DNA of 64,000 nucleotides, taken from the NCBI GenBank assembly GCA_028707125.1, contig JAQTUX010000001.1, forward strand, positions 205,639-269,638. Reading direction: 5' to 3'. The notes under the pieces were generated by a model. It saw only the letters and a list, made by a program, of their open reading frames with translations, had not been told where the DNA came from and did not search any database. Made by a program: the position numbers and the translations under genes. Shown here piece by piece: positions 1 to 64,000 of this stretch. Each line of letters opens with the position of its first letter. Within the stretch, counting starts at the first letter, position 1. The DNA is from Candidatus Omnitrophota bacterium (GTDB lineage: Bacteria > Omnitrophota > Gorgyraeia > Gygaellales > JAQTUX01).

Positions 1-340
1 TCTTCCAGTATTTTATTGCGGAATATCTCCGTGGTCATGATCAGTACAAGCGCGTCCGGATTGATGGAAACGTCTCCGGTGAGTATTCCGATCTTATCGG
101 CGTATTGCCTTTGGAAGTCGCGGAACTTCTGGTTGGACAGCGCTTTGATGGGCGCCGTGTAGATCACGCCCTTGTCGCTTTGCAGGCACTCATTTATGAT
201 ATGTTCGGCAATAGCGGTTTTGCCCGCGCCTGTAGGGGCGGAGACGATCACGGAATAGCCCTGATTTATGTGGTCAATGGCCTGTTGCTGAAACGGGTCG
301 TAAAGCATTTGCAGATATTTTAGCATAGAGGTATAATTAA
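1..340 (-). CDS. Ski2/HelY-like DEAD/DEAH-box superfamily-2 helicase, N-terminal fragment running off the window
   Basis: Reverse-strand translation from the ATG at 338-340 gives MLKYLQMLYDPFQQQAIDHINQGYSVIVSAPTGAGKTAIAEH...YTAPIKALSNQKFRDF. It carries a Q-motif, Walker A (APTGAGKT) and a motif Ia (TAPIKALSNQ) typical of Ski2/Mtr4/HelY helicases. The ORF continues past position 1. The + strand ORF 105..323 is antisense to it. Confidence 0.7.
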
Positions 341-357
341 TAAAAGAGGAGTTATCC

Positions 358-705
358 ATGCGTTTAACAGCGGTAATAATATGCTTATTCTTTTTTGGGG
401 CGTTCATACCGGTGTTTTCGGCTTACGAGGAAGAAGAGGCGCCGTTGTCGGATGAAGATTTTTTTGAGCAGCAAATAGAAATGATGCGGCAGGAGGAGCT
501 GGAGGAGCAGGGCAGGTTTGAGGCGGAAGGCCGGCTCCCCGCGGAGGAAATCAGCGAAGACCTGCCTGTTGGAGACGGACCCGCCGGCGAAGAACCCGCG
601 AAAGAAGCCCCTGTCGTAGAAAAGCAGCAGGAAACCGATGATACACAGGGCGAGCAGCCCGAACATAAAAGCTGGTACTGGCAGCTTAAGAAAGCGACAC
701 AATGA
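358..705 (+). CDS. Small secreted acidic (Glu-rich) protein, function unknown
   Basis: An AAGAGGAG Shine-Dalgarno lies 7 nt upstream of the ATG. The N-terminus is hydrophobic and signal-peptide-like (MRLTAVIICLFFFGAFIPVFSA). The remainder is a strongly acidic low-complexity region. Confidence 0.35.
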   Translation: MRLTAVIICLFFFGAFIPVFSAYEEEEAPLSDEDFFEQQIEMMRQEELEEQGRFEAEGRLPAEEISEDLPVGDGPAGEEPAKEAPVVEKQQETDDTQGEQPEHKSWYWQLKKATQ

Positions 706-3349
706 TCTCGTTAAGCGCCTCGGGGTGGGTCAATTTCAGTAATTTTTCTCTGGGGATGATCACTCTCGGGGATTTTTCTTTAAGGATAAAGGATTTACCG
801 CAGATCAACACTTCGTTTATTTTATAGCTGCCCCACTCCAGCAGTTTATCGTTGGTGAATTTTATGAGCAGATCCCTGCCCGCGAAGCCGGCCTTGATAC
901 TTATGGTTTTGCTTCTGCCGAACTGACGCTTAAGGAGTTTCGGTTCAAGCAGAAGGTCTCCCATCATGCCTTTTATCCCGAATACCTCGCAGAGCCAGGT
1001 CAACATAAACCAGCTGGCAGAGCCGGTAAGGTAGCAGTACATACCGCGGCCTTCTGAATTGAAGTATTCCGGGACGCAGGGGTAGACCTTGCTCAGGGAA
1101 GAATCGACGGCCATTTTGTATATTGAATCCAGCACGGAGAACCCCTCTTTTACAAACCCGGCCCTATAAAGCGCGAACGCGTACATAACGTTCATATGGC
1201 TGAAGAATGAGCCGTTTTCTTTCTCGCCGTAGGCAAATGCAAATGCCCTGCCTAATTTAAGGTAATCCGCGCCAAAATTGGTGTTTAACCTGATGCCGCC
1301 GGATCTTTTGTCCCGCAAATATTTGTTTACGTTATTTATGATGGACTCTATTTGGCGCTTATCCGCGATCCCGGCGAGTATGGGGAATACCTGTCCTGTC
1401 AGCGTCATCCGGGTTCTTCCTTCTACGCTGCCTTCCACGCGTTCGGCTTCGTTATCGTAATACCCGTTGAAAAAGCCCTGTTTCAGCCATTCATTCTCAT
1501 TGATGTGCCTGGACATCCAGCCGGCCTTCTTGTTGAGGTCGGCGGCGAGGTCTTTTACCTGCAATTCCTTCCTTACGCCGCTTACGCCTTTCTCTACCGA
1601 ACTGAAATATTTTTCAAGCAGCGCTGTTTTTTCCCGCGCTGAATCGTAGTCAATAGCGGTTGACAGCGTGTCCAATAAAACACACATTTCTTCAAATACC
1701 GTTATCTTTCCGGCGCCGATATGCTGTATGAGCGCGGCAATATTTTTGAGGTTCCTCGCGTAGAAACAGGAGAAGGCAACGCTTTCCCCTTTCGCGGGCG
1801 CCATGTCCAGCCCGTCATTCCAGTCGGCGCTCTCAAGGCGTATGTTATTGTGTTCTCCCACGTTGAAGAACTGCACAAGGTGCTGAAGCAATATATGTTC
1901 AATAATGCTCCCTTTATAGATTCCGTCCTCCCTGGTTTTAAGTTGTTTTCCGTCTTTTTCATCCCAGGCAGGGTATTTCTTTCTCGCGCGCCAGGCCTGA
2001 GGGTCGGAAAAGTAGGGGGTTTCCTCAAGCAGTATGCCTATATCCCTGGTCTGGTTTATGTATAATTCCAGGGTAAAGAACGGCCAGACGCCGTGGTCCA
2101 TCCAGACGCGGGTTATGCGGTTCCTGTCGGCAATGAATTCCCCGGTATTTTTGCCTATGATCGTGGCGTTAGAGCCGTCTATCCTTACGCCCGCGAAGTT
2201 GGAAATGAGCATCTCGCGTATGTCTTCCTGGCCCGCGAGCAGAAGCCCCAGGGCGTCCTGCCATAGATCACGCCAGCCGCGGCCGCCCTTGCCGTAATCA
2301 AAGTCGGGCAAAAAAGAGCAGCCGAAAAATCTTCTAAGCGTCGGCTGGATGTTGACCCATTTGAACCAGTTATCAAAATTTCCCTGGCCCGACCTTATAT
2401 TTATCGCGCCGCTTTTTTTCCGCCAATAGCTGACCGTTTCTTTCAATAGCCCCTCAATTGAATTTGTATCGCGGAACTCCTTTTGGATATCTTTCGCGCT
2501 TTCCGGGTCAGGCGATATGCCCATCAGGATAAAATACTGCGCGCTTTCGTTCTTTCGCAATGTAACGGCAGGGAATTTCAGGCCCGCGAACGCCTCTTTG
2601 CCTTTGATGTTTGTTTTTAACGGCCCGGCCCCTCTAAATACCGCGGCCGGCCTTTGCAAACTGCCGCCTTCGCCCGCGAAATTCTCAACGGTAGGGAATA
2701 TTTCTTTGGGCAGCCGGCCCTTCGCGTCAAAGCCAAAGACGTAGAATGTCGTGTGGTTGACCCTGTGTCCGCTTTCATCAAATTTTATGGCCGGCCTGGA
2801 CATGACGCCGTGGGGCGTAACTGTTATGTGATTAAGCAGGCCTGTTACGTGCCTGTGGTCTCTTAAGTTTTCCGCGGAGCGGCCGTATATAGGTATGGCC
2901 GCGAGCGGCGTAAAGGTTAAGCGGCGCTTTTTAACGTTGGTTACGCGCACGCTCATCACTTCAAAGTTTTTATCAGGCGGGACGAAATTGAGGATCTCCG
3001 CCCTGACGCCGTTATTGTTGTTGGCGCGCGTGATCCTGTGCCAGAGAAAGCCCGCTTCAAGATATGCCTCATCATTGTCGTCAGGCGGCTCTCCCGTTAC
3101 AGAATACCCTTCATTTCCTTTAAAGATCAGCCAGAAGTTACGGCTGGATTTCAGGTTGCGCAGGTCTTCCCTTGAGGCCGGCTGAAGCAGGAAGGCGTCC
3201 TGGTTTATTTTGATATCGCCGTGCAGGGTGGGGGATATGGATGAAAGCAGTTCGCCGTTGCAGAGGGGGAAGTACAGCCCGCTTATATTCTGGGGCGATC
3301 CAAATTTGAACGCCCCTTCATTATCTATGAATTTCCACAGATTTGCCAT
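686..3349 (-). CDS. GH94 / GT36-like glycoside phosphorylase family protein (cellobiose/chitobiose/cyclic-glucan phosphorylase-like, six-hairpin fold)
   Basis: 887-aa ORF containing RGWRDLWQDALG and SADWNDGLDM motifs. These resemble the conserved RDxxQD and DWND catalytic-region motifs of GH94 phosphorylases. The substrate cannot be assigned. Confidence 0.5.
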   Translation of the reverse strand: MANLWKFIDNEGAFKFGSPQNISGLYFPLCNGELLSSISPTLHGDIKINQDAFLLQPASREDLRNLKSSRNFWLIFKGNEGYSVTGEPPDDNDEAYLEAGFLWHRITRANNNNGVRAEILNFVPPDKNFEVMSVRVTNVKKRRLTFTPLAAIPIYGRSAENLRDHRHVTGLLNHITVTPHGVMSRPAIKFDESGHRVNHTTFYVFGFDAKGRLPKEIFPTVENFAGEGGSLQRPAAVFRGAGPLKTNIKGKEAFAGLKFPAVTLRKNESAQYFILMGISPDPESAKDIQKEFRDTNSIEGLLKETVSYWRKKSGAINIRSGQGNFDNWFKWVNIQPTLRRFFGCSFLPDFDYGKGGRGWRDLWQDALGLLLAGQEDIREMLISNFAGVRIDGSNATIIGKNTGEFIADRNRITRVWMDHGVWPFFTLELYINQTRDIGILLEETPYFSDPQAWRARKKYPAWDEKDGKQLKTREDGIYKGSIIEHILLQHLVQFFNVGEHNNIRLESADWNDGLDMAPAKGESVAFSCFYARNLKNIAALIQHIGAGKITVFEEMCVLLDTLSTAIDYDSAREKTALLEKYFSSVEKGVSGVRKELQVKDLAADLNKKAGWMSRHINENEWLKQGFFNGYYDNEAERVEGSVEGRTRMTLTGQVFPILAGIADKRQIESIINNVNKYLRDKRSGGIRLNTNFGADYLKLGRAFAFAYGEKENGSFFSHMNVMYAFALYRAGFVKEGFSVLDSIYKMAVDSSLSKVYPCVPEYFNSEGRGMYCYLTGSASWFMLTWLCEVFGIKGMMGDLLLEPKLLKRQFGRSKTISIKAGFAGRDLLIKFTNDKLLEWGSYKINEVLICGKSFILKEKSPRVIIPREKLLKLTHPEALNEIIVSLS

Positions 3350-3450
3350 AACGGAATGATATTCTACCAGAAGCAGAACCTCATTGCAATGAAATTGGCG
3401 AAAAGAGGATATGGACAGAGCGGGAAAATTGGTTTATAATATCCCGCAGA

Positions 3451-4341
3451 ATGAGAAGGCGTATTCTGGTATGGCTATTAGCGTTTATCTGCGCCGCCCC
3501 TTTTGTAAACCAGGCGGATTGCTTTGCTGAATTCTCCTTCGTGGTGATGGGGGACAGCCGAAGCGACCACGGCAGGGAAGACGGCGTTAACGAAGATGTG
3601 CTGGTTAAGCTGGTGGATTTAATCAAGTCGGACAGGCCTGAGTTTATAGTGTTTGCGGGAGATCTGGTGTGCGATTCCAACGCCGATGATATAGAGGAGT
3701 TGAGGGGATATTTTTCGCGCTGGAAGGACATCATGGCCGCGGCAGGCGCCCCGATATACATAAGCGTGGGGAATGAAGATATAGATAAATACGGCAGCCA
3801 GGCGGAAGGGCTGATAAGGGAGACCTTTAACATGCCCGAGAACGGCCCGCAGAGCCTGCTTGAGCTGGCTTATTCTTTTGATCATCAGAATGCCCATTTC
3901 GTGGTCCTGGATACCGCGGTAGGCGGCCAGCAGGGCTTAGTAGGCGATGAGCAGCTAGAGTGGCTGAAGTTTGATCTGGACGCCAATAATTCAAGCATAG
4001 TATTTGTGTTCGGCCACCACCCGCTTTTTTCCCTGCTGCATAAGGGTAATTCTTTGGACAGGTATCCCGAGGCGCGCGGCAACCTATTGGCTTTATTCAA
4101 AGATAAAGGCGTGGATGTTTATTTCTGCGGGCACGAACATTATTTCCGCAGGGACTTGGAGGATGGCATTTTTCAGGTCGTATCAGGCGGCGCGGGCGCG
4201 CCTTTGCATGCCCCGGTAGAAGGGCCGGAGCCGTTTCACCACTATTGCCTGGTGACGGTAAAGGACGACGGCTCCTGTTATATCCGCGCGAAAGATATTG
4301 AGGGGAATATCAGGGATGAGTCAAGGATCTCCTTACACTGA
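3451..4341 (+). CDS. Calcineurin-like metallophosphoesterase, secreted
   Basis: Signal peptide followed by the metallophosphoesterase motif series GD(S)R...VFAGDLV...GNED...GHHP...GHEH. Confidence 0.7.
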   Translation: MRRRILVWLLAFICAAPFVNQADCFAEFSFVVMGDSRSDHGREDGVNEDVLVKLVDLIKSDRPEFIVFAGDLVCDSNADDIEELRGYFSRWKDIMAAAGAPIYISVGNEDIDKYGSQAEGLIRETFNMPENGPQSLLELAYSFDHQNAHFVVLDTAVGGQQGLVGDEQLEWLKFDLDANNSSIVFVFGHHPLFSLLHKGNSLDRYPEARGNLLALFKDKGVDVYFCGHEHYFRRDLEDGIFQVVSGGAGAPLHAPVEGPEPFHHYCLVTVKDDGSCYIRAKDIEGNIRDESRISLH

Positions 4342-4352
4342 AGGGGGTTGAT

Positions 4353-5027
4353 ATGGAGCTTATTGCCTCTTTATTTGAGCCGGGGATTTTCCTGCTGATC
4401 GCGGGAGGCCTGCTTGGGCTGTCGGGATTTGTCGTGTTTATGATCATACGCGAGAGGTCCATGCAGAGGATAGAGATAGAGTCCCAACAGGACCATCTTA
4501 AGGAATTGGAGATCGCCATTGAAGAGGAAACGCAGCGCAAGACCAAAGACATCTCGGCAAAACTTGAGTCCCTGGAGAATGAGGTCCGGGAAAAGGCGGC
4601 GTTTAAGCTCAAGGCCGAGGAGCTGCAGGCAGAGCTTGATAAGTCGCAAGGGGAGATGGCAAAACTCGAAGCGGCCCTTAAAGAGAAGGCGGCATCCCCG
4701 GATAAGGCAGCCGGCAAAACAGCCTTACAGGGAGAATTAGAAAAGGAAAGAGATACGCTTAAGAAAGAACTCGCCGGAGCCAGGGAAGAGGTGAGGCAGG
4801 CAAGGCAGGACCTTGCCAATGCCAAGGAGATGTACGAGGATCTGAAACTGCAGTTTGAAGACCTTAAAGAAAAAGCGCCGCAGGCGGAAGAAAAGGCGCC
4901 CGGCGAGGAAAAACCCCGCGTGGTAAGCCCGGAGACCTCTTCAAAGATCCTGGAAGCCCTCAGGGAACTTAAACAGTCGGAACAGAAGAAACCCCCGGAA
5001 GAGAAAAATACCGAAGAAAATAAATGA
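4353..5027 (+). CDS. Membrane-anchored coiled-coil protein, function unknown
   Basis: N-terminal transmembrane helix (IFLLIAGGLLGLSGFVVFMII). The rest is E/K/L-rich with heptad-like periodicity. The antisense S-rich ORF 4310..5131 is a low-complexity artefact. Confidence 0.45.
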   Translation: MELIASLFEPGIFLLIAGGLLGLSGFVVFMIIRERSMQRIEIESQQDHLKELEIAIEEETQRKTKDISAKLESLENEVREKAAFKLKAEELQAELDKSQGEMAKLEAALKEKAASPDKAAGKTALQGELEKERDTLKKELAGAREEVRQARQDLANAKEMYEDLKLQFEDLKEKAPQAEEKAPGEEKPRVVSPETSSKILEALRELKQSEQKKPPEEKNTEENK

Positions 5028-5170
5028 CTAATGACGAAATCCGAATGACGAATGAATGACAAATGACCAATGACTAAATGACCAAACAGAAATATATTTG
5101 GACATTGGACATTTAAGCATTGGACATTCATTCGACATTCGTCATTGGGTAATTCGACATTAAGATTTAG
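5028..5170. repeat. Palindromic intergenic repeat element, copy 1 (AATGAC/GTCATT and CCAAT/ATTGG word family)
   Basis: tgacgaatgaatgacaaatgaccaatgac...ttggacattggacatt...cattcgacattcgtcattgg. The left and right arms are approximately reverse-complementary. It fills the whole gap between two + strand genes. Confidence 0.6.
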
Positions 5171-5172
5171 AT

Positions 5173-6072
5173 ATGAGTATAATAGTATTAGGTACGGTCG
5201 CGCTGGATACGGTTAAGACCCCGCGGGGGCAGAGGAAAGAGATACTTGGCGGCTCCGCCGTTCATTTCGCGATGTCCGCGCGCCTGTTCACGAAGGTGAA
5301 TCTCGTGGCGATCGTGGGAGAGGACTTTCCCCAGAAGCACATCGAGTTTTTACGCGGCAAAGGCGTGATCCTCACTTCGCTGATCAAGGAAAAAGGCAGG
5401 ACCTTCCGCTGGGAGGGCGAATACAAGGGCGACCTGAACAGCGCCCTCACCAAGAGCACGGAGCTGGGAGTGTTGTCCGCTTTCAGGCCCAGCGTCGCGC
5501 GGCACCAGAGGCATATCAAATACATTTTTCTGGCGAACGTTGACCCTGATATACAGTCGCATATGCTTTCCAGTATGCGCGAGCCGAAATTCGTGGGTTT
5601 GGACAGTATGAATTTCTGGATAAATACAAAGAGAAGGTCATTGCTTAAATTGATAAAGAAGGTGAATATATTTGTGTTGAACGACTCGGAGGCGAGGAGT
5701 TTAACAGGAGAGCATAACCTTATTAAGGCCGCCGGGCGCCTGATATCTTCAGGGCCGCCTATGGTCATGATAAAGAAAGGCGAACACGGAGTCATCTTCA
5801 AGAGTAAGGATTTATTATTCTGCCTGCCGGCGTTTCCTACGGAGCAGGTGGTTGATCCTACCGGCGCGGGCGATACATTCGCCGGCGGATTTATGGGTTA
5901 TCTCGCCCGGCAAGGCAGCATCAATAACGCGTCTGTGCGCAGGGCAATATCCTACGCCACTGTGATGGCGTCTTTTAATGTGGAGGGTTTCGGCGTAGAG
6001 AGGACGCGGCGGCTGACGTTGACAGAGGTCAACGGCCGGCTTAAGGAATTCAGAGAGTTTATTAAATTCTAA
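5173..6072 (+). CDS. PfkB-family carbohydrate/nucleoside kinase
   Basis: Ribokinase-like fold signature DPTGAGDTFAGGF near the C-terminus. The N-terminal substrate-binding region is glycine-rich. Confidence 0.7.
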   Translation: MSIIVLGTVALDTVKTPRGQRKEILGGSAVHFAMSARLFTKVNLVAIVGEDFPQKHIEFLRGKGVILTSLIKEKGRTFRWEGEYKGDLNSALTKSTELGVLSAFRPSVARHQRHIKYIFLANVDPDIQSHMLSSMREPKFVGLDSMNFWINTKRRSLLKLIKKVNIFVLNDSEARSLTGEHNLIKAAGRLISSGPPMVMIKKGEHGVIFKSKDLLFCLPAFPTEQVVDPTGAGDTFAGGFMGYLARQGSINNASVRRAISYATVMASFNVEGFGVERTRRLTLTEVNGRLKEFREFIKF

Positions 6073-6091
6073 ACAAAAGGAGATAGAGAAA

Positions 6092-8188
6092 ATGTTTGAC
6101 GCGTTGATTTTGGCGCCGGTCGGTTCGATCCTGGCATTGGGATTCGCCTTTTATCTGGCGTTGTCCATACTTAAAAAAGACGAAGGCAATGAAAAGATGC
6201 GCTCAATAGCGCAGGAGGTAAGGGAAGGCGCGTTTGCCTACCTCAGGCAGCAGTATAAAGGCGTGGGGCTGTTCTTTGCCGTGGTATTCGTAGTCCTTTT
6301 AATAATGGCGATGAATAACTACCTGGTTATATTCGTGCCCTTTGCCTTTATTACAGGAGGGTTTTTCTCCGGCCTTGCCGGGCTTATCGGTATGAACATA
6401 GCCACCCGTTCCAGCGCCCGCACCGCGAGCGGAGCGATGAAGAGTTTGAACTCCGGGCTGCGCGTGGCATTTTCCGCGGGAGCGGTAATGGGCCTGACAG
6501 TCGTCGGCTTGGGCCTGCTTGATCTCAGTGTCTGGTATTATTTTCTTGATTGGTATTATTCCTCGCATCCTACTCCCTTAGGGCTGGATAAAATAGGAGC
6601 CATTACTTCCACGATGCTTTGTTTCGGCATGGGCGCCAGCAGCCAGGCGTTATTTGCCAGGGTGGGCGGAGGTATTTTTACCAAGGCCGCCGATGTAGGC
6701 GCCGACCTCGTAGGTAAAGTTGAGGCGGGCATCCCCGAAGACGACCCGCGCAATCCGGCGGTTATAGCCGACAATGTGGGAGACAATGTGGGAGACGTTG
6801 CCGGTATGGGCGCCGATCTGTATGAATCCTATGTCGGCTCTATCGTGGCCAGCTCCGTGCTGGGCGTGGCCGCGGGATACGGGGTCAAAGGCGTTACCGT
6901 GCCCATGGTTATGGCGGCGGTAGGCGTTGTCGCTTCCATATTCGGCACATTCTTTGTGAAAAGCGGCGAAGAGGCCAACCAGGGGGTGCTGCTTAAGGCG
7001 TTAAGAAAAGGCGTATTTGCCAGCGCCATTTTAGTGGCCATACTCTCATTTTTTATCGTCAAATTCTCTTTAGGCATGCAATACATCGGGGTTTATTACG
7101 CGGTGCTGGCGGGATTGATCGCCGGCATTATCATAGGGCTGTCCACGGAATTTTTTACCTCAAGCCGTTATTCTCCCACTCGCATGATCTCCAATGCCGC
7201 GCAAACAGGGCCGGCAACGGTTATCATTGAGGGCCTGGCGGTAGGTATGTTTTCTACAGCCGTCCCCGTGATAGTAGTGGGCGCGGCGGTACTGGCCAGT
7301 TACTTTTTAGCCGGCGGCGCGTCTAATTTCAATGCCGGCCTCTACGGCGTAGGTATTGCCGCGGTAGGCATGCTTTCCACTCTGGGCATCACGCTGGCAA
7401 CAGATGCCTACGGCCCGGTTGCAGATAATGCCGGCGGCAACGCCCAAATGGCAGGGCTTGAGCCCGAAGTAAGAAAAAGGACGGATGCCTTGGATTCCCT
7501 GGGAAATACAACCGCGGCAACAGGCAAGGGTTTCGCCATCGGCTCTGCCGCGTTAACGGCGCTGGCATTGATCGTGGCCTACAAAGAACAGATCGCTATG
7601 TACGGCAAGGAGATAACCTCTTCTTTGATGGATCCCGCTGTATTGGTGGGCGTATTCATAGGAGGTATGCTCCCTTTTGTTTTTTCCGCTATGCTGATGC
7701 GCGCCGTGGGCAGGGCCGCGGGCAAAATCGTTATAGAGGTCAGGAGGCAGTTCAAAGAGATCCCCGGGTTGATGGAAGGCACTGCCAAGCCGGACTGCGC
7801 TTCTTGCGTACGCATCACTACTTTAGCCGCCCAGAAAGAAATGATAATACCGTCGTTACTGGCGATACTTTCTCCCATTGTAACTGGTTTTCTTATCGGC
7901 GTTGAGGCGGAAGTGGGGTTGCTGGTGGGCGCGCTGGTATCCGGTTTCGTCTTAGCGGTAATGATGGCAAATTCAGGCGGCGCCTGGGACAACGCCAAGA
8001 AATATATAGAAGAAGGATTCCTGGGCGGTAAGGGAAGCCAGGCGCACAAGGCCGGCGTTGTCGGCGATACCGTGGGGGACCCGTTTAAGGATACCGCCGG
8101 GCCCGCCTTGAATATATTGATAAAGCTTATGTCCATGGTCTCCATAGTGTTCGCCGGCTTTATTGTGCGGCAGGCGCTGATAAAATAA
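6092..8188 (+). CDS. hppA: Membrane-bound K+-dependent-type ion-translocating pyrophosphatase
   Basis: Contains GGIFTKAADVGADLVGKVE and DNVGDNVGDVAG motifs and about 16 transmembrane helices. The GNTTAA motif has Ala rather than Lys at the K+-dependence position. Confidence 0.9.
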   Translation: MFDALILAPVGSILALGFAFYLALSILKKDEGNEKMRSIAQEVREGAFAYLRQQYKGVGLFFAVVFVVLLIMAMNNYLVIFVPFAFITGGFFSGLAGLIGMNIATRSSARTASGAMKSLNSGLRVAFSAGAVMGLTVVGLGLLDLSVWYYFLDWYYSSHPTPLGLDKIGAITSTMLCFGMGASSQALFARVGGGIFTKAADVGADLVGKVEAGIPEDDPRNPAVIADNVGDNVGDVAGMGADLYESYVGSIVASSVLGVAAGYGVKGVTVPMVMAAVGVVASIFGTFFVKSGEEANQGVLLKALRKGVFASAILVAILSFFIVKFSLGMQYIGVYYAVLAGLIAGIIIGLSTEFFTSSRYSPTRMISNAAQTGPATVIIEGLAVGMFSTAVPVIVVGAAVLASYFLAGGASNFNAGLYGVGIAAVGMLSTLGITLATDAYGPVADNAGGNAQMAGLEPEVRKRTDALDSLGNTTAATGKGFAIGSAALTALALIVAYKEQIAMYGKEITSSLMDPAVLVGVFIGGMLPFVFSAMLMRAVGRAAGKIVIEVRRQFKEIPGLMEGTAKPDCASCVRITTLAAQKEMIIPSLLAILSPIVTGFLIGVEAEVGLLVGALVSGFVLAVMMANSGGAWDNAKKYIEEGFLGGKGSQAHKAGVVGDTVGDPFKDTAGPALNILIKLMSMVSIVFAGFIVRQALIK

Positions 8189-8273
8189 AACAAAGACCGG
8201 GACTTATCTGCGCGCACCCCTGGGGCGCAACGGCTTCTTACGCTCCCGGGGTGTGTCCATCTTGAGGTAGGGC

Positions 8274-10235
8274 ATGGATAAAGACAGGATAGATTTTTCG
8301 CATAAAGGCGCGATCGCCCTTGTCGGCAATCCCAATGTCGGCAAGTCGGTTATTTTTAATCTTTTTACCGGCGAATACGTGACCGTGTCCAATTATCCGG
8401 GGACGACCGTGGAGGTGGCGCGGGGTATTTTCAGGTTTGACAGATCTTACTCCGTCCTTGACACCCCGGGCACAAACAGCCTTATTCCCTCATCGGAGGA
8501 CGAGAGGGTAACGCGCGATATACTGTACAAGGAGAACGTAAAGGCGGTTGTGCAGATAATTGACGCCAAGAACCTTAAGCGCTCGCTGTTTTTAACCCTG
8601 CAGCTGATCGAGTCCGGGCTGCCGCTTGTCCTCGCCTTAAATATGATGGATGAAGCGGAAGAAAGAAGGGTCAAGATAGATGCAAAGGGCCTTTCGCTGA
8701 TATTGGGCGTTGATGTCATACCCACGATTGCCATTGAAAAAACAGGCATAAATAACTTGATCCACGCTGTGCCGAAGGCCAGGGTTTCTTCACATGAAGT
8801 CGGATACCCCGAGTTTATAGAACAGGCAATAGAGAGGATATCGCGGCTGATTCCTCAAGGCGGGGTTTCAAAACGGCTTACCGGCATTATGCTTTTAAGC
8901 AGGGATGCCGCGTTCTTGCGTGATATCTTAGGCGGCGTAGATGCTGAAAATATCCGGCAGATCGAACAAGAGGCCGCGGCCCTGGAGAGCCGCTTATCAG
9001 GCAGGATGAGCCGGGTTATTGACCACAGCAAGTTTGCCCATATAGACGCGATTATCAGGAAGGTCGTTAAAGAGGAGATTTTGAAGTCAAAATTATTTCT
9101 GGAACGGCTGGGGAACTGGATGGTTTCGCCTTTGTGGGGCGGGATTTTTGCCTTGTTCATATTGTTTTTACTTTATAAGTTCGTAGGTGAATTCAGCGCG
9201 GGAACAGCGGTTGATTTTTTGGAAGAAAAGGCCTTCGGAGAATATTTTAACCCCTGGATAACGGCTGTATTGGGCAGGTTCATCCCATACGCGTTTGTAA
9301 GAGATATGTTCATAGGCGAATACGGCGTTATAACCATGGCGTTGACTTATTCTCTGGCGATAATCCTTCCCATTGTCTCCGCGTTTTTTCTTGCCTTCGG
9401 CATATTGGAGGACACAGGGTACCTGCCGCGGCTGTCTGTGGTTATGGATAAGGTGTTCAGGCGGCTTGGACTGCACGGAAAGGCGGTCCTGCCTATGGTG
9501 CTGGGGCTCGGTTGCGGCACAATGGCAGTGCTTACCACCAGGATCCTTGAGACAAAAAAGGAACGGCTTATCGCCACCGTGCTTCTGGCCCTGGCCATTC
9601 CCTGCTCAGCGCAGTTAGGCGTAATACTGGGTATGCTCGCGGCTGTTTCAAGGGGCGCGATGCTTATCTGGGTGGCAGTGATCGCGTTTATTCTTCTGGT
9701 GATCGGCTTCGTCATGGATAAGGCCATCCCGGGCAAGCGTTCGGATTTCATTATGGAACTGCCGCCTCTGCGCCTGCCCAAAATCAGCAATATTTTGACA
9801 AAATTGCTGGCTAGATTACAATGGTATCTTAAGGAGGCGGTCCCTCTGTTTATGATCGGGACATTGATGTTGTTTATATTTGATAAGCTGGGAGTGCTTG
9901 TCAGAATAGAGGGCTTTTTTTCTCCGGTTGTTCAGGGTTTCCTCGGGCTGCCTGCTAAGGCGACCGAGTCCTTTATAATAGGTTTTCTAAGGCGCGATTA
10001 CGGCGCTGCCGGGCTCTATGCCCTGCAGAAGGACGGCGCCCTGACCAACCTTCAGATTCTGGTAAGCATAATCGTGATCACATTGTTTGTGCCCTGCATC
10101 GCGCAGTTTTTCGTGGCAGTAAAAGAAAGGGGGCTGAAGGCGGGATTGGCCATATTCTTCTTCGTGATGCTTGTCGCCGTATTGACAGGAGGGGCGGTGA
10201 ATTTTATTATTAGTTATTTAGGGGTGAGGATATGA
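8274..10235 (+). CDS. feoB: Ferrous iron transporter B
   Basis: N-terminal G-domain GNPNVGKS...DTPG, followed by a polytopic membrane domain with FeoB gate motifs. Confidence 0.9.
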   Translation: MDKDRIDFSHKGAIALVGNPNVGKSVIFNLFTGEYVTVSNYPGTTVEVARGIFRFDRSYSVLDTPGTNSLIPSSEDERVTRDILYKENVKAVVQIIDAKNLKRSLFLTLQLIESGLPLVLALNMMDEAEERRVKIDAKGLSLILGVDVIPTIAIEKTGINNLIHAVPKARVSSHEVGYPEFIEQAIERISRLIPQGGVSKRLTGIMLLSRDAAFLRDILGGVDAENIRQIEQEAAALESRLSGRMSRVIDHSKFAHIDAIIRKVVKEEILKSKLFLERLGNWMVSPLWGGIFALFILFLLYKFVGEFSAGTAVDFLEEKAFGEYFNPWITAVLGRFIPYAFVRDMFIGEYGVITMALTYSLAIILPIVSAFFLAFGILEDTGYLPRLSVVMDKVFRRLGLHGKAVLPMVLGLGCGTMAVLTTRILETKKERLIATVLLALAIPCSAQLGVILGMLAAVSRGAMLIWVAVIAFILLVIGFVMDKAIPGKRSDFIMELPPLRLPKISNILTKLLARLQWYLKEAVPLFMIGTLMLFIFDKLGVLVRIEGFFSPVVQGFLGLPAKATESFIIGFLRRDYGAAGLYALQKDGALTNLQILVSIIVITLFVPCIAQFFVAVKERGLKAGLAIFFFVMLVAVLTGGAVNFIISYLGVRI

Positions 10236-10882
10236 TCGATCAGAAAAAGACAGATGAGATACTTGAGCAGGTATGGATGTTCAGGGAGAGGGGGCAGAAC
10301 AGCGTACAGCAGCTTATCAGCTGCAAGGAAGAGAATATAAGCGACGCCCACCTCAGGCAGATGCAGGAGAAGGGGCTGCTTGAGATAAAGGATCAGGCGC
10401 TGGGCCTCACCCGTAAAGGCGAGGAGCGCGCCAGAATGATCATCAGGGGCCACCGCCTTACCGAGCGCTTATTTACCGATGTGCTGGAATTGGGCTCCGC
10501 GCTGATAGAACCGATCGCCTGCAAGTTTGAGCACATTATCAGTTCCGAGATAGGCGATGCCATATGCACTTTGCTTGGGCATCCAAAGGAGTGCCCTCAC
10601 GGCTGCCCCATACCGCCGGGAAAATGCTGCGAGCTTGCCCATAAGCAAGTCAGCAGGATCATTTTTCCGCTTTCAGAACTTACCTTCGGCAGCAAGGCAA
10701 AAGTGGCCTATGTGGTGAGCAAGCACCATCATAGATTGGACAAGCTTTCCAGTATGGGCGTTGTTCCCGGAGTAGAAATAGTTTTACACCAGCGGCTTCC
10801 TGTGCCGATCATACAGGTGGGCCACACGCAGATAGCGATCGAAGAGGATATTTTGAAGGATATTTTTGTGAGGAGGTCATGA
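10232..10882 (+). CDS. DtxR/MntR-family metal-dependent transcriptional regulator with a C-terminal FeoA-like (SH3-like) domain
   Basis: A winged-helix N-terminus is followed by the DtxR-type metal-binding/dimerisation segment RGHRLTERLFTDVLE. The C-terminal stretch LSSMGVVPGVEIVL...IQVGHTQIAIEE is FeoA-like. Its start overlaps the feoB stop by 4 nt. Confidence 0.65.
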   Translation: MIDQKKTDEILEQVWMFRERGQNSVQQLISCKEENISDAHLRQMQEKGLLEIKDQALGLTRKGEERARMIIRGHRLTERLFTDVLELGSALIEPIACKFEHIISSEIGDAICTLLGHPKECPHGCPIPPGKCCELAHKQVSRIIFPLSELTFGSKAKVAYVVSKHHHRLDKLSSMGVVPGVEIVLHQRLPVPIIQVGHTQIAIEEDILKDIFVRRS

Positions 10883-11886
10883 AGGCGGTATCGCTGATCA
10901 GCGGCGGGCTGGATTCCACCCTTGCCACAAAGTTGATCATAGAGCAGGGCATCGAGGTCTTCGCCTTGAATACCCGCACTCCGTTCTGCACCTGCGATAA
11001 AAAACAGCCCAAAGGCGCCGGATGCAGGCACGAGGCAGCGCATGTTGCCGAAAAGTTGGGCATTACTTTGAAGATCGTTAACGTCTCTCCCCAGATGTTG
11101 GAGATCATTAAGCATCCAAAGCACGGCTTCGGCTCCAATATGAACCCCTGCATTGACTGCCGTATATTATCGTTTAAGAAGGCGAAGGAGTATATGCGGG
11201 AGATCGGCGCTTCCTTTATCATTACAGGGGAAGTTTTAGGCCAGAGGCCGATGTCCCAGCGCAGGCAGATGATGGATCTGATCGAGAAAGAGGCGGGGCT
11301 TGAGGGTTTAGTTTTAAGGCCGCTTTCGGCAAAACTATTTGAACCGACAATACCGGAGACAAACGGCTGGGTGGACAGAGAAAAACTGTTAGCCATAAGC
11401 GGCCGCTCCAGAAAGGAACAGATGGCGCTGGCAGCGGGGCTGGGCATCAATGATTATCCCTGCTCCGCGGGCGGCTGCCTTTTGACTGACAAGGGTTTCT
11501 CGCAGAGGATCAAGGATCTCCTGGCGCACGATGAGTTGACCTTGGACAATGTGGAACTGCTTAAGGCGGGCAGGCATTTACGCCTTGACGATAAGGCAAA
11601 GATAGTCGTGGGCCGCGATGAAAGGGAGAATTCCCTGCTGGAGGCCATTAAGAAAGAAGGTGATCTTATCTTCCGGCCTTCAGAAGACCTGGCAGGGCCG
11701 ACCGTATTAGTCAGAGGGGTGTTGAGGCCTGAAAAGATAGAGTTTGTCTGTGGTGTCCTGGCTTCTTATTGTGATCTGGACGGGCTCAAGGAGGCAGACA
11801 TAGAAGTTGTTTTTCCTTCCGGCATAAAGCAGGACAGGAAAGCCCCTCCTTTAAGCAGGGTAGAATTTCAGCAGTACATAATTTAA
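10879..11886 (+). CDS. PP-loop superfamily ATPase (ThiI/TtuA-like tRNA thiolation or related sulfur-transfer enzyme)
   Basis: N-terminal SGGLDS PP-loop motif, plus conserved Cys clusters (CTC, PCIDC, CSAGGC). At 335 aa it is longer than QueC. The exact family is not resolved. Confidence 0.45.
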   Translation: MKAVSLISGGLDSTLATKLIIEQGIEVFALNTRTPFCTCDKKQPKGAGCRHEAAHVAEKLGITLKIVNVSPQMLEIIKHPKHGFGSNMNPCIDCRILSFKKAKEYMREIGASFIITGEVLGQRPMSQRRQMMDLIEKEAGLEGLVLRPLSAKLFEPTIPETNGWVDREKLLAISGRSRKEQMALAAGLGINDYPCSAGGCLLTDKGFSQRIKDLLAHDELTLDNVELLKAGRHLRLDDKAKIVVGRDERENSLLEAIKKEGDLIFRPSEDLAGPTVLVRGVLRPEKIEFVCGVLASYCDLDGLKEADIEVVFPSGIKQDRKAPPLSRVEFQQYII

Positions 11887-11896
11887 TTTGAACTTG

Positions 11897-11926
11897 ACAT
11901 TTTTTTATTTTGTGTTATACTCTACT
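11897..11926 (+). promoter_or_regulatory. Sigma-70-like promoter for the Rrf2-metY-cysK-metXW operon
   Basis: TTGACA, a 16-nt AT-rich spacer, then TATACT, lying 25 nt upstream of the Rrf2 ATG. Confidence 0.4.
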
Positions 11927-11949
11927 ATGTTAATAGGGATTATAGAATT

Positions 11950-13724
<1,775 letters not shown>

Positions 13725-13736
13725 AGGAGAGAGAGC

Positions 13737-14663
13737 ATGGCTCGTATCTTTGAAGATATCACCAGGACAGTAGGCAATACGCCGCTCGTGAGATTGAAAT
13801 CTATCGCTAATGGCTGTGTTGCCGATATCGTCGCTAAACTGGAATTTTTCAATCCCCTGTCCAGCGTGAAGGACCGCATAGGCGTTGCCATGGTCGAAGA
13901 CGCGGAAAAACGAGGCCTGCTTAAAAAGGGCTCAGTTATAGTGGAGCCCACCAGCGGCAATACAGGCGTCGCCCTTGCCTTTGTTGCCGCGGCAAAAGGA
14001 TATAAGCTTATATTGACCATGCCGGATACGATGAGCATAGAGCGCAGGCAGCTGCTGAAGATCTTTGGCGCCGAACTTGTGCTTACCGACGGGACGCTGG
14101 GAATGAAGGGGGCCGTGGAAAAGGCGGAAGAGCTCACGAGGAATATCCCCGGCGCGTTTATGCCTCAACAATTTGAGAATCCCGCGAATCCGGAGATACA
14201 TCGTAAGGCCACGGCTGAGGAGATATGGAAGGACACCGACGGAAAAGCGGATATCCTGGTTTCGGGCGTAGGCACGGGCGGCACGATCACAGGCATCGCG
14301 GAAGCGATAAAAAAGCGCAAGGGCTCTTTTAAGGCGATAGCGGTTGAGCCGAAGGATTCGCCCGTGCTTTCAGGGGGTAAGCCCGGCGCGCATAAGATCC
14401 AGGGCATCGGCGCGGGGTTCCTGCCGCAGGTCCTTAACATGGATACGATTGACGAGGTGATCAAGGTTTCAAATGAGGACGCGGGGGTCTTTGCCAGGCG
14501 GCTGGCGAAAGAAGAAGGCATACTGGCAGGTATTTCAGCCGGGGCAGCGGTCTGTGCCGCTGTTAATATAGGTAAAAGAGAGGAAAATAAGGGAAAGCTC
14601 ATAGTCGTTATAGTGCCTGATACGGGAGAGCGGTATCTAAGCACCTGGTTGTTTCAGGAATAA
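13737..14663 (+). CDS. cysK: Cysteine synthase A (O-acetylserine sulfhydrylase)
   Basis: PLP-binding region [26 protein letters not shown] and the glycine loop [10 protein letters not shown]. Confidence 0.85.
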
Positions 14664-14686
14664 TATATTAAAGGGGCATAATCATA

Positions 14687-15811
14687 ATGAAGAAAGGATC
14701 AGACGTGGGCAGGGTAAAGACCTTATATTTTAATTACGACAAAGAGCTGGTTTTGGAGAGCGGATTGAAGCTCTGCCCTCTCACTCTGGCGTATGAGACC
14801 TACGGCGCGCTTAATCCTGAAAGATCCAACGCCGTTTTGATAGCGCACGCGCTTTCAGGCGACGCGCACGCCGCGGGGCTGAGCGAGGGCTCAGAGTCGC
14901 CGGGATGGTGGGACGGCATGATCGGCCCGGGCAAGGCATTTGATACCGATAAATATTTCGTCATATCCTCCAATATCCTCGGAGGATGCAGGGGCTCAAC
15001 CGGCCCGTCATCCCTTAACCCCGATACCGGCAAGCCCTACGCCCTGGATTTTCCCATAGTGACTGTCGCGGATATAGTTAACGCGCAGAAACTGCTGCTT
15101 GATTATCTGGGGATAGAAAAGGTGCTTTGTGTATGCGGCGGTTCTTTCGGAGGCATGCAGGCGCTTCAGTGGCCGGTGTCTTTCCCCGGCAAGGTGGCAT
15201 CAGTCATACCGATCGCCACCTGCGTAAAACATTCCGCGCTTCAGATCGCCTTTGATGAAGTGGGAAGGCAGGCGATCATGGCCGACCCTGACTGGCAGGC
15301 CGGCAACTATTACGGCAAGAGCGTTCCGGCAAGGGGGCTTTCCGTTGCCAGGATGGTAGGCCATATCACCTATATGAGCGATGTCTCAATGCAGGAGAAA
15401 TTCGGCAGGCGGCTCAAGGGCAGGACCGAATACGGCTATGAGTTCACTACGGAATTTGAAGTAGAGGGTTATCTGCGCTACAGGGGGGATGATTTTGTCA
15501 AAAGGTTTGACGCCAACTCCTACCTTTACATAACAAAGGCAATGGATTATTTTGACCTTACAGAGGGCTCCGCCCCCGCTAAAAAATTCAAGGATACACA
15601 GGCGCGCTTCCTGGTCATTTCCTTCAGTTCGGACTGGCTTTATCCGAAATATCAATCACAGGAAATAGTAGGCGCCCTTAAGGCCGCGGGCAGGGATACC
15701 ACCTTCTGCGAGATAAGGTCTGATTACGGCCATGACGCCTTTCTGCTTGAGTTTGAGGAAGAGACGCATTTAATAAAACATTTTTTACAGAGGGTGTCAA
15801 ATGGCAGATAA
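14687..15811 (+). CDS. metX: Homoserine O-acetyltransferase
   Basis: Alpha/beta-hydrolase fold with GGSFGGMQALQW around the nucleophile. A MetW partner lies immediately downstream. Confidence 0.85.
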   Translation: MKKGSDVGRVKTLYFNYDKELVLESGLKLCPLTLAYETYGALNPERSNAVLIAHALSGDAHAAGLSEGSESPGWWDGMIGPGKAFDTDKYFVISSNILGGCRGSTGPSSLNPDTGKPYALDFPIVTVADIVNAQKLLLDYLGIEKVLCVCGGSFGGMQALQWPVSFPGKVASVIPIATCVKHSALQIAFDEVGRQAIMADPDWQAGNYYGKSVPARGLSVARMVGHITYMSDVSMQEKFGRRLKGRTEYGYEFTTEFEVEGYLRYRGDDFVKRFDANSYLYITKAMDYFDLTEGSAPAKKFKDTQARFLVISFSSDWLYPKYQSQEIVGALKAAGRDTTFCEIRSDYGHDAFLLEFEEETHLIKHFLQRVSNGR

Positions 15812-16391
15812 AGTCCGCGCGGACCACAAGATAATCCTTGGTGTTATTGAGCGGGGCTCCTATGTCCTTGACCTGGGCTGCGGCGACGGAGAGCTGCTTT
15901 CTTTGCTCCAGGATAAGAAGGGCGTACGGGGCCAGGGCACGGACATCAGGGAGGAGGCGATATACGACTGCGTGGCGCGGGGCCTGAGCGTGTTCCACAG
16001 CGACATAGAATCCGGCCTGTCCGGCTATCCGGATAAGTCGTTTGATTACGTTATACTCAACCAGAGCCTGCAGGAAACCAGGAACAGCGAACGGGTGATC
16101 TATGAGGCCTTAAGGGTGGGCAAGAAGGTGATAATAGGGTTTCCCAACTTCGCGTATCTGAGGGCAAGGTGCCAGCTTTTCTTCAAAGGCATCTCTCCTG
16201 TCACCGCCTCTCTTCCTTACACCTGGTATAATACTCCCAATGTGCATTTTTTAAGCATAAAGGACTTTATGAAATTCTGCGGAGCCAGGGACATCAAGAT
16301 CATAAAGCCGTATTTTCTCTGGCGGGGAAAGAAAATATATCTGCTGCCCAACTTGTTTGCCCATATCGGTATATTCGTTCTGGAAAAATAA
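15801..16391 (+). CDS. metW: Methionine biosynthesis protein MetW
   Basis: About 196-aa SAM-methyltransferase-like protein (DLGCGDGELL). It overlaps the metX stop, matching the canonical metXW pairing. Confidence 0.7.
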   Translation: MADKVRADHKIILGVIERGSYVLDLGCGDGELLSLLQDKKGVRGQGTDIREEAIYDCVARGLSVFHSDIESGLSGYPDKSFDYVILNQSLQETRNSERVIYEALRVGKKVIIGFPNFAYLRARCQLFFKGISPVTASLPYTWYNTPNVHFLSIKDFMKFCGARDIKIIKPYFLWRGKKIYLLPNLFAHIGIFVLEK

Positions 16392-16454
16392 ATAAGGACA
16401 TAAGTTATGGAGCTCTATGCTATAATATGCGACATAACTTATATGTCCGAATTT

Positions 16455-16500
16455 ACCCTTGACATTTTACTGTGGCAAACTGATAATAAAATGTCAAGGG
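16455..16500. promoter_or_regulatory. Perfect 15-bp inverted repeat overlapping a TTGACA -35 box (candidate operator/promoter upstream of the nifU-like gene and Ca-ATPase)
   Basis: ACCCTTGACATTTTA-N17-TAAAATGTCAAGGGT. It is preceded by a 13-bp stem hairpin (GGACATAAGTTAT...ATAACTTATATGTCC) after metW. Confidence 0.4.
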
Positions 16501-16531
16501 TCTGCTCATTAAACAAACCGGAGGATGAGAT

Positions 16532-16759
16532 ATGTTAAAAGACAAGGTTGAGAAAAGCCTGGATAAAATAAGATCTATGCTTTATGCCGATGGGGGCAAT
16601 GTAGAGTTAGTGGCCGTAGATGAGAAAGAGGGGGTTGTAAAGGTGCGCCTTACAGGCGCCTGCGTCGGCTGCCCGATGAGCTCTATGACATTAAAGAACG
16701 GGATCGAAAGGGCGCTTAAAGAAGAGATCCCCGAGGTCAAGAGGGTAGAGGCGGTTTAA
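16532..16759 (+). CDS. NifU-like Fe-S cluster assembly domain protein
   Basis: 75-aa protein with the NifU C-terminal-domain signature TGACVGCPMSSMTL. AGGAG RBS. Confidence 0.75.
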   Translation: MLKDKVEKSLDKIRSMLYADGGNVELVAVDEKEGVVKVRLTGACVGCPMSSMTLKNGIERALKEEIPEVKRVEAV

Positions 16760-16770
16760 TACCGGGCAAT

Positions 16771-19476
16771 ATGAATCAGCCATTATGGCATAACATTGAC
16801 GCTGCCGAGGCGCTGGAGCGGCTCGGCTCCGATCCTGCAAAAGGGATCAGCGGGCAGGAAGCGCTCAGGCGCTTAGAGCAATACGGGCAGAATGTCCTGA
16901 AAGAAAAAAAAGGGCGTTGTGCCTTTTTTATTTTTTGCGGGCAGTTCAATGACTTTATAATATGGGTCCTTATCGCCGCCAGCATTATTTCCGGCATTTT
17001 GAAGGAATGGGTAGACGCGTTGGCGATAATCGTGATCGTGATGCTCAATGCCGTGCTGGGTTTTATACAGGAGTTCCGCGCTGAAAAGACCCTTAAGGCG
17101 CTAAAGAAGCTGGCTATCCCCGTATCAAAAGTGGTCCGCGATGGCCTTCTTGATATCCTGCCTTCCTCGCGGCTTGTCCCGGGCGACTTGATCGAGATCG
17201 AGGCGGGGGACAGCGTACCTGCCGACGCCAGGATAATATACAGTACCCCTAATTTTATGGCTCAGGAAGCGGCGTTGACCGGAGAGTCCACCCCCGTGGC
17301 AAAAACCTCTTATACATTAAAGGAAAAGGACACTGTTTTTGCCGACAGGGCGAACATAATTTATATGGGCACCTCCGCCGTATCTGGTAAGGCCAGGGCG
17401 GTAATCGTGGCTACGGGAATGAATACGGAGCTGGGCAGGATCGCCGAGATGGTGCAGGAGGCGAGCATATCGCAGACGCCCTTGCAGAGGAAACTTGAGA
17501 AGTTCGGGCAGTGGGTGGTGTATATGTGCCTGGCAGTGGTCACCCTTGTTTTTATATTAGGCATACTGCGGGGCGGCGAAATACTGGAGATGTTCCTTAC
17601 GGCGGTAAGCCTGGCGGTGGCCGCGATCCCCGAAGGCCTGCCGGCGGTTGTTACGATAAGCCTTGCCCTGGGTGTGCAGCGGATGGTAAGGCACCATGCC
17701 TTAATAAGGAAACTGCACGCGGTTGAGACATTGGGATGCACGACCGTTATATGTTCCGATAAGACAGGCACGCTTACGAAGAATGAAATGACTGTCCAGA
17801 GGGCCTGGGCAGGCGGCAGGACATATGATGTAACGGGGACAGGATATGCTTCGGAAGGCGGTTTTGAAATAGAGGGCAATAGGATTGATACAGGCAAGCA
17901 TCCCCTGTTGATGAAGGCCTTCACAATAAGTGTTCTGTGTAATTCGGCGCAGATAAGGGATGAGGCAGGCAAATACAGGATAGTGGGAGACCCTACTGAA
18001 GGCGCCTTGCTGGTCGCGGCTGCCAAGGTCGGGATCACGAAGGAGGATCTGGAGGAAACGAATACATTTATTGAAGAGATCCCCTTTGATTCAGAGCGCA
18101 AAATGATGACCGTTATACGCCAGGGCGATTCAGGCAAGGCCGCCTACGTCAAAGGCGCTCCCGAAGTAGTGTTAAATAGATGCAGCCATATTATAGAAGA
18201 AGGCGGCGGCGTAAGGGAGATGGCGCCGTCCGATACGGGGCAGATCATCCGGGCGAACGACTCCTTTGCTTCAAAGGCAATGCGCGTGCTCGCGGTTGCC
18301 TACAGGCCCGTAGGGGAAGAGATCAACAGGTATGATTCGGACGCGGTAGAGAACGGGCTTGTCTTTGCCGGGTTGATCGCGATGATCGACCCTCCCAGGG
18401 AAGAGGTTGTGGACGCGATCAACAAATGTTTCAGGGCGGGAATAAAAAGCATCATGGTCACCGGCGACCATAAGAATACGGCCGTGGCAGTCGCCAGGCA
18501 AATAGGCATTTTCGGCGAAGGCAGTATTGTCTTAGGCGGCGATGAACTTCAAGATAAAACCGATGAGCAGCTGGCTAAAGAGGTAGAAGGCATACCGGTA
18601 TACGCCCGCATATCCGCGGAGCATAAACTTAAGATCATCCGCGCCCTGAAGTCAAGGGGGCATATTGTGGCAATGACAGGCGACGGCGTGAATGACGCCC
18701 CCGCGCTGGCAGAAGCAGACATAGGCGTGGCAATGGGCGCTGGCACTGATGTCGCCAAGGAAGCGTCGGATATGGTCGTAACAGACAATAATTTCGCTTC
18801 CATTGTCGCGGCGGTGGAAGAGGGCCGCGGTATATATGAGAACATAAAGAAGTTTATCCACTATCTTCTCTCCTGCAACGTAGGAGAGGTGCTGGTGATG
18901 TTTTTCTCCAGTTTCTTCTGGCTGCCCCTGCCGCTTCTACCCATACACCTGCTCTGGGTAAACCTGATCACCGACGGGCTTCCCGCCCTCGCCTTAGGCA
19001 CCGACCCATACAGCCCGAAAATAATGCAGCTGCCGCCGCGGCATGCCAACGAAGCGATAGTAACGAGAAAAAGCGCTTATATTATGCTATGCCAGGGCGG
19101 GGCAATCGCCTTATGCACGATCCTGGCCTTTGTATTCGTCCTGTTTATTGAAAAGGGCGGCCTGCCGCGGGCGCGCACAGCCGCCTTTGTCGTGCTTTGC
19201 TGCTCGCAGTTGTTCCATTCTTTTAACTGCAGAAGCCAGTCGTTATCGCTGTTTAAGATCGGTATCCTTACCAATAAGAGGCTTGTCCTGGCGGCATTTG
19301 TCTCGTTGCTGCTGCAGGTGGCTGTAGTCCATCTGCCGTATTTTCAAGTGGTGTTTAAGACGCAGGACTTAAGCCCGCTTGATTGGCTTGTAGCCGCGGT
19401 ATTCTCCTCTTTTACCTTATGGGCCATGGAAATAGCCAAATCAAGAAAAATCATTGCAAGTTGGATGCAGCAGTGA
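16771..19476 (+). CDS. P-type ATPase, Ca2+-transporting (SERCA/PMCA-like, type IIA)
   Basis: DKTGTLT phosphorylation motif, TGDGVNDAPAL hinge, 10 predicted transmembrane helices, and the PEGLP motif in M4. Confidence 0.85.
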   Translation: MNQPLWHNIDAAEALERLGSDPAKGISGQEALRRLEQYGQNVLKEKKGRCAFFIFCGQFNDFIIWVLIAASIISGILKEWVDALAIIVIVMLNAVLGFIQEFRAEKTLKALKKLAIPVSKVVRDGLLDILPSSRLVPGDLIEIEAGDSVPADARIIYSTPNFMAQEAALTGESTPVAKTSYTLKEKDTVFADRANIIYMGTSAVSGKARAVIVATGMNTELGRIAEMVQEASISQTPLQRKLEKFGQWVVYMCLAVVTLVFILGILRGGEILEMFLTAVSLAVAAIPEGLPAVVTISLALGVQRMVRHHALIRKLHAVETLGCTTVICSDKTGTLTKNEMTVQRAWAGGRTYDVTGTGYASEGGFEIEGNRIDTGKHPLLMKAFTISVLCNSAQIRDEAGKYRIVGDPTEGALLVAAAKVGITKEDLEETNTFIEEIPFDSERKMMTVIRQGDSGKAAYVKGAPEVVLNRCSHIIEEGGGVREMAPSDTGQIIRANDSFASKAMRVLAVAYRPVGEEINRYDSDAVENGLVFAGLIAMIDPPREEVVDAINKCFRAGIKSIMVTGDHKNTAVAVARQIGIFGEGSIVLGGDELQDKTDEQLAKEVEGIPVYARISAEHKLKIIRALKSRGHIVAMTGDGVNDAPALAEADIGVAMGAGTDVAKEASDMVVTDNNFASIVAAVEEGRGIYENIKKFIHYLLSCNVGEVLVMFFSSFFWLPLPLLPIHLLWVNLITDGLPALALGTDPYSPKIMQLPPRHANEAIVTRKSAYIMLCQGGAIALCTILAFVFVLFIEKGGLPRARTAAFVVLCCSQLFHSFNCRSQSLSLFKIGILTNKRLVLAAFVSLLLQVAVVHLPYFQVVFKTQDLSPLDWLVAAVFSSFTLWAMEIAKSRKIIASWMQQ

Positions 19477-19517
19477 TAATTTACAATTGAAAGCGGCATA
19501 ATTGAAGGAGGTGCGTT

Positions 19518-19571
19518 ATGAGTTGCGGGAGCTGCGGGCCAAGGAAAAAGAAGAAGAAAAAGAAGAAGTAG
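19518..19571 (+). CDS. Candidate 17-codon small ORF MSCGSCGPRKKKKKKKK
   Basis: GGAGGTG lies 5 nt upstream of the ATG. A CxxC pair is followed by eight consecutive AAG/AAA lysine codons and TAG. A perfect 16-bp hairpin begins 16 nt downstream. Not verifiable from sequence alone. Confidence 0.2.
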   Translation: MSCGSCGPRKKKKKKKK

Positions 19572-19586
19572 CGGAGAAGGACGTTT

Positions 19587-19651
19587 CGTCATTGTGAGCC
19601 CCGCCCTTTTGGGTAGTATACAGAGCGCTAACTAACCAAAAGGGCGGGGCT
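19587..19651 (+). other. Perfect 16-bp stem hairpin (AGCCCCGCCCTTTTGG...CCAAAAGGGCGGGGCT) without a following T-tract
   Basis: Direct reading. The loop is 22 nt. The stem ends at 19651, 9 nt before the ATG of the next gene (19660). Confidence 0.6.
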
Positions 19652-19659
19652 TAATTCAC

Positions 19660-20451
19660 ATGGATAGATCAGAGAGGTTAACGGCGATACTCAAGAAAAT
19701 GGGCTCGGTTGTCCTCGCCTACTCAGGGGGTGTGGACAGCTCTTTTCTGCTTAAGGCGGCAAAAGACGCGCTGGGAGGCGATGTCCTGGCGGTTACAGCT
19801 GTATCTCCGACTTATTCCCATGGGGAATTACAGTCAGCCAAGAAGACAGCGCGTTCCTTAAAGGCCAGGCACCTGGTTATAAAGACGGAAGAATTTAATA
19901 ACCCGCGATTTACCGGTAATCCGAAAAACAGATGTTATTTCTGCAAAAAAGAGCTGTTTGGCCGGCTTAAGAGGATCGCCGCGAAGAAAGATTACAGGTT
20001 TGTGATCGACGCCTCCAACCTCGACGATGACAAAGACTACAGGCCCGGCAGCATCGCCGGGAAAGAAGAGGGCGTGCGTTCGCCCTTAAAGGAAGCCGGT
20101 TTTACGAAGGCGGATATCCGCCGTTATTCTAAAAAATTACGGCTTCCTACCTGGGACATGCCTTCTCTGGCCTGTCTTGCCTCGCGTTTTCCTTACGGCC
20201 GCAGGATAACCAAAGCCGCTTTACGGAGGGTTGAAAAGGCAGAGGGGCATATACGCAAACTGGGATTCGCGCAGGTAAGGGTGCGAGATTACGGCGGCCT
20301 GGCGAGGATCGAGGTGGATAAAAAACGCCTCCCTGAATTGTTGACCAAAAGGCAAACCATAGTAGACAAATTAAAGGGCCTGGGATATAATTATATAACA
20401 GTGGATTTAGAGGGCTATAGAACCGGCAGCATGAACGAGGTGAAAAAATGA
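19660..20451 (+). CDS. LarE-like PP-loop ATP pyrophosphatase (TIGR00268-type, possible sulfur transferase)
   Basis: SGGVDSS PP-loop at residues 22-28, conserved CYFCK, and about 260 aa, as in LarE-family proteins. Confidence 0.6.
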   Translation: MDRSERLTAILKKMGSVVLAYSGGVDSSFLLKAAKDALGGDVLAVTAVSPTYSHGELQSAKKTARSLKARHLVIKTEEFNNPRFTGNPKNRCYFCKKELFGRLKRIAAKKDYRFVIDASNLDDDKDYRPGSIAGKEEGVRSPLKEAGFTKADIRRYSKKLRLPTWDMPSLACLASRFPYGRRITKAALRRVEKAEGHIRKLGFAQVRVRDYGGLARIEVDKKRLPELLTKRQTIVDKLKGLGYNYITVDLEGYRTGSMNEVKK

Positions 20452-21608
20452 AGCGCATATACTTTGATTACGCGGCTACAGCGCCTACGGACGCGCGGGT
20501 AGTTGAGGCGATGAAGCCGTATTTCAGCGATAAATTCGGCAACCCTTCCAGCATACACTCCTTCGGGCAGGAAGCCAGAAAGGGCATGGAAGAGGCAAGG
20601 GAAACCCTGGCAAAATTCTTAGGGGCAAAACCGGAAGAAATAGTATTTACCTCAGGCGGCACAGAGTCAAACAATTATGCTTTGGAAGGGGCTGCCTTTG
20701 CCAATGAAGCAAAGGGCGATCACATAATAATCTCTAAGATAGAGCATCATGCCGTAGATGAGCCATGCAAGTTTCTGGAAAAGAGGGGCTTTAAGGTAAG
20801 CCGCGTAGGCGTGGACAAAGAAGGCATTGTGGATCCCGATGACGTAAACAAGGCGATAACGGATAAAACGATCCTTGTTTCCATTATGCACGCCAATAAT
20901 GAAATAGGCGTTATTCAGCCGGTTTCGGAAATTGGGAAGATCTGCCGCGATAAAGGCGTCTTGTTTCATACAGACGCGGTGCAGACCGTAGGGCATATAC
21001 CGGTAAACGTAAATGACCTGAACGCCGACCTTCTGAGCCTCTCGGCGCATAAGTTCTACGGGCCGAAGGGAGTCGGCGCCCTGTATATAAGAAAGGGCGC
21101 CAAGATCGCGCGTTTCCTGCACGGAGGAGACCAGGAGCAGGGCAGGCGGGCTTCAACCCAGAACACCCCCGGGATAGTGGGCCTGGGAGAGGCGGTCCGT
21201 CTCTGTTCGGAAAACATAAAAGAGGAGGCGGGTCTTCAGGGCCGTTTACGCGATAAAATCATAAAGGAGATCCCCCGCCTCATAAGCGACGCGCGCCTTA
21301 ACGGCCATCCTGTAAAGCGGCTGCCTAACAACGCGAATTTCTCGTTCAAATATATTGAGGGGGAAGGTATATTGCTTAATCTGGATATGCTGGGCATCGC
21401 CGCCTCAACCGGCTCTGCCTGCACCTCAAGTTCCCTTGAGCCCTCTCATGTGCTGCTTGCCATCGGCCTGCCTCACGATATAGCCCACGGGTCTTTGCGC
21501 GTAACCTTAGGCCGCTGGTCAAAAGAGGAAGAGGTTGACTATTTACTGGAGCATCTTCCTAAGATAGTGGATAAGCTGCGCAGGATGTCCCCCCTTTATG
21601 ATAAGTGA
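20448..21608 (+). CDS. nifS: Cysteine desulfurase (NifS/IscS class)
   Basis: PLP-lysine motif SAHKFYGPKGVGALYIRKG and the active-site Cys loop ASTGSACTS. Confidence 0.85.
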   Translation: MKRIYFDYAATAPTDARVVEAMKPYFSDKFGNPSSIHSFGQEARKGMEEARETLAKFLGAKPEEIVFTSGGTESNNYALEGAAFANEAKGDHIIISKIEHHAVDEPCKFLEKRGFKVSRVGVDKEGIVDPDDVNKAITDKTILVSIMHANNEIGVIQPVSEIGKICRDKGVLFHTDAVQTVGHIPVNVNDLNADLLSLSAHKFYGPKGVGALYIRKGAKIARFLHGGDQEQGRRASTQNTPGIVGLGEAVRLCSENIKEEAGLQGRLRDKIIKEIPRLISDARLNGHPVKRLPNNANFSFKYIEGEGILLNLDMLGIAASTGSACTSSSLEPSHVLLAIGLPHDIAHGSLRVTLGRWSKEEEVDYLLEHLPKIVDKLRRMSPLYDK

Positions 21609-22560
21609 TTTTGAGATACTTGAGTTTTTGCGCGGGTCGGATACCTACGTTTCAGGCGAAGACCTGAGCCGGCATTTAAAGATATCGCGCTCCGCGGTAT
21701 GGAAACACATACAGGAGTTAAGGCAGTCAGGTTATGAGATCTCAGCCGTGCCTCATCTGGGATACCGCCTGGACGCGCTCACGGATAAGTTGTTCCCTCA
21801 GGAGATAACCTCTTCTCTCAATACCAAATTCGTCGGCAGGAAGATCCACTATTACGAGAGCGTTTCTTCCACTATGGATATAGCCACGAAGTTAGCCGTG
21901 GAAGGGGAAGAGGAGGGCGCTATTGTTTGCGCGGAATCACAGTCAAGGGGAAGGGGCAGGATCGGCAGGCAGTGGTTTTCTCCGAAGGCAAAAGGCATAT
22001 ATATCTCGCTCATACTAAGGCCGAACCTCCCGCCGTCCGAGGCGGCAAAACTTACCATACTTTCCGCTGTTTCCTGTTGTAAGGCGATAAATGAGGAGAC
22101 GGGCGTGAGCGCGGGAATAAAATGGCCCAATGATCTGCTCGTGCGCGGCAGGAAAGCGGGCGGCATACTGACGGAACTGAACGCCGAAACAGACAGGGTG
22201 AGGTTTGTGGTCATCGGCATAGGCATAAACGTCAATAACGCCAGGTCCGGTATCCCTGACTATGCCACGTCATTGCGGCAGGAGAGAGGCGAAAGCGTCT
22301 GCAGGGTATCGTTGTTAAGGGCGATACTGCGCCGGATCGAGGCGGATTACATACATCTGTTGAAATACGGCGCCTCAAGCATAATCAATGAATGGAGGGG
22401 CCTGTCGCTTACCCTTCATTCGCGCGTAAAGGTAGTATGCTACAACAGAGAGGTTGTGGGAGAGGCGCAGGATATAGATTCAGACGGCGGCCTGCTTATC
22501 CGCAAGGACTCGGGGCTTGTTGAAAAGGTCTTTGCCGGAGACGTTGTTAAGGCCGGTTGA
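21598..22560 (+). CDS. birA: Bifunctional biotin-[acetyl-CoA-carboxylase] ligase / biotin operon repressor
   Basis: N-terminal HTH (LSRHLKISRSAVWKHIQEL) and the ligase motif GRGRIGRQWFSP. Confidence 0.85.
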   Translation: MISDFEILEFLRGSDTYVSGEDLSRHLKISRSAVWKHIQELRQSGYEISAVPHLGYRLDALTDKLFPQEITSSLNTKFVGRKIHYYESVSSTMDIATKLAVEGEEEGAIVCAESQSRGRGRIGRQWFSPKAKGIYISLILRPNLPPSEAAKLTILSAVSCCKAINEETGVSAGIKWPNDLLVRGRKAGGILTELNAETDRVRFVVIGIGINVNNARSGIPDYATSLRQERGESVCRVSLLRAILRRIEADYIHLLKYGASSIINEWRGLSLTLHSRVKVVCYNREVVGEAQDIDSDGGLLIRKDSGLVEKVFAGDVVKAG

Positions 22561-22592
22561 TTGTAAACTGGATAATATAATATAGTTGACAA
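22561..22592. promoter_or_regulatory. Candidate BirA operator (bioO-like palindrome) overlapping the -35 of the bioB promoter
   Basis: TTGTAAAC-N16-GTTGACAA. The half-sites resemble the TGTAAACC/GGTTTACA BirA box. The spacer length is atypical. It sits between birA and bioB. Confidence 0.35.
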
Positions 22593-22643
22593 TTACCGTA
22601 TCCGTTCTATCATAAAAAGGGACGGATTTTTTATGGGGGATCT

Positions 22644-23624
22644 ATGGATAGAAAATACATAGACAGGATGTTCAAGAAGGTGCTCTCAGGCAGGCAGCTG
22701 GATTTTAAAGAGGCGTCAGGGCTGTTTTGTCTTTCTCGAAAAGACAGGTTCTCCTTGTTTGATGCCGCCAACCGCGTAAGGGAGCGCTTCCGGGGCAGAG
22801 GCGTGGATCTGTGCTCGTTAGTGAATGCCAAAAGCGGCCTCTGCTCGGAGGACTGCCGTTTTTGCGCCCAGTCGGGTTCCAGCCGGACAAAGATAAAAAG
22901 ATACGGCCTGCTGGACATAAAGCGCATCCTTCAGGCGGCAGGCGCGGCGCGCAGGTCAGGCGCAAAAAGGTTCTGCGTCGTTACCAGCGGCAGGCGCGTA
23001 CATGATAAGAGAGAATTCGCGGTTATCCTTGATGCCATATCAGAGATAAAAAGGCGTTATCCCGGACTCAGGCGCGATGCCTCGCTGGGAGAGCTGGATG
23101 AGGATATGGCGCGCGATTTAAAAAAGGCGGGCCTTGACAGGTATAATCATAATCTGGAAACCGTGGAGGCGCTGTTCCCCAAGGTATGCACGACGCATAG
23201 CTTCCGCGACAGAGTGCGCACGATCAAGATATTGAAAAGACGCGGCATAGAGGTCTGCTGCGGCGGCATATTCGGGCTGGGGGAGACCAAAGGGCAGCGG
23301 GTAGAATTCGCCTTTGCCTTAAAGGAGCTGGATGTTGATTGCGTCCCGCTTAATTTCTTGAACCCCATAGCCGGCACGCCGTTTCACGGCAATAAAGCGG
23401 TCCAGCCGCTTGAATTGCTGGAGATAGTCGCCGTATTCCGTTTTATTTTACCCGCTAAACAGATAAGGGTCTGCGGCGGCAGGCAGCAGTGCCTGCGCAG
23501 CCTGCAGCCGTTGATGTTTGCTGCCGGCGCGGACAGTATGATCCTCGGCGATTATCTTACCACTAAGGGCTCGGCCGCGCGGGATGATATGCGGATGATA
23601 AAGGATATGGGGTTAAGAGTTTAA
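22644..23624 (+). CDS. bioB: Biotin synthase (radical SAM)
   Basis: CSEDCRFCAQ radical-SAM cysteine motif plus the C-terminal auxiliary-cluster cysteines. Confidence 0.9.
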   Translation: MDRKYIDRMFKKVLSGRQLDFKEASGLFCLSRKDRFSLFDAANRVRERFRGRGVDLCSLVNAKSGLCSEDCRFCAQSGSSRTKIKRYGLLDIKRILQAAGAARRSGAKRFCVVTSGRRVHDKREFAVILDAISEIKRRYPGLRRDASLGELDEDMARDLKKAGLDRYNHNLETVEALFPKVCTTHSFRDRVRTIKILKRRGIEVCCGGIFGLGETKGQRVEFAFALKELDVDCVPLNFLNPIAGTPFHGNKAVQPLELLEIVAVFRFILPAKQIRVCGGRQQCLRSLQPLMFAAGADSMILGDYLTTKGSAARDDMRMIKDMGLRV

Positions 23625-24787
23625 TGATTGACTTAAAGAAAGAGTTGGCAGATTTAGAGCAAAAGGGCCTGTATAGAAAGATGCGCCTGCTTGAAAGCGA
23701 GCAGGCGGTAAGGGTCAGGATTGACGGCAAAGAGGTCATCAATTTCTGCTCAAACGATTATCTGGGCCTTGCCTCTGACAGCCGCCTGAAACAGGCGGCA
23801 AAGCAGGCCGTAGACAGATACGGCACAGGTTCCGGCGCCTCGCGCCTTATCTGCGGCAACACATACCTTCAACAAAAGCTTGAAGAGGAATTAGCCGAAT
23901 TCAAGAATAGCGAGTCCTGTCTGGTCTTTTCCAGCGGTTATACGGCTAACCTGGGGATGATCTCCGCTCTTGCCTCAAGGGATTCCCTGATATTTTCCGA
24001 CCGGTTCAATCACGCCTCCATAGTTGACGGCGCGATCTTGAGCCGGGCGCGTTTTAAAAGGTACGGGCATTGTGATACACGGGAACTGGAGGAACTGCTT
24101 AAGGGGTCCGGCTCCGGCAGCCGCAAACTGATCATAACAGACAGCGTATTCAGCATGGATGGAGACATCGCCCCTCTTAAAGATATCGCGCGCCTGGCGG
24201 ATAAATATGAGGCAGAGGTCATGGTTGACGAAGCGCACGCCACCGGAGTCCTGGGAGAGCGCGGCAGAGGCGCGCTTGAGTATCTGGGCGTGGATAATAT
24301 AGGCATACAGATGGGCACGTTGAGCAAGGCGTTCGGTTCATACGGAGGATACGCCTGCGGCCGCAGGGAATTAAGGGAACTTTTTATAAATAAGGCGCGG
24401 CCTTTCATCTATACGACCGGCCTGCCGCCGGCAGTTGCCGCGGCAAGCCTGAAGGCGCTGGAAATTATCAAAGCGGAGCCGCAGCGGCGCGTCCGCCTTC
24501 TGGACAACGCGGATCATTTAAGGCGCGGTTTAGGCGCGCTGGGGTTTGATACCATGCGCAGCCAAACGCCGGTCATCCCTGTTTTCGTCGGAGGGTCCGG
24601 AGCCGCGGTGGAATTCAGCCGGCGGCTTTTTGACAGGGGAATTTTCGCGCAGGCGATACGGCCGCCTGCCGTGCCGCGGGGCGCGGCGCGCCTGAGATTG
24701 ACTGTAAGCGCGCTGCATACTAAAGAAGATATGGACACGGCGCTTGATAATATCGGGAATACGGGCAGGGAGCTATGCCTTATATAA
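23624..24787 (+). CDS. bioF: 8-amino-7-oxononanoate synthase
   Basis: PLP-dependent alpha-oxoamine synthase. The Lys is in GTLSKAFGSYGGY, and the sequence has KBL/BioF-like length. Confidence 0.8.
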   Translation: MIDLKKELADLEQKGLYRKMRLLESEQAVRVRIDGKEVINFCSNDYLGLASDSRLKQAAKQAVDRYGTGSGASRLICGNTYLQQKLEEELAEFKNSESCLVFSSGYTANLGMISALASRDSLIFSDRFNHASIVDGAILSRARFKRYGHCDTRELEELLKGSGSGSRKLIITDSVFSMDGDIAPLKDIARLADKYEAEVMVDEAHATGVLGERGRGALEYLGVDNIGIQMGTLSKAFGSYGGYACGRRELRELFINKARPFIYTTGLPPAVAAASLKALEIIKAEPQRRVRLLDNADHLRRGLGALGFDTMRSQTPVIPVFVGGSGAAVEFSRRLFDRGIFAQAIRPPAVPRGAARLRLTVSALHTKEDMDTALDNIGNTGRELCLI

Positions 24788-25563
24788 GGACAGAAAGGGG
24801 CGTAAATCTTTTTTACAACTCAGCGGGCGAGGGAAAGCCGCTTATATTCCTGCACGGTTTTGCCGTGGATTCTTCCATATGGCGGGAACAGATCGGCCTG
24901 CTCGCGCCTGATTTCCGCGCGATAGCGGTTGATCTTCCCGGCCACGGAAGATCGGAATGGAAACAGGGCAGCTTAAAGGATATGGTTGAGGACGCGCTTT
25001 CTTTATACCCGCCTCTTAAAATAAAGAAGGCGGATATCATCGCGCATTCATTCGCGGGATTAATAGGGATTAAACTCGCGGCGGAATATCCGCGGGCAGT
25101 CAATAAACTTGTGCTTGTGTCAAGCACGCCCAAGTTTATAAGAGATGAAAGTTTTGACGCCATGATCTCCCTTCCGGATCTGGAAAAACTGCGGGGGTTG
25201 ATCGGATCCGAATATCCCGGGATCATCCCGGTTTTCCTGCGTTCGGTTTTTACGGCGAAAGAAAGAGAAGACGGGTTTAAGGCGGTGCCGGAACACACCG
25301 CAAAGCGGGAATCTCTGGAGGGCTTCCTTGAGATCATTCGCGATGAAGACGCGCGTTCGGGGTTAAACGAGATCAAGGCGCCCGTGTTGATCATCTCCGG
25401 CAGCGAAGATCCTCTTATAGGAGAATATTCCGCGAAGTTCCTCCAGGGCCGGATAAGCGCCTCTCGCCTTGAGATGCTGGCCGGCTGCGGCCACTTTCCG
25501 TTTCTCACGCGCAAAGATGATTTTTACCGCAGGGTCAAGGAGTTTTTAGCCGATAATGGATAA
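24775..25563 (+). CDS. bioH: Alpha/beta hydrolase, probable pimeloyl-ACP methyl ester esterase
   Basis: HGF oxyanion motif, the nucleophile elbow AHSFAG, and its position between bioF and bioC. Confidence 0.55.
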   Translation: MPYIRTERGVNLFYNSAGEGKPLIFLHGFAVDSSIWREQIGLLAPDFRAIAVDLPGHGRSEWKQGSLKDMVEDALSLYPPLKIKKADIIAHSFAGLIGIKLAAEYPRAVNKLVLVSSTPKFIRDESFDAMISLPDLEKLRGLIGSEYPGIIPVFLRSVFTAKEREDGFKAVPEHTAKRESLEGFLEIIRDEDARSGLNEIKAPVLIISGSEDPLIGEYSAKFLQGRISASRLEMLAGCGHFPFLTRKDDFYRRVKEFLADNG

Positions 25564-26338
25564 GTCAAAGATCAGATACAGGTTTTCCCGTTCAGCGCGC
25601 ACCTATGAGGATTTTGACGCGGTCCAGAGGTATGTAGCGGAGAACCTGTTTCGCGGCATTTTAAAAGAGGGCGGCATCAAAGAGGGTTCCCTGCTGGATA
25701 TCGGCGCCGGCACCGGCAGGATGCTGCGGCGCATTAAAGGGGCATTCCCCAAAACGAATTTGTTCGGGCTGGATATTTCCGAGGGCATGCTGGAGCAGGC
25801 CGCGGAAAAAGACGCCCTCTCCGGTACGCCTTTATTTCAGGCGGATGCCGAGCGCCTGCCGTTTAAGGATGGTTTGTTTGATTTTGTGGTCTCCAATTCC
25901 ACATACCAATGGGTTGCCGATCTGTCTTGCGCCCTTAGCGAAGCAAAACGCGTTTTAAAAAACAAAGGAAGGATATTCTTCTCATTGTTCGGCAGGGATA
26001 CCCTCAAGGAGCTTATCTTCTGTATAAGGGAGGTTGATCCGGACGCCTATTTCTATCCTCTGCCCCATATGTATGAAGTCAGGGCGGTTTTGGAGCAGCT
26101 GGGTTTCAAAGATATAGATCTGACAACCGATGTCTATAGCCATAAATACAGAGATATAAAGGACGCGCTTGTGCAGCTTAAATATACAGGGACCTCTTAT
26201 AGGGGGGTAAACGTTTTTAAAGGATTGGGAGGCAGGGCCTTTATAAAGCAATTACAGGATACCTACAGCCGGAATTTTCACGGCAATGGCGAAGTCACAA
26301 TGACATACGAGGCCGTTATGGTGAAGGCAAGAAAATAG
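25556..26338 (+). CDS. bioC: Malonyl-ACP O-methyltransferase
   Basis: Class I SAM methyltransferase (LLDIGAGTG) of about 260 aa, in a bio-operon context. Confidence 0.65.
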   Translation: MDKSKIRYRFSRSARTYEDFDAVQRYVAENLFRGILKEGGIKEGSLLDIGAGTGRMLRRIKGAFPKTNLFGLDISEGMLEQAAEKDALSGTPLFQADAERLPFKDGLFDFVVSNSTYQWVADLSCALSEAKRVLKNKGRIFFSLFGRDTLKELIFCIREVDPDAYFYPLPHMYEVRAVLEQLGFKDIDLTTDVYSHKYRDIKDALVQLKYTGTSYRGVNVFKGLGGRAFIKQLQDTYSRNFHGNGEVTMTYEAVMVKARK

Positions 26339-26367
26339 GGTATTGGGTAATCAGGGAATTGGGATAT

Positions 26368-28446
26368 ATGGATAAAGGCATTTTTATTACGGGGACCGAC
26401 ACAGGCGTGGGCAAGACGGTTGTCAGCGCGCTTCTCGCGCGTTATTTAAAGAGAGAGGGCGTTGGTGCCTGTGTTATGAAGCCCATACAGACAGGCGCGC
26501 TTTATTCAGGGGATCGGCTGATCAGCCAGGACGCGGAATTCGTAAGAAAGGCGGCCGGGATGAGCAGGGAAGAGGCATCTTCTTCTTACCTGCATAAACT
26601 CCCGCTGTCGCCGTACGCGGCATTTAACAGCCGGCAGAGAAAGAAAATGATAAAGGCGATCCTGGACGCGTTTAACGCGTTGCGCCTCAAATATGAATTT
26701 GTAATTGTGGAGGGCTCAGGCGGTATAATGGCGCCCATTGACACTGATTATAATATGGCGCATCTTGCTCAGGATATGGGGCTGCCGGTCATTATTGTCT
26801 CGCGTCCCGGCCTCGGCACATTAAATCATACCTTGCTGACGATAGAGTATGCCCGGGCATCGGGGCTTGAGGTTAAAGGCGTAATAATGAATCATGCCCA
26901 CGGCGTCAAAGTGGACTTAAGCGCCGGTAAAAACGCCGGGATCATAGAGAAAATAAGCGGAGTCCCGCTCATAGGCCGCGTTCCTCATATAAAAGGCATT
27001 GACGTGGAGAGGATGAAGGCGGGCGGGTTACCCGGCGGCAATAAAATTTACATTGATACGAAGCCGGTTATTAATGACGGGCCTGTCAATAAGCGCGGCA
27101 CCGGTTTGCTGCGGGATTGGGACAAGAAGTTTATCTGGCACCCCTTTACACAGATGCGGGAATGGGTTGAGGATGAGCCGCTGGTGATCACCGAAGGCAG
27201 AGGCAGTTACCTTAAGGATTCCCAGGGAAAGTGGTATTTAGACGGGGTCTCCAGCCTCTGGGTGAATGTGCACGGGCACAGGAAAAAAGAGATAGATCAG
27301 GCGCTAAGGCGGCAATTAAACAAGATAGCGCACTCCACGTTCCTTGGCTTGTCCAATGATACGGCGATCTTGCTCTCAAAACGGTTAATTGAGATCGCCC
27401 CCGGGGATCTCAACAAGGTATTTTATTCCGACAGCGGCTCAACAGCGGTTGAGGCCGCCCTCAAGATGGCATTTCAATACTGGCAGCAAAAAGAGCCACG
27501 GCTGAAGGCGAAAAGGAAATTTATTTCTTTTGTTAACGCCTACCATGGAGACACTGTCGGCTCTGTCAGCGTGGGCGGGATCGATTTATTTCATAAGATA
27601 TACAGGCCGCTTTTGTTCGGCACCATAAAGGCAAAGGCGCCGTATTGCTACCGTTGTCCTTTGGGCAAGGTATATCCACAATGCCGGTTAAAATGCCTGA
27701 AAGAAACGGAGGACATTCTAAAGAAGCAACATAAAAGCATCGCCGGCGTCATAATAGAGCCGATGGCGCAGGCAGCGGCCGGCATACTCACTCAGCCCGC
27801 GGGTTATTTGAGGCAGTTGCGCCGGCTTTGCGATAAATACGATGTGCTGATGATCCTGGATGAGGTGGCGGTGGGCTTCGGCAGGACAGGCAGGATGTTC
27901 GCCTGTGAACAGGAAGGGGTTAAGCCCGACATCCTCTGCCTGGCAAAGGGCTTGAGCGCGGGATATCTTCCGCTGGCAGCAACGCTGGCTACGGACGAGA
28001 TATACAAGGCGTTTCTAGGCGATTACGCCGGCAAAAAGACGTTTTTCCACGGCCACAGCTATACAGCTAATCCCCTGGGATGCGCCGCGGCACTGGCAAA
28101 TCTTGAGGTTTTCAGAAAAGAGCGTACCTTGGAAATGGTTCAGGAAAAGATAAGGTTTCTGCGTAAGGGATTAAAAAGATTTTATGAACTGAAGGCCGTA
28201 GGCGATGTCCGCCAGGCGGGCCTGATCGCGGGCATTGAGTTGGTCAAGAACAGAAAGACAAAACAGCCGTATAAATGGGAGGAGAAAACAGGCATCAGGG
28301 TTACGCGGCAGGCGCGTAAATACGGGGTGATCCTGCGGCCTTTAGGTAATGTGATCGTGCTGTTCCCGCCGCTTTCAATATCTCTGCCGGAGTTGGAAGA
28401 ATTGCTGGATGTGACATATAGATCAATTGAAGAAGTAACAAGTTAA
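26368..28446 (+). CDS. bioDA: Fused dethiobiotin synthetase / adenosylmethionine-8-amino-7-oxononanoate aminotransferase (BioD-BioA single polypeptide)
   Basis: N-terminal BioD P-loop GTDTGVGKT with the following about 230 aa. The C-terminal about 430 aa is a class III aminotransferase (BioA). The probable start is the ATG at 26368, because 26359 is TTG. Confidence 0.85.
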   Translation: MDKGIFITGTDTGVGKTVVSALLARYLKREGVGACVMKPIQTGALYSGDRLISQDAEFVRKAAGMSREEASSSYLHKLPLSPYAAFNSRQRKKMIKAILDAFNALRLKYEFVIVEGSGGIMAPIDTDYNMAHLAQDMGLPVIIVSRPGLGTLNHTLLTIEYARASGLEVKGVIMNHAHGVKVDLSAGKNAGIIEKISGVPLIGRVPHIKGIDVERMKAGGLPGGNKIYIDTKPVINDGPVNKRGTGLLRDWDKKFIWHPFTQMREWVEDEPLVITEGRGSYLKDSQGKWYLDGVSSLWVNVHGHRKKEIDQALRRQLNKIAHSTFLGLSNDTAILLSKRLIEIAPGDLNKVFYSDSGSTAVEAALKMAFQYWQQKEPRLKAKRKFISFVNAYHGDTVGSVSVGGIDLFHKIYRPLLFGTIKAKAPYCYRCPLGKVYPQCRLKCLKETEDILKKQHKSIAGVIIEPMAQAAAGILTQPAGYLRQLRRLCDKYDVLMILDEVAVGFGRTGRMFACEQEGVKPDILCLAKGLSAGYLPLAATLATDEIYKAFLGDYAGKKTFFHGHSYTANPLGCAAALANLEVFRKERTLEMVQEKIRFLRKGLKRFYELKAVGDVRQAGLIAGIELVKNRKTKQPYKWEEKTGIRVTRQARKYGVILRPLGNVIVLFPPLSISLPELEELLDVTYRSIEEVTS

Positions 28447-28578
28447 AAGCGGATATTAGGTGATTTGGTGATCAGGGTCTGGGGATTAGGATATAAGGAG
28501 ATTGGGGACAAATACCTAATATCCCAATCTCCCAATATCCAGACCCCAATACCCTAATTACCCAATACCCGCATTAAG
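28447..28578. repeat. Palindromic intergenic repeat element, copy 2 (CCCAAT/ATTGGG-rich subfamily)
   Basis: ggtgatcagggtctggggattaggatataaggagattgggga...tcccaatctcccaatatccagaccccaatagcctaattacccaat. The arms are approximately reverse-complementary. Confidence 0.55.
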
Positions 28579-28588
28579 CGTGTTTAGC

Positions 28589-29665
28589 ATGAAGAGTAAT
28601 ATGCGTGTAGTAGTAGCAATGAGCGGAGGGGTGGATTCTTCAGTGGCAGCCGCGCTCCTAAAGGCGCGGGGCTGCGAGGTGATCGGGATGACCATGTGTT
28701 TTAATATCTCCGGCCCGGGGGGCGGGAGGCCGTCCTGCTGCGGCAGAGAGGCAATAGAAGATGCCAGGCGCGTTGCCGGCTCGCTCGGCATCAGGCATTA
28801 CGCGTTGAATTTCGCGAAGCCGCTTCAAGATAAAATTATAGATGATTTTTGCGGTGAGTATCTCAACGGGCGCACGCCCAATCCCTGCGTAAGGTGTAAT
28901 CAGTATTTAAAATTCGGCGTACTTCTTGACAAGGCAAGGTCGCTTGATGCCGATTTCCTTGCCACAGGGCATTACGCGAGGGTGTGTTTTGACAAAGGGC
29001 TGAATAAGTTCCTGCTTAAGAAGGCAAAGGATACCCGCAAAGACCAGTCATATTTTCTTTATCGGCTAAAACAGCGCCAGCTAAGGCATATCTTAATGCC
29101 GTTGGGTGATCATACGAAGGAGGAGGTAAGAAATTACGCCAGGCGGCTGGGCCTGCCTGTGGCAGACAAGGCAGGCAGCCAGGAGGTGTGTTTCATCCCG
29201 GATAACGATTACAGGGGTTTTATCCTTTCGCGTTTCAAAGAGCGGATCAAAGAGGGTGATATCGTTGACAGGCAGGGGAAGGTGTTGGGCAGGCATAAGG
29301 GCATATGTTTTTATACGATAGGCCAGCGCGAAGGATTGGGGATCGCCTATAAGTCCCCTTTGTATATAACAGGTATAGACAAGAGGCGCAACAGGATAAT
29401 AGCCGGCCCCAGGCAGGATACCTACAGGGATGAGTTTCTTGTAAGGAGCCCTACATTTATATATACCGCTATACCGGACGGCGGGCTTGCGCTTACTGTT
29501 AAAATAAGATATAATAATATAGGTAAAGAAGGCCGCGTCATACCCATCAGTAAAAGCCTGCTTAAGGTCAAATTACACAGGCCTGAGCAGTCCATAACCC
29601 CCGGACAATCAGCGGTATTTTATAAAGGGGATGTAGTTGTCGGTGGAGGGATAATCAGGCAATGA
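28589..29665 (+). CDS. mnmA: tRNA-specific 2-thiouridylase
   Basis: SGGVDSSVAA PP-loop, the catalytic Cys region NPCVRCNQYLKF, and a C-terminal beta-barrel domain. Confidence 0.85.
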   Translation: MKSNMRVVVAMSGGVDSSVAAALLKARGCEVIGMTMCFNISGPGGGRPSCCGREAIEDARRVAGSLGIRHYALNFAKPLQDKIIDDFCGEYLNGRTPNPCVRCNQYLKFGVLLDKARSLDADFLATGHYARVCFDKGLNKFLLKKAKDTRKDQSYFLYRLKQRQLRHILMPLGDHTKEEVRNYARRLGLPVADKAGSQEVCFIPDNDYRGFILSRFKERIKEGDIVDRQGKVLGRHKGICFYTIGQREGLGIAYKSPLYITGIDKRRNRIIAGPRQDTYRDEFLVRSPTFIYTAIPDGGLALTVKIRYNNIGKEGRVIPISKSLLKVKLHRPEQSITPGQSAVFYKGDVVVGGGIIRQ

Positions 29666-30564
29666 ACATAGAGCAGAAGATACAGAAACTTAAAAAACAG
29701 CGCAATGCCGTCATACTGGCGCATAATTATCAATTGCCGGAAGTGCAGGATGTTGCCGACTTTCACGGCGATTCACTTGAGTTAAGCAGGATCGCGGCCA
29801 GGACCGAAGCCAAAGTAGTTATTTTCTGCGGGGTGCATTTTATGGCGGAGACCGCCTCGATCCTCTGCCCCGATAAGAAGGTCATCGTGCCTGACGTGCA
29901 GGCCGGCTGCCCCATGGCCAATATGATCACAACGGCCGACCTGAAAAAACTTAAGGATAAGCATCCTGAAGCGGTAGTTGTGGGGTATGTAAACACCTCG
30001 GCAGAGGTAAAGGCGGAGCTGGATATCTGCTGCACCTCTACGAACGCGGCGAGCGTAGTCAATCGCCTGAAAGACAAAAAAGAGATCATATTCGTGCCTG
30101 ATAAGTATCTGGCTGATTTTGTCTCTAAAAAGACAGGCAGGAAACTCATCCCCTGGAGTGGTTATTGCCCCACACATGTCAAGATACTGCCGGAGGACAT
30201 TTTAAGGGAGAAGCGGTTCCATCCCGGAGCGAAGGTCCTGGTCCACCCCGAATGCACGCCCGAAGTGATAGAATTGGCTGATGAGGCGCTTTCCACGGGC
30301 CAGATGTGCAAATACGCCAAGGAAAGCAATGCGGATGAGATGATCATAGGCACAGAGGTCGGGCTGATTTACCGGCTGAAAACAGATAATCCGGACAAAG
30401 GGTTCTATCCTGCTTCTGAGAAGGCGGTCTGCCCCAATATGAAGCGCACCACCATTGAAAAGGTACTCTGGGCGCTGGAGGAGTTGAGGGAGGAGGTGTA
30501 CGTGCCTGAGCGTATAAGGAAACCCGCGCTTAAGGCAATAGAGGCAATGCTGGCAATAGCATAG
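29662..30564 (+). CDS. nadA: Quinolinate synthase A
   Basis: About 300 aa with the three-Cys [4Fe-4S] pattern and a typical N-terminus (KKQRNAVILAHNYQ). Confidence 0.85.
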   Translation: MNIEQKIQKLKKQRNAVILAHNYQLPEVQDVADFHGDSLELSRIAARTEAKVVIFCGVHFMAETASILCPDKKVIVPDVQAGCPMANMITTADLKKLKDKHPEAVVVGYVNTSAEVKAELDICCTSTNAASVVNRLKDKKEIIFVPDKYLADFVSKKTGRKLIPWSGYCPTHVKILPEDILREKRFHPGAKVLVHPECTPEVIELADEALSTGQMCKYAKESNADEMIIGTEVGLIYRLKTDNPDKGFYPASEKAVCPNMKRTTIEKVLWALEELREEVYVPERIRKPALKAIEAMLAIA

Positions 30565-30573
30565 GCGCTGCCC

Positions 30574-30602
30574 TTGACAGAAGCCCATTTATAGGGTATA
30601 CT
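30574..30602 (+). promoter_or_regulatory. Sigma-70-like promoter preceding the riboswitch candidate
   Basis: TTGACA at 30574-30579, a 17-nt spacer, then TATACT at 30597-30602. Confidence 0.5.
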
Positions 30603-30635
30603 TATACTGACAATTAGGGTAGTGTAGGTTGAGGT

Positions 30636-30722
30636 TTTTCAGCCGATAAAGGCAAACCCGCAGGAATGCGGGGGCGCAAAGTTAGCGGCCCGGAACGGGC
30701 GGCGCGACTACCGAAGATGGAA
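30636..30722 (+). ncRNA. c-di-GMP-I (GEMM) riboswitch aptamer candidate
   Basis: The sequence aaaGGCAAACCcgcaGGAAtgcgGGGGCGCAAAGttagcggcccgGAAcgggcggcgcgacUACCGAAGAUGG matches the GEMM-I core segment by segment. The segments are GGCAAACC, a tetraloop hairpin, GGGRCGCAAAGC, a second tetraloop hairpin, and a closing ACCGAnGG. Confidence 0.6.
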
Positions 30723-30736
30723 AACTTTTTTATTTC

Positions 30737-30772
30737 CCGTATTCGGCATTATGGCTGGATACGGGATTTTTT
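30737..30772 (+). terminator. Intrinsic-terminator-like hairpin (putative riboswitch expression platform)
   Basis: CCCGTAT...ATACGGG 7-bp stem followed by ATTTTTTA. It lies 17 nt upstream of the ATG at 30789. Confidence 0.45.
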
Positions 30773-30788
30773 ATAGGAGGGCAAGAAA

Positions 30789-32471
30789 ATGAAGATCGGA
30801 TCTGATCGGAAAAAATATACCGCGTGTATTATTGCGTTTATTTTTGCATGCGAGGCAGTTTTTTCACCCAGTGTATCTGCCGCGGAAGACGAGGCGGACA
30901 ACATCTGGGAGCCGGCGTATGCCTATAATTGCCAGATCACCTGGCGCAGGGATAGCTGCACAGGCAAGGGATATATGCCTAACCGCGTTACTACCTATGC
31001 CCGGGACGAAGAAACAGGCAGCCGCTATCTTGATAGTTACCGCAGGGTTGATTACAGCTGCGACAGGGAACCGGGGCTGGGTTCAATACTGGTGATCAAC
31101 GGCTACAGCAGGTATTTCAGATTTCCCGACGGCTCGCGCCACACAGAATCATGGGACCAGTCCGGGTGGAGAGAGGCGCACCGTTATGCGGATGGCAGCA
31201 ACGACATCCGCAGCGGGGATGAGCCGCTGGACTGGATCGAGGTATATGCCGAGGATTACCGGGCGCAGACATTCAAAGACCACGTTTATTTCATGGCCAA
31301 AATAATTGCCGAGCAGAACCTGCTCGCCTGTTGTAACACTCCGGGATTCTCTGAACTCTGCCGTAAGGCGGAGGATGTGTTTGACAGGGCAGGGGCTGAT
31401 AGCGTAAAAAGGGCGCTGCACTTACGGGGCGACCTCTTTGAAACAAGGGCCGTATATCCCTGGCTCTGTTATAATTCTGATCCGGCCCGTCCCAATATCA
31501 ACTATACTAAACTCTTTGATTCTGAGGAGAGAATGTACAGGACGCTGGCTGCTCTGGAGTTGCTTTCGGCGGCCCCTGTTGTGGGCGGGGCAGCGGAAAC
31601 AATGGCAGGGCTTATTGAGGCAAGGCAGGGCAATTATAATCGGCTGTTCACGGCTCCGGCGGCATTCATATTCGGCGGCCTGGCTGTCAGGGGAGTATTC
31701 GGCGCCGCGGCGAGGATAGCGGCAATAGCAAGGAATCTGGGCATAATGAAGGCGATAGTCAACAATGTGTTCAGGCCCGTCAAACATTTTGCGGGGAGGT
31801 ATATCGTGTCCCCCATGATCAGAAATGCCGCGCATCTAAGATGGGGCGTTGAATCACTGCGGCAATATTGCTTCAGGATAGAAAACAGAGGGGTCGACGC
31901 GTTCGCGTTGGACAAGATCAATGAGATGAATGAGATCGTAAACGGCCTGGAGGAAGGCATAGCCCGTAAAGTTAACGATATGATGCTGCCTTTCTTTAAA
32001 TTCCTGGATAAGAACGGGCACGAGGTTGTGGATGAGGTCATAGGCGAAAATTCAAGCGCGTCAAGGATCTGGGAGCGGTTTGGAAGGGACGCGGATAATG
32101 TGTTTGATGAGGCAAGGGGCGCCTTTGAGAGGTTCACCGATCTCCTCGCGGCAAACAGCGACGATACGGCAACTGCCGCGCGGATGCTGAACTCCGCGGA
32201 GAGAAGCATCATAGATGAGATGGAAGAGCTGTTTGACGCCATAGACATTGATGATTACGAAAGATTCACGGAGCAGGTAGGCGAGTTAAAAGGGTTGCTT
32301 GACAGGCAGATGCCCATACTGCAGGCCTTAAACAGCGCGGCGACATGGAGCCAGGCGAACAGGTATTTAAGCGCGGGCCGGGCCGAAGCGGCAATGGCTG
32401 AATATATGAGGAATCTCAGGGGGTTCTATATACAACTGGACAACCTGTACAAGGACATTGCAAGCCATTAG
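30789..32471 (+). CDS. Secreted protein of unknown function (signal peptide, possible lipoprotein)
   Basis: The N-terminus MKIGSDRKKYTACIIAFIFACEAVFSPSVSAAED is signal-like. There are no recognisable catalytic motifs. The protein is Cys/Trp/Arg-rich at the N-terminus and a helical Ala-rich region follows. Confidence 0.45.
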   Translation: MKIGSDRKKYTACIIAFIFACEAVFSPSVSAAEDEADNIWEPAYAYNCQITWRRDSCTGKGYMPNRVTTYARDEETGSRYLDSYRRVDYSCDREPGLGSILVINGYSRYFRFPDGSRHTESWDQSGWREAHRYADGSNDIRSGDEPLDWIEVYAEDYRAQTFKDHVYFMAKIIAEQNLLACCNTPGFSELCRKAEDVFDRAGADSVKRALHLRGDLFETRAVYPWLCYNSDPARPNINYTKLFDSEERMYRTLAALELLSAAPVVGGAAETMAGLIEARQGNYNRLFTAPAAFIFGGLAVRGVFGAAARIAAIARNLGIMKAIVNNVFRPVKHFAGRYIVSPMIRNAAHLRWGVESLRQYCFRIENRGVDAFALDKINEMNEIVNGLEEGIARKVNDMMLPFFKFLDKNGHEVVDEVIGENSSASRIWERFGRDADNVFDEARGAFERFTDLLAANSDDTATAARMLNSAERSIIDEMEELFDAIDIDDYERFTEQVGELKGLLDRQMPILQALNSAATWSQANRYLSAGRAEAAMAEYMRNLRGFYIQLDNLYKDIASH

Positions 32472-32510
32472 TTTTTAAAGGCGTAGCCGTGTAATCTCAG
32501 GAGGTGCGTC

Positions 32511-32927
32511 ATGATACATAGTAAGATATTGGAAAGGCTGAAGTTCCTTTCATTCGTGCGCAAGGCGCTGGCGACAGTGGGCATGAGCTGTTTTGCCGAC
32601 GGCAGGTATATCAGGGGGCAGATGATAATCAAGATGAAGGACGGCTGCCTGCTTCGCAGGGAAGACGAGGTCAAATTCAGCTCAGAGCGGCTCAACAGCA
32701 TAAGCAAGAGGTACGCGCTGATAAGTTTAGACCGGCTTTTCGCGGAAGACGCGCAGGGGCTGCTAAGGGGTATCTACCGCCTTAACTTTCAGAGGAAAGA
32801 CCTGGATATGGTCAAGGCGGCGGCAGAGTATGAGAGGGACGAGACCTGTGTATTTGCCGCGCCGAATTTTGTGATCGCGCCGACAGCGCCGGTACCGGCC
32901 ACGGTAGAAAGAAGGAGGGGGCAATGA
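32511..32927 (+). CDS. Small protein of unknown function
   Basis: A GGAGGTG RBS lies 5 nt upstream. The C-terminal segment CVFAAPNFVIAP weakly resembles the end of subtilase propeptides. This is speculative. Confidence 0.35.
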   Translation: MIHSKILERLKFLSFVRKALATVGMSCFADGRYIRGQMIIKMKDGCLLRREDEVKFSSERLNSISKRYALISLDRLFAEDAQGLLRGIYRLNFQRKDLDMVKAAAEYERDETCVFAAPNFVIAPTAPVPATVERRRGQ

Positions 32928-33059
32928 GACGATTACTTAAACCGAAACTTATGTGCAGGTACGCCAGGATAAGCGCGCACAGGGCGAGGAGGAAGATGTC
33001 TGATTTTCTGGGGGATAATTTCCCGGCGATACCTCATATTGGAAAGGGAGAGGCGCGCC

Positions 33060-33383
33060 ATGGAGAAGCGTGAATTCGTACGGCTGAATGTGGAGCTGGA
33101 AGTGGCTTACCGCGTAATCGGGTCAATGAGGGACCTTGCCGGCACGCGTACCGAGGATGCCTCTGAAGGCGGCATACGCGTTATGTTCCCGGAGAAGGTC
33201 CAGCCGGATACGCGCGTGGAGATCAGCATAAAGATCCCCGGAGAAGAGAAGCCGGTTTTCGCGGTCGGCAAAGTGGTATGGGTCAGGCCCGATATATTTG
33301 GCGGCGTGTATATGACCGGCATCCAGTTCGTCCACATAAAGCAGGCCGACAGGCAGCGCCTGTATAAATACGTCGTATTATAA
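33060..33383 (+). CDS. PilZ-domain protein (c-di-GMP receptor-like)
   Basis: An RRxxxR-like N-terminal motif (RRAMEKREFVR) and a D/NxSxGG-like motif (EDASEGGIRV) are spaced as in PilZ domains. The start is taken at the ATG at 33060 behind a GGGAGAGG RBS, because the track start 33039 is TTG. Confidence 0.6.
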   Translation: MEKREFVRLNVELEVAYRVIGSMRDLAGTRTEDASEGGIRVMFPEKVQPDTRVEISIKIPGEEKPVFAVGKVVWVRPDIFGGVYMTGIQFVHIKQADRQRLYKYVVL

Positions 33384-33386
33384 ACT

Positions 33387-33412
33387 TTACATTTGCTTTG
33401 TTTGAGATTATA
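33387..33412 (+). promoter_or_regulatory. Sigma-70-like promoter for the gspE-led operon
   Basis: TTTACA, a 17-nt spacer, then a perfect TATAAT -10. It lies 10 nt upstream of the gspE ATG region. Confidence 0.4.
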
Positions 33413-33422
33413 ATTTATTGCG

Positions 33423-35141
33423 ATGGGAGATAAATCCGCGGTTTTGACGATAGGGCAGCTGTTATTAAAAGAAGGCGCGGTTACCCCTGAGCAGTTGGAC
33501 AGGGCATTGGCCCAGCAGAAAGAGGCAGGCGGGTATCTCTGCGCCAATCTTATAAAACTGGGCTTTGTCTCTGAAGAGCAGATCTTTCCCGTGTTGGCCA
33601 GACAGCTCAAGGTGCCTTACATCCGCCTCAAAGACGCCATTATCCCCCCGGAAGTGATCAAGACCGTGCCGGCGAAGTTTGCTACGCATTACCGGCTTAT
33701 ACCCGTTAAACTTGAGGGCGGCACGCTGTCGCTTGCCATGGCCGACCCTCTGGACGTGCATACCTTAGATGATATGCGGCTTTTTCTGGGCTATGATATT
33801 AAGCCCATGCTTGCCGGCGATACCGATATAGTGGAGGCGATAAGCAGGTATTACGGGGTTGGGGCGGACACACTTGAAGAGATAGTCGCCGGCAGCGAGA
33901 AGATATTCGGCAGGATAGAGAAAGAGGGAAGGGCTGCCGAGGATGTTGAGGTGCAGGCAGAGGACGCCTCAATAGTCAAGTTCGTAAACCAGATACTGGC
34001 TCAGGCCGTTTCCGACAGGGCCACCGATATCCACCTTGAGCCCTATGAGAACGAACTGAAGGTGCGCTTCAGGATAGACGGCATGCTCTATGACGTCAAT
34101 ATCCCCGAGACCATAAGATATTTTCACTCCGCGATCATTTCCCGCATAAAGATCATGGCGCATCTGAACATCGCCGAGCACCGGCTTCCGCAGGACGGCA
34201 GGATAAAGATAAGGGTCAAAGACATAGAGCTTGACCTGCGCGTCTCCATCGTGCCTTCATCCTTCGGGGAGGCGGTGGTCATAAGGATACTCAGCGGCAA
34301 AGAGGTCATGTTCCAGCTGGACAGCCTCGGCTTAAGCAAGGAAGAGTCGGAACTCTTAAGCGGCATAATCAAGAGGCCGCACGGCATAATACTTGTCACC
34401 GGCCCCACGGGAAGCGGAAAGACAACCACCCTTTATGCCTTCCTCTCCGAGCTGAATAAAAAAGAGACCAAGATCATTACGATCGAGGACCCCATAGAAT
34501 ATCAGATAAGCGGCATAATCCAAATGCAGGTCCATCCTAAGATCGGCTTTGATTTTGCCAACGGCTTGAGGTCCATACTGCGCCACGACCCGGATATAAT
34601 AATGGTGGGAGAGATACGCGACTATGAGACCGCCGAGATCGCCATACGTTCCTCCCTGACCGGCCACCTGGTTTTTTCCACGCTTCATACCAATGATGCC
34701 GCGGGCGCGGTAACGCGGCTTCTGGATATGGAGCTGGAGCCGTTCCTGGTCGCCTCTTCCATTGAATGCCTTATTGCCCAGCGCCTGGTCCGCCTTATCT
34801 GCCCGCATTGTAAAAAAGAAGCGCGCCTTTCCGAAGAGGCGGCGCAGATATTGAAGAAAGACATAGATGTTCCCAGGTCGGTATTTTATGCCGGTTCAGG
34901 ATGCGAGAAGTGCAAACACACCGGCTACCAGGGCAGGACCGCTATATATGAGATCCTGGTGATGGATAACGAGGTCAGGGACCTGATATTAAAGCGTTCA
35001 TCCAGCCAGCAGATAAAGCAGGCGGCGATCTCCAAAGGTATGACCACTCTTCGCCAGGCAGGCCTCAGAAAGGCGACGCAGGGGATCACCACCATAGAAG
35101 AGGTGCTGCGCGTAACGCAGAAAGAAGAGATGTTCATTTAG
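33423..35141 (+). CDS. gspE: Type II secretion / type IV pilus assembly ATPase (GspE/PilB family)
   Basis: N-terminal GSPII_E_N-like domain, Walker A GPTGSGKTTT, Asp and His boxes, and the tetra-Cys motif CPHC...CEKC. Confidence 0.9.
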   Translation: MGDKSAVLTIGQLLLKEGAVTPEQLDRALAQQKEAGGYLCANLIKLGFVSEEQIFPVLARQLKVPYIRLKDAIIPPEVIKTVPAKFATHYRLIPVKLEGGTLSLAMADPLDVHTLDDMRLFLGYDIKPMLAGDTDIVEAISRYYGVGADTLEEIVAGSEKIFGRIEKEGRAAEDVEVQAEDASIVKFVNQILAQAVSDRATDIHLEPYENELKVRFRIDGMLYDVNIPETIRYFHSAIISRIKIMAHLNIAEHRLPQDGRIKIRVKDIELDLRVSIVPSSFGEAVVIRILSGKEVMFQLDSLGLSKEESELLSGIIKRPHGIILVTGPTGSGKTTTLYAFLSELNKKETKIITIEDPIEYQISGIIQMQVHPKIGFDFANGLRSILRHDPDIIMVGEIRDYETAEIAIRSSLTGHLVFSTLHTNDAAGAVTRLLDMELEPFLVASSIECLIAQRLVRLICPHCKKEARLSEEAAQILKKDIDVPRSVFYAGSGCEKCKHTGYQGRTAIYEILVMDNEVRDLILKRSSSQQIKQAAISKGMTTLRQAGLRKATQGITTIEEVLRVTQKEEMFI

Positions 35142-35145
35142 CCAT

Positions 35146-36351
35146 ATGCCGTTATTCAATTATAAGGCAAAATCCGCCCCCAATGAATTAAAAACCGGGA
35201 CCATAGAGGCCGAAAGCCAATCCAACGCCGCGTCCAGGCTGCAGGAAATGGGGCTTTATCCCTTGAGCATAGAAGAGGCGGAGGGCCGGCCGCGGGGCAG
35301 GATTTTAAGAAGAAGGAAGATAAGCCGGAGAGATGTTACTGTTTTCACCCGCCAGCTTCACAATCTCCTTGCCTCAGGCCTGACCATACTTTCAGGGCTT
35401 AAGATCCTGCGCGACCAGTCGGAAAACAAGGATATGCAGCGGCTGATAGGCCGGTTGATCGACGACCTGAAAGAAGGGGAGCACTTCTCGCAGGCGCTTT
35501 CAAAACACCCGCAGGCATTTTCCACGTTGTACTGTTCTATCGTGGCGTCAGGCGAAGCAGGCGGATTCATAGACGAGGCGCTTGAGCGCGTAGCCGGATT
35601 TTTGGAGAAAGACCAGGCGGTAAGGTCAAAGATCATTTCCAGTTTGATCTATCCAGCATTGATCGCGATAGTAGGGAGCATCACCGTGTTTGTCCTGCTC
35701 ACCTTTGTCATACCGAAGTTTGTTTCCATGTTTGAAGAATTCGGCGAGACCCTGCCGCTTCCCACGGCAATACTCATAAGCATAAGCGCTTTCTTCAATA
35801 GTTATTACTGGCTTATCGCTTTGCTGGCTGCTATCGCCGTGTTTATTTTTAAGAGGATATACGGCTCTGATGAGGGGCGCCTGGCCATAGACAGTTTTAA
35901 GTTGAGGGCGCCCTTTTTCGGTAATTTCAACACCAAAGCGAGCATAGCGGATTTTACCCGGACGCTCTCAGCCCTGACAGGAGGCGGGGTATCTATACTT
36001 TCCGCCCTGGAAATAGCGCAGAACTCCGCGGGCAACGCGTTATTGAAACAGGAGATAGCGGCCTTCCGGGAAAAGATAAGGGAAGGCGGCAAGCTTTCTT
36101 CCTGTATCGCTGCCTCTGCCCATTTCCCCACCTATGTTTCAAATATCGTAGCTGTCGGGGAGGAGACCGGCACTATGGATAAGTCGCTGGAACGCATAGC
36201 GCGCACATACGAAGATGAGGTGGACCAGGTCACCAAGGCGATGCTTACCGGCCTTGAGCCGGCAATGATACTGATAATGGGCTCTGTCGTGGGGTTTATC
36301 GTGATCGCCATGCTTTTGCCGATATTTCAGATAAATTTTATGGCTCAGTGA
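35146..36351 (+). CDS. gspF: Type II secretion / type IV pilus inner-membrane platform protein (GspF/PilC family)
   Basis: Two tandem GspF domains of about 401 aa with three transmembrane segments. Confidence 0.85.
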   Translation: MPLFNYKAKSAPNELKTGTIEAESQSNAASRLQEMGLYPLSIEEAEGRPRGRILRRRKISRRDVTVFTRQLHNLLASGLTILSGLKILRDQSENKDMQRLIGRLIDDLKEGEHFSQALSKHPQAFSTLYCSIVASGEAGGFIDEALERVAGFLEKDQAVRSKIISSLIYPALIAIVGSITVFVLLTFVIPKFVSMFEEFGETLPLPTAILISISAFFNSYYWLIALLAAIAVFIFKRIYGSDEGRLAIDSFKLRAPFFGNFNTKASIADFTRTLSALTGGGVSILSALEIAQNSAGNALLKQEIAAFREKIREGGKLSSCIAASAHFPTYVSNIVAVGEETGTMDKSLERIARTYEDEVDQVTKAMLTGLEPAMILIMGSVVGFIVIAMLLPIFQINFMAQ

Positions 36352-36368
36352 CAAAAACGGAGGATAGG

Positions 36369-36725
36369 ATGGATCTAAGACGGAAAAACGGCTTTACGCT
36401 CATTGAAATAATGCTGGTTGTCATCATTATCGGCATACTCGCGTCCATAATCGTGCCCAGGTTTGCCGGCCGCTCTGAGCAGGCGCGCAAGGCAGCGGCA
36501 GCGGCCAATATAAAGTCGCTTGCCATCGCGCTGGATATGTACGAACTGGATACCGGAGCGTATCCTAAAACGCTGGCAGAGCTTTCCCCAAAATACCTGA
36601 AAAAACTGCAGAAAGACCCCTGGGACCAGGAATACCATTATGCGCAGAAGGGGACGAACGAATACGAACTGCGTTCCTGCGGCCCTGATAAAAATTGCGG
36701 CGGCCAGGATGACATTACAGAATAA
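36369..36725 (+). CDS. gspG: Type II secretion major pseudopilin GspG
   Basis: Prepilin leader and cleavage/methylation site RRKNGFTLIEIMLVVIIIGILA. The C-terminal motif DPWDQEYHY...CGPD is typical of GspG. The start is taken at the ATG at 36369, because 36348 is GTG. Confidence 0.8.
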   Translation: MDLRRKNGFTLIEIMLVVIIIGILASIIVPRFAGRSEQARKAAAAANIKSLAIALDMYELDTGAYPKTLAELSPKYLKKLQKDPWDQEYHYAQKGTNEYELRSCGPDKNCGGQDDITE

Positions 36726-37191
36726 GGCGTTCACCCTTCTTGAGCTTATTATCGTCATAGTCATCCTCGGGATCATCTTCTCCATTTCCACTCCCAGGTT
36801 CCGCGCCACGTATACAACCATACAACTCAGGAATACAGCTCAGGGAGTAATAAACTTAAGCCGCCTCATACGGCAGCAGGCCATACTTAAGCGGGCCGTC
36901 TATAAGATAGAGTTTAAGCAGATGCCCGCGGACAGCAACGATAAATCCTATTTCTCCGTTTTCCATAAGGACGGCTCAAGCGGTGAGTTTATAGCAGATA
37001 CGGATCGCCTGGCGAAGGTTGAAACGCCTAAGGGCATAAAAATCGAGATGAGCAAGCCCGCGCAGTTTTATAGCGACGGCACAATGGACATGGGTGGAAC
37101 AGAGATATATCTAAAGAGCGATGTTAAAAAGATCACGCTTAAACCTTCAAATACAAATGGTTTCTTTCTTCTTTCGGAAGATCCGCTATAG
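36709..37191 (+). CDS. Minor pseudopilin (GspH-like), prepilin-type N-terminal cleavage/methylation domain
   Basis: MTLQNKAFTLLELIIVIVILGIIFSIS. The start is the internal ATG at 36709, overlapping the gspG end. Confidence 0.55.
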   Translation: MTLQNKAFTLLELIIVIVILGIIFSISTPRFRATYTTIQLRNTAQGVINLSRLIRQQAILKRAVYKIEFKQMPADSNDKSYFSVFHKDGSSGEFIADTDRLAKVETPKGIKIEMSKPAQFYSDGTMDMGGTEIYLKSDVKKITLKPSNTNGFFLLSEDPL

Positions 37192-37555
37192 TTCCGGCTT
37201 TTTGCTTCTTGAAGTCGTCTTTGCCGTTGCCATTGTTTCTGTCAGCATAGTTATGGTCCTGAACACATTTTTCGGCGTAAGGCGCGCGATAAGGCAGACA
37301 GAAGATTATTTGCGCGCCGGCATATTATTAAAAGAGAAGATGAGCGAATTTGAGAAGCAGGCGTTAGCCGCGGGGAGCGCGGGCATAGATACCAGGAAAG
37401 AAGAAGGGGGTTTTCCCGAAGCAGAGGGGTTCAAGTGGGAGAGAAATTTTGTCAGAAAACTTCCTGGCCAGCCTGCCCTTGGAGAATTTAATCTCATCGT
37501 CTCCTGGGACGAGGACTCAAAAATAGATGCGCTTACCTGCCTTAAGGCAAAATAA
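37157..37555 (+). CDS. Minor pseudopilin (GspI-like)
   Basis: GFLLLEVVFAVAIVSV prepilin motif. The start is taken at the internal ATG. Confidence 0.45.
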   Translation: MVSFFFRKIRYSSGFLLLEVVFAVAIVSVSIVMVLNTFFGVRRAIRQTEDYLRAGILLKEKMSEFEKQALAAGSAGIDTRKEEGGFPEAEGFKWERNFVRKLPGQPALGEFNLIVSWDEDSKIDALTCLKAK

Positions 37556-38180
37556 GGGTTTTACATTAATCGAGCTGCTTATCGCCTCAAGTTTACTTGT
37601 GGTAATAATCCTCGCGCTCTATACGGGATTTCGCGTGGGCGCGCTTACTCATTCAACTTCGCAGCAGGTCTCCGATGACCTGCAGGGGTTGCGGCTGTTT
37701 TTTGACGGCCTTGAGCGGGATCTAAGGAACTGCGTTGATTACGATAAGGTAACTCCCGATTCAAAATTCAACGGAGGTGATACAAACTTAGGCCTGCTTA
37801 CCACCACGACCAGATTTACCACCGTTGCGGGAGACACCAAAGAGATCAAGACAATGGAAGCGGTTTCTTATGCGTACGGCAACAAAGAGATTTTCAGGGA
37901 GAGCTTACCGTTTTCCGAATTCCTGGCAAAGGGCCATTCAGCGCCCGCTTCAGGCAGTGCCAAAGCCGAAAGGATATGCGGCGGAATAGAGGAATTCAAG
38001 ATAACATACCTTGCCTCGCTTCCTTCCGCGTCTGATCCGGATCCCGCCGAGTTGGATGACTGGGACGCGAAATCAGGCGTACCTGCCGAGGTAAGGATCA
38101 CGCTCGTATTCTCCCGGGGTGTCAGGAAGATCAGGTTCACAAGAAGCATAATCTTGCCTTTAAATTTAAAACTTCTATGA
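37527..38180 (+). CDS. Minor pseudopilin (GspJ-like)
   Basis: KGFTLIELLIASSLLVVIIL prepilin motif and a size of about 217 aa. Confidence 0.5.
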   Translation: MRLPALRQNKGFTLIELLIASSLLVVIILALYTGFRVGALTHSTSQQVSDDLQGLRLFFDGLERDLRNCVDYDKVTPDSKFNGGDTNLGLLTTTTRFTTVAGDTKEIKTMEAVSYAYGNKEIFRESLPFSEFLAKGHSAPASGSAKAERICGGIEEFKITYLASLPSASDPDPAELDDWDAKSGVPAEVRITLVFSRGVRKIRFTRSIILPLNLKLL

Positions 38181-39250
38181 AGAAACGCTGCCGCCGGTCC
38201 GGCCAGGTTTTAATGATAAGTTTATGGGTTTTGGCTATCCTGGTCATTTATAGCATCAGCGTCAGTTACAGGATGCTGGTTGAAGTGCGGCTGAGCCGTT
38301 ACTACAGGGATAAAACAAAGGCATATTATCTGGCGCGGGGGTATCTGCTGAAATTGATTGAAGATAAAAAAGAGCAGAATGCATTACTTGGCGGCCTGTA
38401 TTTTCCCTACGACGATCCTGCGCCCAAGCCGCCGGAAGTGATCAATGACAGCGATGGGAAAATGGCGGGGCAAGTAACACATTTGATTATTGATGAGCAC
38501 AGCAAGATCAATGTGAATAAACTTATAAATACTTCAGGCACGGTTAATACGGATCTATGGAATACACTTAAGGCCTTACTTGAAGATCGGGCGCCCGGAA
38601 TAAATGATAATGATGCGGAAGATTTAGTTAAAAATCTTGTGGACTGGATAGACAAAGATGAGGACGCGCGCACAGGAGCCAGCTCACTGGAGAAGGATCT
38701 TTATAAGGATTACACTCCGGAAAATAAAGAACTTTCAGATCCCTCTACGATACTGCTGGTTAACCGCTGGAATGAGGAAATATTTAATAGTATCATTGAT
38801 TTTATAACTATTTATTCTTCCAGCGAAAAGATAAATATTAATTCTTGTTCCAAGGAGGCGCTTGCCGCCGTACTTAAAGCGCATCAACCGCAAAATGTTA
38901 CAATTGATACTGATGGTATGGCTCATAAATTAATAGATTTCAGAGCCGGAGGTGACGGAAAAGTTGGAGAAGGCAATGATGATCAGTATTTTGGAAGCGA
39001 TCCATCGCCTCCATCAATACCAGAAGGCGCAATTTATTATATAAATAATATTCCGAATACATTGAATCTTTCTACGGATGCAAGTACGTTATTGTCTGGT
39101 TCGTCCGGTTTGTTTAGTAAGAATATTCTCGCTACCGGTTCCGATATCCTGCGTTTTGAGGTTGAGGCGGATGTGCGCGGGATAAAACAGAGGATAACCG
39201 CGATCGTTAATTTTTCAACCGGAAAAATTATTTATTGGCAGGAAGAATAG
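38177..39250 (+). CDS. Minor pseudopilin GspK-like
   Basis: An N-terminal hydrophobic segment followed by a large periplasmic domain of about 357 aa, positioned after the H/I/J-like genes. Confidence 0.45.
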   Translation: MKKRCRRSGQVLMISLWVLAILVIYSISVSYRMLVEVRLSRYYRDKTKAYYLARGYLLKLIEDKKEQNALLGGLYFPYDDPAPKPPEVINDSDGKMAGQVTHLIIDEHSKINVNKLINTSGTVNTDLWNTLKALLEDRAPGINDNDAEDLVKNLVDWIDKDEDARTGASSLEKDLYKDYTPENKELSDPSTILLVNRWNEEIFNSIIDFITIYSSSEKININSCSKEALAAVLKAHQPQNVTIDTDGMAHKLIDFRAGGDGKVGEGNDDQYFGSDPSPPSIPEGAIYYINNIPNTLNLSTDASTLLSGSSGLFSKNILATGSDILRFEVEADVRGIKQRITAIVNFSTGKIIYWQEE

Positions 39251-39268
39251 AGTGGTATAATCAGGACT

Positions 39269-40648
39269 ATGTTACCTTGCATTGAATTTTTCAATAATGG
39301 GCTTAAGTTCTGCGCGGCCGGCCAGGGCAAGGGCAAGCCGTCCATAGAGCATCTGGCTGTGTTTGATACCCCTGTTCAATTAAAGCCCTATCTGGAAAAG
39401 CACAATATTCCATTAAAGGAATACACCGTTCTTATCCCCACGCATCTTGCTTCAGTAAGGTTCTTGAAACTCCCTTCTCACAACCGCGCGGAGATCGCCG
39501 ATATGGTCAGGTGGCAGGCGGCAAAACAACTGCCTTATTCTCCCGAGGAGATCATTTATAGTTATCATGCCATAGGTACGCGGGAGGGAGGCTTTTCCGA
39601 TATCGTTCTTTTTCTCGCGCGCAGGGACACCGTGGCTAAATACCTTGAGGCGCTTGAGCCCATAGGCAGCCACCCGAGCGCGGTTTCCCTGTCCTGCGAG
39701 GGATTAAAATTACTTTATGATCTTCAGGCGGCAGGCGATGCCGCCGGCCGCCAGGACAACGTCGCCTTAATAGAGATCGCGCCTGATTTTACCTCCGTAT
39801 CTCTAACGCATAAGGGCTCCCTTGTGTTTGTGAGGGGCGTGCCAATGCCGGGGGCGGCGCATTCGGCGGATAAGGCGGTTTCGGAGATCACGCTTTCGCT
39901 TGACGCCTACCGCAGGCAGGCATTCGCGCGGCAGATCAACCGCCTGCTGATAAGCGGGCCGCGGAAATTGGCCGCCGCGGTTATAGACGCGCTTAAGCCG
40001 AATGTCTCGCTGCCGATAGCCAGGATCGACCATCAGGCGGGCCTGGATCTTTCTTCGGAGGCAGGCGCGCTTTTAGCAAAAGAGGAATATTCATTCGCGC
40101 CTTGTTTGGGCGCGGCATTGAAGGCGGAAGGCGTAGAGATCAATCTTCTGCCGCGGGAGATCATAGGAAAACTCTCGCATCATCGTTCCCGCAGACAGCT
40201 TATGAAGAGCGCTGCCCTGGCAGCGGTGGTGTTCGCTCTGGCCGGCTTGATATTCGCCAGGAAATTCTACGATAAAAATAATTTTCTCGCCTACCTTGAC
40301 AGGGAGCTGGGCACGCTCGGCGAAGATACCGTAAAGCTGGATGAAAAGGCCAGGCGCCTGGAATTGATAAATAAGCAGCTCAGCAAGGGCTCTTCAGCGC
40401 TGGACGCCATAAGCGCGCTTTATAAGGCAGTGCCTTCCGGCATTACCTTCAGCGGCGTGCTTTATGAGGCGGATAAGGCCGTAAACATCAAGGGCAACTG
40501 CCAGGATATGTCCCTGGCGCTTAAGTTAGTCAGCGCGCTTGAGGCGACCGAATATTTCGCGGGCGTGCAGGTCGGCTACGTTACCAAGAAAAAATCGTCT
40601 TCCGGGGAAGAGATCGATTTTGAGATAAACGCCCCGCTGGAGAAGTGA
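39269..40648 (+). CDS. GspL-like / fused PilM-PilN-like assembly protein
   Basis: Cytoplasmic actin-like domain, a single transmembrane helix (AALAAVVFALAGLIFA) and a periplasmic coiled-coil domain. Confidence 0.5.
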   Translation: MLPCIEFFNNGLKFCAAGQGKGKPSIEHLAVFDTPVQLKPYLEKHNIPLKEYTVLIPTHLASVRFLKLPSHNRAEIADMVRWQAAKQLPYSPEEIIYSYHAIGTREGGFSDIVLFLARRDTVAKYLEALEPIGSHPSAVSLSCEGLKLLYDLQAAGDAAGRQDNVALIEIAPDFTSVSLTHKGSLVFVRGVPMPGAAHSADKAVSEITLSLDAYRRQAFARQINRLLISGPRKLAAAVIDALKPNVSLPIARIDHQAGLDLSSEAGALLAKEEYSFAPCLGAALKAEGVEINLLPREIIGKLSHHRSRRQLMKSAALAAVVFALAGLIFARKFYDKNNFLAYLDRELGTLGEDTVKLDEKARRLELINKQLSKGSSALDAISALYKAVPSGITFSGVLYEADKAVNIKGNCQDMSLALKLVSALEATEYFAGVQVGYVTKKKSSSGEEIDFEINAPLEK

Positions 40649-41190
40649 TGAAAGCCGTATTCTTAAGTAATCTCTCAAAACGTGAAAGGCTGATACTGTT
40701 TTTGACTGTGTCGGTGTCCGCCCTGGCAGTTGTTTATGTGTCGGCGGTTGAGCCGCTATCGGCAAGGTTCAATAAGCTCAACAGCGAAATAACCCTTAAG
40801 AAGAGGAAGCTGGAAAAGATCTACCAGCTGCTTGGGCACAGGGAAAAGATCGAAGCGGAATATGAGAAACTTGTCAGGGCGGCCATAAAGGAGAACTCTG
40901 ATGAGGAGATAATCGCCTCCATATTAAACCAGATGGAAGCCATTGCCAGGGGCTCCGGAGTGCAGATAAACAATGTCAGGCCGGACAGGGTCAAAGAGGA
41001 AGCGGGGTATAAACGCCTGAGCATAGAAGTAAGCACGGAATCCAATACAGACGCGCTTTTTAAATTCATATATAACCTGGAGACATCCCCTGCCTTGCTT
41101 AAAATAGAACGCCTGCAGATATCTCCCTCCCGAAAACAGGACGGCCTGGTAGAGGCCACATTCAGCATCGTCAGGATCTCCTTCATCTAA
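40648..41190 (+). CDS. GspM / PilO-like assembly protein
   Basis: N-terminal transmembrane helix, a coiled coil and a C-terminal ferredoxin-like region. Positional inference. Confidence 0.4.
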   Translation: MKAVFLSNLSKRERLILFLTVSVSALAVVYVSAVEPLSARFNKLNSEITLKKRKLEKIYQLLGHREKIEAEYEKLVRAAIKENSDEEIIASILNQMEAIARGSGVQINNVRPDRVKEEAGYKRLSIEVSTESNTDALFKFIYNLETSPALLKIERLQISPSRKQDGLVEATFSIVRISFI

Positions 41191-41245
41191 CGAAACCCAC
41201 AAATAAGGCATATTCTTACTTATATTGATATCGCTGTCTAAGTAG

Positions 41246-41302
41246 AGAGTAGATAGTGCTTGACAAATATGTAAAGAAGCGCTATCACTATCTACATGGA
41301 GA
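41246..41302. promoter_or_regulatory. Candidate MerR-type operator/promoter: 10-bp inverted repeat bracketing a TTGACA box
   Basis: GTAGATAGTG-cTTGACAaatatgtaaagaagcgctat-CACTATCTAC. It lies immediately upstream of the MerR-like small gene. Confidence 0.3.
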
Positions 41303-41313
41303 GTTGAGCAAAA

Positions 41314-41535
41314 ATGAGCGATAATATCTTTCTTATCAAGGACTTAAGCCAGCTGAGCGGACATTCTGTCTATACGCTCAAGTATTATCTTCGTTTAGGG
41401 CTGATAAAGGAATCCGGCAGGAGCCCTGAGACGGGTTTCAGGTATTTTAATCAGGATAACCTGGAGGCGTTAAAGAGGATCAGGGAACTGCAGGTCCAGG
41501 GCAGGACGCTGAAAGAAATAAAGGCGTTATTATGA
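41314..41535 (+). CDS. MerR-family HTH DNA-binding protein (73 aa, no effector domain)
   Basis: IKDLSQLSGHSVYTLKYYLRLGLI matches the MerR HTH. Confidence 0.5.
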   Translation: MSDNIFLIKDLSQLSGHSVYTLKYYLRLGLIKESGRSPETGFRYFNQDNLEALKRIRELQVQGRTLKEIKALL

Positions 41536-42347
41536 GCTACTACACGATATTCGGTTTGGAAAAAGAGCCGTTCTCTACCAGCCCCGATCCTCACTTTTTT
41601 TATTTATCCCAGGCGCACAATACGGCATTGAAAAGGGCGGAGATCAATATACGCCTGCGGCGCGGTTTAAGTTTGATACTCGGCGACGTGGGCACAGGCA
41701 AGACCACGCTTTCCCGGATGCTGCTGCAGACATTTGAGGGGGATGAAGATTTTGAATTCTATATGATACTGGACCCCGATTATAAATCAGAGTATCAATT
41801 CCTTGTCAACCTCGCCAAGATGTTCAAGCTCGACCCCCTGTTAAAATCAACCCTTGATTATAAAGAGGCGATAGAAAAATACCTTTTCCACAAAGGCGTG
41901 GACGAAAATAAGGTGATCGTGCTTTTGATCGACGAGGGCCAGAAGCTTAATCCCAATCAGTTAGAGACGCTGCGCACGCTGCTCAATTATGAGACCAACG
42001 AATATAAGCTGCTGCAGCTGGTGATACTGGCGCAGGTGGAGCTGCTGCCGCGCGTGAGAAAGATACGCAACTTTATGGACAGGGTGTCGTTAAAATATAT
42101 TATAAACCCCCTGGATATGCAGGAGACAAAGCAGATGATAAATTTCCGCCTGAGCCAGGCAGGCAGGAACGGAAGAGGGGGGCTTTTTGACGAAGGCGCC
42201 TGCGGGCTCATCTATCAATATACTCAAGGATACCCCCGTAAGATCGCCCTGCTCTGCCACAACGCGATGGAGCTGGCGGTAATGCGCGATAAGGACAGCG
42301 TTGATAAAGAGATCGTGGAAGAGGTGATAAGGAACGACGTTAGATGA
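41532..42347 (+). CDS. ExeA/GspA-like AAA ATPase
   Basis: The N-terminus FGLEKEPFSTSPDPHFFYLSQAHNTAL followed by the Walker A GDVGTGKTTL is the ExeA-family pattern. Confidence 0.6.
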   Translation: MSYYTIFGLEKEPFSTSPDPHFFYLSQAHNTALKRAEINIRLRRGLSLILGDVGTGKTTLSRMLLQTFEGDEDFEFYMILDPDYKSEYQFLVNLAKMFKLDPLLKSTLDYKEAIEKYLFHKGVDENKVIVLLIDEGQKLNPNQLETLRTLLNYETNEYKLLQLVILAQVELLPRVRKIRNFMDRVSLKYIINPLDMQETKQMINFRLSQAGRNGRGGLFDEGACGLIYQYTQGYPRKIALLCHNAMELAVMRDKDSVDKEIVEEVIRNDVR

Positions 42348-42964
42348 ACAATCCGGGAGACGTTTCGCCCGAGGAGAAACTCCTTCGGCTTATAAAGAAC
42401 AAACCGGGGAAGAGAAAGGATGAGGCAGCGCCCGCGGCGGTTGATTTGAGCGCCCCTGCCGCGGCGGGAAAGATAAATTTTCAGGCGCTGGCAGGGTTTG
42501 ACCCGAAAATTATAAACAATGTCCTGACGGCGCTGGCGCTGATTTTTCTGGCGTACCTGCTGGCGGACTTCCTGTTTTTGTCGCCTTCTTTTCGCAATGA
42601 GCTGCAGCGTATCAAGAATGCGGCCCCCGGGGAAGAGCCGGATATAATTGAGGCGATCAGCCCCATGCCTTATTCATATTATTCCGAGCAGGTCAAAGGC
42701 AAAAACCTGTTCAGGTCAACGGCGAGAAGGGAGAGCCAGGCGGGCGGCGCCCCCAAAAAGGAATTAAGGGAGTTGATAAAAGACCTGGCGTTGATAGGCA
42801 TAATCGCCGATGAAGAGCCGCAGGCGATAATAGAAGACAGGGCGACCAGGCAGAGTTATTTCCTCAAAAAGGGAGAGGGCGTCAACGGATTGGAAGTGGC
42901 GGAAATAAAAGAAAATAAAGTCGTATTTGAATATCAGGGAGAGAGAGTTGACCTTTACTTATAG
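42344..42964 (+). CDS. GspC/PilP-like (or ExeB-like) secretin-interacting protein
   Basis: A single transmembrane helix and a C-terminal beta-rich segment (GIIADEEPQAIIEDRATRQSYFLKKGEGVNGLEVAEIKENKVVFEYQGERVDL) like HR/PilP domains. Confidence 0.35.
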   Translation: MNNPGDVSPEEKLLRLIKNKPGKRKDEAAPAAVDLSAPAAAGKINFQALAGFDPKIINNVLTALALIFLAYLLADFLFLSPSFRNELQRIKNAAPGEEPDIIEAISPMPYSYYSEQVKGKNLFRSTARRESQAGGAPKKELRELIKDLALIGIIADEEPQAIIEDRATRQSYFLKKGEGVNGLEVAEIKENKVVFEYQGERVDLYL

Positions 42965-42975
42965 GGGGGGCAGAG

Positions 42976-44970
42976 ATGTTTAAGTTAAAGACCGCCTTTT
43001 TTCTTATGGGATTGTTGAGTTGCCTGTTTTCTCCGGCGATCGCGCGGGAAGAAGGGCTTCCTCCGGAAGAACAACCGGTTATTGACGAGCGTTTCCTGGA
43101 GGAGATGCCTCCTGAGGAATGGATGAAACAGCCGGAACCGGAAGAGGGGATGTTACCTGAGACAGAGCCGCTGTTCTCTCCGCCCTCCGCCTCGCCTCAA
43201 GTTCCTGAGGACGGCCGGCAGGAGGGCAAGATATCCCTTGATATAAAGGGCATGAATATCCTTGATGTGCTTAAATTGATCTCCCAGCGTTCAGGGATGA
43301 ATATCGTGGCAGGCCGCAATGTGTCGGGCCGCGTTACGATGTTCATCAGGGATGTTGAGCCGATAGACGCGCTGGAGGTGATCCTGGCGGCAAACGGGCT
43401 TGCCTACGAGAAGAAGGGCGGCATCATCAATATCATGTCAGCGCGGGATTACGAGCTTGCCCACGGAGACAAGTTTGATGATAAAAAGGAGTTTACCACG
43501 ATCAAATTACAATATGCCCAGGCAGCCACCCTGAGCAAGGCCTTGACCACGGTAAAAAGCGCCCTGGGCAAGGTGGTTGTGGATGAAAGCAGCAATACCC
43601 TGATAATCCTGGATATGCCGGAAAAGATAAAGCAGATGAAACAGATAATAAAAGACGCGGACAAGCCGATAGTCACAAAGGTATTTAACCTGCAGTACGG
43701 AACAGCTGAAGACATGAAGGCCGCATTACAGGAAAAGGTGACAAAGAATATCGGCACGCTGACCATTGACGCGCGCACGAACAAGCTGGCGATCAGGGAT
43801 TATCCGGAGAAGATAAATGAACTGACGGAAGTCATCCAGCAGTTTGACGAGAAGCCAAAACAGGTTCTCATCGAGGCAAGAATCATAAAGATTGACTTAG
43901 ACGATGAATTCAAGTTCGGTATTGATTGGGACTACTGGTTGGAAAAGTATTTCAGGGTTACTCAGTCATTTAAGCCAACCGCTAGCAAGGGTACCGCCAC
44001 GGTATTTACTTTCGGGCCAAGTACAATCAATGCAAAAGAAGAATATCGGGGAATAATGAATATGATAAGTTATTTTGGTAAGACAGAGACCCTATCCACT
44101 CCCCGCATAATAGTGCTGAATAATCAAGAGGCAAAAGTTTTACTCGGTAATAAAGAATCATATATTGAGAGCACCACGTCGCAGTCAGGCACTGGTACGC
44201 AGGTAACGGCACAGGAAATTAAATTTATAGAAGGCGGAGTTAAATTGTCTGTAACTCCAACCATAAATGACGAGGGTTATATTACGATGAAGATAAAACC
44301 CGAAGTAAGCACAGCAGGACTTACGCCCATTACTGTCAGCGGTCAAACTACGCAGGTGCCCACGTTTAATACCTCAGAAGCGGAGAGTACGGTAATGGTG
44401 AAAGACGGCGCTACCATACTTATCGCGGGTTTGATTAAAAACGTAGATACGAAGAGCCGTAATAAAATTCCTCTTATGGGAGATGTCCCGCTTATTGGAA
44501 ACTTGTTCAGGCAGAACAACAATCTGGTGCAGAAGAATGAACTGGTTATTTTCCTCACGCCGACAATTGTAAGCGGTAGTAAGGTTGTTGAGTATAAAGG
44601 GGAAGCTGAAACACCGAGATTAGAAGATATGCAGAGAGACGCGGCTGATGATCCGATGATCAAAAAGGCGGCGCTGCCCTCGGAGGGCTTCAGGAATTTC
44701 CTGGAATATTCCGATTTTGTCTCAAGAAAGATAAGCCAGACAGCGAAGGAGAACGCGGGCCAGACCTCGGAGTCGGGCAGGGTCACGGTTTCTTTTATAT
44801 TGCTGTCCACCGGAGAGATCCAGGATAAGCCGCGGGTCGTATCGTCTACGAATGAGCTGTTGAACAACCTTGCTCTTAAGAACGTAATGGAGTCGGCGCC
44901 TTTTCCGCCGTTTTACAGGCTTTCTGAGAAAAATATGGAGCGGTTCAGGATAGCGATATCGTATAATTAA
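42976..44970 (+). CDS. gspD: Secretin (GspD/PilQ family)
   Basis: Signal peptide, secretin N domains (RDVEPIDALEVILAANGLAYEKKGGIINI) and the C-terminal secretin domain (LSTPRIIVLNNQEAKV...IPLMGDVPLIGNLFRQNNNLVQKNELVIFLTPTIV). Confidence 0.85.
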   Translation: MFKLKTAFFLMGLLSCLFSPAIAREEGLPPEEQPVIDERFLEEMPPEEWMKQPEPEEGMLPETEPLFSPPSASPQVPEDGRQEGKISLDIKGMNILDVLKLISQRSGMNIVAGRNVSGRVTMFIRDVEPIDALEVILAANGLAYEKKGGIINIMSARDYELAHGDKFDDKKEFTTIKLQYAQAATLSKALTTVKSALGKVVVDESSNTLIILDMPEKIKQMKQIIKDADKPIVTKVFNLQYGTAEDMKAALQEKVTKNIGTLTIDARTNKLAIRDYPEKINELTEVIQQFDEKPKQVLIEARIIKIDLDDEFKFGIDWDYWLEKYFRVTQSFKPTASKGTATVFTFGPSTINAKEEYRGIMNMISYFGKTETLSTPRIIVLNNQEAKVLLGNKESYIESTTSQSGTGTQVTAQEIKFIEGGVKLSVTPTINDEGYITMKIKPEVSTAGLTPITVSGQTTQVPTFNTSEAESTVMVKDGATILIAGLIKNVDTKSRNKIPLMGDVPLIGNLFRQNNNLVQKNELVIFLTPTIVSGSKVVEYKGEAETPRLEDMQRDAADDPMIKKAALPSEGFRNFLEYSDFVSRKISQTAKENAGQTSESGRVTVSFILLSTGEIQDKPRVVSSTNELLNNLALKNVMESAPFPPFYRLSEKNMERFRIAISYN

Positions 44971-45100
44971 ATGACAAATGACGAGTAAATTTCCAATGAC
45001 CAATTACCAATGTCAAATAAATTCCCAATTACCCAATGTCCAATTGGGAATTGTTAATTGGTCATTTATTGGGATTTGGTCATTGGCGAATTGGGAATTG
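44971..45100. repeat. Palindromic intergenic repeat element, copy 3
   Basis: atgacaaatgacgag...ccaatgaccaattaccaatgtc...cccaattacccaatgtccaattgggaattg...ttggtcatttattgggatttggtcattgg. It is built from the same words and has internally reverse-complementary arms. Confidence 0.55.
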
Positions 45101-45102
45101 AC

Positions 45103-45729
45103 ATGCTGAGAACTATCAGAGTAGTGTATGAGGACGCTCATCTATTGGTCGTGGAAAAGCCGGCGGGGATGCTGACTGTGGCAACGGTCAAGAATGAACG
45201 CGGGACGCTGGTCAATATTTTAAGGGACGAGGGCTACAGGGTGTATCCCTGCCACCGGCTGGACAGGGATACTTCGGGCTTGATCATGTTCGCCAAAGAC
45301 AAAAATACGCTGGATAAGATGCGGCAGCAGTTCCGGGAGCACAACGTGAGAAAGGCCTACAAGGCAATAGTGCAGGGCTCCCTGCAGAGAAAAGGCGGCA
45401 CGATAAGTTACGATATCATTGAAAAGGGCGTAAAAAAACCCGCCCGCACCGACTATGTGGTGCTTGAATCCAATCCCTTGTTCACGCTGGCAGAGGTGCG
45501 CCCCTTGACAGGCAGGACAAATCAGATAAGGATACACTTCAAACAGATAGGCCATCCGCTGGTAGGCGAGAGAAAATTTTTTCTGGCAAAGAGATCCGGA
45601 GTTAAATTCAGGAGGGCCGCCTTGCATGCCGAACGCCTGGATTTCAGGCATCCTTACACCGGAGAAAAGATACGGCTGAGAAGCGCGCTGCCTAAAGACA
45701 TGGAAAACTTCTTGAGAGGAACAAAATGA
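45103..45729 (+). CDS. RluA-family pseudouridine synthase
   Basis: HRLDRDTSGLIMFAK catalytic-Asp motif. The start is taken at the ATG at 45103, downstream of the repeat. Confidence 0.8.
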   Translation: MLRTIRVVYEDAHLLVVEKPAGMLTVATVKNERGTLVNILRDEGYRVYPCHRLDRDTSGLIMFAKDKNTLDKMRQQFREHNVRKAYKAIVQGSLQRKGGTISYDIIEKGVKKPARTDYVVLESNPLFTLAEVRPLTGRTNQIRIHFKQIGHPLVGERKFFLAKRSGVKFRRAALHAERLDFRHPYTGEKIRLRSALPKDMENFLRGTK

Positions 45730-48700
45730 AAAAGACAAACCAATGTAAATACTACCTGAATAACAGCGATGAATTCGTGATCGAAAATTATAATCAGGCG
45801 CGGCCGTTTTCCTCGTTCTTTCCCGGGATCGCGGGGCTCTTCGGCATACCTATGTGGGTGTTTTACGCCAACCGCGGCCAGTGCATTTCCAGCTTCGGCG
45901 TGCGGGACAAGGACAACCCCATACTTGAATTTTATCCCGCGAACAAGGCCTACCAGCATACGGGCCGGCTGGGCTTCCGCACATTTATAAAGATAAAGAA
46001 AAACGGCAAAGAGGCCTTCTACGAGCCGTTCCAGCGGGCATCCGGCAACCGCATGCGCGTACGCCCTTACGAATTGTCGCTGGAAGAGTCCGATCCCGCG
46101 TCGGGCCTGCGCGTCAAGGTGGAATATTTTACCTTGCCCAACGAAAATTTCGCGGCGCTGGCAAGGATGGTTGAGATAACCAACGAGTCATCCAGGGTAA
46201 TTCCCATCCAGGTATTGGACGGCCTGCCGCAGGTCATCCCCTTCGGCATAAATAATTTTTTCCTGAAGGAAATGCACCGCACCATAGAGTCATGGATGAG
46301 GGTGGAGAACCTGGAGAATAACGCCGCGTTCCTGCGGCTGGCGGTTGACCCGCGCGACAGGTCTGAAGTCGTGCATCTTGAGGAGGGCAATTTCTTCTTA
46401 GGGTTTTCCGACGAGGGAGGGCTGCTCGCCCCCATAGTTGACCCCAGGGCGGTATTCGGCCAACAAGGCGACTTTTCTTCCCCCCGGATTTATCTTCAAG
46501 GGGATTTCAGGCATCCGGCGTTTCAGCTGACGCAGAGCATAACGCCCTGCGCCTTCGTATTCAAGAAGGCCGCGCTTGCAGCCGGCAAGGGCATCAGGTT
46601 GTATTCGCTGTTCGGCCATATGAGGAATATTGAAATACTGCGGCAGAAGGCGGGGGCCATCAGCCGCGGCAGTTATTTCAAGCGCAAACGGGAAGAGAAC
46701 AAATCCCTGATCGAGTCGCTGGAGGCGAATTGTTTTACCGCCAGCAGCGATAAGGCGTTTGACCTTTATTGCCGGCAGACGTTCCTGGACAACTGCCTGA
46801 GGGGCGGCTTCCCCCACAGTTTTGAATATGACGGCAATTCAACTATCTATGTCTATTCCCGCAAACACGGAGACCCTGAGCGCGACTATAACAGGTTCGC
46901 GCTTAACCCCACGTACCTGTCCGAAGGCAACGGTAATTTCCGCGACGTAAACCAGAACAGGAGAAGCGACTGCCTGTTCAATCCCCGCCTGGGCGACCTG
47001 AATCTTAAGACGTTTTTTAACCTGCAGCAGTTAGACGGCTATAACCCGCTGGTGATAAAAGAGAACATCTTTATCCTGGCCGAAGCAAAGAAGTCCGAAG
47101 AGGCATTGAAGAGGTTCTTTAAGGAGGGCGATATCGGCTGTGTCCTGCCGCTTCTGGAGGGGCAGTTTAACATAGGAAAATTTTTAACGCAGATTGACGA
47201 CAAGGGTATCAGGATAAAGGGCGCGCCGGAGGCGTTGATCCATTTTCTCTTCCTTAATTCATCAAGGGTCCAGGATGCCGAGTTCGGCGAGGGATACTGG
47301 TCGGACCATTGGCAGTATAATATTGACCTGCTGGAGAACTACCTCTCCGTCTTTCCCGAGCGGCTCAAATATATACTGCTTGAAGACAGGGGTTTCAGCT
47401 TTTACGACACCGCCGAGAGCGTCCAGCCGCGCGGCGCCAGATACGTTGTTAAGGACGGTAAGGTAAGGCAGTTCCACTGCCTGGCCAGGCACGGCGATAA
47501 GAAAAAGATGCTCGCGGAGCGCCAGGCAGAGCCGCATAAAGTTAGGGTTGATTTTGGCCGGGGCGAGGTCTACCATACCACTCTTTTAGTAAAACTCTTA
47601 ACGCTTATCCTGAATAAACTCGCCACGCTGGATCCTTTCGGCGTAGGCATAGAGATGGAGGCGGATAAACCCAACTGGTTTGACGCGTTGAACGGCCTGC
47701 CTGCCCTGCTTGGTTCATCCTCCTGCGAGACATTTGAGTTAAAGCGGCTGATCGTTCTTTTATCCGGCCTGCTGAAAGGCCTGCCGCGAGATACGATAGC
47801 AGGGATCCCCGAAGAATTGAAGTCGTTTATGGATGACCTGACGGCCGCGATAGAGAGCTATCTGAACTCCGGCGTAAAAACAAGGGATTTTGACTATTGG
47901 GACAGAAGCAACGGTATTAAGGAAGCATTCAGGAAGAGGACGTTCTTTGGCGTAAGCGGTAAGGAAGTTGAGGTGGGGATAAAAGAGGTGGCCTCTTTTC
48001 TGGAGAGCGCGTCCAGGCGGATAGGATCATCGCTGAGCAGGGGGTTCGACAAGAAGAGAGGCGTATTTTTCAGTTATTTTATCAATGAGGTAAGCCGATA
48101 TAAGATCGAGGGAACAGCTGTCAAGCCGCTGGAATTTAAACAGAGCGCCTTGCCGCTTTTCCTGGAGGCAAACGTCCACGCCCTCAAGGTGTGCGCGGAT
48201 AGAGGCAAGGCAGAGGCGTTGTACCGCAATATAAAAAAGAGCCCGCTTTACGACAGGAAGCTGAAAATGTATAAGGTCTGCGCTTCTTTGAAAGGACAGC
48301 CGGAAGAATTAGGCAGGTGCGTGATCTTTACGCCCGGATGGCTGGAGAACGAATCGATCTGGCTGCATATGGAATACAAATATCTTCTGGAGCTGCTTAA
48401 GGCAGGGCTGTATGAGGAATATTTCCGCGAATTACATAATACGCTGGTTTGTTTTCAGAGGCCGGAGGTTTATTCAAGGAGCATCCTTGAGAATTCTTCA
48501 TTCATTGTATCCAGCGCCTTTCCCGACCAGTCAATGCACGGGGCGGGGTTTGTGGCGCGGCTGTCCGGCTCAACCGCGGAACTCATTAATATATGGCTGG
48601 TCATGTGCGCGGGCAAGGCGCCGTTTTTCCTGGGCAAGGATGGGAAGCTGTCCCTTAGATTCGAGCCGGCGCTTGAGGGCGGATTCTTCTTGGACAGGGC

Positions 48701-48974
48701 GGCGGAGTTTGAGCTGCCTTCCGGCAAGTCAGCGCTGAAACTGAAATTGTCCAGAGGCGACTTCGCGTTCAGGTTCCTGAATTCAGCGCTGGTCGTATAT
48801 CATAATCCGCGGAGAAAGGACACCTTCGGCGGCAAAGGGGCCCGCGTAAAAGAGATCAAGTTCAGGGATAAAGACGGCGCGGCGCACAGCATAGAGGACG
48901 GATATATTCCCGCGCCTTTTGCGGGGCAGGTGCGGGACGGGTTGATCGATAGGATAGATATTATTTTAAGGTAG
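45726..48974 (+). CDS. Large (1082 aa) GH94/GT36-like six-hairpin glycoside phosphorylase/hydrolase family protein, divergent
   Basis: GNFRDVNQNRRSD and ADKPNWFDALNGLP parallel the RDxxQD and DWNDGLD motifs in the 686..3349 protein. The substrate is unknown. Confidence 0.4.
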   Translation: MKKTNQCKYYLNNSDEFVIENYNQARPFSSFFPGIAGLFGIPMWVFYANRGQCISSFGVRDKDNPILEFYPANKAYQHTGRLGFRTFIKIKKNGKEAFYEPFQRASGNRMRVRPYELSLEESDPASGLRVKVEYFTLPNENFAALARMVEITNESSRVIPIQVLDGLPQVIPFGINNFFLKEMHRTIESWMRVENLENNAAFLRLAVDPRDRSEVVHLEEGNFFLGFSDEGGLLAPIVDPRAVFGQQGDFSSPRIYLQGDFRHPAFQLTQSITPCAFVFKKAALAAGKGIRLYSLFGHMRNIEILRQKAGAISRGSYFKRKREENKSLIESLEANCFTASSDKAFDLYCRQTFLDNCLRGGFPHSFEYDGNSTIYVYSRKHGDPERDYNRFALNPTYLSEGNGNFRDVNQNRRSDCLFNPRLGDLNLKTFFNLQQLDGYNPLVIKENIFILAEAKKSEEALKRFFKEGDIGCVLPLLEGQFNIGKFLTQIDDKGIRIKGAPEALIHFLFLNSSRVQDAEFGEGYWSDHWQYNIDLLENYLSVFPERLKYILLEDRGFSFYDTAESVQPRGARYVVKDGKVRQFHCLARHGDKKKMLAERQAEPHKVRVDFGRGEVYHTTLLVKLLTLILNKLATLDPFGVGIEMEADKPNWFDALNGLPALLGSSSCETFELKRLIVLLSGLLKGLPRDTIAGIPEELKSFMDDLTAAIESYLNSGVKTRDFDYWDRSNGIKEAFRKRTFFGVSGKEVEVGIKEVASFLESASRRIGSSLSRGFDKKRGVFFSYFINEVSRYKIEGTAVKPLEFKQSALPLFLEANVHALKVCADRGKAEALYRNIKKSPLYDRKLKMYKVCASLKGQPEELGRCVIFTPGWLENESIWLHMEYKYLLELLKAGLYEEYFRELHNTLVCFQRPEVYSRSILENSSFIVSSAFPDQSMHGAGFVARLSGSTAELINIWLVMCAGKAPFFLGKDGKLSLRFEPALEGGFFLDRAAEFELPSGKSALKLKLSRGDFAFRFLNSALVVYHNPRRKDTFGGKGARVKEIKFRDKDGAAHSIEDGYIPAPFAGQVRDGLIDRIDIILR

Positions 48975-48977
48975 TTA

Positions 48978-49140
48978 ATTTTCGGTTACGTTTGTCGGTC
49001 AGGGTTACGGCTACGTATCGGTAACGGTATTCGGTTACGGTTGTCGTTTACGTAACCTGAACCGTTACACGCAACCGATACATAACCGTAACCTGAACCG
49101 TAACCGATAGACGAGATATCGGTGTTGATGTATATAAAAA
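48978..49140. repeat. Heptamer-based (GGTTACG / CGTAACC) imperfect long palindrome
   Basis: cggttacgtttgtcggtcagggttacggctacgtatcggtaacggtattcggttacggttgtcgtttacg | cgtaacctgaaccgttacacgcaaccgatacataaccgtaacctgaaccgtaaccgat. It fills the gap after the large GH94-like gene. Confidence 0.55.
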
Positions 49141-49144
49141 AGAG

Positions 49145-49387
49145 GTGATTATGAAACGCGATGTTCTAATCAGGCATCTGAAAGACGACGTGGAGTTCGA
49201 GGACCACGCGGTCGGGGTCATTGCCGATGTGCTGAAGGCCTCGCTCGCGGCAGACGATCTGAAAACTGAAGACAAGAGGCAGATCAATCTTCTGCTGGAT
49301 AAGCTCAGCGCCGACACCAAAAGGCATTCGGAAACCATAAAAAAGCTGCTTATAAAAATAAGGACGGAGATGGGAGATGATTTTTAG
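49145..49387 (+). CDS. Small hypothetical protein (80 aa)
   Basis: AGAGGTG RBS. Helical and charged. It overlaps the next small ORF by 11 nt in another frame. Confidence 0.3.
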   Translation: MIMKRDVLIRHLKDDVEFEDHAVGVIADVLKASLAADDLKTEDKRQINLLLDKLSADTKRHSETIKKLLIKIRTEMGDDF

Positions 49388-49586
49388 CCGGATCTTTAAG
49401 AGAAGGAATGCGTTGAGGAAACAGTTTGAGGACCTGGAGGCGATAGAGGAAAGAATGCTTAATACCTATACGGGATTATTAAAAGAAATGAAGCATCCGC
49501 AGATGTGCGCTGAGATAGGCCGCATTGCCGAAGATGAGCGCGGCCACCTGGAGGCAGCCCGGAAGATGCTGGACATATTGAAATGA
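49377..49586 (+). CDS. Small hypothetical protein (69 aa), ferritin-like/ExxH-containing
   Basis: EIGRIAEDERGHLEAARKML resembles a ferritin-like diiron helix. It may be the second half of a frameshifted single gene with 49145..49387. Confidence 0.3.
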   Translation: MIFSRIFKRRNALRKQFEDLEAIEERMLNTYTGLLKEMKHPQMCAEIGRIAEDERGHLEAARKMLDILK

Positions 49587-50209
49587 AGATAGTGCCGGCG
49601 ATACTTACAGACAGCAAAGAAGAACTTAAGGCGATGTTTGACAGCGCCTCCAGGTTCTGCGATTTCGCGCAGGTCGATATTATGGACGGGAAATTCGTTC
49701 CATCGCGAAGCATAACCGCCGAGGATATCAGGGCGGTAACGCCGCGGATGCCCTATGAGGCGCACCTTATGGTTTCAGAGCCTTTGGGCCATATCGCCGA
49801 TTTCAAAAAGGCGGGGGCGGCGAGGGTTATTTTTCATTTTGAATCGGGCGGCGATCCTGGAGAGGTGATAAACGCCATAAAAGGCGCGGATATGAAAGCG
49901 GGTATCGCCATAAATCCGGATACGCCGGTGGGCGCCGTTAAGGGCCTGCTCGGGGAAGTCGACCTTGTGCTGCTGATGTCCGTTAACCCGGGGTTTTACG
50001 GAAGCAAATTTGTCCCTGAGGTTATTAATAAGATAGAGGAATTAAAATCCGGGGCAAAAAATTATATCATTGCCATGGATGGAGGTATAAAGCAGGCGAA
50101 CATCAAGATGCTCAAAGATAGGGGGCTGGAGGTCGCCTGCGTGGGCAGCGCCGTGTTTAAGGGAAACGCCGAGGATAATTATCGGAGATTGATGGAGGTG
50201 ATCGCGTGA
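49583..50209 (+). CDS. rpe: Ribulose-phosphate 3-epimerase
   Basis: MKIVPAIL...VDIMDGKFVP...MSVNPGF...DGG TIM-barrel motifs. Confidence 0.8.
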   Translation: MKIVPAILTDSKEELKAMFDSASRFCDFAQVDIMDGKFVPSRSITAEDIRAVTPRMPYEAHLMVSEPLGHIADFKKAGAARVIFHFESGGDPGEVINAIKGADMKAGIAINPDTPVGAVKGLLGEVDLVLLMSVNPGFYGSKFVPEVINKIEELKSGAKNYIIAMDGGIKQANIKMLKDRGLEVACVGSAVFKGNAEDNYRRLMEVIA

Positions 50210-50655
50210 CACTTGAAGAGAAGATCCTGAACGATTTTAACCAGGCGCGCAAATCCAGGGACGAGATCCGCGCCTCAACGCTGAGTTTCTTAAGGGCGCA
50301 AATGAAGAACCTGGCAATTGAGAAGCGCAAAGACAGTTTAGACGACGGCGAGGTGCTCTCCGTCATAAAGAAGCTGGTCAAGCAGCGCGAGGACTCCATT
50401 GAGCAGTTTAAAAAAGGCAAGAGGGATGACCTGGCGGACAAGGAGACAAAAGAGAAGGGGATATTGACCGCCTATCTTCCTCAGGCGCTTTCGCAAGGCG
50501 AGCTGAAGAAAGTAGTCGATGATGTCATCAAAGAGCTTGGGGTTGCCGATTTAAAGGGTATGGGGAACGTGATGAAAGAGGTATCAGCCCGTACTCAGGG
50601 CAGGGCGGACAATAGAATGCTGTCGGAGATCGTAAGGCAGGCGCTGGGCAAATAA
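50206..50655 (+). CDS. GatB/YqeY-domain protein
   Basis: Typical YqeY N-terminus (LEEKILNDFNQARKSRDE...) and C-terminal GatB-like helices. GTG start. Confidence 0.7.
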   Translation: MTLEEKILNDFNQARKSRDEIRASTLSFLRAQMKNLAIEKRKDSLDDGEVLSVIKKLVKQREDSIEQFKKGKRDDLADKETKEKGILTAYLPQALSQGELKKVVDDVIKELGVADLKGMGNVMKEVSARTQGRADNRMLSEIVRQALGK

Positions 50656-50706
50656 TATTGACCATCATATATATGGATAATATAATATTGTATCATCATA
50701 AATAAA

Positions 50707-52194
50707 ATGCGGAATATCAAAAGGGTCCTGGAGGGTTTTTCTTTGCGCCCCAGAGAGGTAGCCGGCGTAGACCTTGATGCCCATAAGATAATTGTCTGCG
50801 AGGTAGAAAAGAGGGGCCAGGAATTAACGCTTAAACATGTTTACATAAAGGAATTCCCCCAGGCCGGCGCCGCGGCGGATAATCTGCGGGGATTCCTCAA
50901 AGAGAATAAATTCGCTGAAGCCAAATACAGCTGCGTGGGGGCGATAAGCGCGGAGGAGTCATTCTTCAAGGGCTTCGCCACCAAAACCAATATCTTCAAA
51001 GACAAGGGCAACATCCCCTCATTTCTTTCCCGCCAGCCCCTGCCCGTTAACCTCAATGACTGTTACTGGGATTATCTGCTTACGGGAAAGAACCTTAATC
51101 TTGTAGCCGCGAGGAAAGAGATCGTTGACGCGCAGTTTAACGCCTTCAAGGAAGCCGGCGTGCAGTGCGCCTTTATCACGGCCGTGCCCTTCGCCCTGTA
51201 TAACGTCTTTACCTTTAACTACCCCGACAAGAAGAATTTCTGCATCCTGCACGTCAGATGGCAGTGCAGCAACCTGTGTATCTTTGAAGACGGCAGGTTC
51301 TGGATCCATACCATTTCAATAGGAAAGGATAAGCTCGCGGCAGGCGGCAGGATCGCGGAGGATGTGATCAGCGAGTTCGCGCAGGAGATAAAGCGGCTGC
51401 TTAATTCCAACTATCTCCAGATGGGTTCCTCGCACAAGCCGCTTGAGGAGATATTCCTTTCCGGAGAGCCCATCGCCGAAGACCTTCAGCCGTTGAGTTC
51501 GTCTTTAGGGATCAACGTGGCCTATCTTGATCCGCTGAAGAAGATCTCCCGCGCTGTTTCCGTTGATAAGCCGTCGCAGCTTTCCTTAAGCATCGGTTTA
51601 TGCGCGTCTTTCCTCAGCCCTTCCGCCTTCAGGTTGAACCTGTTGAAGGAAAAGCAGCGTTCCCTGGACGATACCAGGCATTTTGATACCGCCAGGAAGG
51701 CGTTCAGCGCCTTTATGCTTGCCTTGCTGGCGTTATTGGTCTTTTTGAATTTCAGGATGGGCAAGGCCGCGGGCCTGAAGGATAAGGAACTGGAGCGGTA
51801 CAAGTTCATATCGGACAAGGTCGTGCCCGGCTATAAAACACTCCTGGAGGAAGAGAAGTTCGTAAGCGAAAGATTGCAGTATCTGGAAACCCGGGCTAAA
51901 CTGCACAGCCTCTGGCTCAAGATGCTGCGGGATATATCGGTAAGCAAGGCAGACGATATGCGCGTTACTCTTTTAGACGCGCGCAACATTGACGGCCTGC
52001 TGGTCGTTATGCTGGGGGGCAGGACCGCCGACTACAGCGATATAAACGATTTCCTCAGCAGCCTGAGGCAAAATGAGTACGTTTCGGGGGTTAAGATAGT
52101 TTCTTCCGCTCAGGGCAGCGGCAAAGAAAGCGGCGTTGAATTCAAGGTCCGCCTTGACATAGGGCTTGAGAAAGGCGCCGCCGCTCAAGAATAA
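50707..52194 (+). CDS. PilM-PilN-like fused pilus assembly protein
   Basis: An N-terminal actin-like region, a central transmembrane helix (AFSAFMLALLALLVFLNF) and a periplasmic C-terminal domain. The architecture parallels 39269..40648. Confidence 0.4.
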   Translation: MRNIKRVLEGFSLRPREVAGVDLDAHKIIVCEVEKRGQELTLKHVYIKEFPQAGAAADNLRGFLKENKFAEAKYSCVGAISAEESFFKGFATKTNIFKDKGNIPSFLSRQPLPVNLNDCYWDYLLTGKNLNLVAARKEIVDAQFNAFKEAGVQCAFITAVPFALYNVFTFNYPDKKNFCILHVRWQCSNLCIFEDGRFWIHTISIGKDKLAAGGRIAEDVISEFAQEIKRLLNSNYLQMGSSHKPLEEIFLSGEPIAEDLQPLSSSLGINVAYLDPLKKISRAVSVDKPSQLSLSIGLCASFLSPSAFRLNLLKEKQRSLDDTRHFDTARKAFSAFMLALLALLVFLNFRMGKAAGLKDKELERYKFISDKVVPGYKTLLEEEKFVSERLQYLETRAKLHSLWLKMLRDISVSKADDMRVTLLDARNIDGLLVVMLGGRTADYSDINDFLSSLRQNEYVSGVKIVSSAQGSGKESGVEFKVRLDIGLEKGAAAQE

Positions 52195-52197
52195 TAT

Positions 52198-53328
52198 ATG
52201 GCGATACATTCAGATCTGAAAGAGGCGTCCCGGAGATGGGCGCGGTTCTTTAAGGAAGGCGTTAAAGACGAAAGGATCAAAAAGCATCTTGCCTTCAGCA
52301 TGCTCCTGATCTTCCTGGCAATATTTTTGATTTTACGCTTGTTTTTTTTATCGTATAAGATTAAAATGATAGCAGAGGACAAGGCGGCGGTAGCCGCTTC
52401 TATCTCCAAGGATTACCGTGACATAGACGAAGCGGCGCTGGCGGATATGCAGAAAAAAACAGGCCTGATGTGGCAGCGCCTTTTGGGGCTGACGGAAATG
52501 TTTGATCCGGCCCAGGAAGGCCGCAAAGAAGGATATGAGGCAAGCTTGTATTTTGTGGAACAGTTACAAAGCATAGAGAAGTCGCTTAAGCTTAAGGCGG
52601 AGAATAAAAAACTTCTTTTCCAGGGGCTTGGCTTCAACGAAGACCTGCCTTCCGAAAAGGATTCTGTATTTTACCTCAAACAGATGGACGCGTTGAGGTC
52701 GGCTGTAGAGCTTGGCCTTGACTCCAATATAAGTTTCGGCCCGGTAATGCCTCAGGGCATAGACCAGAAGGATGAAAGTTTGGGTTTTTTGCGGCTTCTG
52801 GCAAGGGCGGAATTTACGGCAGCGCCTTCGGACCTGGTAGAGTATATAAATGAGATCAGAGATACGGCGCCTCTATTGGTCATAACCTCGCTGAAGGCAG
52901 AGGAGAAGGACGGCCGGATGCAGGCCTCTATGCTGTTTGAGCGGCTGCACTGCGGTCAGGATTGGCGGGACAGGAAACTGGAGAAGCCGCTTTCCAGGGC
53001 GGAGGCCGTAGAGAAAGCCGACGATTACCTTAAGATATTGAGGGGGGTTAACCCCTTTTTCCAGGACCAGAAAAAAGAAGAGCCGGCAGCGCCGGCAGGC
53101 GCCGCGGGCGGCGCGGAGTTAAAAAAGGAGAGGCTGATTTTCAAGGGTTCGGCGGTTTTCCGGGACCGCCCCGTGGCAGTCATAGAGGATACCTTAAGCA
53201 AGGAAACATTTTTTATAGCGGAAGGCCAGTCCATAGCCACATTCAAATTGCTCAGTTTTTCCAGCGACAGCGCGACACTTACCGCTATAGACAGCGGCAA
53301 GGAGATCGTGCTGCAGAGAGGCAAATAA
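52198..53328 (+). CDS. PilO-PilP-like fused pilus assembly protein
   Basis: An N-terminal transmembrane helix, a coiled coil and a C-terminal PilP-like beta segment (RPVAVIEDTLSKETFFIAEGQSI...TLTAIDSGKEIVLQ). Confidence 0.35.
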   Translation: MAIHSDLKEASRRWARFFKEGVKDERIKKHLAFSMLLIFLAIFLILRLFFLSYKIKMIAEDKAAVAASISKDYRDIDEAALADMQKKTGLMWQRLLGLTEMFDPAQEGRKEGYEASLYFVEQLQSIEKSLKLKAENKKLLFQGLGFNEDLPSEKDSVFYLKQMDALRSAVELGLDSNISFGPVMPQGIDQKDESLGFLRLLARAEFTAAPSDLVEYINEIRDTAPLLVITSLKAEEKDGRMQASMLFERLHCGQDWRDRKLEKPLSRAEAVEKADDYLKILRGVNPFFQDQKKEEPAAPAGAAGGAELKKERLIFKGSAVFRDRPVAVIEDTLSKETFFIAEGQSIATFKLLSFSSDSATLTAIDSGKEIVLQRGK

Positions 53329-56300
53329 TGGGTTTCAGGCGCATATCGATACTTGTATTATTCTGGCTCTGCTTATTCGGAGCGCTTAATTGCCGGGGCA
53401 TCTATGCCGGGGGCGACAAAGAGGCATTGGCCGGCTATAAACAGGCAAAAAGGTTGATAGCCGGAAAGCATTACCAGGAGGCGTTGACCCTTCTTGATGA
53501 TCTGCTGAAACGTTTTCCTCAAAGCGCGCATATACGCCAGCTGAAGGATTCCACTATAGAGCGGCTTGCCGTTGCCGAGGAAAAGGCGGAATACCGCAGG
53601 CGCCTGCTTGAGCAGAGGCAGCGGGAAAAGCAGCGCGTCGCGGAGAAGCCGGCCCGGGCATCAAAGGCGTCAGAGCAAAACGCTGAGGAATTTACCGGGC
53701 AGAAGAAACAGACAAAGCAGCAGATCGCGGAAGACAGGCGCAGGAGGAAAGAAGAGGTCCTCAGAGAAAGGGCGCTTGTAAATGAAGAGCAGGCCGCCAG
53801 AAAGAAGGATCTGTCAGAGCAGAAGAGCCGGGAAAAAGAAGAGCGGATTCTGCAGGCGCGCCGCGAGAAAGAGGAGAAGAGGGCGGATGCCCTGGCGAAA
53901 AAAGAGCAGGCGCGCATGAAAAATGAGCGCCGCAGGGATGCCCGGCTTGAGGAAGAAAATCGCAGGAAAATGATAGAGGCGCGCGAACAGGAGGCAAGGC
54001 AGCGGCGGGAGGCCGCTGAAGCAGGATCGCGCCCGGCTCCGGAGAAAAAGAGCGCGCAGCCCCAGGAGGCCGAAGGGCAGGCGCCGGCCCGGAGCGCTAT
54101 AAGCGAAAGCCCTGAGGTTCCCAGCAAGAAGTTGGAGATCATCAAACAGGATTTTTCAGATTACCGGCAGACAGCGCGTTTTATAGAAGAGGAAGAAAGA
54201 AAGGCGTATAAGGAAAAGTTATTAAGGGAGCGGGAGGAACTGAGAAAAAAACTTGAGTTGGAAAAAAAGCGGCTTGAGGAAAGAAGGGCGAAAGACAGCC
54301 GCTCCGCAGAGCAGGGCGCGGCTTCAAAGCCGGCGGAAAAGAAGCAGGAGGCGAAGAGGCCGGAAAAAGAAAATCCCGGAAATAACAGGGCCGCCCTGCG
54401 CAAGGCGATGATAGAAAAGAAACGGCTCCTGATGCTGGAGGCGCAGCTTCGCCGCCAGGATAAGCTTGAGGAGCGGAAGAAAAAGATAGAAGAGAAAAAG
54501 AGGCGCATAGAGGAGCGTTACGGCTCTTCCCTTGAGAAAAAGGGAAAATTGCGGGAGATCAAAAAATCAGTTGCCGCGGGGAAGCTGGAAGAGGCAGAGG
54601 CCCTGCTTAATGAGTTGACCACCAAATACCCCGAGGATATACGGCTTTTAAAATATGCCGATAAACTGGACAGGATCATAGAAAAGCGCCGGCAGAGAAA
54701 GGGGCCAAACAAGCCCGGCGGCGCCGCGCGGAAAGCGGCTATAGCGGTCGCCAAGGAGATGATAACAGCTAATAAGCAAGAGGCGGCCGAGCCTGAACCC
54801 GAAGCCAGCCCGGAGTTAAAGGAAAAGAAGATAAAAGAAGAGATCCTCCAGCAGAAGCTCAAAGAGCGGGCCGCCAGGCGCCGGCAGAAAAAGGAAAGAA
54901 AGCCGTCCGTCCTGTCCGAGCGCAGGGAAAAGTCCCTTAAGAAGACGGCGGTGCTTAAGGAAAGAAACGCGATCTCCGGCCAGATCAGAAAATATATCGG
55001 TAGCGCCGACTTCAGCAAGGCGAAAGAGGCGCTGGATTCCTTCAGGTCAAAATTCCCCGAGGACACAAGGATCTCCTCGCTTGATGATCTGCTTAAGAAA
55101 AGGATCAGGGCTGCCGGGGAAAAAGACAAACGCCGCGACGCGGCCCTGGAGAGGCGTGAAGAGCTGGCAAGAAAAAAGAAAGAACACGCGCTCGCCCGCC
55201 AGGAAAAGATTGCCAGGGAAGAGAAAAACGTCATTGTCAGGGAACAGGTAGAATCAAAGAAGCAGGAGGCGCGGGAGAGCATAACCAGGCGCGGTAAGGA
55301 TAAGCAGCTCAAAAAGCACAAGGAAGACAGGGAGAAGATACGCAAGATCAACCAGCTTTATAAAGAGGCAAGGCAGTTATTCGCCAGGGAGATGTATGAA
55401 GAGGCGATAGAGAAATTTGAGAAGGTGGTCGAGCTTGAAGGCAACCCCAGGATATATTACACCCCGTCCGCCAGGAAATTTATTGATAAGGCAAAGGACT
55501 TGTTAAAAGAGCAGCATATGGAGAATATTTCCGCGGAGGCGGGCCTTATGGAAAAGGAGATGATCAATAAGGTAATTGAGAAAGGGATGCCGCCGTATAT
55601 TGAGCCGCAGAAAAAGATCGAAGAGATAGAGAGGGTCCCCCTGGTCAAGGTGCCGATTATCAGGCAGCGGCTGCAGAAGAGGGTCACGCTTGATTTTGAC
55701 AAGGTATCGCTGAAATCGGTGATGGATTTTCTTTCCGACGAAACGCAGGTGAATATAATGCTCTCAAAGAAGGCGCTGGAGCAGGACTTCAGCGTGACCG
55801 CGAAGCTGGACAAGATCAAGGCGGAGGAGGCGGTAAAATATATCCTCAAAGGGCTGGGCCTGAAGCACAGGGTAGACGACCAGATCGTCTGGATCGCCGT
55901 TGAGGAAGAGATCGACGACGAGAACCTTGAGACGAGGGTATACTCTTTCAACAAGGGCAGCGGCCTGTTCACCGAATTTACCACTACCACTGCCGGAGAG
56001 GTGGGGCTGGGAGGCACCTCCGAGATAACCAAGATAACCACGATAGAAGATGTGCTGAAAGAGGCAGTGCCCTGGCCCGCCGAGGCAAAACTTGTTTTTG
56101 ATAAGAGGACGGGCACCATAATCGCCACGAATACCCCTTCCAACCTGCAGAAAGTAGAGGACATACTTTATAATATAGACGTGGTCCCTTATCAGGTCCT
56201 CATCGAGGCGCGTTTCCTTGAGGTGACCATTAATGATATTGAAGAACTGGGCCTGGAGTGGACATTGACCGGGGACTTTCCTTCCAAGAAGGCGGGGGCG

Positions 56301-57026
56301 CTGAATTCATTCTCGCACGGGCTGGGCTCAGGCAGCGGGGCGGACTTCACGACCTTTTCCAGGTCATCGGAAGGGCTGAATATAACTTATAAGGGCGTGC
56401 TCACTTCCCCTCAATACCAGGCGGTCCTGCATATGCTGGAGGAGAATAAGAAGACCAAGACGCTTTCCGCCCCGCGCGTTACCACGCTCAATAACCAGTT
56501 GGCCACGATCAAGGTCGTGGATGAATGGATATATCCCACGCGTTATGAATTTCAGATCGTGCAGAACGACTCCAACGGAGACGGGGACTTTAACGACGCC
56601 GGCGAGACGCAATATAAGAATGTCCCTTCCGATTTTGTCAAGCGCGACATAGGCATACTTTTGAGGGTTGTGCCTTCCGTAGGCGAGGACAGGCAGACCA
56701 TCACCCTTTCGCTCATCCCGGAGGTAAGCGAGGCAGTGGCGGACTTCTTTACCTATACGGGCGGCGTGACCCTGCCTAAATTCACATCAAGGAATCTCTC
56801 TACCACCATAGTGGTCAAGAGCTCCGAGACCGTGGTCTTGGGCGGGCTGATCAAGGAATCCCGCACCAAAACAGAGACCAGGGTGCCCGTCTTAGGCGAT
56901 CTGCCTTTCATCGGCAGGGCGTTCAGAAAGAACTCAGACAGCATAGAGCGCAAGAACCTGCTTATTTTTGTTACGGCGAAGATCCTGAGCCCGGAAGGCG
57001 AAGAAGTACAGATCGTAAGTAAATAA
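53328..57026 (+). CDS. Giant secretin (PilQ/GspD family) with an N-terminal TPR-like region and a long, highly charged E/K/R-rich coiled-coil insertion
   Basis: Signal peptide, then a long E/K/R low-complexity helical region across residues about 90-690. A secretin N domain (LDFDKVSLKSVMDFLSDETQVNIML) and a C-terminal secretin domain (LSAPRVTTLNNQLATIKVVDEW...VPVLGDLPFIGRAFRKNSDSIERKNLLIFVTAKIL) follow. Confidence 0.8.
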   Translation: MGFRRISILVLFWLCLFGALNCRGIYAGGDKEALAGYKQAKRLIAGKHYQEALTLLDDLLKRFPQSAHIRQLKDSTIERLAVAEEKAEYRRRLLEQRQREKQRVAEKPARASKASEQNAEEFTGQKKQTKQQIAEDRRRRKEEVLRERALVNEEQAARKKDLSEQKSREKEERILQARREKEEKRADALAKKEQARMKNERRRDARLEEENRRKMIEAREQEARQRREAAEAGSRPAPEKKSAQPQEAEGQAPARSAISESPEVPSKKLEIIKQDFSDYRQTARFIEEEERKAYKEKLLREREELRKKLELEKKRLEERRAKDSRSAEQGAASKPAEKKQEAKRPEKENPGNNRAALRKAMIEKKRLLMLEAQLRRQDKLEERKKKIEEKKRRIEERYGSSLEKKGKLREIKKSVAAGKLEEAEALLNELTTKYPEDIRLLKYADKLDRIIEKRRQRKGPNKPGGAARKAAIAVAKEMITANKQEAAEPEPEASPELKEKKIKEEILQQKLKERAARRRQKKERKPSVLSERREKSLKKTAVLKERNAISGQIRKYIGSADFSKAKEALDSFRSKFPEDTRISSLDDLLKKRIRAAGEKDKRRDAALERREELARKKKEHALARQEKIAREEKNVIVREQVESKKQEARESITRRGKDKQLKKHKEDREKIRKINQLYKEARQLFAREMYEEAIEKFEKVVELEGNPRIYYTPSARKFIDKAKDLLKEQHMENISAEAGLMEKEMINKVIEKGMPPYIEPQKKIEEIERVPLVKVPIIRQRLQKRVTLDFDKVSLKSVMDFLSDETQVNIMLSKKALEQDFSVTAKLDKIKAEEAVKYILKGLGLKHRVDDQIVWIAVEEEIDDENLETRVYSFNKGSGLFTEFTTTTAGEVGLGGTSEITKITTIEDVLKEAVPWPAEAKLVFDKRTGTIIATNTPSNLQKVEDILYNIDVVPYQVLIEARFLEVTINDIEELGLEWTLTGDFPSKKAGALNSFSHGLGSGSGADFTTFSRSSEGLNITYKGVLTSPQYQAVLHMLEENKKTKTLSAPRVTTLNNQLATIKVVDEWIYPTRYEFQIVQNDSNGDGDFNDAGETQYKNVPSDFVKRDIGILLRVVPSVGEDRQTITLSLIPEVSEAVADFFTYTGGVTLPKFTSRNLSTTIVVKSSETVVLGGLIKESRTKTETRVPVLGDLPFIGRAFRKNSDSIERKNLLIFVTAKILSPEGEEVQIVSK

Positions 57027-57027
57027 T

Positions 57028-58707
57028 ATGCCTCAGGAAAGACAGTCAGAGCGTTCAAGGCAGGCAACGCCGATAGAAGAGGCGCTGATAAAAGAGGGCA
57101 TAATCACGCCCGAGCAGCTTGAGACGCTGAAGGTGGAGCAGGAAAGGAGCAGCGTCTCCATAGTTGAGGCGGTGCGCCGGCTCAAGGTCATAGATGAAGA
57201 CGTCCTGCTTGATTTCCTGAGCAGAAAACTCAATATAAAAAGGCACAGTTTAAAAGGCTTCATCCCCTCTCCCGATATCCTCAATAAGGTCCCGCCGCAT
57301 TTTGCCAGAGGCAAAAAGATCATCCCCCTTTTTCAGGAAGGTAAAGAATTGGCCGTAGGCATGGCAGACCCGCTGGATTTCGCCAGCGTGGAGGAATTGC
57401 GGTTCGGTTCCGGGCTGTTTGTCAAGCCGTACCTGGTCAAAGAAGACGAGGTGCTGGAATTTTTATCTTCTTATTACCCTGAGTCGGAAGAAGACATTAA
57501 GGCGGCGCCGCGGCAGAAAGAAAAAGAAAGGGAAGACGTGGAAAAGCCGTCAATAGTCAGGAGCGTCAACCTCCTCATTTTGCAGGCGGTAAAGGCGGGC
57601 GCCTCGGATATACATATAGAGCCGCTGGAGGATTCTTTGAGGGTGCGTTTCAGGGTGGACGGCGTCCTGCATGAGGTCACGCCGCCGGAAAAATATTTAT
57701 ACAGCGCCATCGTCTCGCGCATCAAGATCATGTCCAACCTTGATATCGCCGAGAAAAGGATACCGCAGGACGGCAGGTTCCAGACGCAGGTGGGGGAGAG
57801 GTCTATTGACGTGCGCGTCTCAACCATCCCCATGATCTACGGCGAAAGCATAGTGCTGCGCCTGCTTGAGCAGACAAAGAAGGTGCTGACGCTGGAAGAG
57901 ATCGGCTTTTTAAAAGACGACTTAAGCGTATACAGGCGCCTGATACAGCAGACAGCGGGCGTAGTCCTGGTTACCGGCCCCACGGGGAGCGGAAAGACCA
58001 CGACCCTTTATGCCTCGCTTATGGAAATAAAGAGCGTGGAGAAGAATATTATCACAATAGAAGACCCTGTGGAGTATCATCTTGACTTTGCCCGCCAGAT
58101 ACAGATCAATTCCAAGGTAAACCTCACCTTTGCCTCGGGCCTGCGTTCAATATTGCGCCATGACCCGGATATAGTCATGGTGGGAGAGATCAGGGACCTG
58201 GAGACCGCGGAGATCGCCACGCAAGCGGCCCTCACCGGCCACCTCGTATTCTCAACCCTTCACACAAACGACGCGCCCTCCGCCATAACGCGGCTGGTGA
58301 ATATGGGGGTTGAGCCGTTTCTGGTCGCCTCCTGCGTTAAAGGCGTGGTCGCCCAGCGGCTTGTGAGGGTGTTGTGTACCTGCAAAAAGCAGAGAAAGAT
58401 AAAACTTTCCCTGCTTCACGGGCTGCTGCGGCTGGAGCAGCCGAAAGAGGACAAGGAGGTACCGGTCTTTGAGGCGGGCGGCTGCCAGAATTGCATGCAT
58501 ACCGGCTACAGGGGCAGGGTGGCGATATTTGAGATAATGGAGATGAACGACGATATAGGCGCCCTCACCGTTGAGAAGAAAAGTTCGGAGGATATAAAGC
58601 GGCTGGCTGTTTCGGGAGGGATGCACAGCTTACAGCATAACGGCCTGGACAGGATACTCGCGGGCGTGACCTCGCCCGAGGAAGCGGTGAGGGTTTTGGG
58701 AGCATAA
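57028..58707 (+). CDS. Type IV pilus / T2SS assembly ATPase, second copy (PilB/GspE family)
   Basis: GSPII_E_N-like N-terminus and Walker A GPTGSGKTTT. It shares the conserved nucleotide-binding-core motifs with 33423..35141. Confidence 0.9.
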   Translation: MPQERQSERSRQATPIEEALIKEGIITPEQLETLKVEQERSSVSIVEAVRRLKVIDEDVLLDFLSRKLNIKRHSLKGFIPSPDILNKVPPHFARGKKIIPLFQEGKELAVGMADPLDFASVEELRFGSGLFVKPYLVKEDEVLEFLSSYYPESEEDIKAAPRQKEKEREDVEKPSIVRSVNLLILQAVKAGASDIHIEPLEDSLRVRFRVDGVLHEVTPPEKYLYSAIVSRIKIMSNLDIAEKRIPQDGRFQTQVGERSIDVRVSTIPMIYGESIVLRLLEQTKKVLTLEEIGFLKDDLSVYRRLIQQTAGVVLVTGPTGSGKTTTLYASLMEIKSVEKNIITIEDPVEYHLDFARQIQINSKVNLTFASGLRSILRHDPDIVMVGEIRDLETAEIATQAALTGHLVFSTLHTNDAPSAITRLVNMGVEPFLVASCVKGVVAQRLVRVLCTCKKQRKIKLSLLHGLLRLEQPKEDKEVPVFEAGGCQNCMHTGYRGRVAIFEIMEMNDDIGALTVEKKSSEDIKRLAVSGGMHSLQHNGLDRILAGVTSPEEAVRVLGA

Positions 58708-58850
58708 ATACAATAAATGACCAATGGCCAAGCTCCAATGACGAATGAAATCACAATGACCCAAATCCCAAACAGGAAATATAAATTGGGTATTGGGATT
58801 TGGACATTCATTCGTCATTGTGATTTGGTAATTGTTACATTATTCTGTAA
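58708..58850 (+). repeat. Palindromic intergenic repeat element, copy 4 (forward orientation)
   Basis: aatgaccaatggccaagctccaatgacgaatgaaatcacaatgacccaaatcccaa...ttgggtattgggatttggacattcattcgtcattgtgatttgg. It is about 90% identical to the reverse complement of copy 5. Confidence 0.65.
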
Positions 58851-58868
58851 TTGGATATTGATTCCAAG

Positions 58869-59399
58869 ATGTCCGAACGAAAAAATGGTTTTACCTTAGT
58901 AGAAATACTTATATCATCGGTAATCCTGGTCAGCGTGATAGGCCTGGTGTTCGCCACATTGGTCACTACCTTTAATTCCTGGCGCAGGGCCGAGGAGGCC
59001 AGCATAAAACAGCAGCAGGTCAGGTTCCTGTTCTTCCGTATGAACCGAGAGCTTTCTTCCGCCGTGCGTAACGGCAAGTTCGCCGGTGACGGGAGCGCGT
59101 TCCATTTTATCACCGCCCTGATGCCCATGGCGGAAATAGGATACGAATACAACGGCGCGGACAAGACGCTGACAAGATCGTTTGAGAAAACCGCGGACCT
59201 TAATTTTGACACATTTGACAGAAAAGATCAGGTTATGTCCGGGCTTCAGGCATGGAGGGTTTCTTTTCTTGATTCAGGGGGGCAGTGGCAGGAACAGTGG
59301 CTTAAGGATGAGCTGCCGAGGGCGGTAAAGATCGCTTTTAAGATAGATGAAAAAACCCCTGAACAGGAAAACATAGTGCATATAGCTGTCGCGGAATGA
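58869..59399 (+). CDS. Prepilin-type N-terminal cleavage/methylation domain protein (pseudopilin/pilin-like)
   Basis: MSERKNGFTLVEILISSVILVSVIGLVFA. The start is taken at the ATG at 58869, because the track start 58851 is TTG. Confidence 0.55.
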   Translation: MSERKNGFTLVEILISSVILVSVIGLVFATLVTTFNSWRRAEEASIKQQQVRFLFFRMNRELSSAVRNGKFAGDGSAFHFITALMPMAEIGYEYNGADKTLTRSFEKTADLNFDTFDRKDQVMSGLQAWRVSFLDSGGQWQEQWLKDELPRAVKIAFKIDEKTPEQENIVHIAVAE

Positions 59400-59448
59400 A
59401 TAGAGAATAGTGTTGCATTGATGATGATATTTTGATATAAAATGAGAT

Positions 59449-60948
59449 ATGCATATGATTAAAGGGGGTCTTATAATCATAGGCATCCTGGCTGTTTCTC
59501 TGGGGCTCAGCCCGTTTGTTTTTTCCGCCTCATCCGGCAGTTCCATTTACGACGCCACCCTTATTTCTTTTTACGGCGGCGGTTCAAGTTCCGCCCTGTC
59601 TTCCACGAATTTTTCTTCCCCTTATTCTTTATTAGGCGAGACGCCTGCCGCTCCGGACACGCTATCCAGCACTGCCTTCAACACCTATGTCAGCGTGCTT
59701 AAGCTTATCGCGCCGGCTGAATCTTCAGACATCTATAAGATAGGCAACTTAATGGCAAAGACCGATACCCTGGGCCAGGGTATCACCGAGAGCGCTTGGC
59801 AGGCGGACAACAGCCCCTATTTTTACTGGTCAATATTGACCCAGCCGCCCGAGCTTGTTACCGGATTCAGTTTTTCCCTTGACTCTTCCCCCGACGATGA
59901 AGTCGATACCGCCAGCACGTTCTATCAATATCCCCAGGACGGTATCTCCGACGGTAAGCATATCTTTTATGTAAAGCCGTTCGGCGGAGACCTCTGGGGC
60001 GATGCCGTAAGCTTCAATATATGGGTAGATACCGCCCCGCCGGCAATTAATTCCAGCATGCCTCAGCCCGGAGCGGTCATCAAAGACAGCGCGGTTGAAG
60101 TATACTGCCATATCAGCGATGCCTCATCGGGGGTAAACAGCCTGAAGACCTCAATGTCCATAAACGGCTCTCAGGTTTCAGCCATATACGAAGAGGCCAC
60201 GGGTAAACTCAGCTTTAACGCCGGCGGCCTTCCTGAGGGCAGCAACACCGTCTTCATAAAGGCGGAGGATATAGCGGGCAACGACGCGAATAAAAGCTGG
60301 TCGTTCACCAAGGATACAGCGGCGCCCTTAGGCGCCGTGCTGATCAACGCGGGGGACGACACGGCTTATTCGCCTTACGTCATACTTGATCTGGCGGCTG
60401 AAGATGACACCACATCCGTAGTAAAGGTCTATATATCAAATGACGGAGTATTTGACGATGAATTTTCCCAGGCCCGTGAATACAGCAGCCAGATAAAGGG
60501 CTGGCTTCTGAAGGAGCCGGACAAGGACGGTTTAAAGACGGTTTATGTGATCTTTGAAGACGCGGCAGGCAACCGCTCCGAGGCATATTCGGCGAGCATA
60601 ACCTTACGCCTGCTTACCCCTGATACGCGCATAATCAGCGCCCCTCCCGGCATTACCCAGGAGACAGGCGCTGATTTTATATATGAGGCAAGCAAGCCCG
60701 GCTGCGTATTCAGCTTCCGTTTAGACGATGCGCAGTGGTCCGGCTGGGCGAGCGCTGCCCAGGCATCATTCAGCGGCCTGGCCGAAGGCAATCATTATTT
60801 TCTCGTAAAGAGCGCCTTTGACCTGGACAGCGACGGAGTGATCACCATAGACGAGGAGGACGCCACCCCGGCGCAGTGGGTCTGGGCCATCGGCGAGGCA
60901 GTCGCCCCCGCGGCAGGGGAAGAGACGCTGTTCTGGAAAAGACAGTAG
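59449..60948 (+). CDS. Secreted protein with bacterial Ig-like domains (adhesin-like)
   Basis: Signal peptide. The repeated beta-rich units with GNDANKSWSFTKDTAAP- and GNRSEAYSASITL-type motifs are typical of Big-like domains. Confidence 0.45.
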   Translation: MHMIKGGLIIIGILAVSLGLSPFVFSASSGSSIYDATLISFYGGGSSSALSSTNFSSPYSLLGETPAAPDTLSSTAFNTYVSVLKLIAPAESSDIYKIGNLMAKTDTLGQGITESAWQADNSPYFYWSILTQPPELVTGFSFSLDSSPDDEVDTASTFYQYPQDGISDGKHIFYVKPFGGDLWGDAVSFNIWVDTAPPAINSSMPQPGAVIKDSAVEVYCHISDASSGVNSLKTSMSINGSQVSAIYEEATGKLSFNAGGLPEGSNTVFIKAEDIAGNDANKSWSFTKDTAAPLGAVLINAGDDTAYSPYVILDLAAEDDTTSVVKVYISNDGVFDDEFSQAREYSSQIKGWLLKEPDKDGLKTVYVIFEDAAGNRSEAYSASITLRLLTPDTRIISAPPGITQETGADFIYEASKPGCVFSFRLDDAQWSGWASAAQASFSGLAEGNHYFLVKSAFDLDSDGVITIDEEDATPAQWVWAIGEAVAPAAGEETLFWKRQ

Positions 60949-60949
60949 A

Positions 60950-61090
60950 TAAATGATAATTCACAATTACCAAATCCCAATGACGAATGAATGTCCAAAT
61001 CCCAATACCCAATTTGTATTCTTTATTTGGGACTTGGGTCATTGTGATTTCATTCGTCATTGGAGCTTGGACATTGGTCATTATTAGCCA
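60950..61090 (-). repeat. Palindromic intergenic repeat element, copy 5 (inverted relative to copy 4)
   Basis: Its reverse complement aligns with copy 4 at about 90% identity over about 120 nt. The six-frame artefact ORFs 58717..58899(+) and 60842..61081(-) translate to near-identical peptides. Confidence 0.65.
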
Positions 61091-61152
61091 TTAATAATTT
61101 TATGATATCAATATTTAAACCCGCAATCATATCAATAATCCAGGAGGTTAAA

Positions 61153-64000
61153 ATGAACGCGAAGAGAATCGATCTATCTAAAGTATTTATCCTGTCCTTA
61201 TTATCCCTCTTGCTGAGTAGTATCTTCTGGAACTCCTCTTTTGCCGCGCCGCCGAGGGAGATGTACATTCAGGCAAAAGTTACTAATAAGCAAGGGGATG
61301 CCATCACCGGCTCTCACAGCGTTATCTTCCGCCTTTACAGCGCATCGAGCGGAGGCACTGCCATTTGGACAGAGACCCAGACCGTCACCGTCGGCACAGA
61401 CGGCATACTCGGCGCCTATCTGGGCTCATCCACAGCCCTGCCCACGACCCTTGATTTTGACTCAACCTATTATCTTTCCATTGAAGTTGATTCCGACGGC
61501 GAGATGTCGCCGCGCATAAAGCTTTCTGCCGCGCCTTACGGCCTGGGCGCCTATATGATAGGCGGTCTTGAGGCAACATCGTTCTTACGTTCCGACGCGG
61601 CCGATACAGCCGCGGGCAACATCACCTTCCAGAAGGCGGACCCGTCATTGATATTTGACGTAAGCACAGACGATGATACCGATTTCTGGTTAGGCGTGCA
61701 GGATGACGCGGGAGAGGATGACGACGACCTGTTCCAGATAGGCGGCGGCACCACGCCGGGCACAGGCCCGTTTCTGACGCTTGATACCTCCGGCAACCTC
61801 GGCATCGGCACTGTCGCGCCGACTTCAAAGCTCTACGTTGTCGGCGACATAACCGCCACCGGCTCGGTCAGCGCTGCCTCAGGCAGCGGCGGCTGGATTG
61901 ACGACGGGACCGTTGTGCGGCTGGCCGCTTCAACCGATACCGTAGGCATCGGCACGGCAACCCCGGGCTCAACGCTTGATGTGGAGGGCACGCTGCAATT
62001 GCAGTCAGGCGCATCCATCAGCGAATTTTCCACTGACGGCACGCTGGCAGATGATAGTGATACCGCTGTGCCTACGGAGAAGGCGGTAAAGACATACGTT
62101 GACACGGAAATCGGAGGCATCTCACAGGACAAGATCACGGAGGGCGATACCACAGTTGAGGTAGTTGATACGGAAGACGGCTACATCACATTAACCGAGG
62201 ATAATGATGAAAAAATGCGCATAACCGGCGGTCAGGTAGGCATCGGAACAACGGCTCCCGGCGCCTCGCTTGATGTCGTGGGCGGTTCTGTCCGTACGGA
62301 TAACCAGTTGATCTCTACTGTGGCAACAGGCACCGCTCCTTTGGCTGTTACCTCAACCACCGTTGTTACCAACCTTAACGCCGATACAGTAGACGGCTCC
62401 AGCGCGGCGGACTTTATGGCAGCCGGCACAGATACCTGGGTGGATACCACAGGCGATACGATGACCGGTCAGCTGATTATGTCGGGCGTGGCCTCTGACA
62501 TTACAACCGGCTCAAACGAACATCTGGCGTTAATGCCGGAGGGAACCGGCAAGGTGGGTATAGGCACCAGCTCTCCCGGAGCCATGCTTGAGGTAGCGGG
62601 CGACGTTCTTGTGGATACGACCGGCGCCGACGAGCTTGATTCCGTCACAACAAGCGATGTAACCACGTCTCTGGCAGTTGCCACAAACCCCGGCGGCACA
62701 GGGGACGTTGACGGCGTGATAAAACTGGGCAAGGATGACGGCGGCTGGCAGTCCATATGGTATGACGCCTCTTTACGCAGCAATCAGGGGCAGTTTGTGT
62801 TCAGCAGGCCGATCAAGGTCCAGGGCTCAAGCCCGGCGCTTATCACCTTTGACGACGGCAGCTCCACGCAGACGCTTACCTTTGATTCAACCGCCGATAA
62901 GACCTTGAGCTACAGCGACTCAATGAGCGTCAACGCCCTTGAGATACGCGCGGCGTCGCCTTCAGTGCTCAGTTTCGGCACCGGCTCAAACCTGGTTAAT
63001 CTTATCTATGACCCCGAGACCGACGGCATCCGTTTTTCGCGCGGCGTTTTTGACCACGATTTCCGTAACCGGATCAAGAACGGTTCATTTGAGGCGTTCA
63101 GCGCGTTAGAGGAGTTCCATAATTATGATCTAACGTATAGCACCGATGCCGCCGTATATAATACAACCGCCGGATACCAGGGCGGCTGGAATAATTTTGC
63201 CCCGGATGAATGGACATATGTTTCCGGCAAGGTATTCCAGCAGGCGCCGACATTTTTTGAGTCGGGTTTTACCGACGCCAACATTACCTCAACTACCTAC
63301 CAGCAGGATTTTGCCGAAGGCCGCAGTTCCGTGCGTTTAGCCTATGACAGCGGAGCGCCAGGCATTATCAGCCAGGTAATTTCCGGGCTTAAGCCCTCCA
63401 CCCTATACAGCGTAGGCGTGAAGATGCGTGTGGACACCGGCGGGTCTGCCGAGGTTGACATAGAAGGGGAAGATGCCTCAACCTCAACAACACTTTCCGC
63501 TAATCTCACTGCCGCGGCAACAGATGAGATGTCGGTTTCCAGCGTATCGGGATTTCCCGCTTACGGCATAGTCCTCATAGATTCAGAGCGCATCTCCTAC
63601 GCCGGCCTGGACGCGGATAATAACAAATTCCTGCGCCTGGCCCGCGCCGTAGAAAGCACCACAGCCGCGTCGCATAGCTCCGGCGCGACAGTAGGCATCG
63701 CCCCATTTAAGGTGTTGACCACTTCAACCGATACAACCTACGCCAAATTCAAGGGCCAGTTCTCAACCAGCGCCAGCGCGGGCGATGTCACAATTAAACT
63801 TAAGGCAACCGCGACCGACGGAACCGCCGCGTATTTTGACACGGTGCAGATCGTGGCAGGCGGCACCGTGCCGGAATACACCTCTAACACGCTGGTTGAT
63901 ACCGGAGACCAGACGCTTTACGGCAGCTTGCGCATCGGCCGCGCCTCCGACGAGAAGGGCGGCATCCTTTCGGTGGATAAGTTTGTGCGCGCCCGCGGCA
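61153..64000 (+). CDS. Very large secreted repeat protein (tail-fibre-like/adhesin-like), 5' part; the ORF runs past the window end
   Basis: AGGAGG RBS and a signal peptide. There is no stop codon in frame from 61153 to 64000, so at least 949 codons. Four spaced repeats of a G(I/V)GTxxPGxxL(D/E)VxG motif occur (LGIGTVAPTSKLYVVG, VGIGTATPGSTLDVEG, VGIGTTAPGASLDVVG, VGIGTSSPGAMLEVAG). Confidence 0.55.
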   Translation, partial: MNAKRIDLSKVFILSLLSLLLSSIFWNSSFAAPPREMYIQAKVTNKQGDAITGSHSVIFRLYSASSGGTAIWTETQTVTVGTDGILGAYLGSSTALPTTLDFDSTYYLSIEVDSDGEMSPRIKLSAAPYGLGAYMIGGLEATSFLRSDAADTAAGNITFQKADPSLIFDVSTDDDTDFWLGVQDDAGEDDDDLFQIGGGTTPGTGPFLTLDTSGNLGIGTVAPTSKLYVVGDITATGSVSAASGSGGWIDDGTVVRLAASTDTVGIGTATPGSTLDVEGTLQLQSGASISEFSTDGTLADDSDTAVPTEKAVKTYVDTEIGGISQDKITEGDTTVEVVDTEDGYITLTEDNDEKMRITGGQVGIGTTAPGASLDVVGGSVRTDNQLISTVATGTAPLAVTSTTVVTNLNADTVDGSSAADFMAAGTDTWVDTTGDTMTGQLIMSGVASDITTGSNEHLALMPEGTGKVGIGTSSPGAMLEVAGDVLVDTTGADELDSVTTSDVTTSLAVATNPGGTGDVDGVIKLGKDDGGWQSIWYDASLRSNQGQFVFSRPIKVQGSSPALITFDDGSSTQTLTFDSTADKTLSYSDSMSVNALEIRAASPSVLSFGTGSNLVNLIYDPETDGIRFSRGVFDHDFRNRIKNGSFEAFSALEEFHNYDLTYSTDAAVYNTTAGYQGGWNNFAPDEWTYVSGKVFQQAPTFFESGFTDANITSTTYQQDFAEGRSSVRLAYDSGAPGIISQVISGLKPSTLYSVGVKMRVDTGGSAEVDIEGEDASTSTTLSANLTAAATDEMSVSSVSGFPAYGIVLIDSERISYAGLDADNNKFLRLARAVESTTAASHSSGATVGIAPFKVLTTSTDTTYAKFKGQFSTSASAGDVTIKLKATATDGTAAYFDTVQIVAGGTVPEYTSNTLVDTGDQTLYGSLRIGRASDEKGGILSVDKFVRARG

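Follow-up and report, generated by a model that had tools for sequence, protein, structure and literature searches.

The palindromic elements that lie between the genes of the 64-kb stretch of Omnitrophota DNA analyzed here (the window) probably represent a dispersed, non-coding and hairpin-forming repeat of the REP/ERIC/MITE-like type, which is of the heptamer (STRR) kind and is copied between intergenic sites. Copies of whole elements arise at new intergenic sites, and the arms of a copy stay complementary while its loop drifts freely. The SAATGAC palindrome family is widespread and apparently undescribed, a relative of the STRR heptamer hairpins of cyanobacteria.

Palindromes in the intergenic gaps of the window

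An earlier sequence-only reading had reported AT-rich imperfect palindromes at five places and put their number at five or more copies. Both statements hold, as the sequences, inverted repeats, folds and base composition agree at all five sites (A-E), and a sixth palindrome (F, ~48980-49115) had been overlooked. The elements are 110-145 nt long with arms of 45-60 nt, and are listed below, a strand being assigned to D and E.

Element A, 5023-5168: SAATGAC-type heptamer palindrome, with a hypothetical gene (4353-5027) before it and a PfkB kinase gene (5173-6072) after it
Element B, 28449-28572: palindrome of 7-8-nt GGGNATT / CCCAAT units, its neighbors being a BioD-BioA fusion gene (26359-28446) and mnmA (28580-29665)
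Element C, 44970-45100: SAATGAC/CAATTAC-type heptamer palindrome that follows a secretin gene (42976-44970) and precedes an RluA-like pseudouridine synthase gene, the ATG of which (45103) is 3 nt downstream of the element
Element D, 58716-58842, + strand: SAATGAC-type palindrome, downstream of gspE/pulE (57028-58707) and upstream of a pseudopilin (T2SSJ-like) gene (58869-59399)
Element E, 60958-61084, - strand: inverted copy of D, flanked on one side by a Big_13-domain gene (59449-60948) and on the other by a very large ORF that extends from 61153 to the window's end
Element F, 48980-49115: palindrome of 6-7-nt GGTTACG / CGTAACC units, a third vocabulary, 5 nt past the stop of a 1082-aa ORF (45726-48974)

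D and E have opposite orientations and bracket two genes between them.

The GC content of the elements is 0.32-0.43, against mostly 0.47-0.56 in 2-kb windows of the 64 kb. The five strongest inverted repeats of the window are sites A-E, with arms of 36-45 nt that are 74-78% complementary (I1, I5 and I10 in A; I2 in B; I6 and I7 in C; I3 in D; I4 in E). Compared with shuffled sequences, the RNA folds of A-E have z values of -3.1 to -7.6 on the + strand and of -2.6 to -9.2 on the - strand: A folds at -46.5 kcal/mol (z -7.6), B reaches z -5.9 on the + and -8.3 on the - strand, and the values for C, D and E are -3.1, -4.6 and -5.9. The RNA folds of F are at -59.3 (z -5.0) and -64.8 (z -7.0), and its DNA fold has z -5.6, within the range of -2.9 to -8.4 obtained for the DNA folds of the elements.

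In the ORF map of the window, elements A-E occupy gaps between + strand ORFs, and the palindromes take 6 of the ~12 intergenic gaps longer than 80 nt, i.e., about half of the longer gaps. Each copy had been placed in an intergenic gap at the 3' end of a + strand operon; the gaps between + strand ORFs stand, and the operon end is unsupported, D and E lying within a conserved type II secretion/pilus gene cluster. The elements also generate spurious small ORFs, with peptides of the MTNDE.../...SFVIRH type. The mirrored pseudo-proteins to which the sequence-only reading drew attention are real, and they are near-identical over ~40 aa because D (+) and E (-) are ~92% identical over ~125 nt. A protein search of public data for such miscalled element ORFs returned no candidates.

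Heptamer vocabulary and phyletic distribution

The AATGAC/GTCATT-type words named in the sequence-only reading are borne out by AATGACNAATGAC, which, with at most one mismatch, occurs 13 times in the window (0.15 expected), and all 13 occurrences fall within A, C, D or E. These four elements have a lag-7 autocorrelation of 0.50-0.61 (0.61 in A) versus 0.25 in a control sequence, and 7 nt is the dominant spacing from one SAA start to the next, found in 36 of the 58 intervals of the window. Each arm is a row of 6-8 degenerate 7-nt units with the consensus SAAWNNC, which takes the forms CAATGAC, CAAATCC and GAATGTC in the source genome and GAATGAC in high-GC hosts. The arms mix unlike units in a given order (e.g., CAATGGC CAAGCTC CAATGAC GAATGAA in D); repetition of one single heptamer is absent, and the longest run of identical-core units is three, in A. 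The SAATGAC family has its A-rich arm 5' and the mirror image 3', on both strands, and the A-rich arm comes first in 4 versus 0 cases in the window and in 11 versus 2 non-seed clusters among the loci from the genome collection.

Elements B and F have the same architecture as A, C, D and E, but other vocabularies and reversed arm polarity; their periodicity peaks at lag 8 (0.57) in B and at lag 6-7 in F. They are sister families with other units. The copy at B had been taken for a CCCAAT-rich subfamily, an assignment that does not survive its 8-nt period, the G/T-rich arm that comes 5', and its score with the model described next.

Family membership was assessed with R1, a covariance model trained on 10 elements from MAGs of other Omnitrophota, the window's own elements excluded. 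Over the full length of the model, R1 matched A (54.2 bits, E 7.5e-11), C (64.8 and 58.8 bits, E 1.5e-13), D (85.3 bits, E 9e-19) and E (89.6 bits, E 7e-20); B obtained just 14.4 bits (E = 0.93) and F was unmatched. Judged by these scores, A, C, D and E are one family, common to other Omnitrophota, so that the description of the elements as genome-specific has to be given up. R1 also matches full-length elements at loci of the PVC superphylum and Bacteroidota, with cross-phylum similarity scores that are inflated because the loci were picked via a 21-base core, and gave no match in the element-free relatives L122-L126.

A strict pattern derived from the elements found at least 120 loci in a genome collection, and 99 of the 120 matches listed belong to the PVC superphylum. 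Among these 120 are 49 from Planctomycetota, 42 from Verrucomicrobiota, 10 from Bacteroidota and 7 from Omnitrophota, plus others, and the listed loci include the cultured carriers Luteolibacter sp. Populi, Chitinophaga fulva, C. solisilvae, C. varians, Hymenobacter sp. BT770 and Spirosoma arboris. In Planctomycetota and Verrucomicrobiota this architecture and its core words are abundant, and they are present in Bacteroidota too. The host of the window itself is placed by its GspE, which is 100% identical to an NCBI protein annotated as coming from a Candidatus Omnitrophica bacterium MAG. The palindromic pattern had 0 matches in viral contigs, and blastn of a plasmid collection with element A and a Phycisphaeraceae consensus gave no match, in a search where low-complexity masking may have acted. 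In Rfam, the elements of the window were unmatched at the gathering score or at E <= 1, and 18 related loci were unmatched at the gathering score.

The occurrence of the same words in several phyla is left unexplained by selfish spread alone, and this recurrence hints at a conserved trans-acting factor. One form of such a factor would be a conserved protein (nucleoid-associated, or acting in replication or recombination) for which the elements are DNA-level arrays of binding sites, read as SAATGAC heptamers or as an extruded cruciform. Head-to-head arrays would make a symmetric site, three 7-bp units would span two helical turns, and the DNA hairpins are stable. The symmetry of the elements, their independence from the direction of transcription, the small word set and arm polarity that are alike in distant phyla, and the inter-arm mismatches conserved in Omnitrophota (GAC opposite GTC) also agree with this explanation. 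Nonetheless, we regard it as quite improbable: the units are degenerate and variable in number, B and F have a common architecture with very different words, the patchiness among related genomes speaks against an essential chromosome function, and neither a candidate protein nor a gene association emerged among the genes tested.

The remark that the word composition belongs to no described family can be kept in part, as literature searches with exact words and keywords gave no account of SAATGAC palindromes as a family or of their distribution in PVC phyla, but heptamer hairpin arrays are known (PMC2670836, PMC4692102). The closest parallel is offered by the cyanobacterial STRRs, intergenic 7-bp arrays that form hairpins between hupS and hupL and for which roles in transcript stability or translational coupling were proposed (PMC2670836). 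Like the SAATGAC elements, they consist of 7-bp units, are intergenic, lie often between co-transcribed genes and can form hairpins. The STRR2 unit is reportedly TTGGTCA, and CAATGAC, the commonest unit of the window, is what we take to be a cyclic permutation of its reverse complement. The differences concern the hosts (heterocystous cyanobacteria versus Omnitrophota, other PVC phyla and Bacteroidota), the arms, which iterate a single heptamer in STRRs and are ordered runs of unlike units in SAATGAC elements, and the recurrence of whole, near-identical SAATGAC palindromes of 110-145 nt at unrelated loci.

Two other heptamer systems are relevant. GGGAATC in Xanthomonas and GGGGA(T/C)T in Nostoc form G-rich, intergenic, heterogeneous heptamer arrays (Rehm et al. 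2015, PMC4692102). In Xanthomonas there are 70-75 convergent inverted pairs per genome with stem-loop potential, and the GGGAATC arrays are on average 28 nt from the upstream ORF, mostly between co-oriented genes and rarely between divergent ones (PMC4692102). Element B, with its GGGNATT / CCCAAT units and G-runs on one strand per arm, resembles this type, whereas the SAATGAC units of A, C, D and E are rich in A/T and lack G-quadruplex potential; moreover, arrays in Xanthomonas remain at orthologous loci with differing lengths, unlike the SAATGAC elements, for which there is evidence of copying as wholes. In marine Beggiatoaceae, and in some Cyanobacteria and Bacteroidetes, TAACTGA heptamers form sets of 2-6 direct repeats just before start codons (MacGregor 2015, PMC4679880), with one indirect repeat among 170 sets (PMC4679880). 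They share with the SAATGAC elements the use of a specific intergenic heptamer, the presence of a stop codon in it, and a patchy distribution across phyla, suggestive of horizontal spread by no evident mechanism, but SAATGAC arrays are palindromic, have another unit and lie at gene 3' ends.

Copying of whole elements between loci

Elements D, E and a copy on a metagenome contig (L121) are 91-92% identical over 113-125 nt, occur in both orientations with unrelated flanks, and agree in the order of their unlike units and in their arm mismatches. Two further loci of one genome, L050 and L105, are 95% identical and again have unrelated flanks. One Phycisphaeraceae MAG has at least 11 copies with a common unit order and loops that cannot be aligned; their ends, AATGACGAATGACG...CGTCATTCGTCATT, are sharp, and the whole element is an imperfect palindrome with terminal inverted repeats. 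Finally, an orthologous gap in related Verrucomicrobia is filled in L097 and empty in L022.

These copies bear on the possibility that the elements are pure mutational by-products, i.e., heptamer simple-sequence repeats (SSRs) grown in place by slippage and mirrored by template switching, with neither copying nor function. Heptamers are the commonest class of long bacterial SSRs and slippage has been proposed for them, according to Mrazek 2007 as cited in two later papers (PMC4679880, PMC4692102), the heptamer arrays of Xanthomonas are locus-stable and length-variable (PMC4692102), and three unrelated vocabularies stand side by side in the window. Against this, D, E and L121 have one unit order and identical arm mismatches though their loci are unrelated, and the eleven Phycisphaeraceae copies are alike in unit order and sharp ends. 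Because independent slippage cannot yield dispersed near-identical copies, this explanation is contradicted for the SAATGAC family and is very unlikely overall.

A REP/BIME/MITE-like architecture, as first suggested from the sequence, is in line with elements that are non-coding, hairpin-forming and multi-copy, and with the filled and empty gaps. ERICs are ~127-bp enterobacterial imperfect palindromes, and MITEs include Correia and RUP; both are multi-copy, occupy transcribed intergenic sites in either orientation and form RNA hairpins able to alter the stability of the flanking mRNA. The SAATGAC elements resemble them in size, whole-length imperfect palindromy, intergenic location, either orientation and number of copies, and differ from them by the 7-nt internal periodicity, by loops that are unconserved among copies and by a distribution over several phyla. 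Among MITE traits, terminal inverted repeats, near-identical copies at unrelated loci, and presence and absence at an orthologous site were found; a target-site duplication, in contrast, was not, as no flanking direct repeat occurs at D, E, L121, 12 Phycisphaeraceae copies or the filled L097 site.

The elements share with REP, BIME and REPIN sequences that they are abundant extragenic palindromes, mostly at gene 3' ends and often as inverted pairs that build larger hairpins (PMC3733652, PMC2817692, PMC3116915). REP palindromes, however, measure 20-40 nt, have stems of 8-9 bp and carry a GTAG or CGTC tag (PMC3733652), whereas the SAATGAC elements have 110-145 nt and 45-60-nt arms, and neither tag was seen at their ends. 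The REP-associated transposase that the sequence-only reading had considered was not found either: no transposase or RAYT occurs among the 20 window proteins tested or in the genes between element pairs. On size, tag and the genes tested, a REP/RAYT system was rejected.

Within copies, the two arms evolve together. In the alignment, the pairs 19:120 and 20:119 are split CG/UA in a ratio of 5:4, one further pair has changed on both sides, and a 1-nt indel in one arm is mirrored in the opposite arm. At orthologous loci the arms change about as little as the coding flanks do while the loops drift, and arm mismatches, e.g., GAC opposite GTC, are kept across Omnitrophota genomes. That dispersed copies have arms in common and loops that are not is unpredicted by simple cut-and-paste or copy-and-paste of a whole unit. 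Shared arms without shared loops need hypermutable loops, which are partly seen at orthologous loci, or a strong constraint on the arms.

Gene context, role and meaning of the elements

Gene context was taken from a GC3-aware ORF classification; a stop-to-stop definition misleads where GC is high, since spurious ORFs then read through the elements. Elements begin at a gene's 3' end or slightly within it, their first base lying a median of +2 nt (IQR -7 to +18) from the stop codon upstream; among 93 elements, 78 are between tandem, 10 between convergent and 5 between divergent genes. Their orientation relative to transcription is the same in 7 cases and opposite in 8. Since the first units carry TGA or TAA, elements often provide the stop codon of the upstream gene: the first unit of A overlaps the TAA of the gene before it, and at L097 the TGA of the upstream ORF falls within the first unit. 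In most copies these stops cover all frames, but this is a tendency, and the notion that the 5' arm always has stops in all three frames was rejected, as several copies leave one frame open. The flanks are housekeeping genes in conserved order, such as gspE, mnmA, bioDA, rluA, ilvE-like, lolD and rfbA.

Imperfect palindromes of 110-145 nt directly after stop codons, with conserved arms and a variable center, recall the attC-like recombination sites that stand behind the gene cassettes of integrons, all the more so at L044, where three successive gaps contain one element each. The attC ends have the consensus RYYYAAC...GTTRRRY. The elements, in contrast, end in AATGAC...GTCATT, and no integrase is encoded among the genes in or around the loci at hand. 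Such an origin is scarcely credible, and the integron attC site was rejected on the housekeeping flanks.

Candidate regulatory signals were also considered. A promoter function was rejected, as the sole 11/12 match (5154-5183) has its -10 hexamer inside the PfkB ORF. An intrinsic terminator was rejected as well, since no element has the canonical GC-rich stem followed by a U-tract; scans flag none of A, B, E and F, with the region of B read by eye, and the only hits are two weak internal mini-hairpins in C (45032-45048) and D (58730-58718, - strand), with totals not above those of shuffled sequences. The terminator function that the sequence-only reading suggested testing thus finds no support in the sequence of any element.

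A broader proposal is that the elements are RNA structures selected by the host, either bidirectional terminators or attenuators, or intercistronic hairpins for RNase III or mRNA stability, kept for setting the relative expression of neighboring genes, with copy number being secondary. The close abutment on the upstream stop and the scarcity in divergent gaps fit this proposal, as do the covarying arms, the conservation of arms over loops at orthologous loci, and the order of an A-rich arm 5' and a T-rich arm 3' on both strands, as in bidirectional terminators. Furthermore, the STRR hairpins of cyanobacteria were proposed as transcript stabilizers or translation couplers (PMC2670836). On the other hand, a strong terminator at D is disfavored because it would split a conserved cluster, sense RNA is no more stable than antisense on folding both strands, and orientation is random. 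In the nearest relatives (closest GspE 62% identical) the gene order is kept and the palindromes are absent, with the gspE and pseudopilin genes adjacent or one gene apart; together with the one empty orthologous gap, these element-free relatives make no site-specific need evident. Host selection as the primary cause is therefore considered unlikely.

Under the preferred explanation of a dispersed heptamer repeat, the 7-nt units would arise and vary by slippage, like other heptamer simple-sequence repeats, and hairpin-templated correction, selection for the hairpin, or the two together would keep the arms complementary. Lying between co-oriented genes, the elements would be transcribed and would fold as an imperfect RNA duplex with a stem of ~50 nt. 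Most plausibly, to go by its sequence features, this duplex would act as an mRNA 3'-end protector or as an RNase III-type processing site between cistrons, in either orientation, and not as a canonical terminator.

A bolder proposal, which is tentative and on the whole doubtful, is that the SAATGAC palindromes are one ancient cross-phylum superfamily of structured repeats, spanning the PVC superphylum, Bacteroidota and possibly the cyanobacterial STRRs, with words, polarity and mismatches that are read by a conserved factor. If so, the factor might be a protein that binds RNA or DNA with a 7-nt footprint, or else a recombinase or transposase specific for hairpins, and the system would be the counterpart of REP/RAYT in phyla where such systems are not known. 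In that case, arms that are conserved around loops that are not would suggest an unusual mode of copying, one that rebuilds the hairpin from a single arm.

For genome annotation, a model of the R1 type would remove the spurious small ORFs, and some copies, such as that in the filled L097 gap, provide the real stop codon of the upstream gene. The elements link the scattered reports of heptamer repeats, namely STRRs, GGGAATC of Xanthomonas and TAACTGA of Beggiatoaceae, and what is new here is that whole heptamer palindromes are copied between loci and that one grammar recurs across phyla. We put this recurrence at thousands of little-studied PVC and Bacteroidota genomes, and the cultured carriers named above make the role of heptamer repeats testable.

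Palindromic elements of the window

The elements discussed here, named A to F, occupy the following positions:

A, 5023..5168: between a hypothetical gene and a PfkB gene
B, 28449..28572: between a BioD-BioA fusion gene and an MnmA gene
C, 44970..45100: between a secretin gene and an RluA-like synthase gene
D, 58716..58842 (+): between a GspE gene and a pseudopilin gene
E, 60958..61084 (-): between a Big_13 protein gene and a giant ORF
F, about 48980-49115: immediately 3′ of the stop of ORF 45726-48974, with GGTTACG/CGTAACC units and the G/T-rich arm 5′

A to E had been described in the sequence-only reading, and at all five sites that observation was confirmed and extended. No other inverted repeat in the 64 kb is as strong as these five, whose arms measure 36-45 nt and are 74-78% complementary, and they are AT-richer than their flanks (GC 0.32-0.43 versus mostly 0.47-0.56 in the surrounding 2-kb windows). 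Their RNA folding z-scores range from -3.1 to -7.6 on the + strand and from -2.6 to -9.2 on the - strand; the DNA folding z-scores of the window elements range from -2.9 to -8.4. All of them fill gaps between neighbouring + strand ORFs, and the genes flanking A to E have unrelated functions. The mirrored pseudo-peptides reported earlier do exist, because D (+) and E (-) share about 92% identity across about 125 nt. More generally, the + strand carries nearly all genes of the 64 kb and the cumulative GC skew rises steadily; two distinct secretin-bearing type II secretion/type IV pilus-like gene sets are present (41532-44970 and 50707-58707, with secretin genes at 42976-44970 and 53328-57026).

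The arm units are 7 nt long (CAATGAC, CAAATCC, GAATGTC, CAATTAC and similar), and the distance from one SAA to the next is 7 nt in 36 of 58 intervals. The lag-7 autocorrelation is 0.61 for A, 0.51 for C, 0.50 for D and 0.59 for E, against 0.25 in a control sequence. The word pair AATGACNAATGAC, with at most one mismatch, occurs 13 times in the window versus 0.15 expected, and all 13 lie within A, C, D or E. The A-rich arm is the 5′ arm on either strand (4 versus 0 in the window, 11 versus 2 in independent related-locus clusters); this polarity is a true structural property of the palindrome and not an artefact of the strand read.

B had been taken as a subfamily of the others. Its units are GGGNATT/CCCAAT with a period of 8, and its arm order is opposite, with the G/T-rich arm 5′; B is a separate family, and it resembles the GGGAATC type of Xanthomonas (PMC4692102). 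F, absent from the earlier list, is like A to E in architecture and different in vocabulary, and its RNA folds have z-scores of -5.0 and -7.0. With B set apart and F added, the window's elements number at least six and use three vocabularies.

Other features were noted in the window. The 225-nt gap that precedes ORF 30789-32471 (560 aa) contains, at 30642-30716 (+), an aptamer of the c-di-GMP-I-GGC riboswitch family (RF03167; E 1e-11; 60.2 bits, gathering score 59). At 19519-19651, a tiny ORF with a good Shine-Dalgarno (product MSCGSCGPRKKKKKKKK*) is followed about 25 nt 3′ by a GC-rich hairpin (19597-19651) with 21-nt arms, 95% complementary, and without a U-tract. A perfect 15-nt inverted repeat, ACCCTTGACATTTTA / TAAAATGTCAAGGGT, at 16455-16501 overlaps a promoter-like TTGACA-17-GATAAT just 5′ of a small ORF that is NifU-like by eye, an operator-like arrangement.

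Family membership and distribution across phyla

R1, a covariance model of SAATGAC-type heptamer palindromes, was trained on ten elements from other Omnitrophota MAGs (UBA6233, S2.101, STD1_202) and the metagenome contig L121, without any sequence from the window. In an unfiltered scan of the window it matched E, D, C and A (89.6, 85.3, 64.8 and 54.2 bits) at full length and on both strands, with E-values of 1e-11 to 1e-20; B was borderline (E = 0.93) and F was not matched. It gave no matches in four element-free Omnitrophota loci. No Rfam family matched the window's elements, even at E ≤ 1, and none reached its gathering score in 18 related loci.

The family had been called genome-specific, which did not hold. 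The pattern AATGACGAATGAAN{45,75}TTCATTCG, which matches A, D and E, was searched in a genome collection of 596 Gb, where by our own arithmetic about 8 matches would be expected in random sequence; it found at least 120 loci. Among the 120 matches listed, the record titles indicate 49 loci in Planctomycetota, 42 in Verrucomicrobiota, 10 in Bacteroidota, 7 in Omnitrophota, 6 in Deltaproteobacteria/Desulfobacterales, 1 in Chlamydiota and 5 in others, some of which resemble chance matches (e.g., L040). Nearly all extracted loci have the same anatomy, namely a 5′ arm of GAATGAC, GAAATCC, GAAGCTC or GAATGAA units, a short centre and a mirrored 3′ arm. A small word set is common to elements of different phyla, with a "CGAAT" dialect in high-GC hosts and a "CCAAT" dialect in Omnitrophota and the window. 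Full-length elements in loci of Planctomycetota, Verrucomicrobiota and Bacteroidota score 30-85 bits with R1, among them copies that lay outside the seed-pattern selection; these scores are inflated because all the loci were picked by a shared 21-base core.

Among the long simple-sequence repeats of bacteria, heptamers are the commonest, with slippage of the polymerase as the proposed cause (Mrazek 2007, as cited in PMC4679880 and PMC4692102). Cyanobacterial STRRs are 7-bp repeat arrays that form hairpins between genes such as hupS/hupL, for which a role in transcript stability or translational coupling was suggested (PMC2670836). Each Xanthomonas genome contains about 185 arrays of GGGAATC, with 70-75 cases of convergent inverted pairing; they are located near the upstream ORF, with few in divergent gaps (PMC4692102), and TAACTGA direct repeats have a patchy distribution across phyla (PMC4679880). 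REPs are far shorter than the window elements and are tagged (PMC3733652). The literature searched contained no description of the SAATGAC palindromes or of their occurrence throughout PVC phyla, nor any report that entire heptamer palindromes are copied. The earlier interpretation as a genome-specific, REP/BIME/MITE-like family was supported in part: the repeated intergenic palindromes of such architecture stood, and the restriction to one genome did not.

Copies at dispersed loci

A search with a D/E-specific 27-mer led to a single metagenome contig, L121, whose copy is 92% identical to D and 91% to E over 113 nt and has unrelated genes on its two sides (yicC-like and gmk-like, as read by eye). 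Two loci of a single Omnitrophota MAG, L050 and L105, are 95% identical with unrelated flanks. The Phycisphaeraceae MAG SO_2016_LW3_70 has at least 11 copies (L038, L093, L099, L107, L076, L011, L059, L071, L082, L094, L010) with sharp ends, AATGACGAATGACG...CGTCATTCGTCATT, and unlike units in constant order; their arms are 85-90% identical and their GC-rich centres of 13-24 nt are unalignable. Slippage in place as the sole explanation is very improbable, since such near-identical copies at dispersed loci contradict it.

The dispersed copies speak for duplication of entire elements, and so does a difference in presence between related genomes. At L097 the intergenic gap is occupied by a full element whose first AAATGAC unit supplies the TGA stop of the upstream ORF; the orthologous gap in the related L022 is about 45 nt and element-free. 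An NCBI protein annotated to a Candidatus Omnitrophica bacterium MAG, encoded on a 1.26-Mb contig, matches the window's GspE at 100% identity, and the next relative does so at 62%. In the nearest relatives, whose GspE is 57-62% identical, the gene order is conserved (secretin, GspE, (TPR), pseudopilin, Big_13, giant protein), with no palindromes across about 50 kb. No target-site duplication was seen at D, E, L121, the Phycisphaeraceae copies or the filled L097 site, and no transposase among 20 window proteins. An attC-like site is scarcely credible given the housekeeping genes on the flanks; between element pairs in other loci, only ordinary housekeeping genes were found.

D and E (58716-61084) are inverted copies, about 92% identical, around exactly two genes, one for a T2SSJ-like pseudopilin and one for a Big_13-domain protein. 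If D recombined with E, the intervening 2.1-kb segment would be flipped; no inverted version was seen in relatives, where the gene order is that of the window and the repeats are absent. The 2.7-kb Omnitrophota contig L044 carries elements at 281-393, 1299-1410 and 2135-2265, in three consecutive intergenic gaps spaced by single housekeeping genes (ilvE-like, lolD-like), a layout that resembles a cassette array.

Arm pairing and position at gene 3′ ends

RNAalifold predicted 49 pairs in the Phycisphaeraceae alignment. Pairs 19:120 and 20:119 show a concerted CG/UA split of 5:4 (CTC...GAG versus TCC...GGA), one or two further pairs have both partners changed, and where one arm has a 1-nt insertion the opposite arm has its mirror. 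When orthologous loci of related genomes are compared, arm conservation is similar to that of the coding flanks, and the loops, with many substitutions in L008/L088, L041/L086 and L022/L097, change far faster. Selection for pairing or hairpin-templated correction, that is, quasi-palindrome template switching, would each suffice for this pattern. Omnitrophota copies of different genomes have arm mismatches in common, such as GAC opposite GTC. A site acting at the DNA level, through protein binding or a cruciform, seems rather improbable.

According to GC3-aware gene calls, 78 of 93 elements lie in tandem, 10 in convergent and 5 in divergent contexts. The upstream stop codon precedes the element start by a median of 2 nt (IQR -7 to +18), so that the stop often falls within the first units, as in A and C, where it overlaps the first unit. 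The next possible start codon follows the element end at a median of 22 nt (3 nt to the ATG for C). Since 7 is not divisible by 3, the stops of consecutive TGA-bearing units fall in successive frames; this is true of most copies, not every copy.

This position would suit a terminator or processing element selected by the host. The asymmetric Omnitrophota consensus runs with transcription in 7 cases and opposite in 8, and in four of A to E the antisense RNA folds slightly more stably than the sense RNA; nothing thus indicates selection on one transcript strand, and we consider such an element unlikely. In terminator scans, none of the elements resembled a canonical intrinsic terminator.

Of the readings considered, the one with most support is a dispersed hairpin repeat, non-coding and of the heptamer-repeat kind, that is kept palindromic and is tolerated, perhaps used, at gene 3′ ends. 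An effect on RNA is inferred: lying between co-oriented genes, the elements should be transcribed, and the imperfect duplex formed by the RNA, its stem about 50 nt long, would be a plausible barrier to 3′ exonucleases or substrate of RNase III, either of which would work in both orientations.

Follow-up and report, generated by a model that had tools for sequence, protein, structure and literature searches.

Comparative evidence for a family of CxxCG–polylysine micro-proteins, one of them encoded ahead of larE in Candidatus Omnitrophota

A short open reading frame (ORF) at positions 19518–19571 (+) of a 64-kb stretch of DNA from a Candidatus Omnitrophota metagenome-assembled genome (the whole stretch analysed is the window) is, on comparative evidence, a real coding gene of a conserved, unannotated family of peptides of 13–18 residues. 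We judge it probable, at roughly 60%, that this genuine gene encodes a trans-acting, metal-binding micro-protein built on a single CxxCG knuckle, and that the hairpin between it and larE is a separate RNA element. The micro-ORF is probably not a cis-acting leader of larE, as a sequence-only reading of the locus had proposed; recurrence in at least 90 loci and the synonymous or conservative nature of the substitutions in a close relative give strong support to the alternative that the same reading offered, namely a real micro-protein that contains Cys and ends in poly-Lys.

The micro-ORF comprises an ATG, 16 sense codons and TAG, and is translated as MSCGSCGPRKKKKKKKK, 17 residues that form one CxxCG knuckle of the rubredoxin or zinc-ribbon type followed by a K8 tail. 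Its Shine–Dalgarno (SD) sequence, GGAGGTG at 19507–19513 (+), was read directly, as described earlier, although the spacing to the ATG at 19518 is four nucleotides (CGTT) rather than five; the tiny ORF, the K8 tract and the hairpin were likewise all present on direct reading, with small numerical corrections. The identical sequence occurs in an independent assembly (Logan contig L081). In the window, both strands included, GGAGG-N3–9-ATG is found just 11 times, and the intergenic instances are true gene starts, the micro-ORF and one further short ORF; the ribosome-binding site of the micro-ORF (GGAGGTGCGTTATG) closely matches the one in front of an authentic gene at 32511 (GGAGGTGCGTCATG). The micro-ORF is absent from both sets of gene calls made for the locus by the collection's gene callers.

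The genes around the micro-ORF follow the order nifU–ATPase–micro-ORF–larE–nifS. Upstream lie a NifU-like (Nfu) gene (16532–16759, +), assigned by Pfam, and a gene for a PMR1-type P-type Ca2+/Mn2+ ATPase (16771–19476, +), assigned by Pfam and by the source names of its homologues, which ends 41 nt before the micro-ORF. Downstream are a larE-like gene for a PP-loop sulfur transferase of 263 residues (19660–20451, +), whose identical protein P0001 is named LarE by NCBI and whose start at 19660 is backed by N-terminal conservation among homologues, followed by nifS (20448–21608) and birA (21598–22560). The micro-ORF had been placed at the head of a larE–nifS–birA–bio operon, which is an interpretation: a separate promoter (TTGACA-16-TATCAT) with a BirA-operator-like inverted repeat serves bioB, and the micro-ORF, because it begins just 41 nt past the ATPase gene, could equally be the tail of the nifU–ATPase unit. 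A promoter-like TTGACA-17-GATAAT element set inside a perfect 15-nt inverted repeat (16455–16501, +) is the likely start of this nifU–ATPase–(micro-ORF) transcript. As a PMR1-type pump the ATPase is typical of Omnitrophota, and a search for a signature of horizontal transfer found no GC or skew anomaly around it and the micro-ORF. In other Omnitrophota larE often directly follows nifU; across larE loci the gene directly ahead is usually nifU or one for a 4Fe-4S ferredoxin. That the micro-ORF is what is left of a duplicated 3′ end of nifU was ruled out, as NifU reads TGACVGCPMS and the likeness is limited to Cys and Gly.

Metagenomes were scanned with the degenerate-codon pattern TGYGGNNNNTGYGGNNNNNNN(AAR)5, in which the CG-x-CG and K5 positions are fixed by the pattern itself, and at least 120 loci, dominated by a few sediment projects, matched. 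At least 91 of these (83 distinct) are ORFs of 13–18 codons of the form M-[S/G/T/A/P]-C-G-x-C-G-x(0–2)-K5–8-stop, against a chance expectation of about two such in-register ORFs. Among the matches listed, the start codon falls one or two codons ahead of the first Cys, the stop comes right after the K-run, in which Arg is rare, and K5–8 is the least variable feature; nearly all members listed carry GGAGG or GAGGTG 5–9 nt upstream. Methionine stands at −1 or −2 of the first Cys in 80 of the 84 members listed, and position 2 is S, G, T, A, P or C in about 79 of them. A third Cys (CGCCG or CGxCGC) is present in 56 of the 84 members listed and the window peptide has two, so coordination chemistry may not be uniform. 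Cysteines are encoded by TGC and TGT, glycines by all four GGN codons and lysines by AAA and AAG, and the constraint therefore acts at the amino-acid level. The window peptide shares these features, with an MSCGSCG start, PR, K8 and TAG in 17 residues behind its own SD. Many hosts are DPANN-like archaea, in which the ORF has its own A/T-rich TATA-like element and SD and the upstream gene varies; others are Omnitrophota-like bacteria. A viral origin was rejected, since 2.9 million viral contigs contained no match to the pattern. Pfam and NCBIfam returned nothing significant for the peptides (Lys-padded to 20 residues), and a full-text literature search with the peptide strings gave irrelevant matches only and no paper describing the family.

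A close relative, L202, whose ATPase is 97% identical at the amino-acid level, keeps the arms of the inverted repeat around the promoter-like element. Its SD is identical to that of the window and its micro-ORF matches at 50 of 54 nt, with three synonymous changes and K12R over 18 codons. The next 60–88 nt are replaced, and an unrelated hairpin (GTAGGGGAGGTTTAAACCTCTCCTAC) stands at the matching position, weaker and shorter (−22 versus −43 kcal/mol) and leaving the larE ATG unpaired; the hairpin sequence has turned over between the two. Substitutions that are synonymous or conservative, next to a replaced downstream segment, mark the micro-ORF as under purifying selection, as judged from just four substitutions in a 97% relative. 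The pattern that, according to the sequence-only reading, would argue for a plain structural element, an ORF that drifts beside a conserved hairpin, is here reversed: L202 keeps the ORF and swaps the hairpin. At greater distance, where the ATPase is 72% identical, the one such ORF (MCGGCPG...) lacks the Lys run, and relatives at 63% have no micro-ORF, so the gene is dispensable or mobile within Omnitrophota. In a Micrarchaeota-like lineage, across genomes with CCA-adding enzymes 78–93% identical, MSCGCCGPSK6–7 is kept and the downstream sequence is unconserved. An antisense ORF of 82 residues (19344–19592) was discarded as low in complexity, overlapping the ATPase 3′ end and starting inside the segment replaced in L202.

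These comparisons effectively refute the idea that the ORF arose by chance in a purine-rich (AAG)n spacer ahead of an ordinary terminator hairpin. Seventeen codons, missed by gene finders and ending in a simple (AAG)n repeat, could suggest as much; the idea founders on at least 90 family ORFs whose SD, start and stop all fall into register, on the conservative spectrum of changes in L202 and on the rarity of GGAGG–ATG pairs in the window.

Codon choice in the lysine run tells against a sliding device. In the window it reads AAA AAG AAG AAG AAA AAG AAG AAG, with a longest A-run of 5. In family K-runs the AAA fraction is 0.43 versus 0.62 in flanking genes (p = 8e-11), and the longest A-run averages 6.1 versus 10.4 expected (p = 2e-12), with a mode of 5; this enrichment of AAG and avoidance of long A-runs imply selection for accurate decoding of the tail. 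The sequence-only reading had taken consecutive AAA/AAG codons to cause ribosome sliding, which applies poorly here: it is iterated AAA, or homopolymeric A, that makes ribosomes slide (PMC4363877), whereas the family selects AAG-rich runs. The locus resembles poly(A)-track sliding and dnaX-type frameshifting in having a Lys-codon run followed by a stem-loop. In dnaX-type −1 frameshifting, however, an X XXY YYZ heptamer is followed by structure 5–9 nt downstream, whereas the window has G AAA AAG with the hairpin at least 36 nt away; L202 has a perfect A AAA AAG. A −1 frameshift fusion was rejected as the main model on this hairpin spacing and on the avoidance of A-runs.

Past the stop codon, a 25-nt spacer (19572–19596, +), which diverges from L202 beyond its first 8 nt or so, leads to a GC-rich hairpin (19597–19651, +). 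The perfect 16-bp stem reported earlier is confirmed, and its arms extend to 21 nt (19597–19617 and 19631–19651; 95% complementary) around a loop of 13 nt; it starts 25 nt past the stop, not 16, and ends 8 nt (TAATTCAC) before the larE ATG at 19660. The 90 nt that follow the stop codon fold at −41.7 kcal/mol (z = −9.4 versus shuffles). Of the two parts of an intrinsic terminator, the GC-rich stem-loop is present and the U-tract is not, as had been noted; a terminator scan did not return the site. A canonical U-tract terminator exists in the same genome, after a c-di-GMP riboswitch. Rfam gave nothing at gathering score for 18500–20500 (E ≤ 10), where sub-threshold miRNA-precursor look-alikes fell on the hairpin, and its one real hit in the whole window lies outside that interval. 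The hairpin has no second copy within the window and bears no relation to the genome's family of AATGAC/CCAAT palindromic repeats. A promoter between hairpin and larE was discarded for want of room; inside the hairpin, TTGTGA-16-TAGTAT is a weak promoter match (8/12, under the scan threshold). Other long hairpins without a U-tract occupy same-strand junctions at 8189–8273 and 28463–28566, ending 10–20 nt before the next ATG. We suggest that the hairpin at 19597–19651 is a separate inter-cistronic RNA element of a type used at several same-strand junctions of this genome, probably acting as an RNA 3′-end stabilizer, processing site or weak terminator, and that it may damp larE translation.

The arrangement of ORF and hairpin invites a different explanation, in which translation of the K8 run, through stalling, sliding or termination, governs a hairpin covering the ribosome-binding site of larE and thereby determines larE–nifS–birA expression. 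ORF, hairpin and larE do stand in tandem, and the gap from hairpin to ATG is too short for a promoter; the sole SD-like purine run upstream of larE (AAGGGCGGGG) is in the 3′ arm and the stem in its extended form reaches the start codon; and L202 keeps a hairpin at the same place and has the perfect heptamer, with the −1 frame that can be entered from the K-run (19502–19597 in the window) closing at the hairpin base in both. In its SD-led ORF, hairpin and gene with a ribosome-binding site inside the hairpin, the locus is thus like the attenuators of ermC/cat and trp/his and the arrest peptides TnaC and SecM. It differs from them in that the ORF region is unpaired in both the MFE and the centroid fold, with one dominant hairpin from 25 nt past the stop; folding of the region found no alternative pairing between ORF and hairpin, and thus none of the mutually exclusive structures, overlapped by the leader ORF, that characterize attenuation. 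Termination at a stop codon 25 nt short of the stem would not bring a ribosome close enough to melt it. The unrelated hairpin of L202 leaves the larE ATG free, the K-runs avoid poly(A), and a conserved Cys motif would be superfluous in a lysine-sensing leader whose downstream genes have no relation to lysine; a link of the Cys codons to the cysteine desulfurase is conceivable, although there are just two of them.

Genomic context weighs further against a leader. The sequence-only reading had asked for conservation of the peptide upstream of larE homologues, and the ORF was missing within 4 kb in all 80 larE loci compared, some 30 of which are from Omnitrophota. Leaders are co-conserved with the genes they regulate, whereas this peptide is kept in unrelated contexts: about one-third of the family loci listed are alone or ahead of convergent genes, and in 28 of the 88 loci listed a convergent gene lies no more than 200 nt downstream. 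On these grounds—unrelated contexts, absence from larE loci, a replaced hairpin, no alternative pairing and AAG-rich K-runs—we consider a lysine-sensing or stalled-ribosome leader very improbable. Some cis coupling of micro-ORF translation with the hairpin or larE may nonetheless exist, because hairpin position and −1 frame closure are common to both relatives.

A second cis-acting scheme looks upstream. The ORF might act as a terminal element whose nascent-chain arrest or slow translation at the transcript 3′ end protects or tunes the upstream mRNA or blocks Rho, the peptide having no independent life. Positions agree with this in part, as 52 of the 88 family ORFs listed lie within 200 nt past a same-strand gene, several with gaps of 0–4 nt or overlaps, and at termination the entire peptide would still sit in the exit tunnel. 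Cationic nascent chains are reported to slow elongation (PMC9207662). At least six loci, however, have both neighbours on the opposite strand, and archaeal members combine their own TATA-like element and SD with a variable upstream gene. An invariant CGxCG with a small residue 2 would be unprecedented as an arrest motif, and tight adjacency to SOR, rubrerythrin and IscU genes suggests a shared pathway. We regard this scheme as improbable.

That adjacency also points to a function. SOR/desulfoferrodoxin genes found within 5 kb of listed micro-ORFs were immediate neighbours in 5 of 5 cases, rubrerythrin genes in 4 of 5 and IscU genes in 3 of 3, compared with at most one of each in a control set of 150 genes more than 1.5 kb away. 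Gene orders include FNR-like–flavodiiron protein–SOR–micro-ORF (L192 and L093), rubrerythrin–micro-ORF–desulfoferrodoxin (L176) and micro-ORF–Rrf2–NifU (L110). The enrichment is suggestive only, because the associated loci collapse to about six lineages, and about 70 of the 84 family loci listed lack a redox or Fe-S neighbour. In classical rbo–rub–roo operons, rubredoxin occupies the position held here by some micro-ORFs. Rubredoxin carries electrons to antioxidant enzymes of these kinds (PMC13333549).

The scarcity of such neighbours leaves room for a polycationic peptide acting in trans: a nucleic-acid- or ribosome-binding, membrane-targeting, antimicrobial or host-interaction peptide of small-celled symbionts, with the Cys residues serving disulfide or thiol chemistry. 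DPANN archaea and Omnitrophota, the kinds of organism that host the family, are known for episymbiotic lifestyles; K5–8 is the family's steadiest feature, and most listed loci have no metal or redox neighbour. Against this, the invariant CGxCG is a classical metal knuckle, the neighbours that are enriched point to Fe/S and oxygen defence, neither a signal peptide nor an export partner is found nearby, no toxin–antitoxin-like or transporter partner was seen at family loci, and viral contigs gave no match. A purely polycationic role is, we think, unlikely.

We favour a metal-binding micro-protein. The micro-ORF would be translated from its own strong SD, probably on the nifU–ATPase transcript, and the peptide would act in trans. 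Its single CxxCG knuckle would supply half of a rubredoxin- or zinc-ribbon-type Cys4 site, so that two peptides would clamp one metal (Fe, or Zn/Ni), and the poly-Lys tail may keep the peptide soluble or attach it electrostatically to nucleic acid, to membrane or to acidic partners. The peptide would most likely handle metal or redox chemistry for Fe-S assembly and oxygen defence, alongside SOR, flavodiiron protein, rubrerythrin and IscU/NifU. Metal binding, dimerization and electron carriage are predictions from the motif and its company, and putative iron binding with electron transfer to SOR, flavodiiron protein or rubrerythrin is suggested by gene adjacency. More specifically, and much more tentatively, the peptide could be a natural 'half-rubredoxin', two chains sharing one iron (or, in three-Cys variants, a small Fe-S cluster) and serving as electron donor or metal carrier to SOR, flavodiiron protein, rubrerythrin and IscU/NifU in reduced DPANN and Omnitrophota genomes, its Lys tail docking acidic partners.

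Known proteins bracket this proposal. Rubredoxin has about 50 residues and two CxxCG knuckles; desulforedoxin, a homodimer of 36 residues, is a precedent for very small homodimeric Fe(Cys)4 proteins. The peptide shares with rubredoxin the knuckle with Gly after the second Cys and, at some loci, a place beside SOR, flavodiiron protein or rubrerythrin; it differs in having one knuckle in 13–18 residues plus a poly-Lys tail, and for that reason cannot fold without oligomerizing on metal. Membership of the rubredoxin family PF00301 is excluded at the sequence level, there being no Pfam match for the peptide and no BLAST match of a Clostridium rubredoxin query to the family loci. The peptide is possibly a dimeric mini-rubredoxin all the same. 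The mechanism proposed here is that of METP and METP3, synthetic, rubredoxin-derived CxxC peptides, METP of 11 residues, which dimerize around a single tetrahedral metal ion, iron included, giving a Cys4 site that resembles rubredoxin and shows rubredoxin-like spectra (PMC8434281). METP differs in being man-made, a β-hairpin and free of a poly-Lys tail. To our knowledge, no natural counterpart of it has been described.

Two further comparisons concern other metals. Haloarchaeal C(P)XCG zinc-finger micro-proteins such as HVO_0758 and Brz bind zinc (PMC10716476, PMC6562870, PMC2253796) and, like many members of this family, are archaeal and defined by that motif; they are one-domain zinc fingers of 40–70 residues with two or four motifs, whereas the present peptides have a single motif, below the minimum of two per chain, in about 15 residues plus K5–8. 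The high-affinity N-terminal nickel site of HypB, M-C-x-x-C-G-C, resembles the MCGSCGC-K6 subtype, and a larE-like gene adjoins the window ORF. That subtype scored E = 0.056 and 14.8 bits against NCBIfam HypB_prefix_1 (NF053667), a weak match far under its 30-bit cut-off, and the window peptide MSCGSCG (padded to 20 residues) gave no match to the model. HypB differs further in being a GTPase, and neither hyp nor larB/larC genes were seen beside the window ORF.

The locus carries a warning for annotation, in that an SD-led mini-ORF followed by a hairpin need not be an attenuator, and that ORFs of 13–18 codons are invisible to standard gene callers. With its strict motif, own ribosome-binding site, avoidance of A-runs and occurrence in archaea as well as bacteria, the family would represent a new and very small class of functional micro-proteins. 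Minimal metallopeptides are also invoked in origin-of-protein scenarios, and if a Cys4 centre does form by dimerization, these peptides would be the natural counterpart of those that designers have made. They could then provide an electron carrier for oxygen defence and Fe-S assembly in uncultured ultra-small organisms and, should two chains indeed share one iron, the smallest known genetically encoded redox centre.

The micro-ORF at 19518-19571 on the forward strand encodes MSCGSCGPRKKKKKKKK, a cysteine knuckle followed by eight lysine codons (AAA AAG AAG AAG AAA AAG AAG AAG) and TAG. The Shine–Dalgarno sequence GGAGGTG (19507-19513, +), the mini-ORF, the hairpin downstream and the missing T-tract described in the sequence-only reading are all present with small corrections, such as a spacing of 4 nt rather than 5 nt between GGAGGTG and the ATG at 19518. 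The micro-ORF is missing from the gene calls of the sequence collection. The region is identical throughout in an independent Logan assembly (L081). Counting both strands, the 64-kb window has just 11 instances of GGAGG-N3-9-ATG, the intergenic ones being gene starts, the micro-ORF and one further short ORF, and the ribosome-binding site of the micro-ORF is nearly a duplicate of that of the gene at 32511. Two other short frames were observed: a second Shine–Dalgarno-led ORF of 25 codons (32996-33073, +; GGAGGAAGATG) within the structured intergenic sequence before the gene at 33039, and a TTG-started frame without a Shine–Dalgarno sequence at 19502-19597 (+; MKEVRYELRELRAKEKEEEKEEVAEKDVSSL), −1 relative to the micro-ORF.

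Metagenome contigs searched with the degenerate pattern TGYGGNNNNTGYGGNNNNNNN(AAR)5, encoding C-G-x-C-G-x-x-K5, yielded at least 120 loci. Among the matches listed, 91 of 120 lie inside a tiny ORF, whose start codon is one or two codons ahead of the first Cys and whose stop comes immediately after the K-run, compared with about 2 expected by chance. With duplicates dropped, at least 83 distinct loci join the window in a family of 13–18-aa peptides, typified by MSCGCCGPSKKKKKKK, MGCGKCGAKKKKKK, MPCGVCGPKKKKKK and MCGSCGCKKKKKKR; one member, on contig L110, is nearly the window peptide (MSCGSCGPKKKKKKKKR). Almost all have GGAGG or GAGGTG 5–9 nt upstream, and two thirds have a third Cys. Codons are mixed (TGC/TGT, all four GGN, AAA/AAG), and this free choice indicates that constraint acts on the peptide. 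Pfam and NCBIfam searches with padded peptides returned nothing significant, the MCGSCGC subtype showing a weak, below-cut-off likeness to the nickel site at the N terminus of HypB (E = 0.056); 2.9 million viral contigs contained no match to the pattern, and six peptide strings searched in full text led to no paper of relevance. Judged from sequence, the micro-ORF is very probably a real conserved coding gene. A genuine Cys-containing micro-protein, the alternative named in the sequence-only reading, is supported and widened to a cross-domain family.

Comparison with a close relative separates the ORF from the hairpin. Contig L202, found by searching with the ATPase (97% identical protein), shares the order metW-nifU-ATPase-larE, and its micro-ORF (MSCGSCGPRKKRKKKKK) is identical at 50 of 54 nt; of the substitutions, three are synonymous and one is K-to-R. 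About 8 nt past the stop the two sequences part, and L202 carries, where the window has its 55-nt hairpin, a 26-nt palindrome of unrelated sequence (GTAGGGGAGGTTTAAACCTCTCCTAC) ending just before the TTAATTCA(C/T)ATG of larE common to both; the structure is weaker (−22 versus −43 kcal/mol), with the larE start unpaired, and only the presence of some hairpin at the site persists. Drift of the ORF beside a kept hairpin had been proposed as the mark of a plain structural element; the reverse is seen, the ORF being kept and the hairpin sequence not. Nucleotide identity between 16771-20451 and L202 1190-4516 falls across the hairpin from 96.6% in the ATPase gene to 90.5% in larE (divergence 3.4% to 9.5%), suggesting a recombination boundary at the swapped segment. 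In the more distant L203 (ATPase 72% identical), an ORF without a Shine–Dalgarno sequence or K-tail (MCGGCPGDNIKYLSHF, 8706-8756), 2 nt past the ATPase stop, could be a homologue that has decayed or diverged, and ATPase relatives at 63% identity lack the micro-ORF and have different neighbours. A Micrarchaeota-like archaeal lineage (CCA-adding enzymes 78–93% identical) keeps the micro-ORF, its Shine–Dalgarno sequence and an A/T-rich upstream element; the post-stop sequence is unconserved and the upstream gene differs in some genomes.

The window hairpin (19597-19651) pairs 21-nt arms (19597-19617 and 19631-19651) and contains the perfect 16-bp stem already recognized; its distances are revised to 25 nt from the micro-ORF stop (not 16), 8 nt from its end to the larE ATG at 19660 (not 9) and, with the extended arms, a 13-nt loop (not 22). 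For the 90 nt past the stop, the folding energy is −41.7 kcal/mol, a z of −9.4 versus shuffles. No T-tract follows, the window holds no second copy and no Rfam family matches. Other long hairpins without U-tracts, at 8189-8273 and 28463-28566, occupy same-strand junctions and end 10–20 nt before the next ATG, which suggests that structured inter-cistronic punctuation is a genome-wide habit. A single-copy, unmatched hairpin, swapped in L202 and with similar junction hairpins elsewhere, is best read as a swappable inter-cistronic RNA element. It may be a stabiliser, processing site or weak terminator and, because its 3′ arm holds the only Shine–Dalgarno-like run, possibly damps larE translation. 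A canonical U-tract terminator in this genome comes after a c-di-GMP-I riboswitch of the GGC variant (30565-30788, +; aptamer 30642-30716; 60.2 bits versus a gathering score of 59) that follows a TTGACA...TATACT promoter-like site and precedes a 560-aa gene at 30789. Separately, palindromic intergenic repeats rich in AATGAC/CCAAT occur at 5019-5162, 44970-45100, 58712-58844 and 60956-61084; the copies at 58716-58835 and 60963-61082 are 93% complementary, and flank genes at 58851-60948 in the manner of inverted repeats bounding a mobile or REP-like element.

The sequence-only reading preferred a leader-peptide device acting on the downstream gene. Family ORFs lie within 200 nt after a same-strand gene at 52 of 88 loci and before one at 40; the next downstream gene is convergent at 28, and at least six have both neighbours on the opposite strand. 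The L110 ORF overlaps the end of its upstream gene by 4 nt; a hairpin comes next, then a new promoter that serves an Rrf2 gene. Folding found no alternative pairing between the window micro-ORF and its hairpin, and none of 80 larE loci fetched has a CxxC/poly-K mini-ORF. Ribosome sliding is tied to iterated AAA, not AAG (PMC4363877), and family K-runs are poor in both AAA (share 0.43 versus 0.62 in flanking genes; Wilcoxon p = 8e-11) and long A-runs (longest 6.1, mode 5, versus 10.4 expected from local codon usage; p = 2e-12), so that selection seems to have favoured accurate translation of these runs as far as the stop codon. Together, these contexts, the lack of a linking pairing and the AAA-poor K-runs leave the leader-peptide reading unsupported. 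The sole hint of cis coupling, possibly due to chance, is that in both relatives the −1 frame runs out at the foot of the hairpin (in the window exactly at the first hairpin base; in L202, frame 3921-4019, in the first bases of the replacement hairpin), which leaves some residual doubt.

By Pfam, the gene order is metX, metW, a NifU-like gene (16532-16759), a P-type ATPase (16771-19476), the micro-ORF, a PP-loop LarE-like gene, a class-V aminotransferase (NifS), BirA, bioB, bioF and more genes. The LarE protein is identical to the NCBI entry of a Candidatus Omnitrophica MAG; among 5.8 billion proteins the second-best LarE match reaches no more than 67% identity. Directly upstream of larE, about 30 other Omnitrophota have nifU or a 4Fe-4S ferredoxin gene, separated from it by a short, unstructured spacer. 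A strong promoter-like site precedes nifU (16455-16501), with −35 and −10 inside a perfect 15-nt inverted repeat (ACCCTTGACATTTTA / TAAAATGTCAAGGGT) whose arms are identical in L202 and whose loop differs; this palindrome looks like an operator, perhaps for an Rrf2/IscR-type regulator. Just upstream of bioB (22565-22613), a TTGACA-16-TATCAT promoter overlaps an inverted repeat, TGTAAAC-N16-GTTGACA, that looks like a BirA operator, making the bio genes a regulated unit of their own downstream of birA. The supposed single larE-nifS-birA-bio operon thus breaks into two or more transcription units.

The motif C-G-x-C-G is the CxxCG knuckle known from rubredoxins and zinc ribbons, and rubredoxin genes sit in rbo-rub-roo-type operons. 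Family neighbours are diverse, including archaeal CCA-adding enzyme, aEF-1beta, type III RuBisCO and AMP phosphorylase. Yet one theme recurs: where SOR/desulfoferrodoxin, rubrerythrin or IscU genes lie within 5 kb, they directly adjoin the micro-ORF in 5 of 5, 4 of 5 and 3 of 3 cases, respectively, and a control set of 150 genes at distances above 1.5 kb has at most one of each; loci with oxygen-defence or Fe-S neighbours reduce to about six lineages, and most loci have none. Contigs L192 and L093 carry an NAD-binding (FNR-like) reductase, flavodiiron protein, SOR and the micro-ORF, then rubrerythrin-like, glutaredoxin, thioredoxin-reductase-like, Rrf2 and NifU genes (L192 oriented coordinates 263-7654, micro-ORF on the minus strand; NifU 65–68% identical to that of the window), and L176 has the order rubrerythrin, micro-ORF, desulfoferrodoxin. 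By analogy, the micro-ORF appears to take rubredoxin's place in these operons, and no canonical rubredoxin was found in the SOR/rubrerythrin family loci examined. In L138 (9233-10771; also L131 and L139), an archaeal IscU gene with IscS upstream is split by a LAGLIDADG intein, and an MCGTCGC-K7/8 micro-ORF follows 1–2 nt after it.

Rubredoxin is the electron carrier for SOR, flavodiiron protein and rubrerythrin-type enzymes (PMC13333549). A synthetic 11-residue rubredoxin-derived CxxC peptide forms a metal-driven dimer with an iron-binding Cys4 site (PMC8434281), which makes a 2:1 peptide–metal centre chemically plausible for the family peptide. The more specific half-rubredoxin idea, with two chains assembled on one iron and acting as an electron donor or metal carrier, is unlikely. 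With one knuckle and no fold, the peptide falls outside its nearest described classes: rubredoxin/desulforedoxin, the haloarchaeal C(P)XCG zinc-finger micro-proteins and the designed METP peptides. We favour, at a probability of roughly 0.6, a trans-acting, metal-binding knuckle micro-protein with the hairpin as a separate inter-cistronic RNA element. The micro-ORF would specify a small Cys-knuckle protein, solid in its coding status and with an inferred function; in the window, nifU, a metal ATPase, a larE-like sulfur transferase and nifS fit a metal, sulfur or redox role.

Follow-up and report, generated by a model that had tools for sequence, protein, structure and literature searches.

The stretch of Candidatus Omnitrophota DNA analysed here, 64,000 nucleotides in all and called the window below, carries a regulatory leader in which promoter, aptamer, terminator, ribosome-binding site and ATG follow one another on the + strand, a layout shared with an orthologous leader (L243) whose host is a distant relative. 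Beyond the leader lie open reading frames for a 560-aa protein, a 138-aa protein, a 49-aa product and a PilZ protein (Table 1), and these are followed at 33423-44970 by a complete type II secretion set: GspE with an MshEN domain, GspF, GspG, minor pseudopilins, GspK, PilM/N-like L, M, an AAA ATPase, a C-like protein and the secretin.

Table 1. Features of the leader and of the genes behind it, in window positions
Feature	Position	Strand	Details
Sigma-70-type promoter	30574..30602	+	TTGACA 30574-79, 17-nt spacer, TATACT 30597-30602
Putative transcript 5' end, GACAAUUAGG	30609..30618	+	7 nt past the -10 element; identical 10 nt in L243
P1 extension, 5' strand, GAGGUUUUUCA	30631..30641	+	pairs with 30718-30728, 11 bp
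AT2 5' partner, UUCAGCC	30638..30644	+	pairs with GGCUGGA 30753-59 (terminator 3' arm)
c-di-GMP-I aptamer	30642..30716	+	RF03167, covariation, pocket residues
Aptamer P1 core	30644-45 with 30712-13	+	
Pocket equivalents	G20 = G30651; A47 = A30678; C92 = C30711	+	from covariance-model alignment
Aptamer P1a	30652-53 with 30676-77	+	
Aptamer segment GGCAAACC	30652-59	+	
Aptamer P1b	30657-62 with 30667-72	+	6 bp, CCCGCA/UGCGGG, GGAA loop 30663-66
Aptamer segment GGGGCGCAAAG	30671-81	+	
Interhelical pair C44/G83 equivalents	C30675/G30702	+	
Aptamer P2	30680-92 with 30696-30709	+	
Aptamer hairpin GCCCG-GAA-CGGGC	30688-30700	+	
Aptamer segment UACCGAAGAUGG	30709-20	+	
Candidate anti-terminator AT1	30711..30746	+	30711-24 (P1 3' strand and linker) with 30733-46 (terminator 5' arm)
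Intrinsic terminator	30735..30772	+	13-bp stem 30735-47 with 30754-66, 6-nt loop, U6 30767-72
RBS AGGAGGG and start codon	30776..30791	+	RBS 30776-82, ATG 30789-91; sequence, ORF list
First regulated gene (predicted), 560 aa	30789..32471	+	signal-peptide-like N-terminus
138-aa protein	32511-32927	+	probably co-transcribed
49-aa ORF	32924-33073	+	probably co-transcribed
PilZ protein	33060-33383	+	RxxxR (REFVR) and DxSxxG (DASEGG) motifs intact; probably co-transcribed
Promoter-like site before gspE	33386-33414		11/12 match

The promoter matches the consensus at 11 of 12 positions and is the only promoter-like site between 30300 and 31000. Its counterpart in L243, TTGAAA-17-TATACT, has a different spacer sequence and stands at an equal distance from the conserved GACAATTAGG, with which the L243 leader is taken to start. 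Transcription in the window would begin at 30609, the ten nucleotides from there on recurring without a change at 5299-5308 of L243. Folding the leader as a whole gives a structure that beats all 200 of its shuffles (z = -4.7). Each sequence element listed in the original prediction was found in its place by direct reading of the sequence. The promoter was recovered by the promoter scan, the segments read there as a GEMM-I core coincide with an Rfam match with E = 1e-11, and the terminator-like hairpin with its T tract before the ATG proved to be a 13-bp stem followed by T6; for the hairpin with the GGAA loop, the loop stands and the stem has six base pairs (30657-72) rather than the four described. 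The overall arrangement that had been proposed, in which the gene for a secreted protein is preceded by an aptamer with its own promoter and an expression platform based on a terminator, is thus borne out by the Rfam match, the scans and the orthologous leaders.

The 560-aa protein belongs to an orphan family. At NCBI it carries the name hypothetical protein and comes from a Candidatus Omnitrophica MAG, and word-indexed and exhaustive HMMER searches of 1.84 billion representative proteins returned just two relatives, one with 78% identity from a near-identical strain (P0002) and one with 32% identity (P0003); a protein-based contig scan with the same query gave no match. Neither this protein nor the 138-aa protein has a Pfam match, and their AlphaFold models reach a pLDDT of only 43 and 40, respectively, and are therefore unusable. 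Homologues of the 138-aa protein are found directly 3' of the riboswitch in L243 and in a further leader, L244. The terminator scan gave no convincing + strand terminator between 32471 and 33423, its sole + strand site there being a weak 5-bp stem (33279-33291) inside the PilZ coding sequence, and the transcription unit probably consists of the 560-aa, 138-aa, 49-aa and PilZ genes. Since gspE has a promoter-like site of its own, the riboswitch would reach into it by read-through only; of the control once proposed to run onward into a PilZ-gspE operon, the part concerning PilZ is thus probable and the part concerning gspE is narrowed to such read-through. The MshEN motifs of the GspE ATPase are degenerate, with TIG and YLC in place of the published RLG (PMC5013675), so that binding of c-di-GMP by this enzyme is not assured. 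A motif scan of the window found no GGDEF protein.

At gathering thresholds, the 64-kb window has exactly one Rfam match, which lies at 30642-30716 on the + strand (60.2 bits, E = 1e-11) and covers the RF03167 model over its full length. All pairs of the model form in the window with the exception of the outermost P1 pair. The ligand contacts of the Vc2 aptamer are G20, A47 and C92, and its C44-G83 pair has been described as universal (PMC4744006, PMC5888326); the window carries all five nucleotides. A custom covariance model, built from 14 of the sequences that are described below, recovered 110 related aptamers and gives the window aptamer 82.9 bits, a score for a sequence that belonged to its own seed. 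Among these relatives, G20, A47 and C44 are present in 110/110, C92 in 107/108 and G83 in 106/106; 93.5% of the cells in the alignment are paired, 19 of the 23 pairs show compensatory changes, and the covariation exceeds that of every shuffle and every slid control.

The likeness to the RF01051 type and to Vc2 extends to the three-helix architecture, to the motifs GGCAAACC, CGCAAAG and CCGAAG, to the GNRA loop on P1b, to the location in a 5' leader and to a gene context connected with c-di-GMP (PilZ and a secretion/pilus locus). On the other side, P1 of the window is 11-12 bp longer, and P2 is short, with a bulged A30684 and without the 11-nt tetraloop receptor. The sole unusual residue is the G at position 43 (G30674), where Vc2 and both of the Rfam consensus sequences shown have A; this variant is natural and widespread. 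Searching the literature for GGGGCGCAAAG produced nothing useful. Judged from these features of its sequence, the element is a class-I (GEMM-I) c-di-GMP riboswitch of the canonical kind, and it occupies the 5' leader of an operon of this Omnitrophota MAG.

The name of the best-scoring model requires some comment. A match to RF01051 had been anticipated, and the c-di-GMP-I clan was indeed the right one; the top model is RF03167 (c-di-GMP-I-GGC) instead, which scores higher than RF01051 on the window and is barely over its own gathering score of 59. A second member of clan CL00126 also reached its own gathering score at the site, and as the gathering score of RF01051 is 35 bits, this second match is in all likelihood RF01051. 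The GGC variant, which we take to be defined by a G at position 47, in agreement with the model consensus ACGC-G-AAG and with true G47 sequences, was reportedly described by Weinberg et al. in PNAS in 2017, and we know of no ligand for it. The window shares with RF03167 a compact overall architecture and has GCGC-A-AAG at the decisive place, the G of the model corresponding to A30678; the equivalent nucleotide is A in L243 and L244 as well.

How far the label bears on the pocket was seen from related loci. Species genomes of GTDB were scanned for GGCAAACC-N-GGGGCGCRAAG, and the G43 motif was found together with a canonical pocket in at least 120 species representatives from many phyla, six among the motif loci listed being Omnitrophota; A47 occurs in 126 of 128 among the motif matches listed. 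When 18 of the motif loci were put through Rfam, RF03167 was the best model in 16 (17 matches, 60.8-74.5 bits) and RF01051 in 2. True G47 aptamers, which came from metagenomes, all have A43, score 59-76 bits with RF03167 and in some cases are best matched by RF01051. The model thus scores A47 (60-74 bits) as high as G47, so that the label is silent on the pocket, and its appearance here is a model cross-hit. Membership of the GGC variant was rejected on A30678 in spite of the passing score, and with G47 absent the canonical c-di-GMP reading holds. The c-GAMP subclass was likewise excluded: in c-AMP-GMP riboswitches (GEMM-Ib) an A replaces the G at position 20 (PMC7266159), which is G30651 in the window and G in all of the 110 relatives.

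A true variant riboswitch, of the RF03167 class or of a G43 subclass, with a ligand other than c-di-GMP would account for the top Rfam model and for the departure at position 43, and it could draw on the pattern that, among the sequences collected, G43 occurs only with A47, as it does throughout the 110 related aptamers, while G47 occurs only with A43. This is nevertheless very improbable here, given that the defining G47 is missing, that G20 and C92 are intact, that the model does not separate A47 from G47, and that G43 with a canonical pocket is so widely distributed. We give a similarly slight chance to the idea that the G43/A47 form, which Rfam places under the orphan GGC-variant model, could be a subclass with a function of its own, differing in how tightly or how selectively it binds a dinucleotide, be it cyclic or linear; if it were, positions 43 and 47 would be coupled. 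For annotation, the lesson is that an RF03167 label near the gathering score does not amount to a variant pocket, and that position 47 should be read directly.

The L243 locus, which encodes P0003, is syntenic (bioDA, mnmA, nadA, riboswitch, then PilZ/GspE genes), and its intergenic region holds the promoter, the conserved start, an aptamer scoring 59.4 bits and a hairpin with a U6 tract; after it come genes for proteins of 134, 551 and 99 aa, a VWA protein, PilZ, MshEN-GspE, GspF and GspG. L244, the third orthologous leader, was reached through the 138-aa protein. When the aptamers and P1 extensions of the window, L243 and L244 are aligned, 99% of the cells are paired and ten pairs show compensatory changes, among them an exchange in P1a of the rare type C-G to U-A. 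The leader of a near-identical strain (L001) keeps the terminator within an otherwise diverged stretch and is uninformative on the aptamer, because its contig begins just past it. The linker, sought in metagenomes by its exact sequence, gave no match.

The P1 extension, a helix chosen by the aptamer-constrained minimum free energy (MFE) fold, measures 11-12 bp across the orthologues; in the three of them 97% of it is paired, changes being compensatory in one case and one-sided in four, and in L243 it forms without the ligand constraint too. The terminator, which the terminator scan detects, has 7 G-C pairs among its 13, and its stem has an energy of -22 kcal/mol. It is kept in L243 with compensatory changes and replaced in L244 by one of different sequence. 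As it starts 6 nt 3' of the P1 extension and overlaps neither that helix nor the aptamer, an ON design by direct overlap is excluded.

Two alternative pairings connect the P1 strands with the arms of the terminator. AT1, with the core pairing CCGAA:UUCGG, is the local MFE structure, at -9.5 kcal/mol, and when the transcript ends at 30747 the fold that contains it has the same energy as the global MFE; the L244 terminator, whose sequence is entirely different, keeps the complementarity to CCGAAG.AUGGA. AT2 uses UUCAGCC, a stretch that runs from the end of the P1-extension 5' strand through the internal loop into the P1 core and is identical in the three orthologues, and GGCUGRA opens the 3' arm of all three otherwise different terminators. 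Where AT1 and AT2 are Watson-Crick, the terminator has G·U wobbles. Shuffling gave, for the window, L243 and L244 respectively, p = 0.017, 0.0045 and 0.0007 for the P1 extension, p = 0.003, 0.07 and 0.0007 for AT1, and p = 0.07 (0.04 with the other side shuffled), 0.0075 and 0.015 for AT2, values to be read with five pairings tested per leader and several of the individual p-values marginal; AT1 is weak in L243. An upstream helix, GGUAGU:ACUACC, was at chance level (p = 0.25 in the window, 0.41 in L243) and was dropped, as was a pairing of the leader with the 5' arm of the terminator (p = 0.67 and 0.95). A helix GG[U/C]AG:CU[A/G]CC covaries between the window and L243, fits neither state and does no better than shuffles.

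At the decision length, the unconstrained MFE of L243 contains AT2 (end 5497) and that of L244 contains AT1 (length 216) and AT2 (ends 231-233); at full length, both flip to the P1 extension together with the terminator. For the window, the fold with AT1 and AT2 is 3.4 kcal/mol less favourable than the MFE once the transcript has reached 30760. In the full-length leader the terminator fold has an advantage of 16-19 kcal/mol over the fold with AT1 and AT2, so that anti-termination, if it takes place, must be kinetic.

AT1 and AT2 both require free P1 strands, as expected of the ligand-free state, so OFF logic is the best supported: the alternative pairings conserved in three orthologues most likely point to a switch whose termination is favoured by the ligand. 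Provided that the riboswitch is functional, we hold this direction of control to be quite probable, and a canonical GEMM-I riboswitch acting as a transcriptional OFF switch is the best explanation overall, one that we regard as reasonably likely. In the absence of ligand, the CCGAA of the unlocked P1 core would act as a toehold for the nascent 5' arm of the terminator, AT1 would displace the P1 extension, and the UUCAGCC thereby freed would capture the 3' arm (AT2), letting RNA polymerase read through; the order given here, from toehold to strand displacement, is what we infer from the positions of the pairings. With c-di-GMP bound, C92 and the P1 core would be locked and the toehold removed, neither AT1 nor AT2 would form, and the terminator would fold, ending transcription near 30770.

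The same aptamer could instead belong to an ON switch in which c-di-GMP favours read-through. The ligand-stabilised P1 stack might, for example, extend into GGG(30617-19):CCC(30736-38) and so keep the terminator from closing at its base, and the aptamer-constrained fold at end 30747 does carry the P1 stack into the terminator 5' arm. Such an extension, however, contributes no more than about -5.8 kcal/mol, where the terminator has -22, and the complementarity between leader and terminator arm is the one found above to be at chance. Co-expression of a PilZ receptor at high c-di-GMP would be biologically intuitive, and the closest aptamer sequences, those of Brocadia and Planctomycetia (L018, L004, L029 and L114; form ccgauaaaGGC...cugccgaagau), which share G43 and also precede genes for signal-peptide proteins, are ON designs. 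In those riboswitches, though, the P2 3' strand of the aptamer itself doubles as the 5' arm of the terminator, whereas the terminator of the window is separate from aptamer and P1 extension alike, and AT1 and AT2, kept in the three orthologues, need the P1 strands free. We therefore consider ON control unlikely.

Somewhat less likely still is that the aptamer is real but uncoupled, the terminator being a constitutive attenuator, or translation being controlled by CUUUUUUAU (30725-33), which would pair with the region of the RBS. The terminator is present in every full-length MFE fold, whether the aptamer is constrained or not, 30725-33 is paired with 30774-82 in the MFE of the full leader, and there is a precedent in Bc1, a c-di-GMP-I riboswitch that showed no measurable response (PMC11218506). 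Against this, the complementarity of AT1 and AT2 has been kept although the terminator sequence of L244 was replaced, which would be unexpected without coupling; the RBS pairing is rich in G·U, and the RBS sits elsewhere relative to the terminator in L001 and L243.

Transcriptional OFF control, the reading that we prefer, has a counterpart among known riboswitches. Cd1 of C. difficile, upstream of flgB, is said to be an OFF-type transcriptional c-di-GMP-I riboswitch (reportedly from Sudarsan et al., 2008), and an aptamer is followed there too by a separate intrinsic terminator, the anti-terminator is drawn from the P1 3' strand, and the ligand promotes termination, as predicted for the window. 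The window differs in its phylum, Omnitrophota, and in the genes that would be regulated, and it has in addition a second conserved anti-terminator contact, between the P1 5' strand and the terminator 3' arm, and the long P1 extension.

Since an Rfam scan of the standard type picks up the element, its kind is already known, and it is an ordinary c-di-GMP-I riboswitch; what has been added here is that the GGC-variant label is corrected, that OFF logic is argued from comparison, and that the likely regulon is defined. The practical value is modest. Under OFF control, high c-di-GMP would mean less of the 560-aa, 138-aa, 49-aa and PilZ products and less read-through toward the type II secretion genes. 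For an operon that contains a PilZ gene, this is a counterintuitive direction of control.

For the Omnitrophota, a phylum known nearly only through metagenomes, the analysis adds a predicted c-di-GMP-controlled unit, comprising a secreted orphan protein, the 138-aa protein and a PilZ protein, beside a complete type II secretion locus, together with the testable prediction that this unit would be switched off by high c-di-GMP.

Comparison of two near-identical strains shows the first gene regulated by the riboswitch to be a mosaic. Between the window and L001, the same locus in the second strain, there is full identity in the linker, the 5' arm of the terminator and the C-terminal ~310 codons of the gene, while from the terminator loop to about codon 250 the two diverge strongly and carry indels. 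This pattern suggests that recombination or diversifying selection has acted on the secreted protein's beta-rich N-terminal half. The orthologous riboswitch loci L243 and L244 differ from the window, and from each other, in downstream gene order; the constant riboswitch partner across all three is a 138-aa family, which has no Pfam match.

Farther downstream lies a second sigma-70-like promoter, so transcription of the type II secretion genes may not depend on the riboswitch. In the MshEN domain of GspE, TIG and YLC replace both RLG c-di-GMP-binding triplets, with the hydrophobic and Gln positions retained; the RxxxR and DxSxxG motifs of the small PilZ protein are canonical. The window also holds a second gspE/pilB-like ATPase paralogue, with ~70% nucleotide identity to part of the first gene.

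Coordinates of the features discussed
Feature	Locus	Coordinates	Remarks
Transcript 5' end with G[U/C]AG	window	30609-30622
	L243	5299-5311
CU[A/G]CC	window	30708-30712
	L243	5433-5437
Mosaic region	window	30748-31540
	L001	31-850
Genes behind riboswitch	window	30789-33383	560-138-49-PilZ
	L243	5561-10320	134-551-99-VWA-PilZ
	L244	277-3826	141-58-942
Small PilZ protein	window	33060-33383
Second sigma-70-like promoter	window	33386-33414	TTTACA-17-TATAAT; 11/12 match, directly upstream of gspE
GspE MshEN domain	window	33423-33620
First gspE/pilB-like gene	window	33423-35141
ATPase paralogue	window	57638-58271
Aptamer with insertion	L244	13-129
Aptamer cluster	L169	2523-9021
c-di-GMP-I-type aptamer	L065	665-739

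After the conserved transcript 5' end, GACAAUUAGG, comes G[U/C]AG, a segment able to pair with a CU[A/G]CC that covers the C92 equivalent of the aptamer. The helix shows one compensatory change between the window and L243; it scores no better than shuffles and is compatible with neither proposed state, ligand-bound or ligand-free.

Positions 43 and 47 of the pocket region look mutually exclusive. Among the matches listed (positions 30674 and 30678 of the window, together with loci L003-L122 and L123-L242), A47 accompanies G43 in 126 of 128 pattern matches, and the two that combine G43 with G47 both lack the remainder of the aptamer. A43 is present in all the convincing G47 aptamers that were retrieved, but the G47 search pattern itself demanded A43 by design. 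Neither position predicts assignment to RF03167 or RF01051.

The L244 aptamer carries, between C44 and G45, a 44-nt insertion made up of two similar hairpins (CCCGCCA...UGGCGGG twice), which lowers its Rfam score to 29.5 bits. Such an aptamer could be decorated, disabled, or the product of a small repeat element inserting.

On one metagenome contig (Ga0209515_10000418, L169), seven predicted aptamers of clan CL00126 lie within ~6.5 kb, an unusually dense c-di-GMP riboswitch cluster. A c-di-GMP-I-type aptamer scoring 69 bits (L065) lies on a contig whose bin is assigned to a Nitrososphaerota archaeon. That contig is probably mis-binned; if the binning is correct, this would be a riboswitch of the c-di-GMP-I class in an archaeon.
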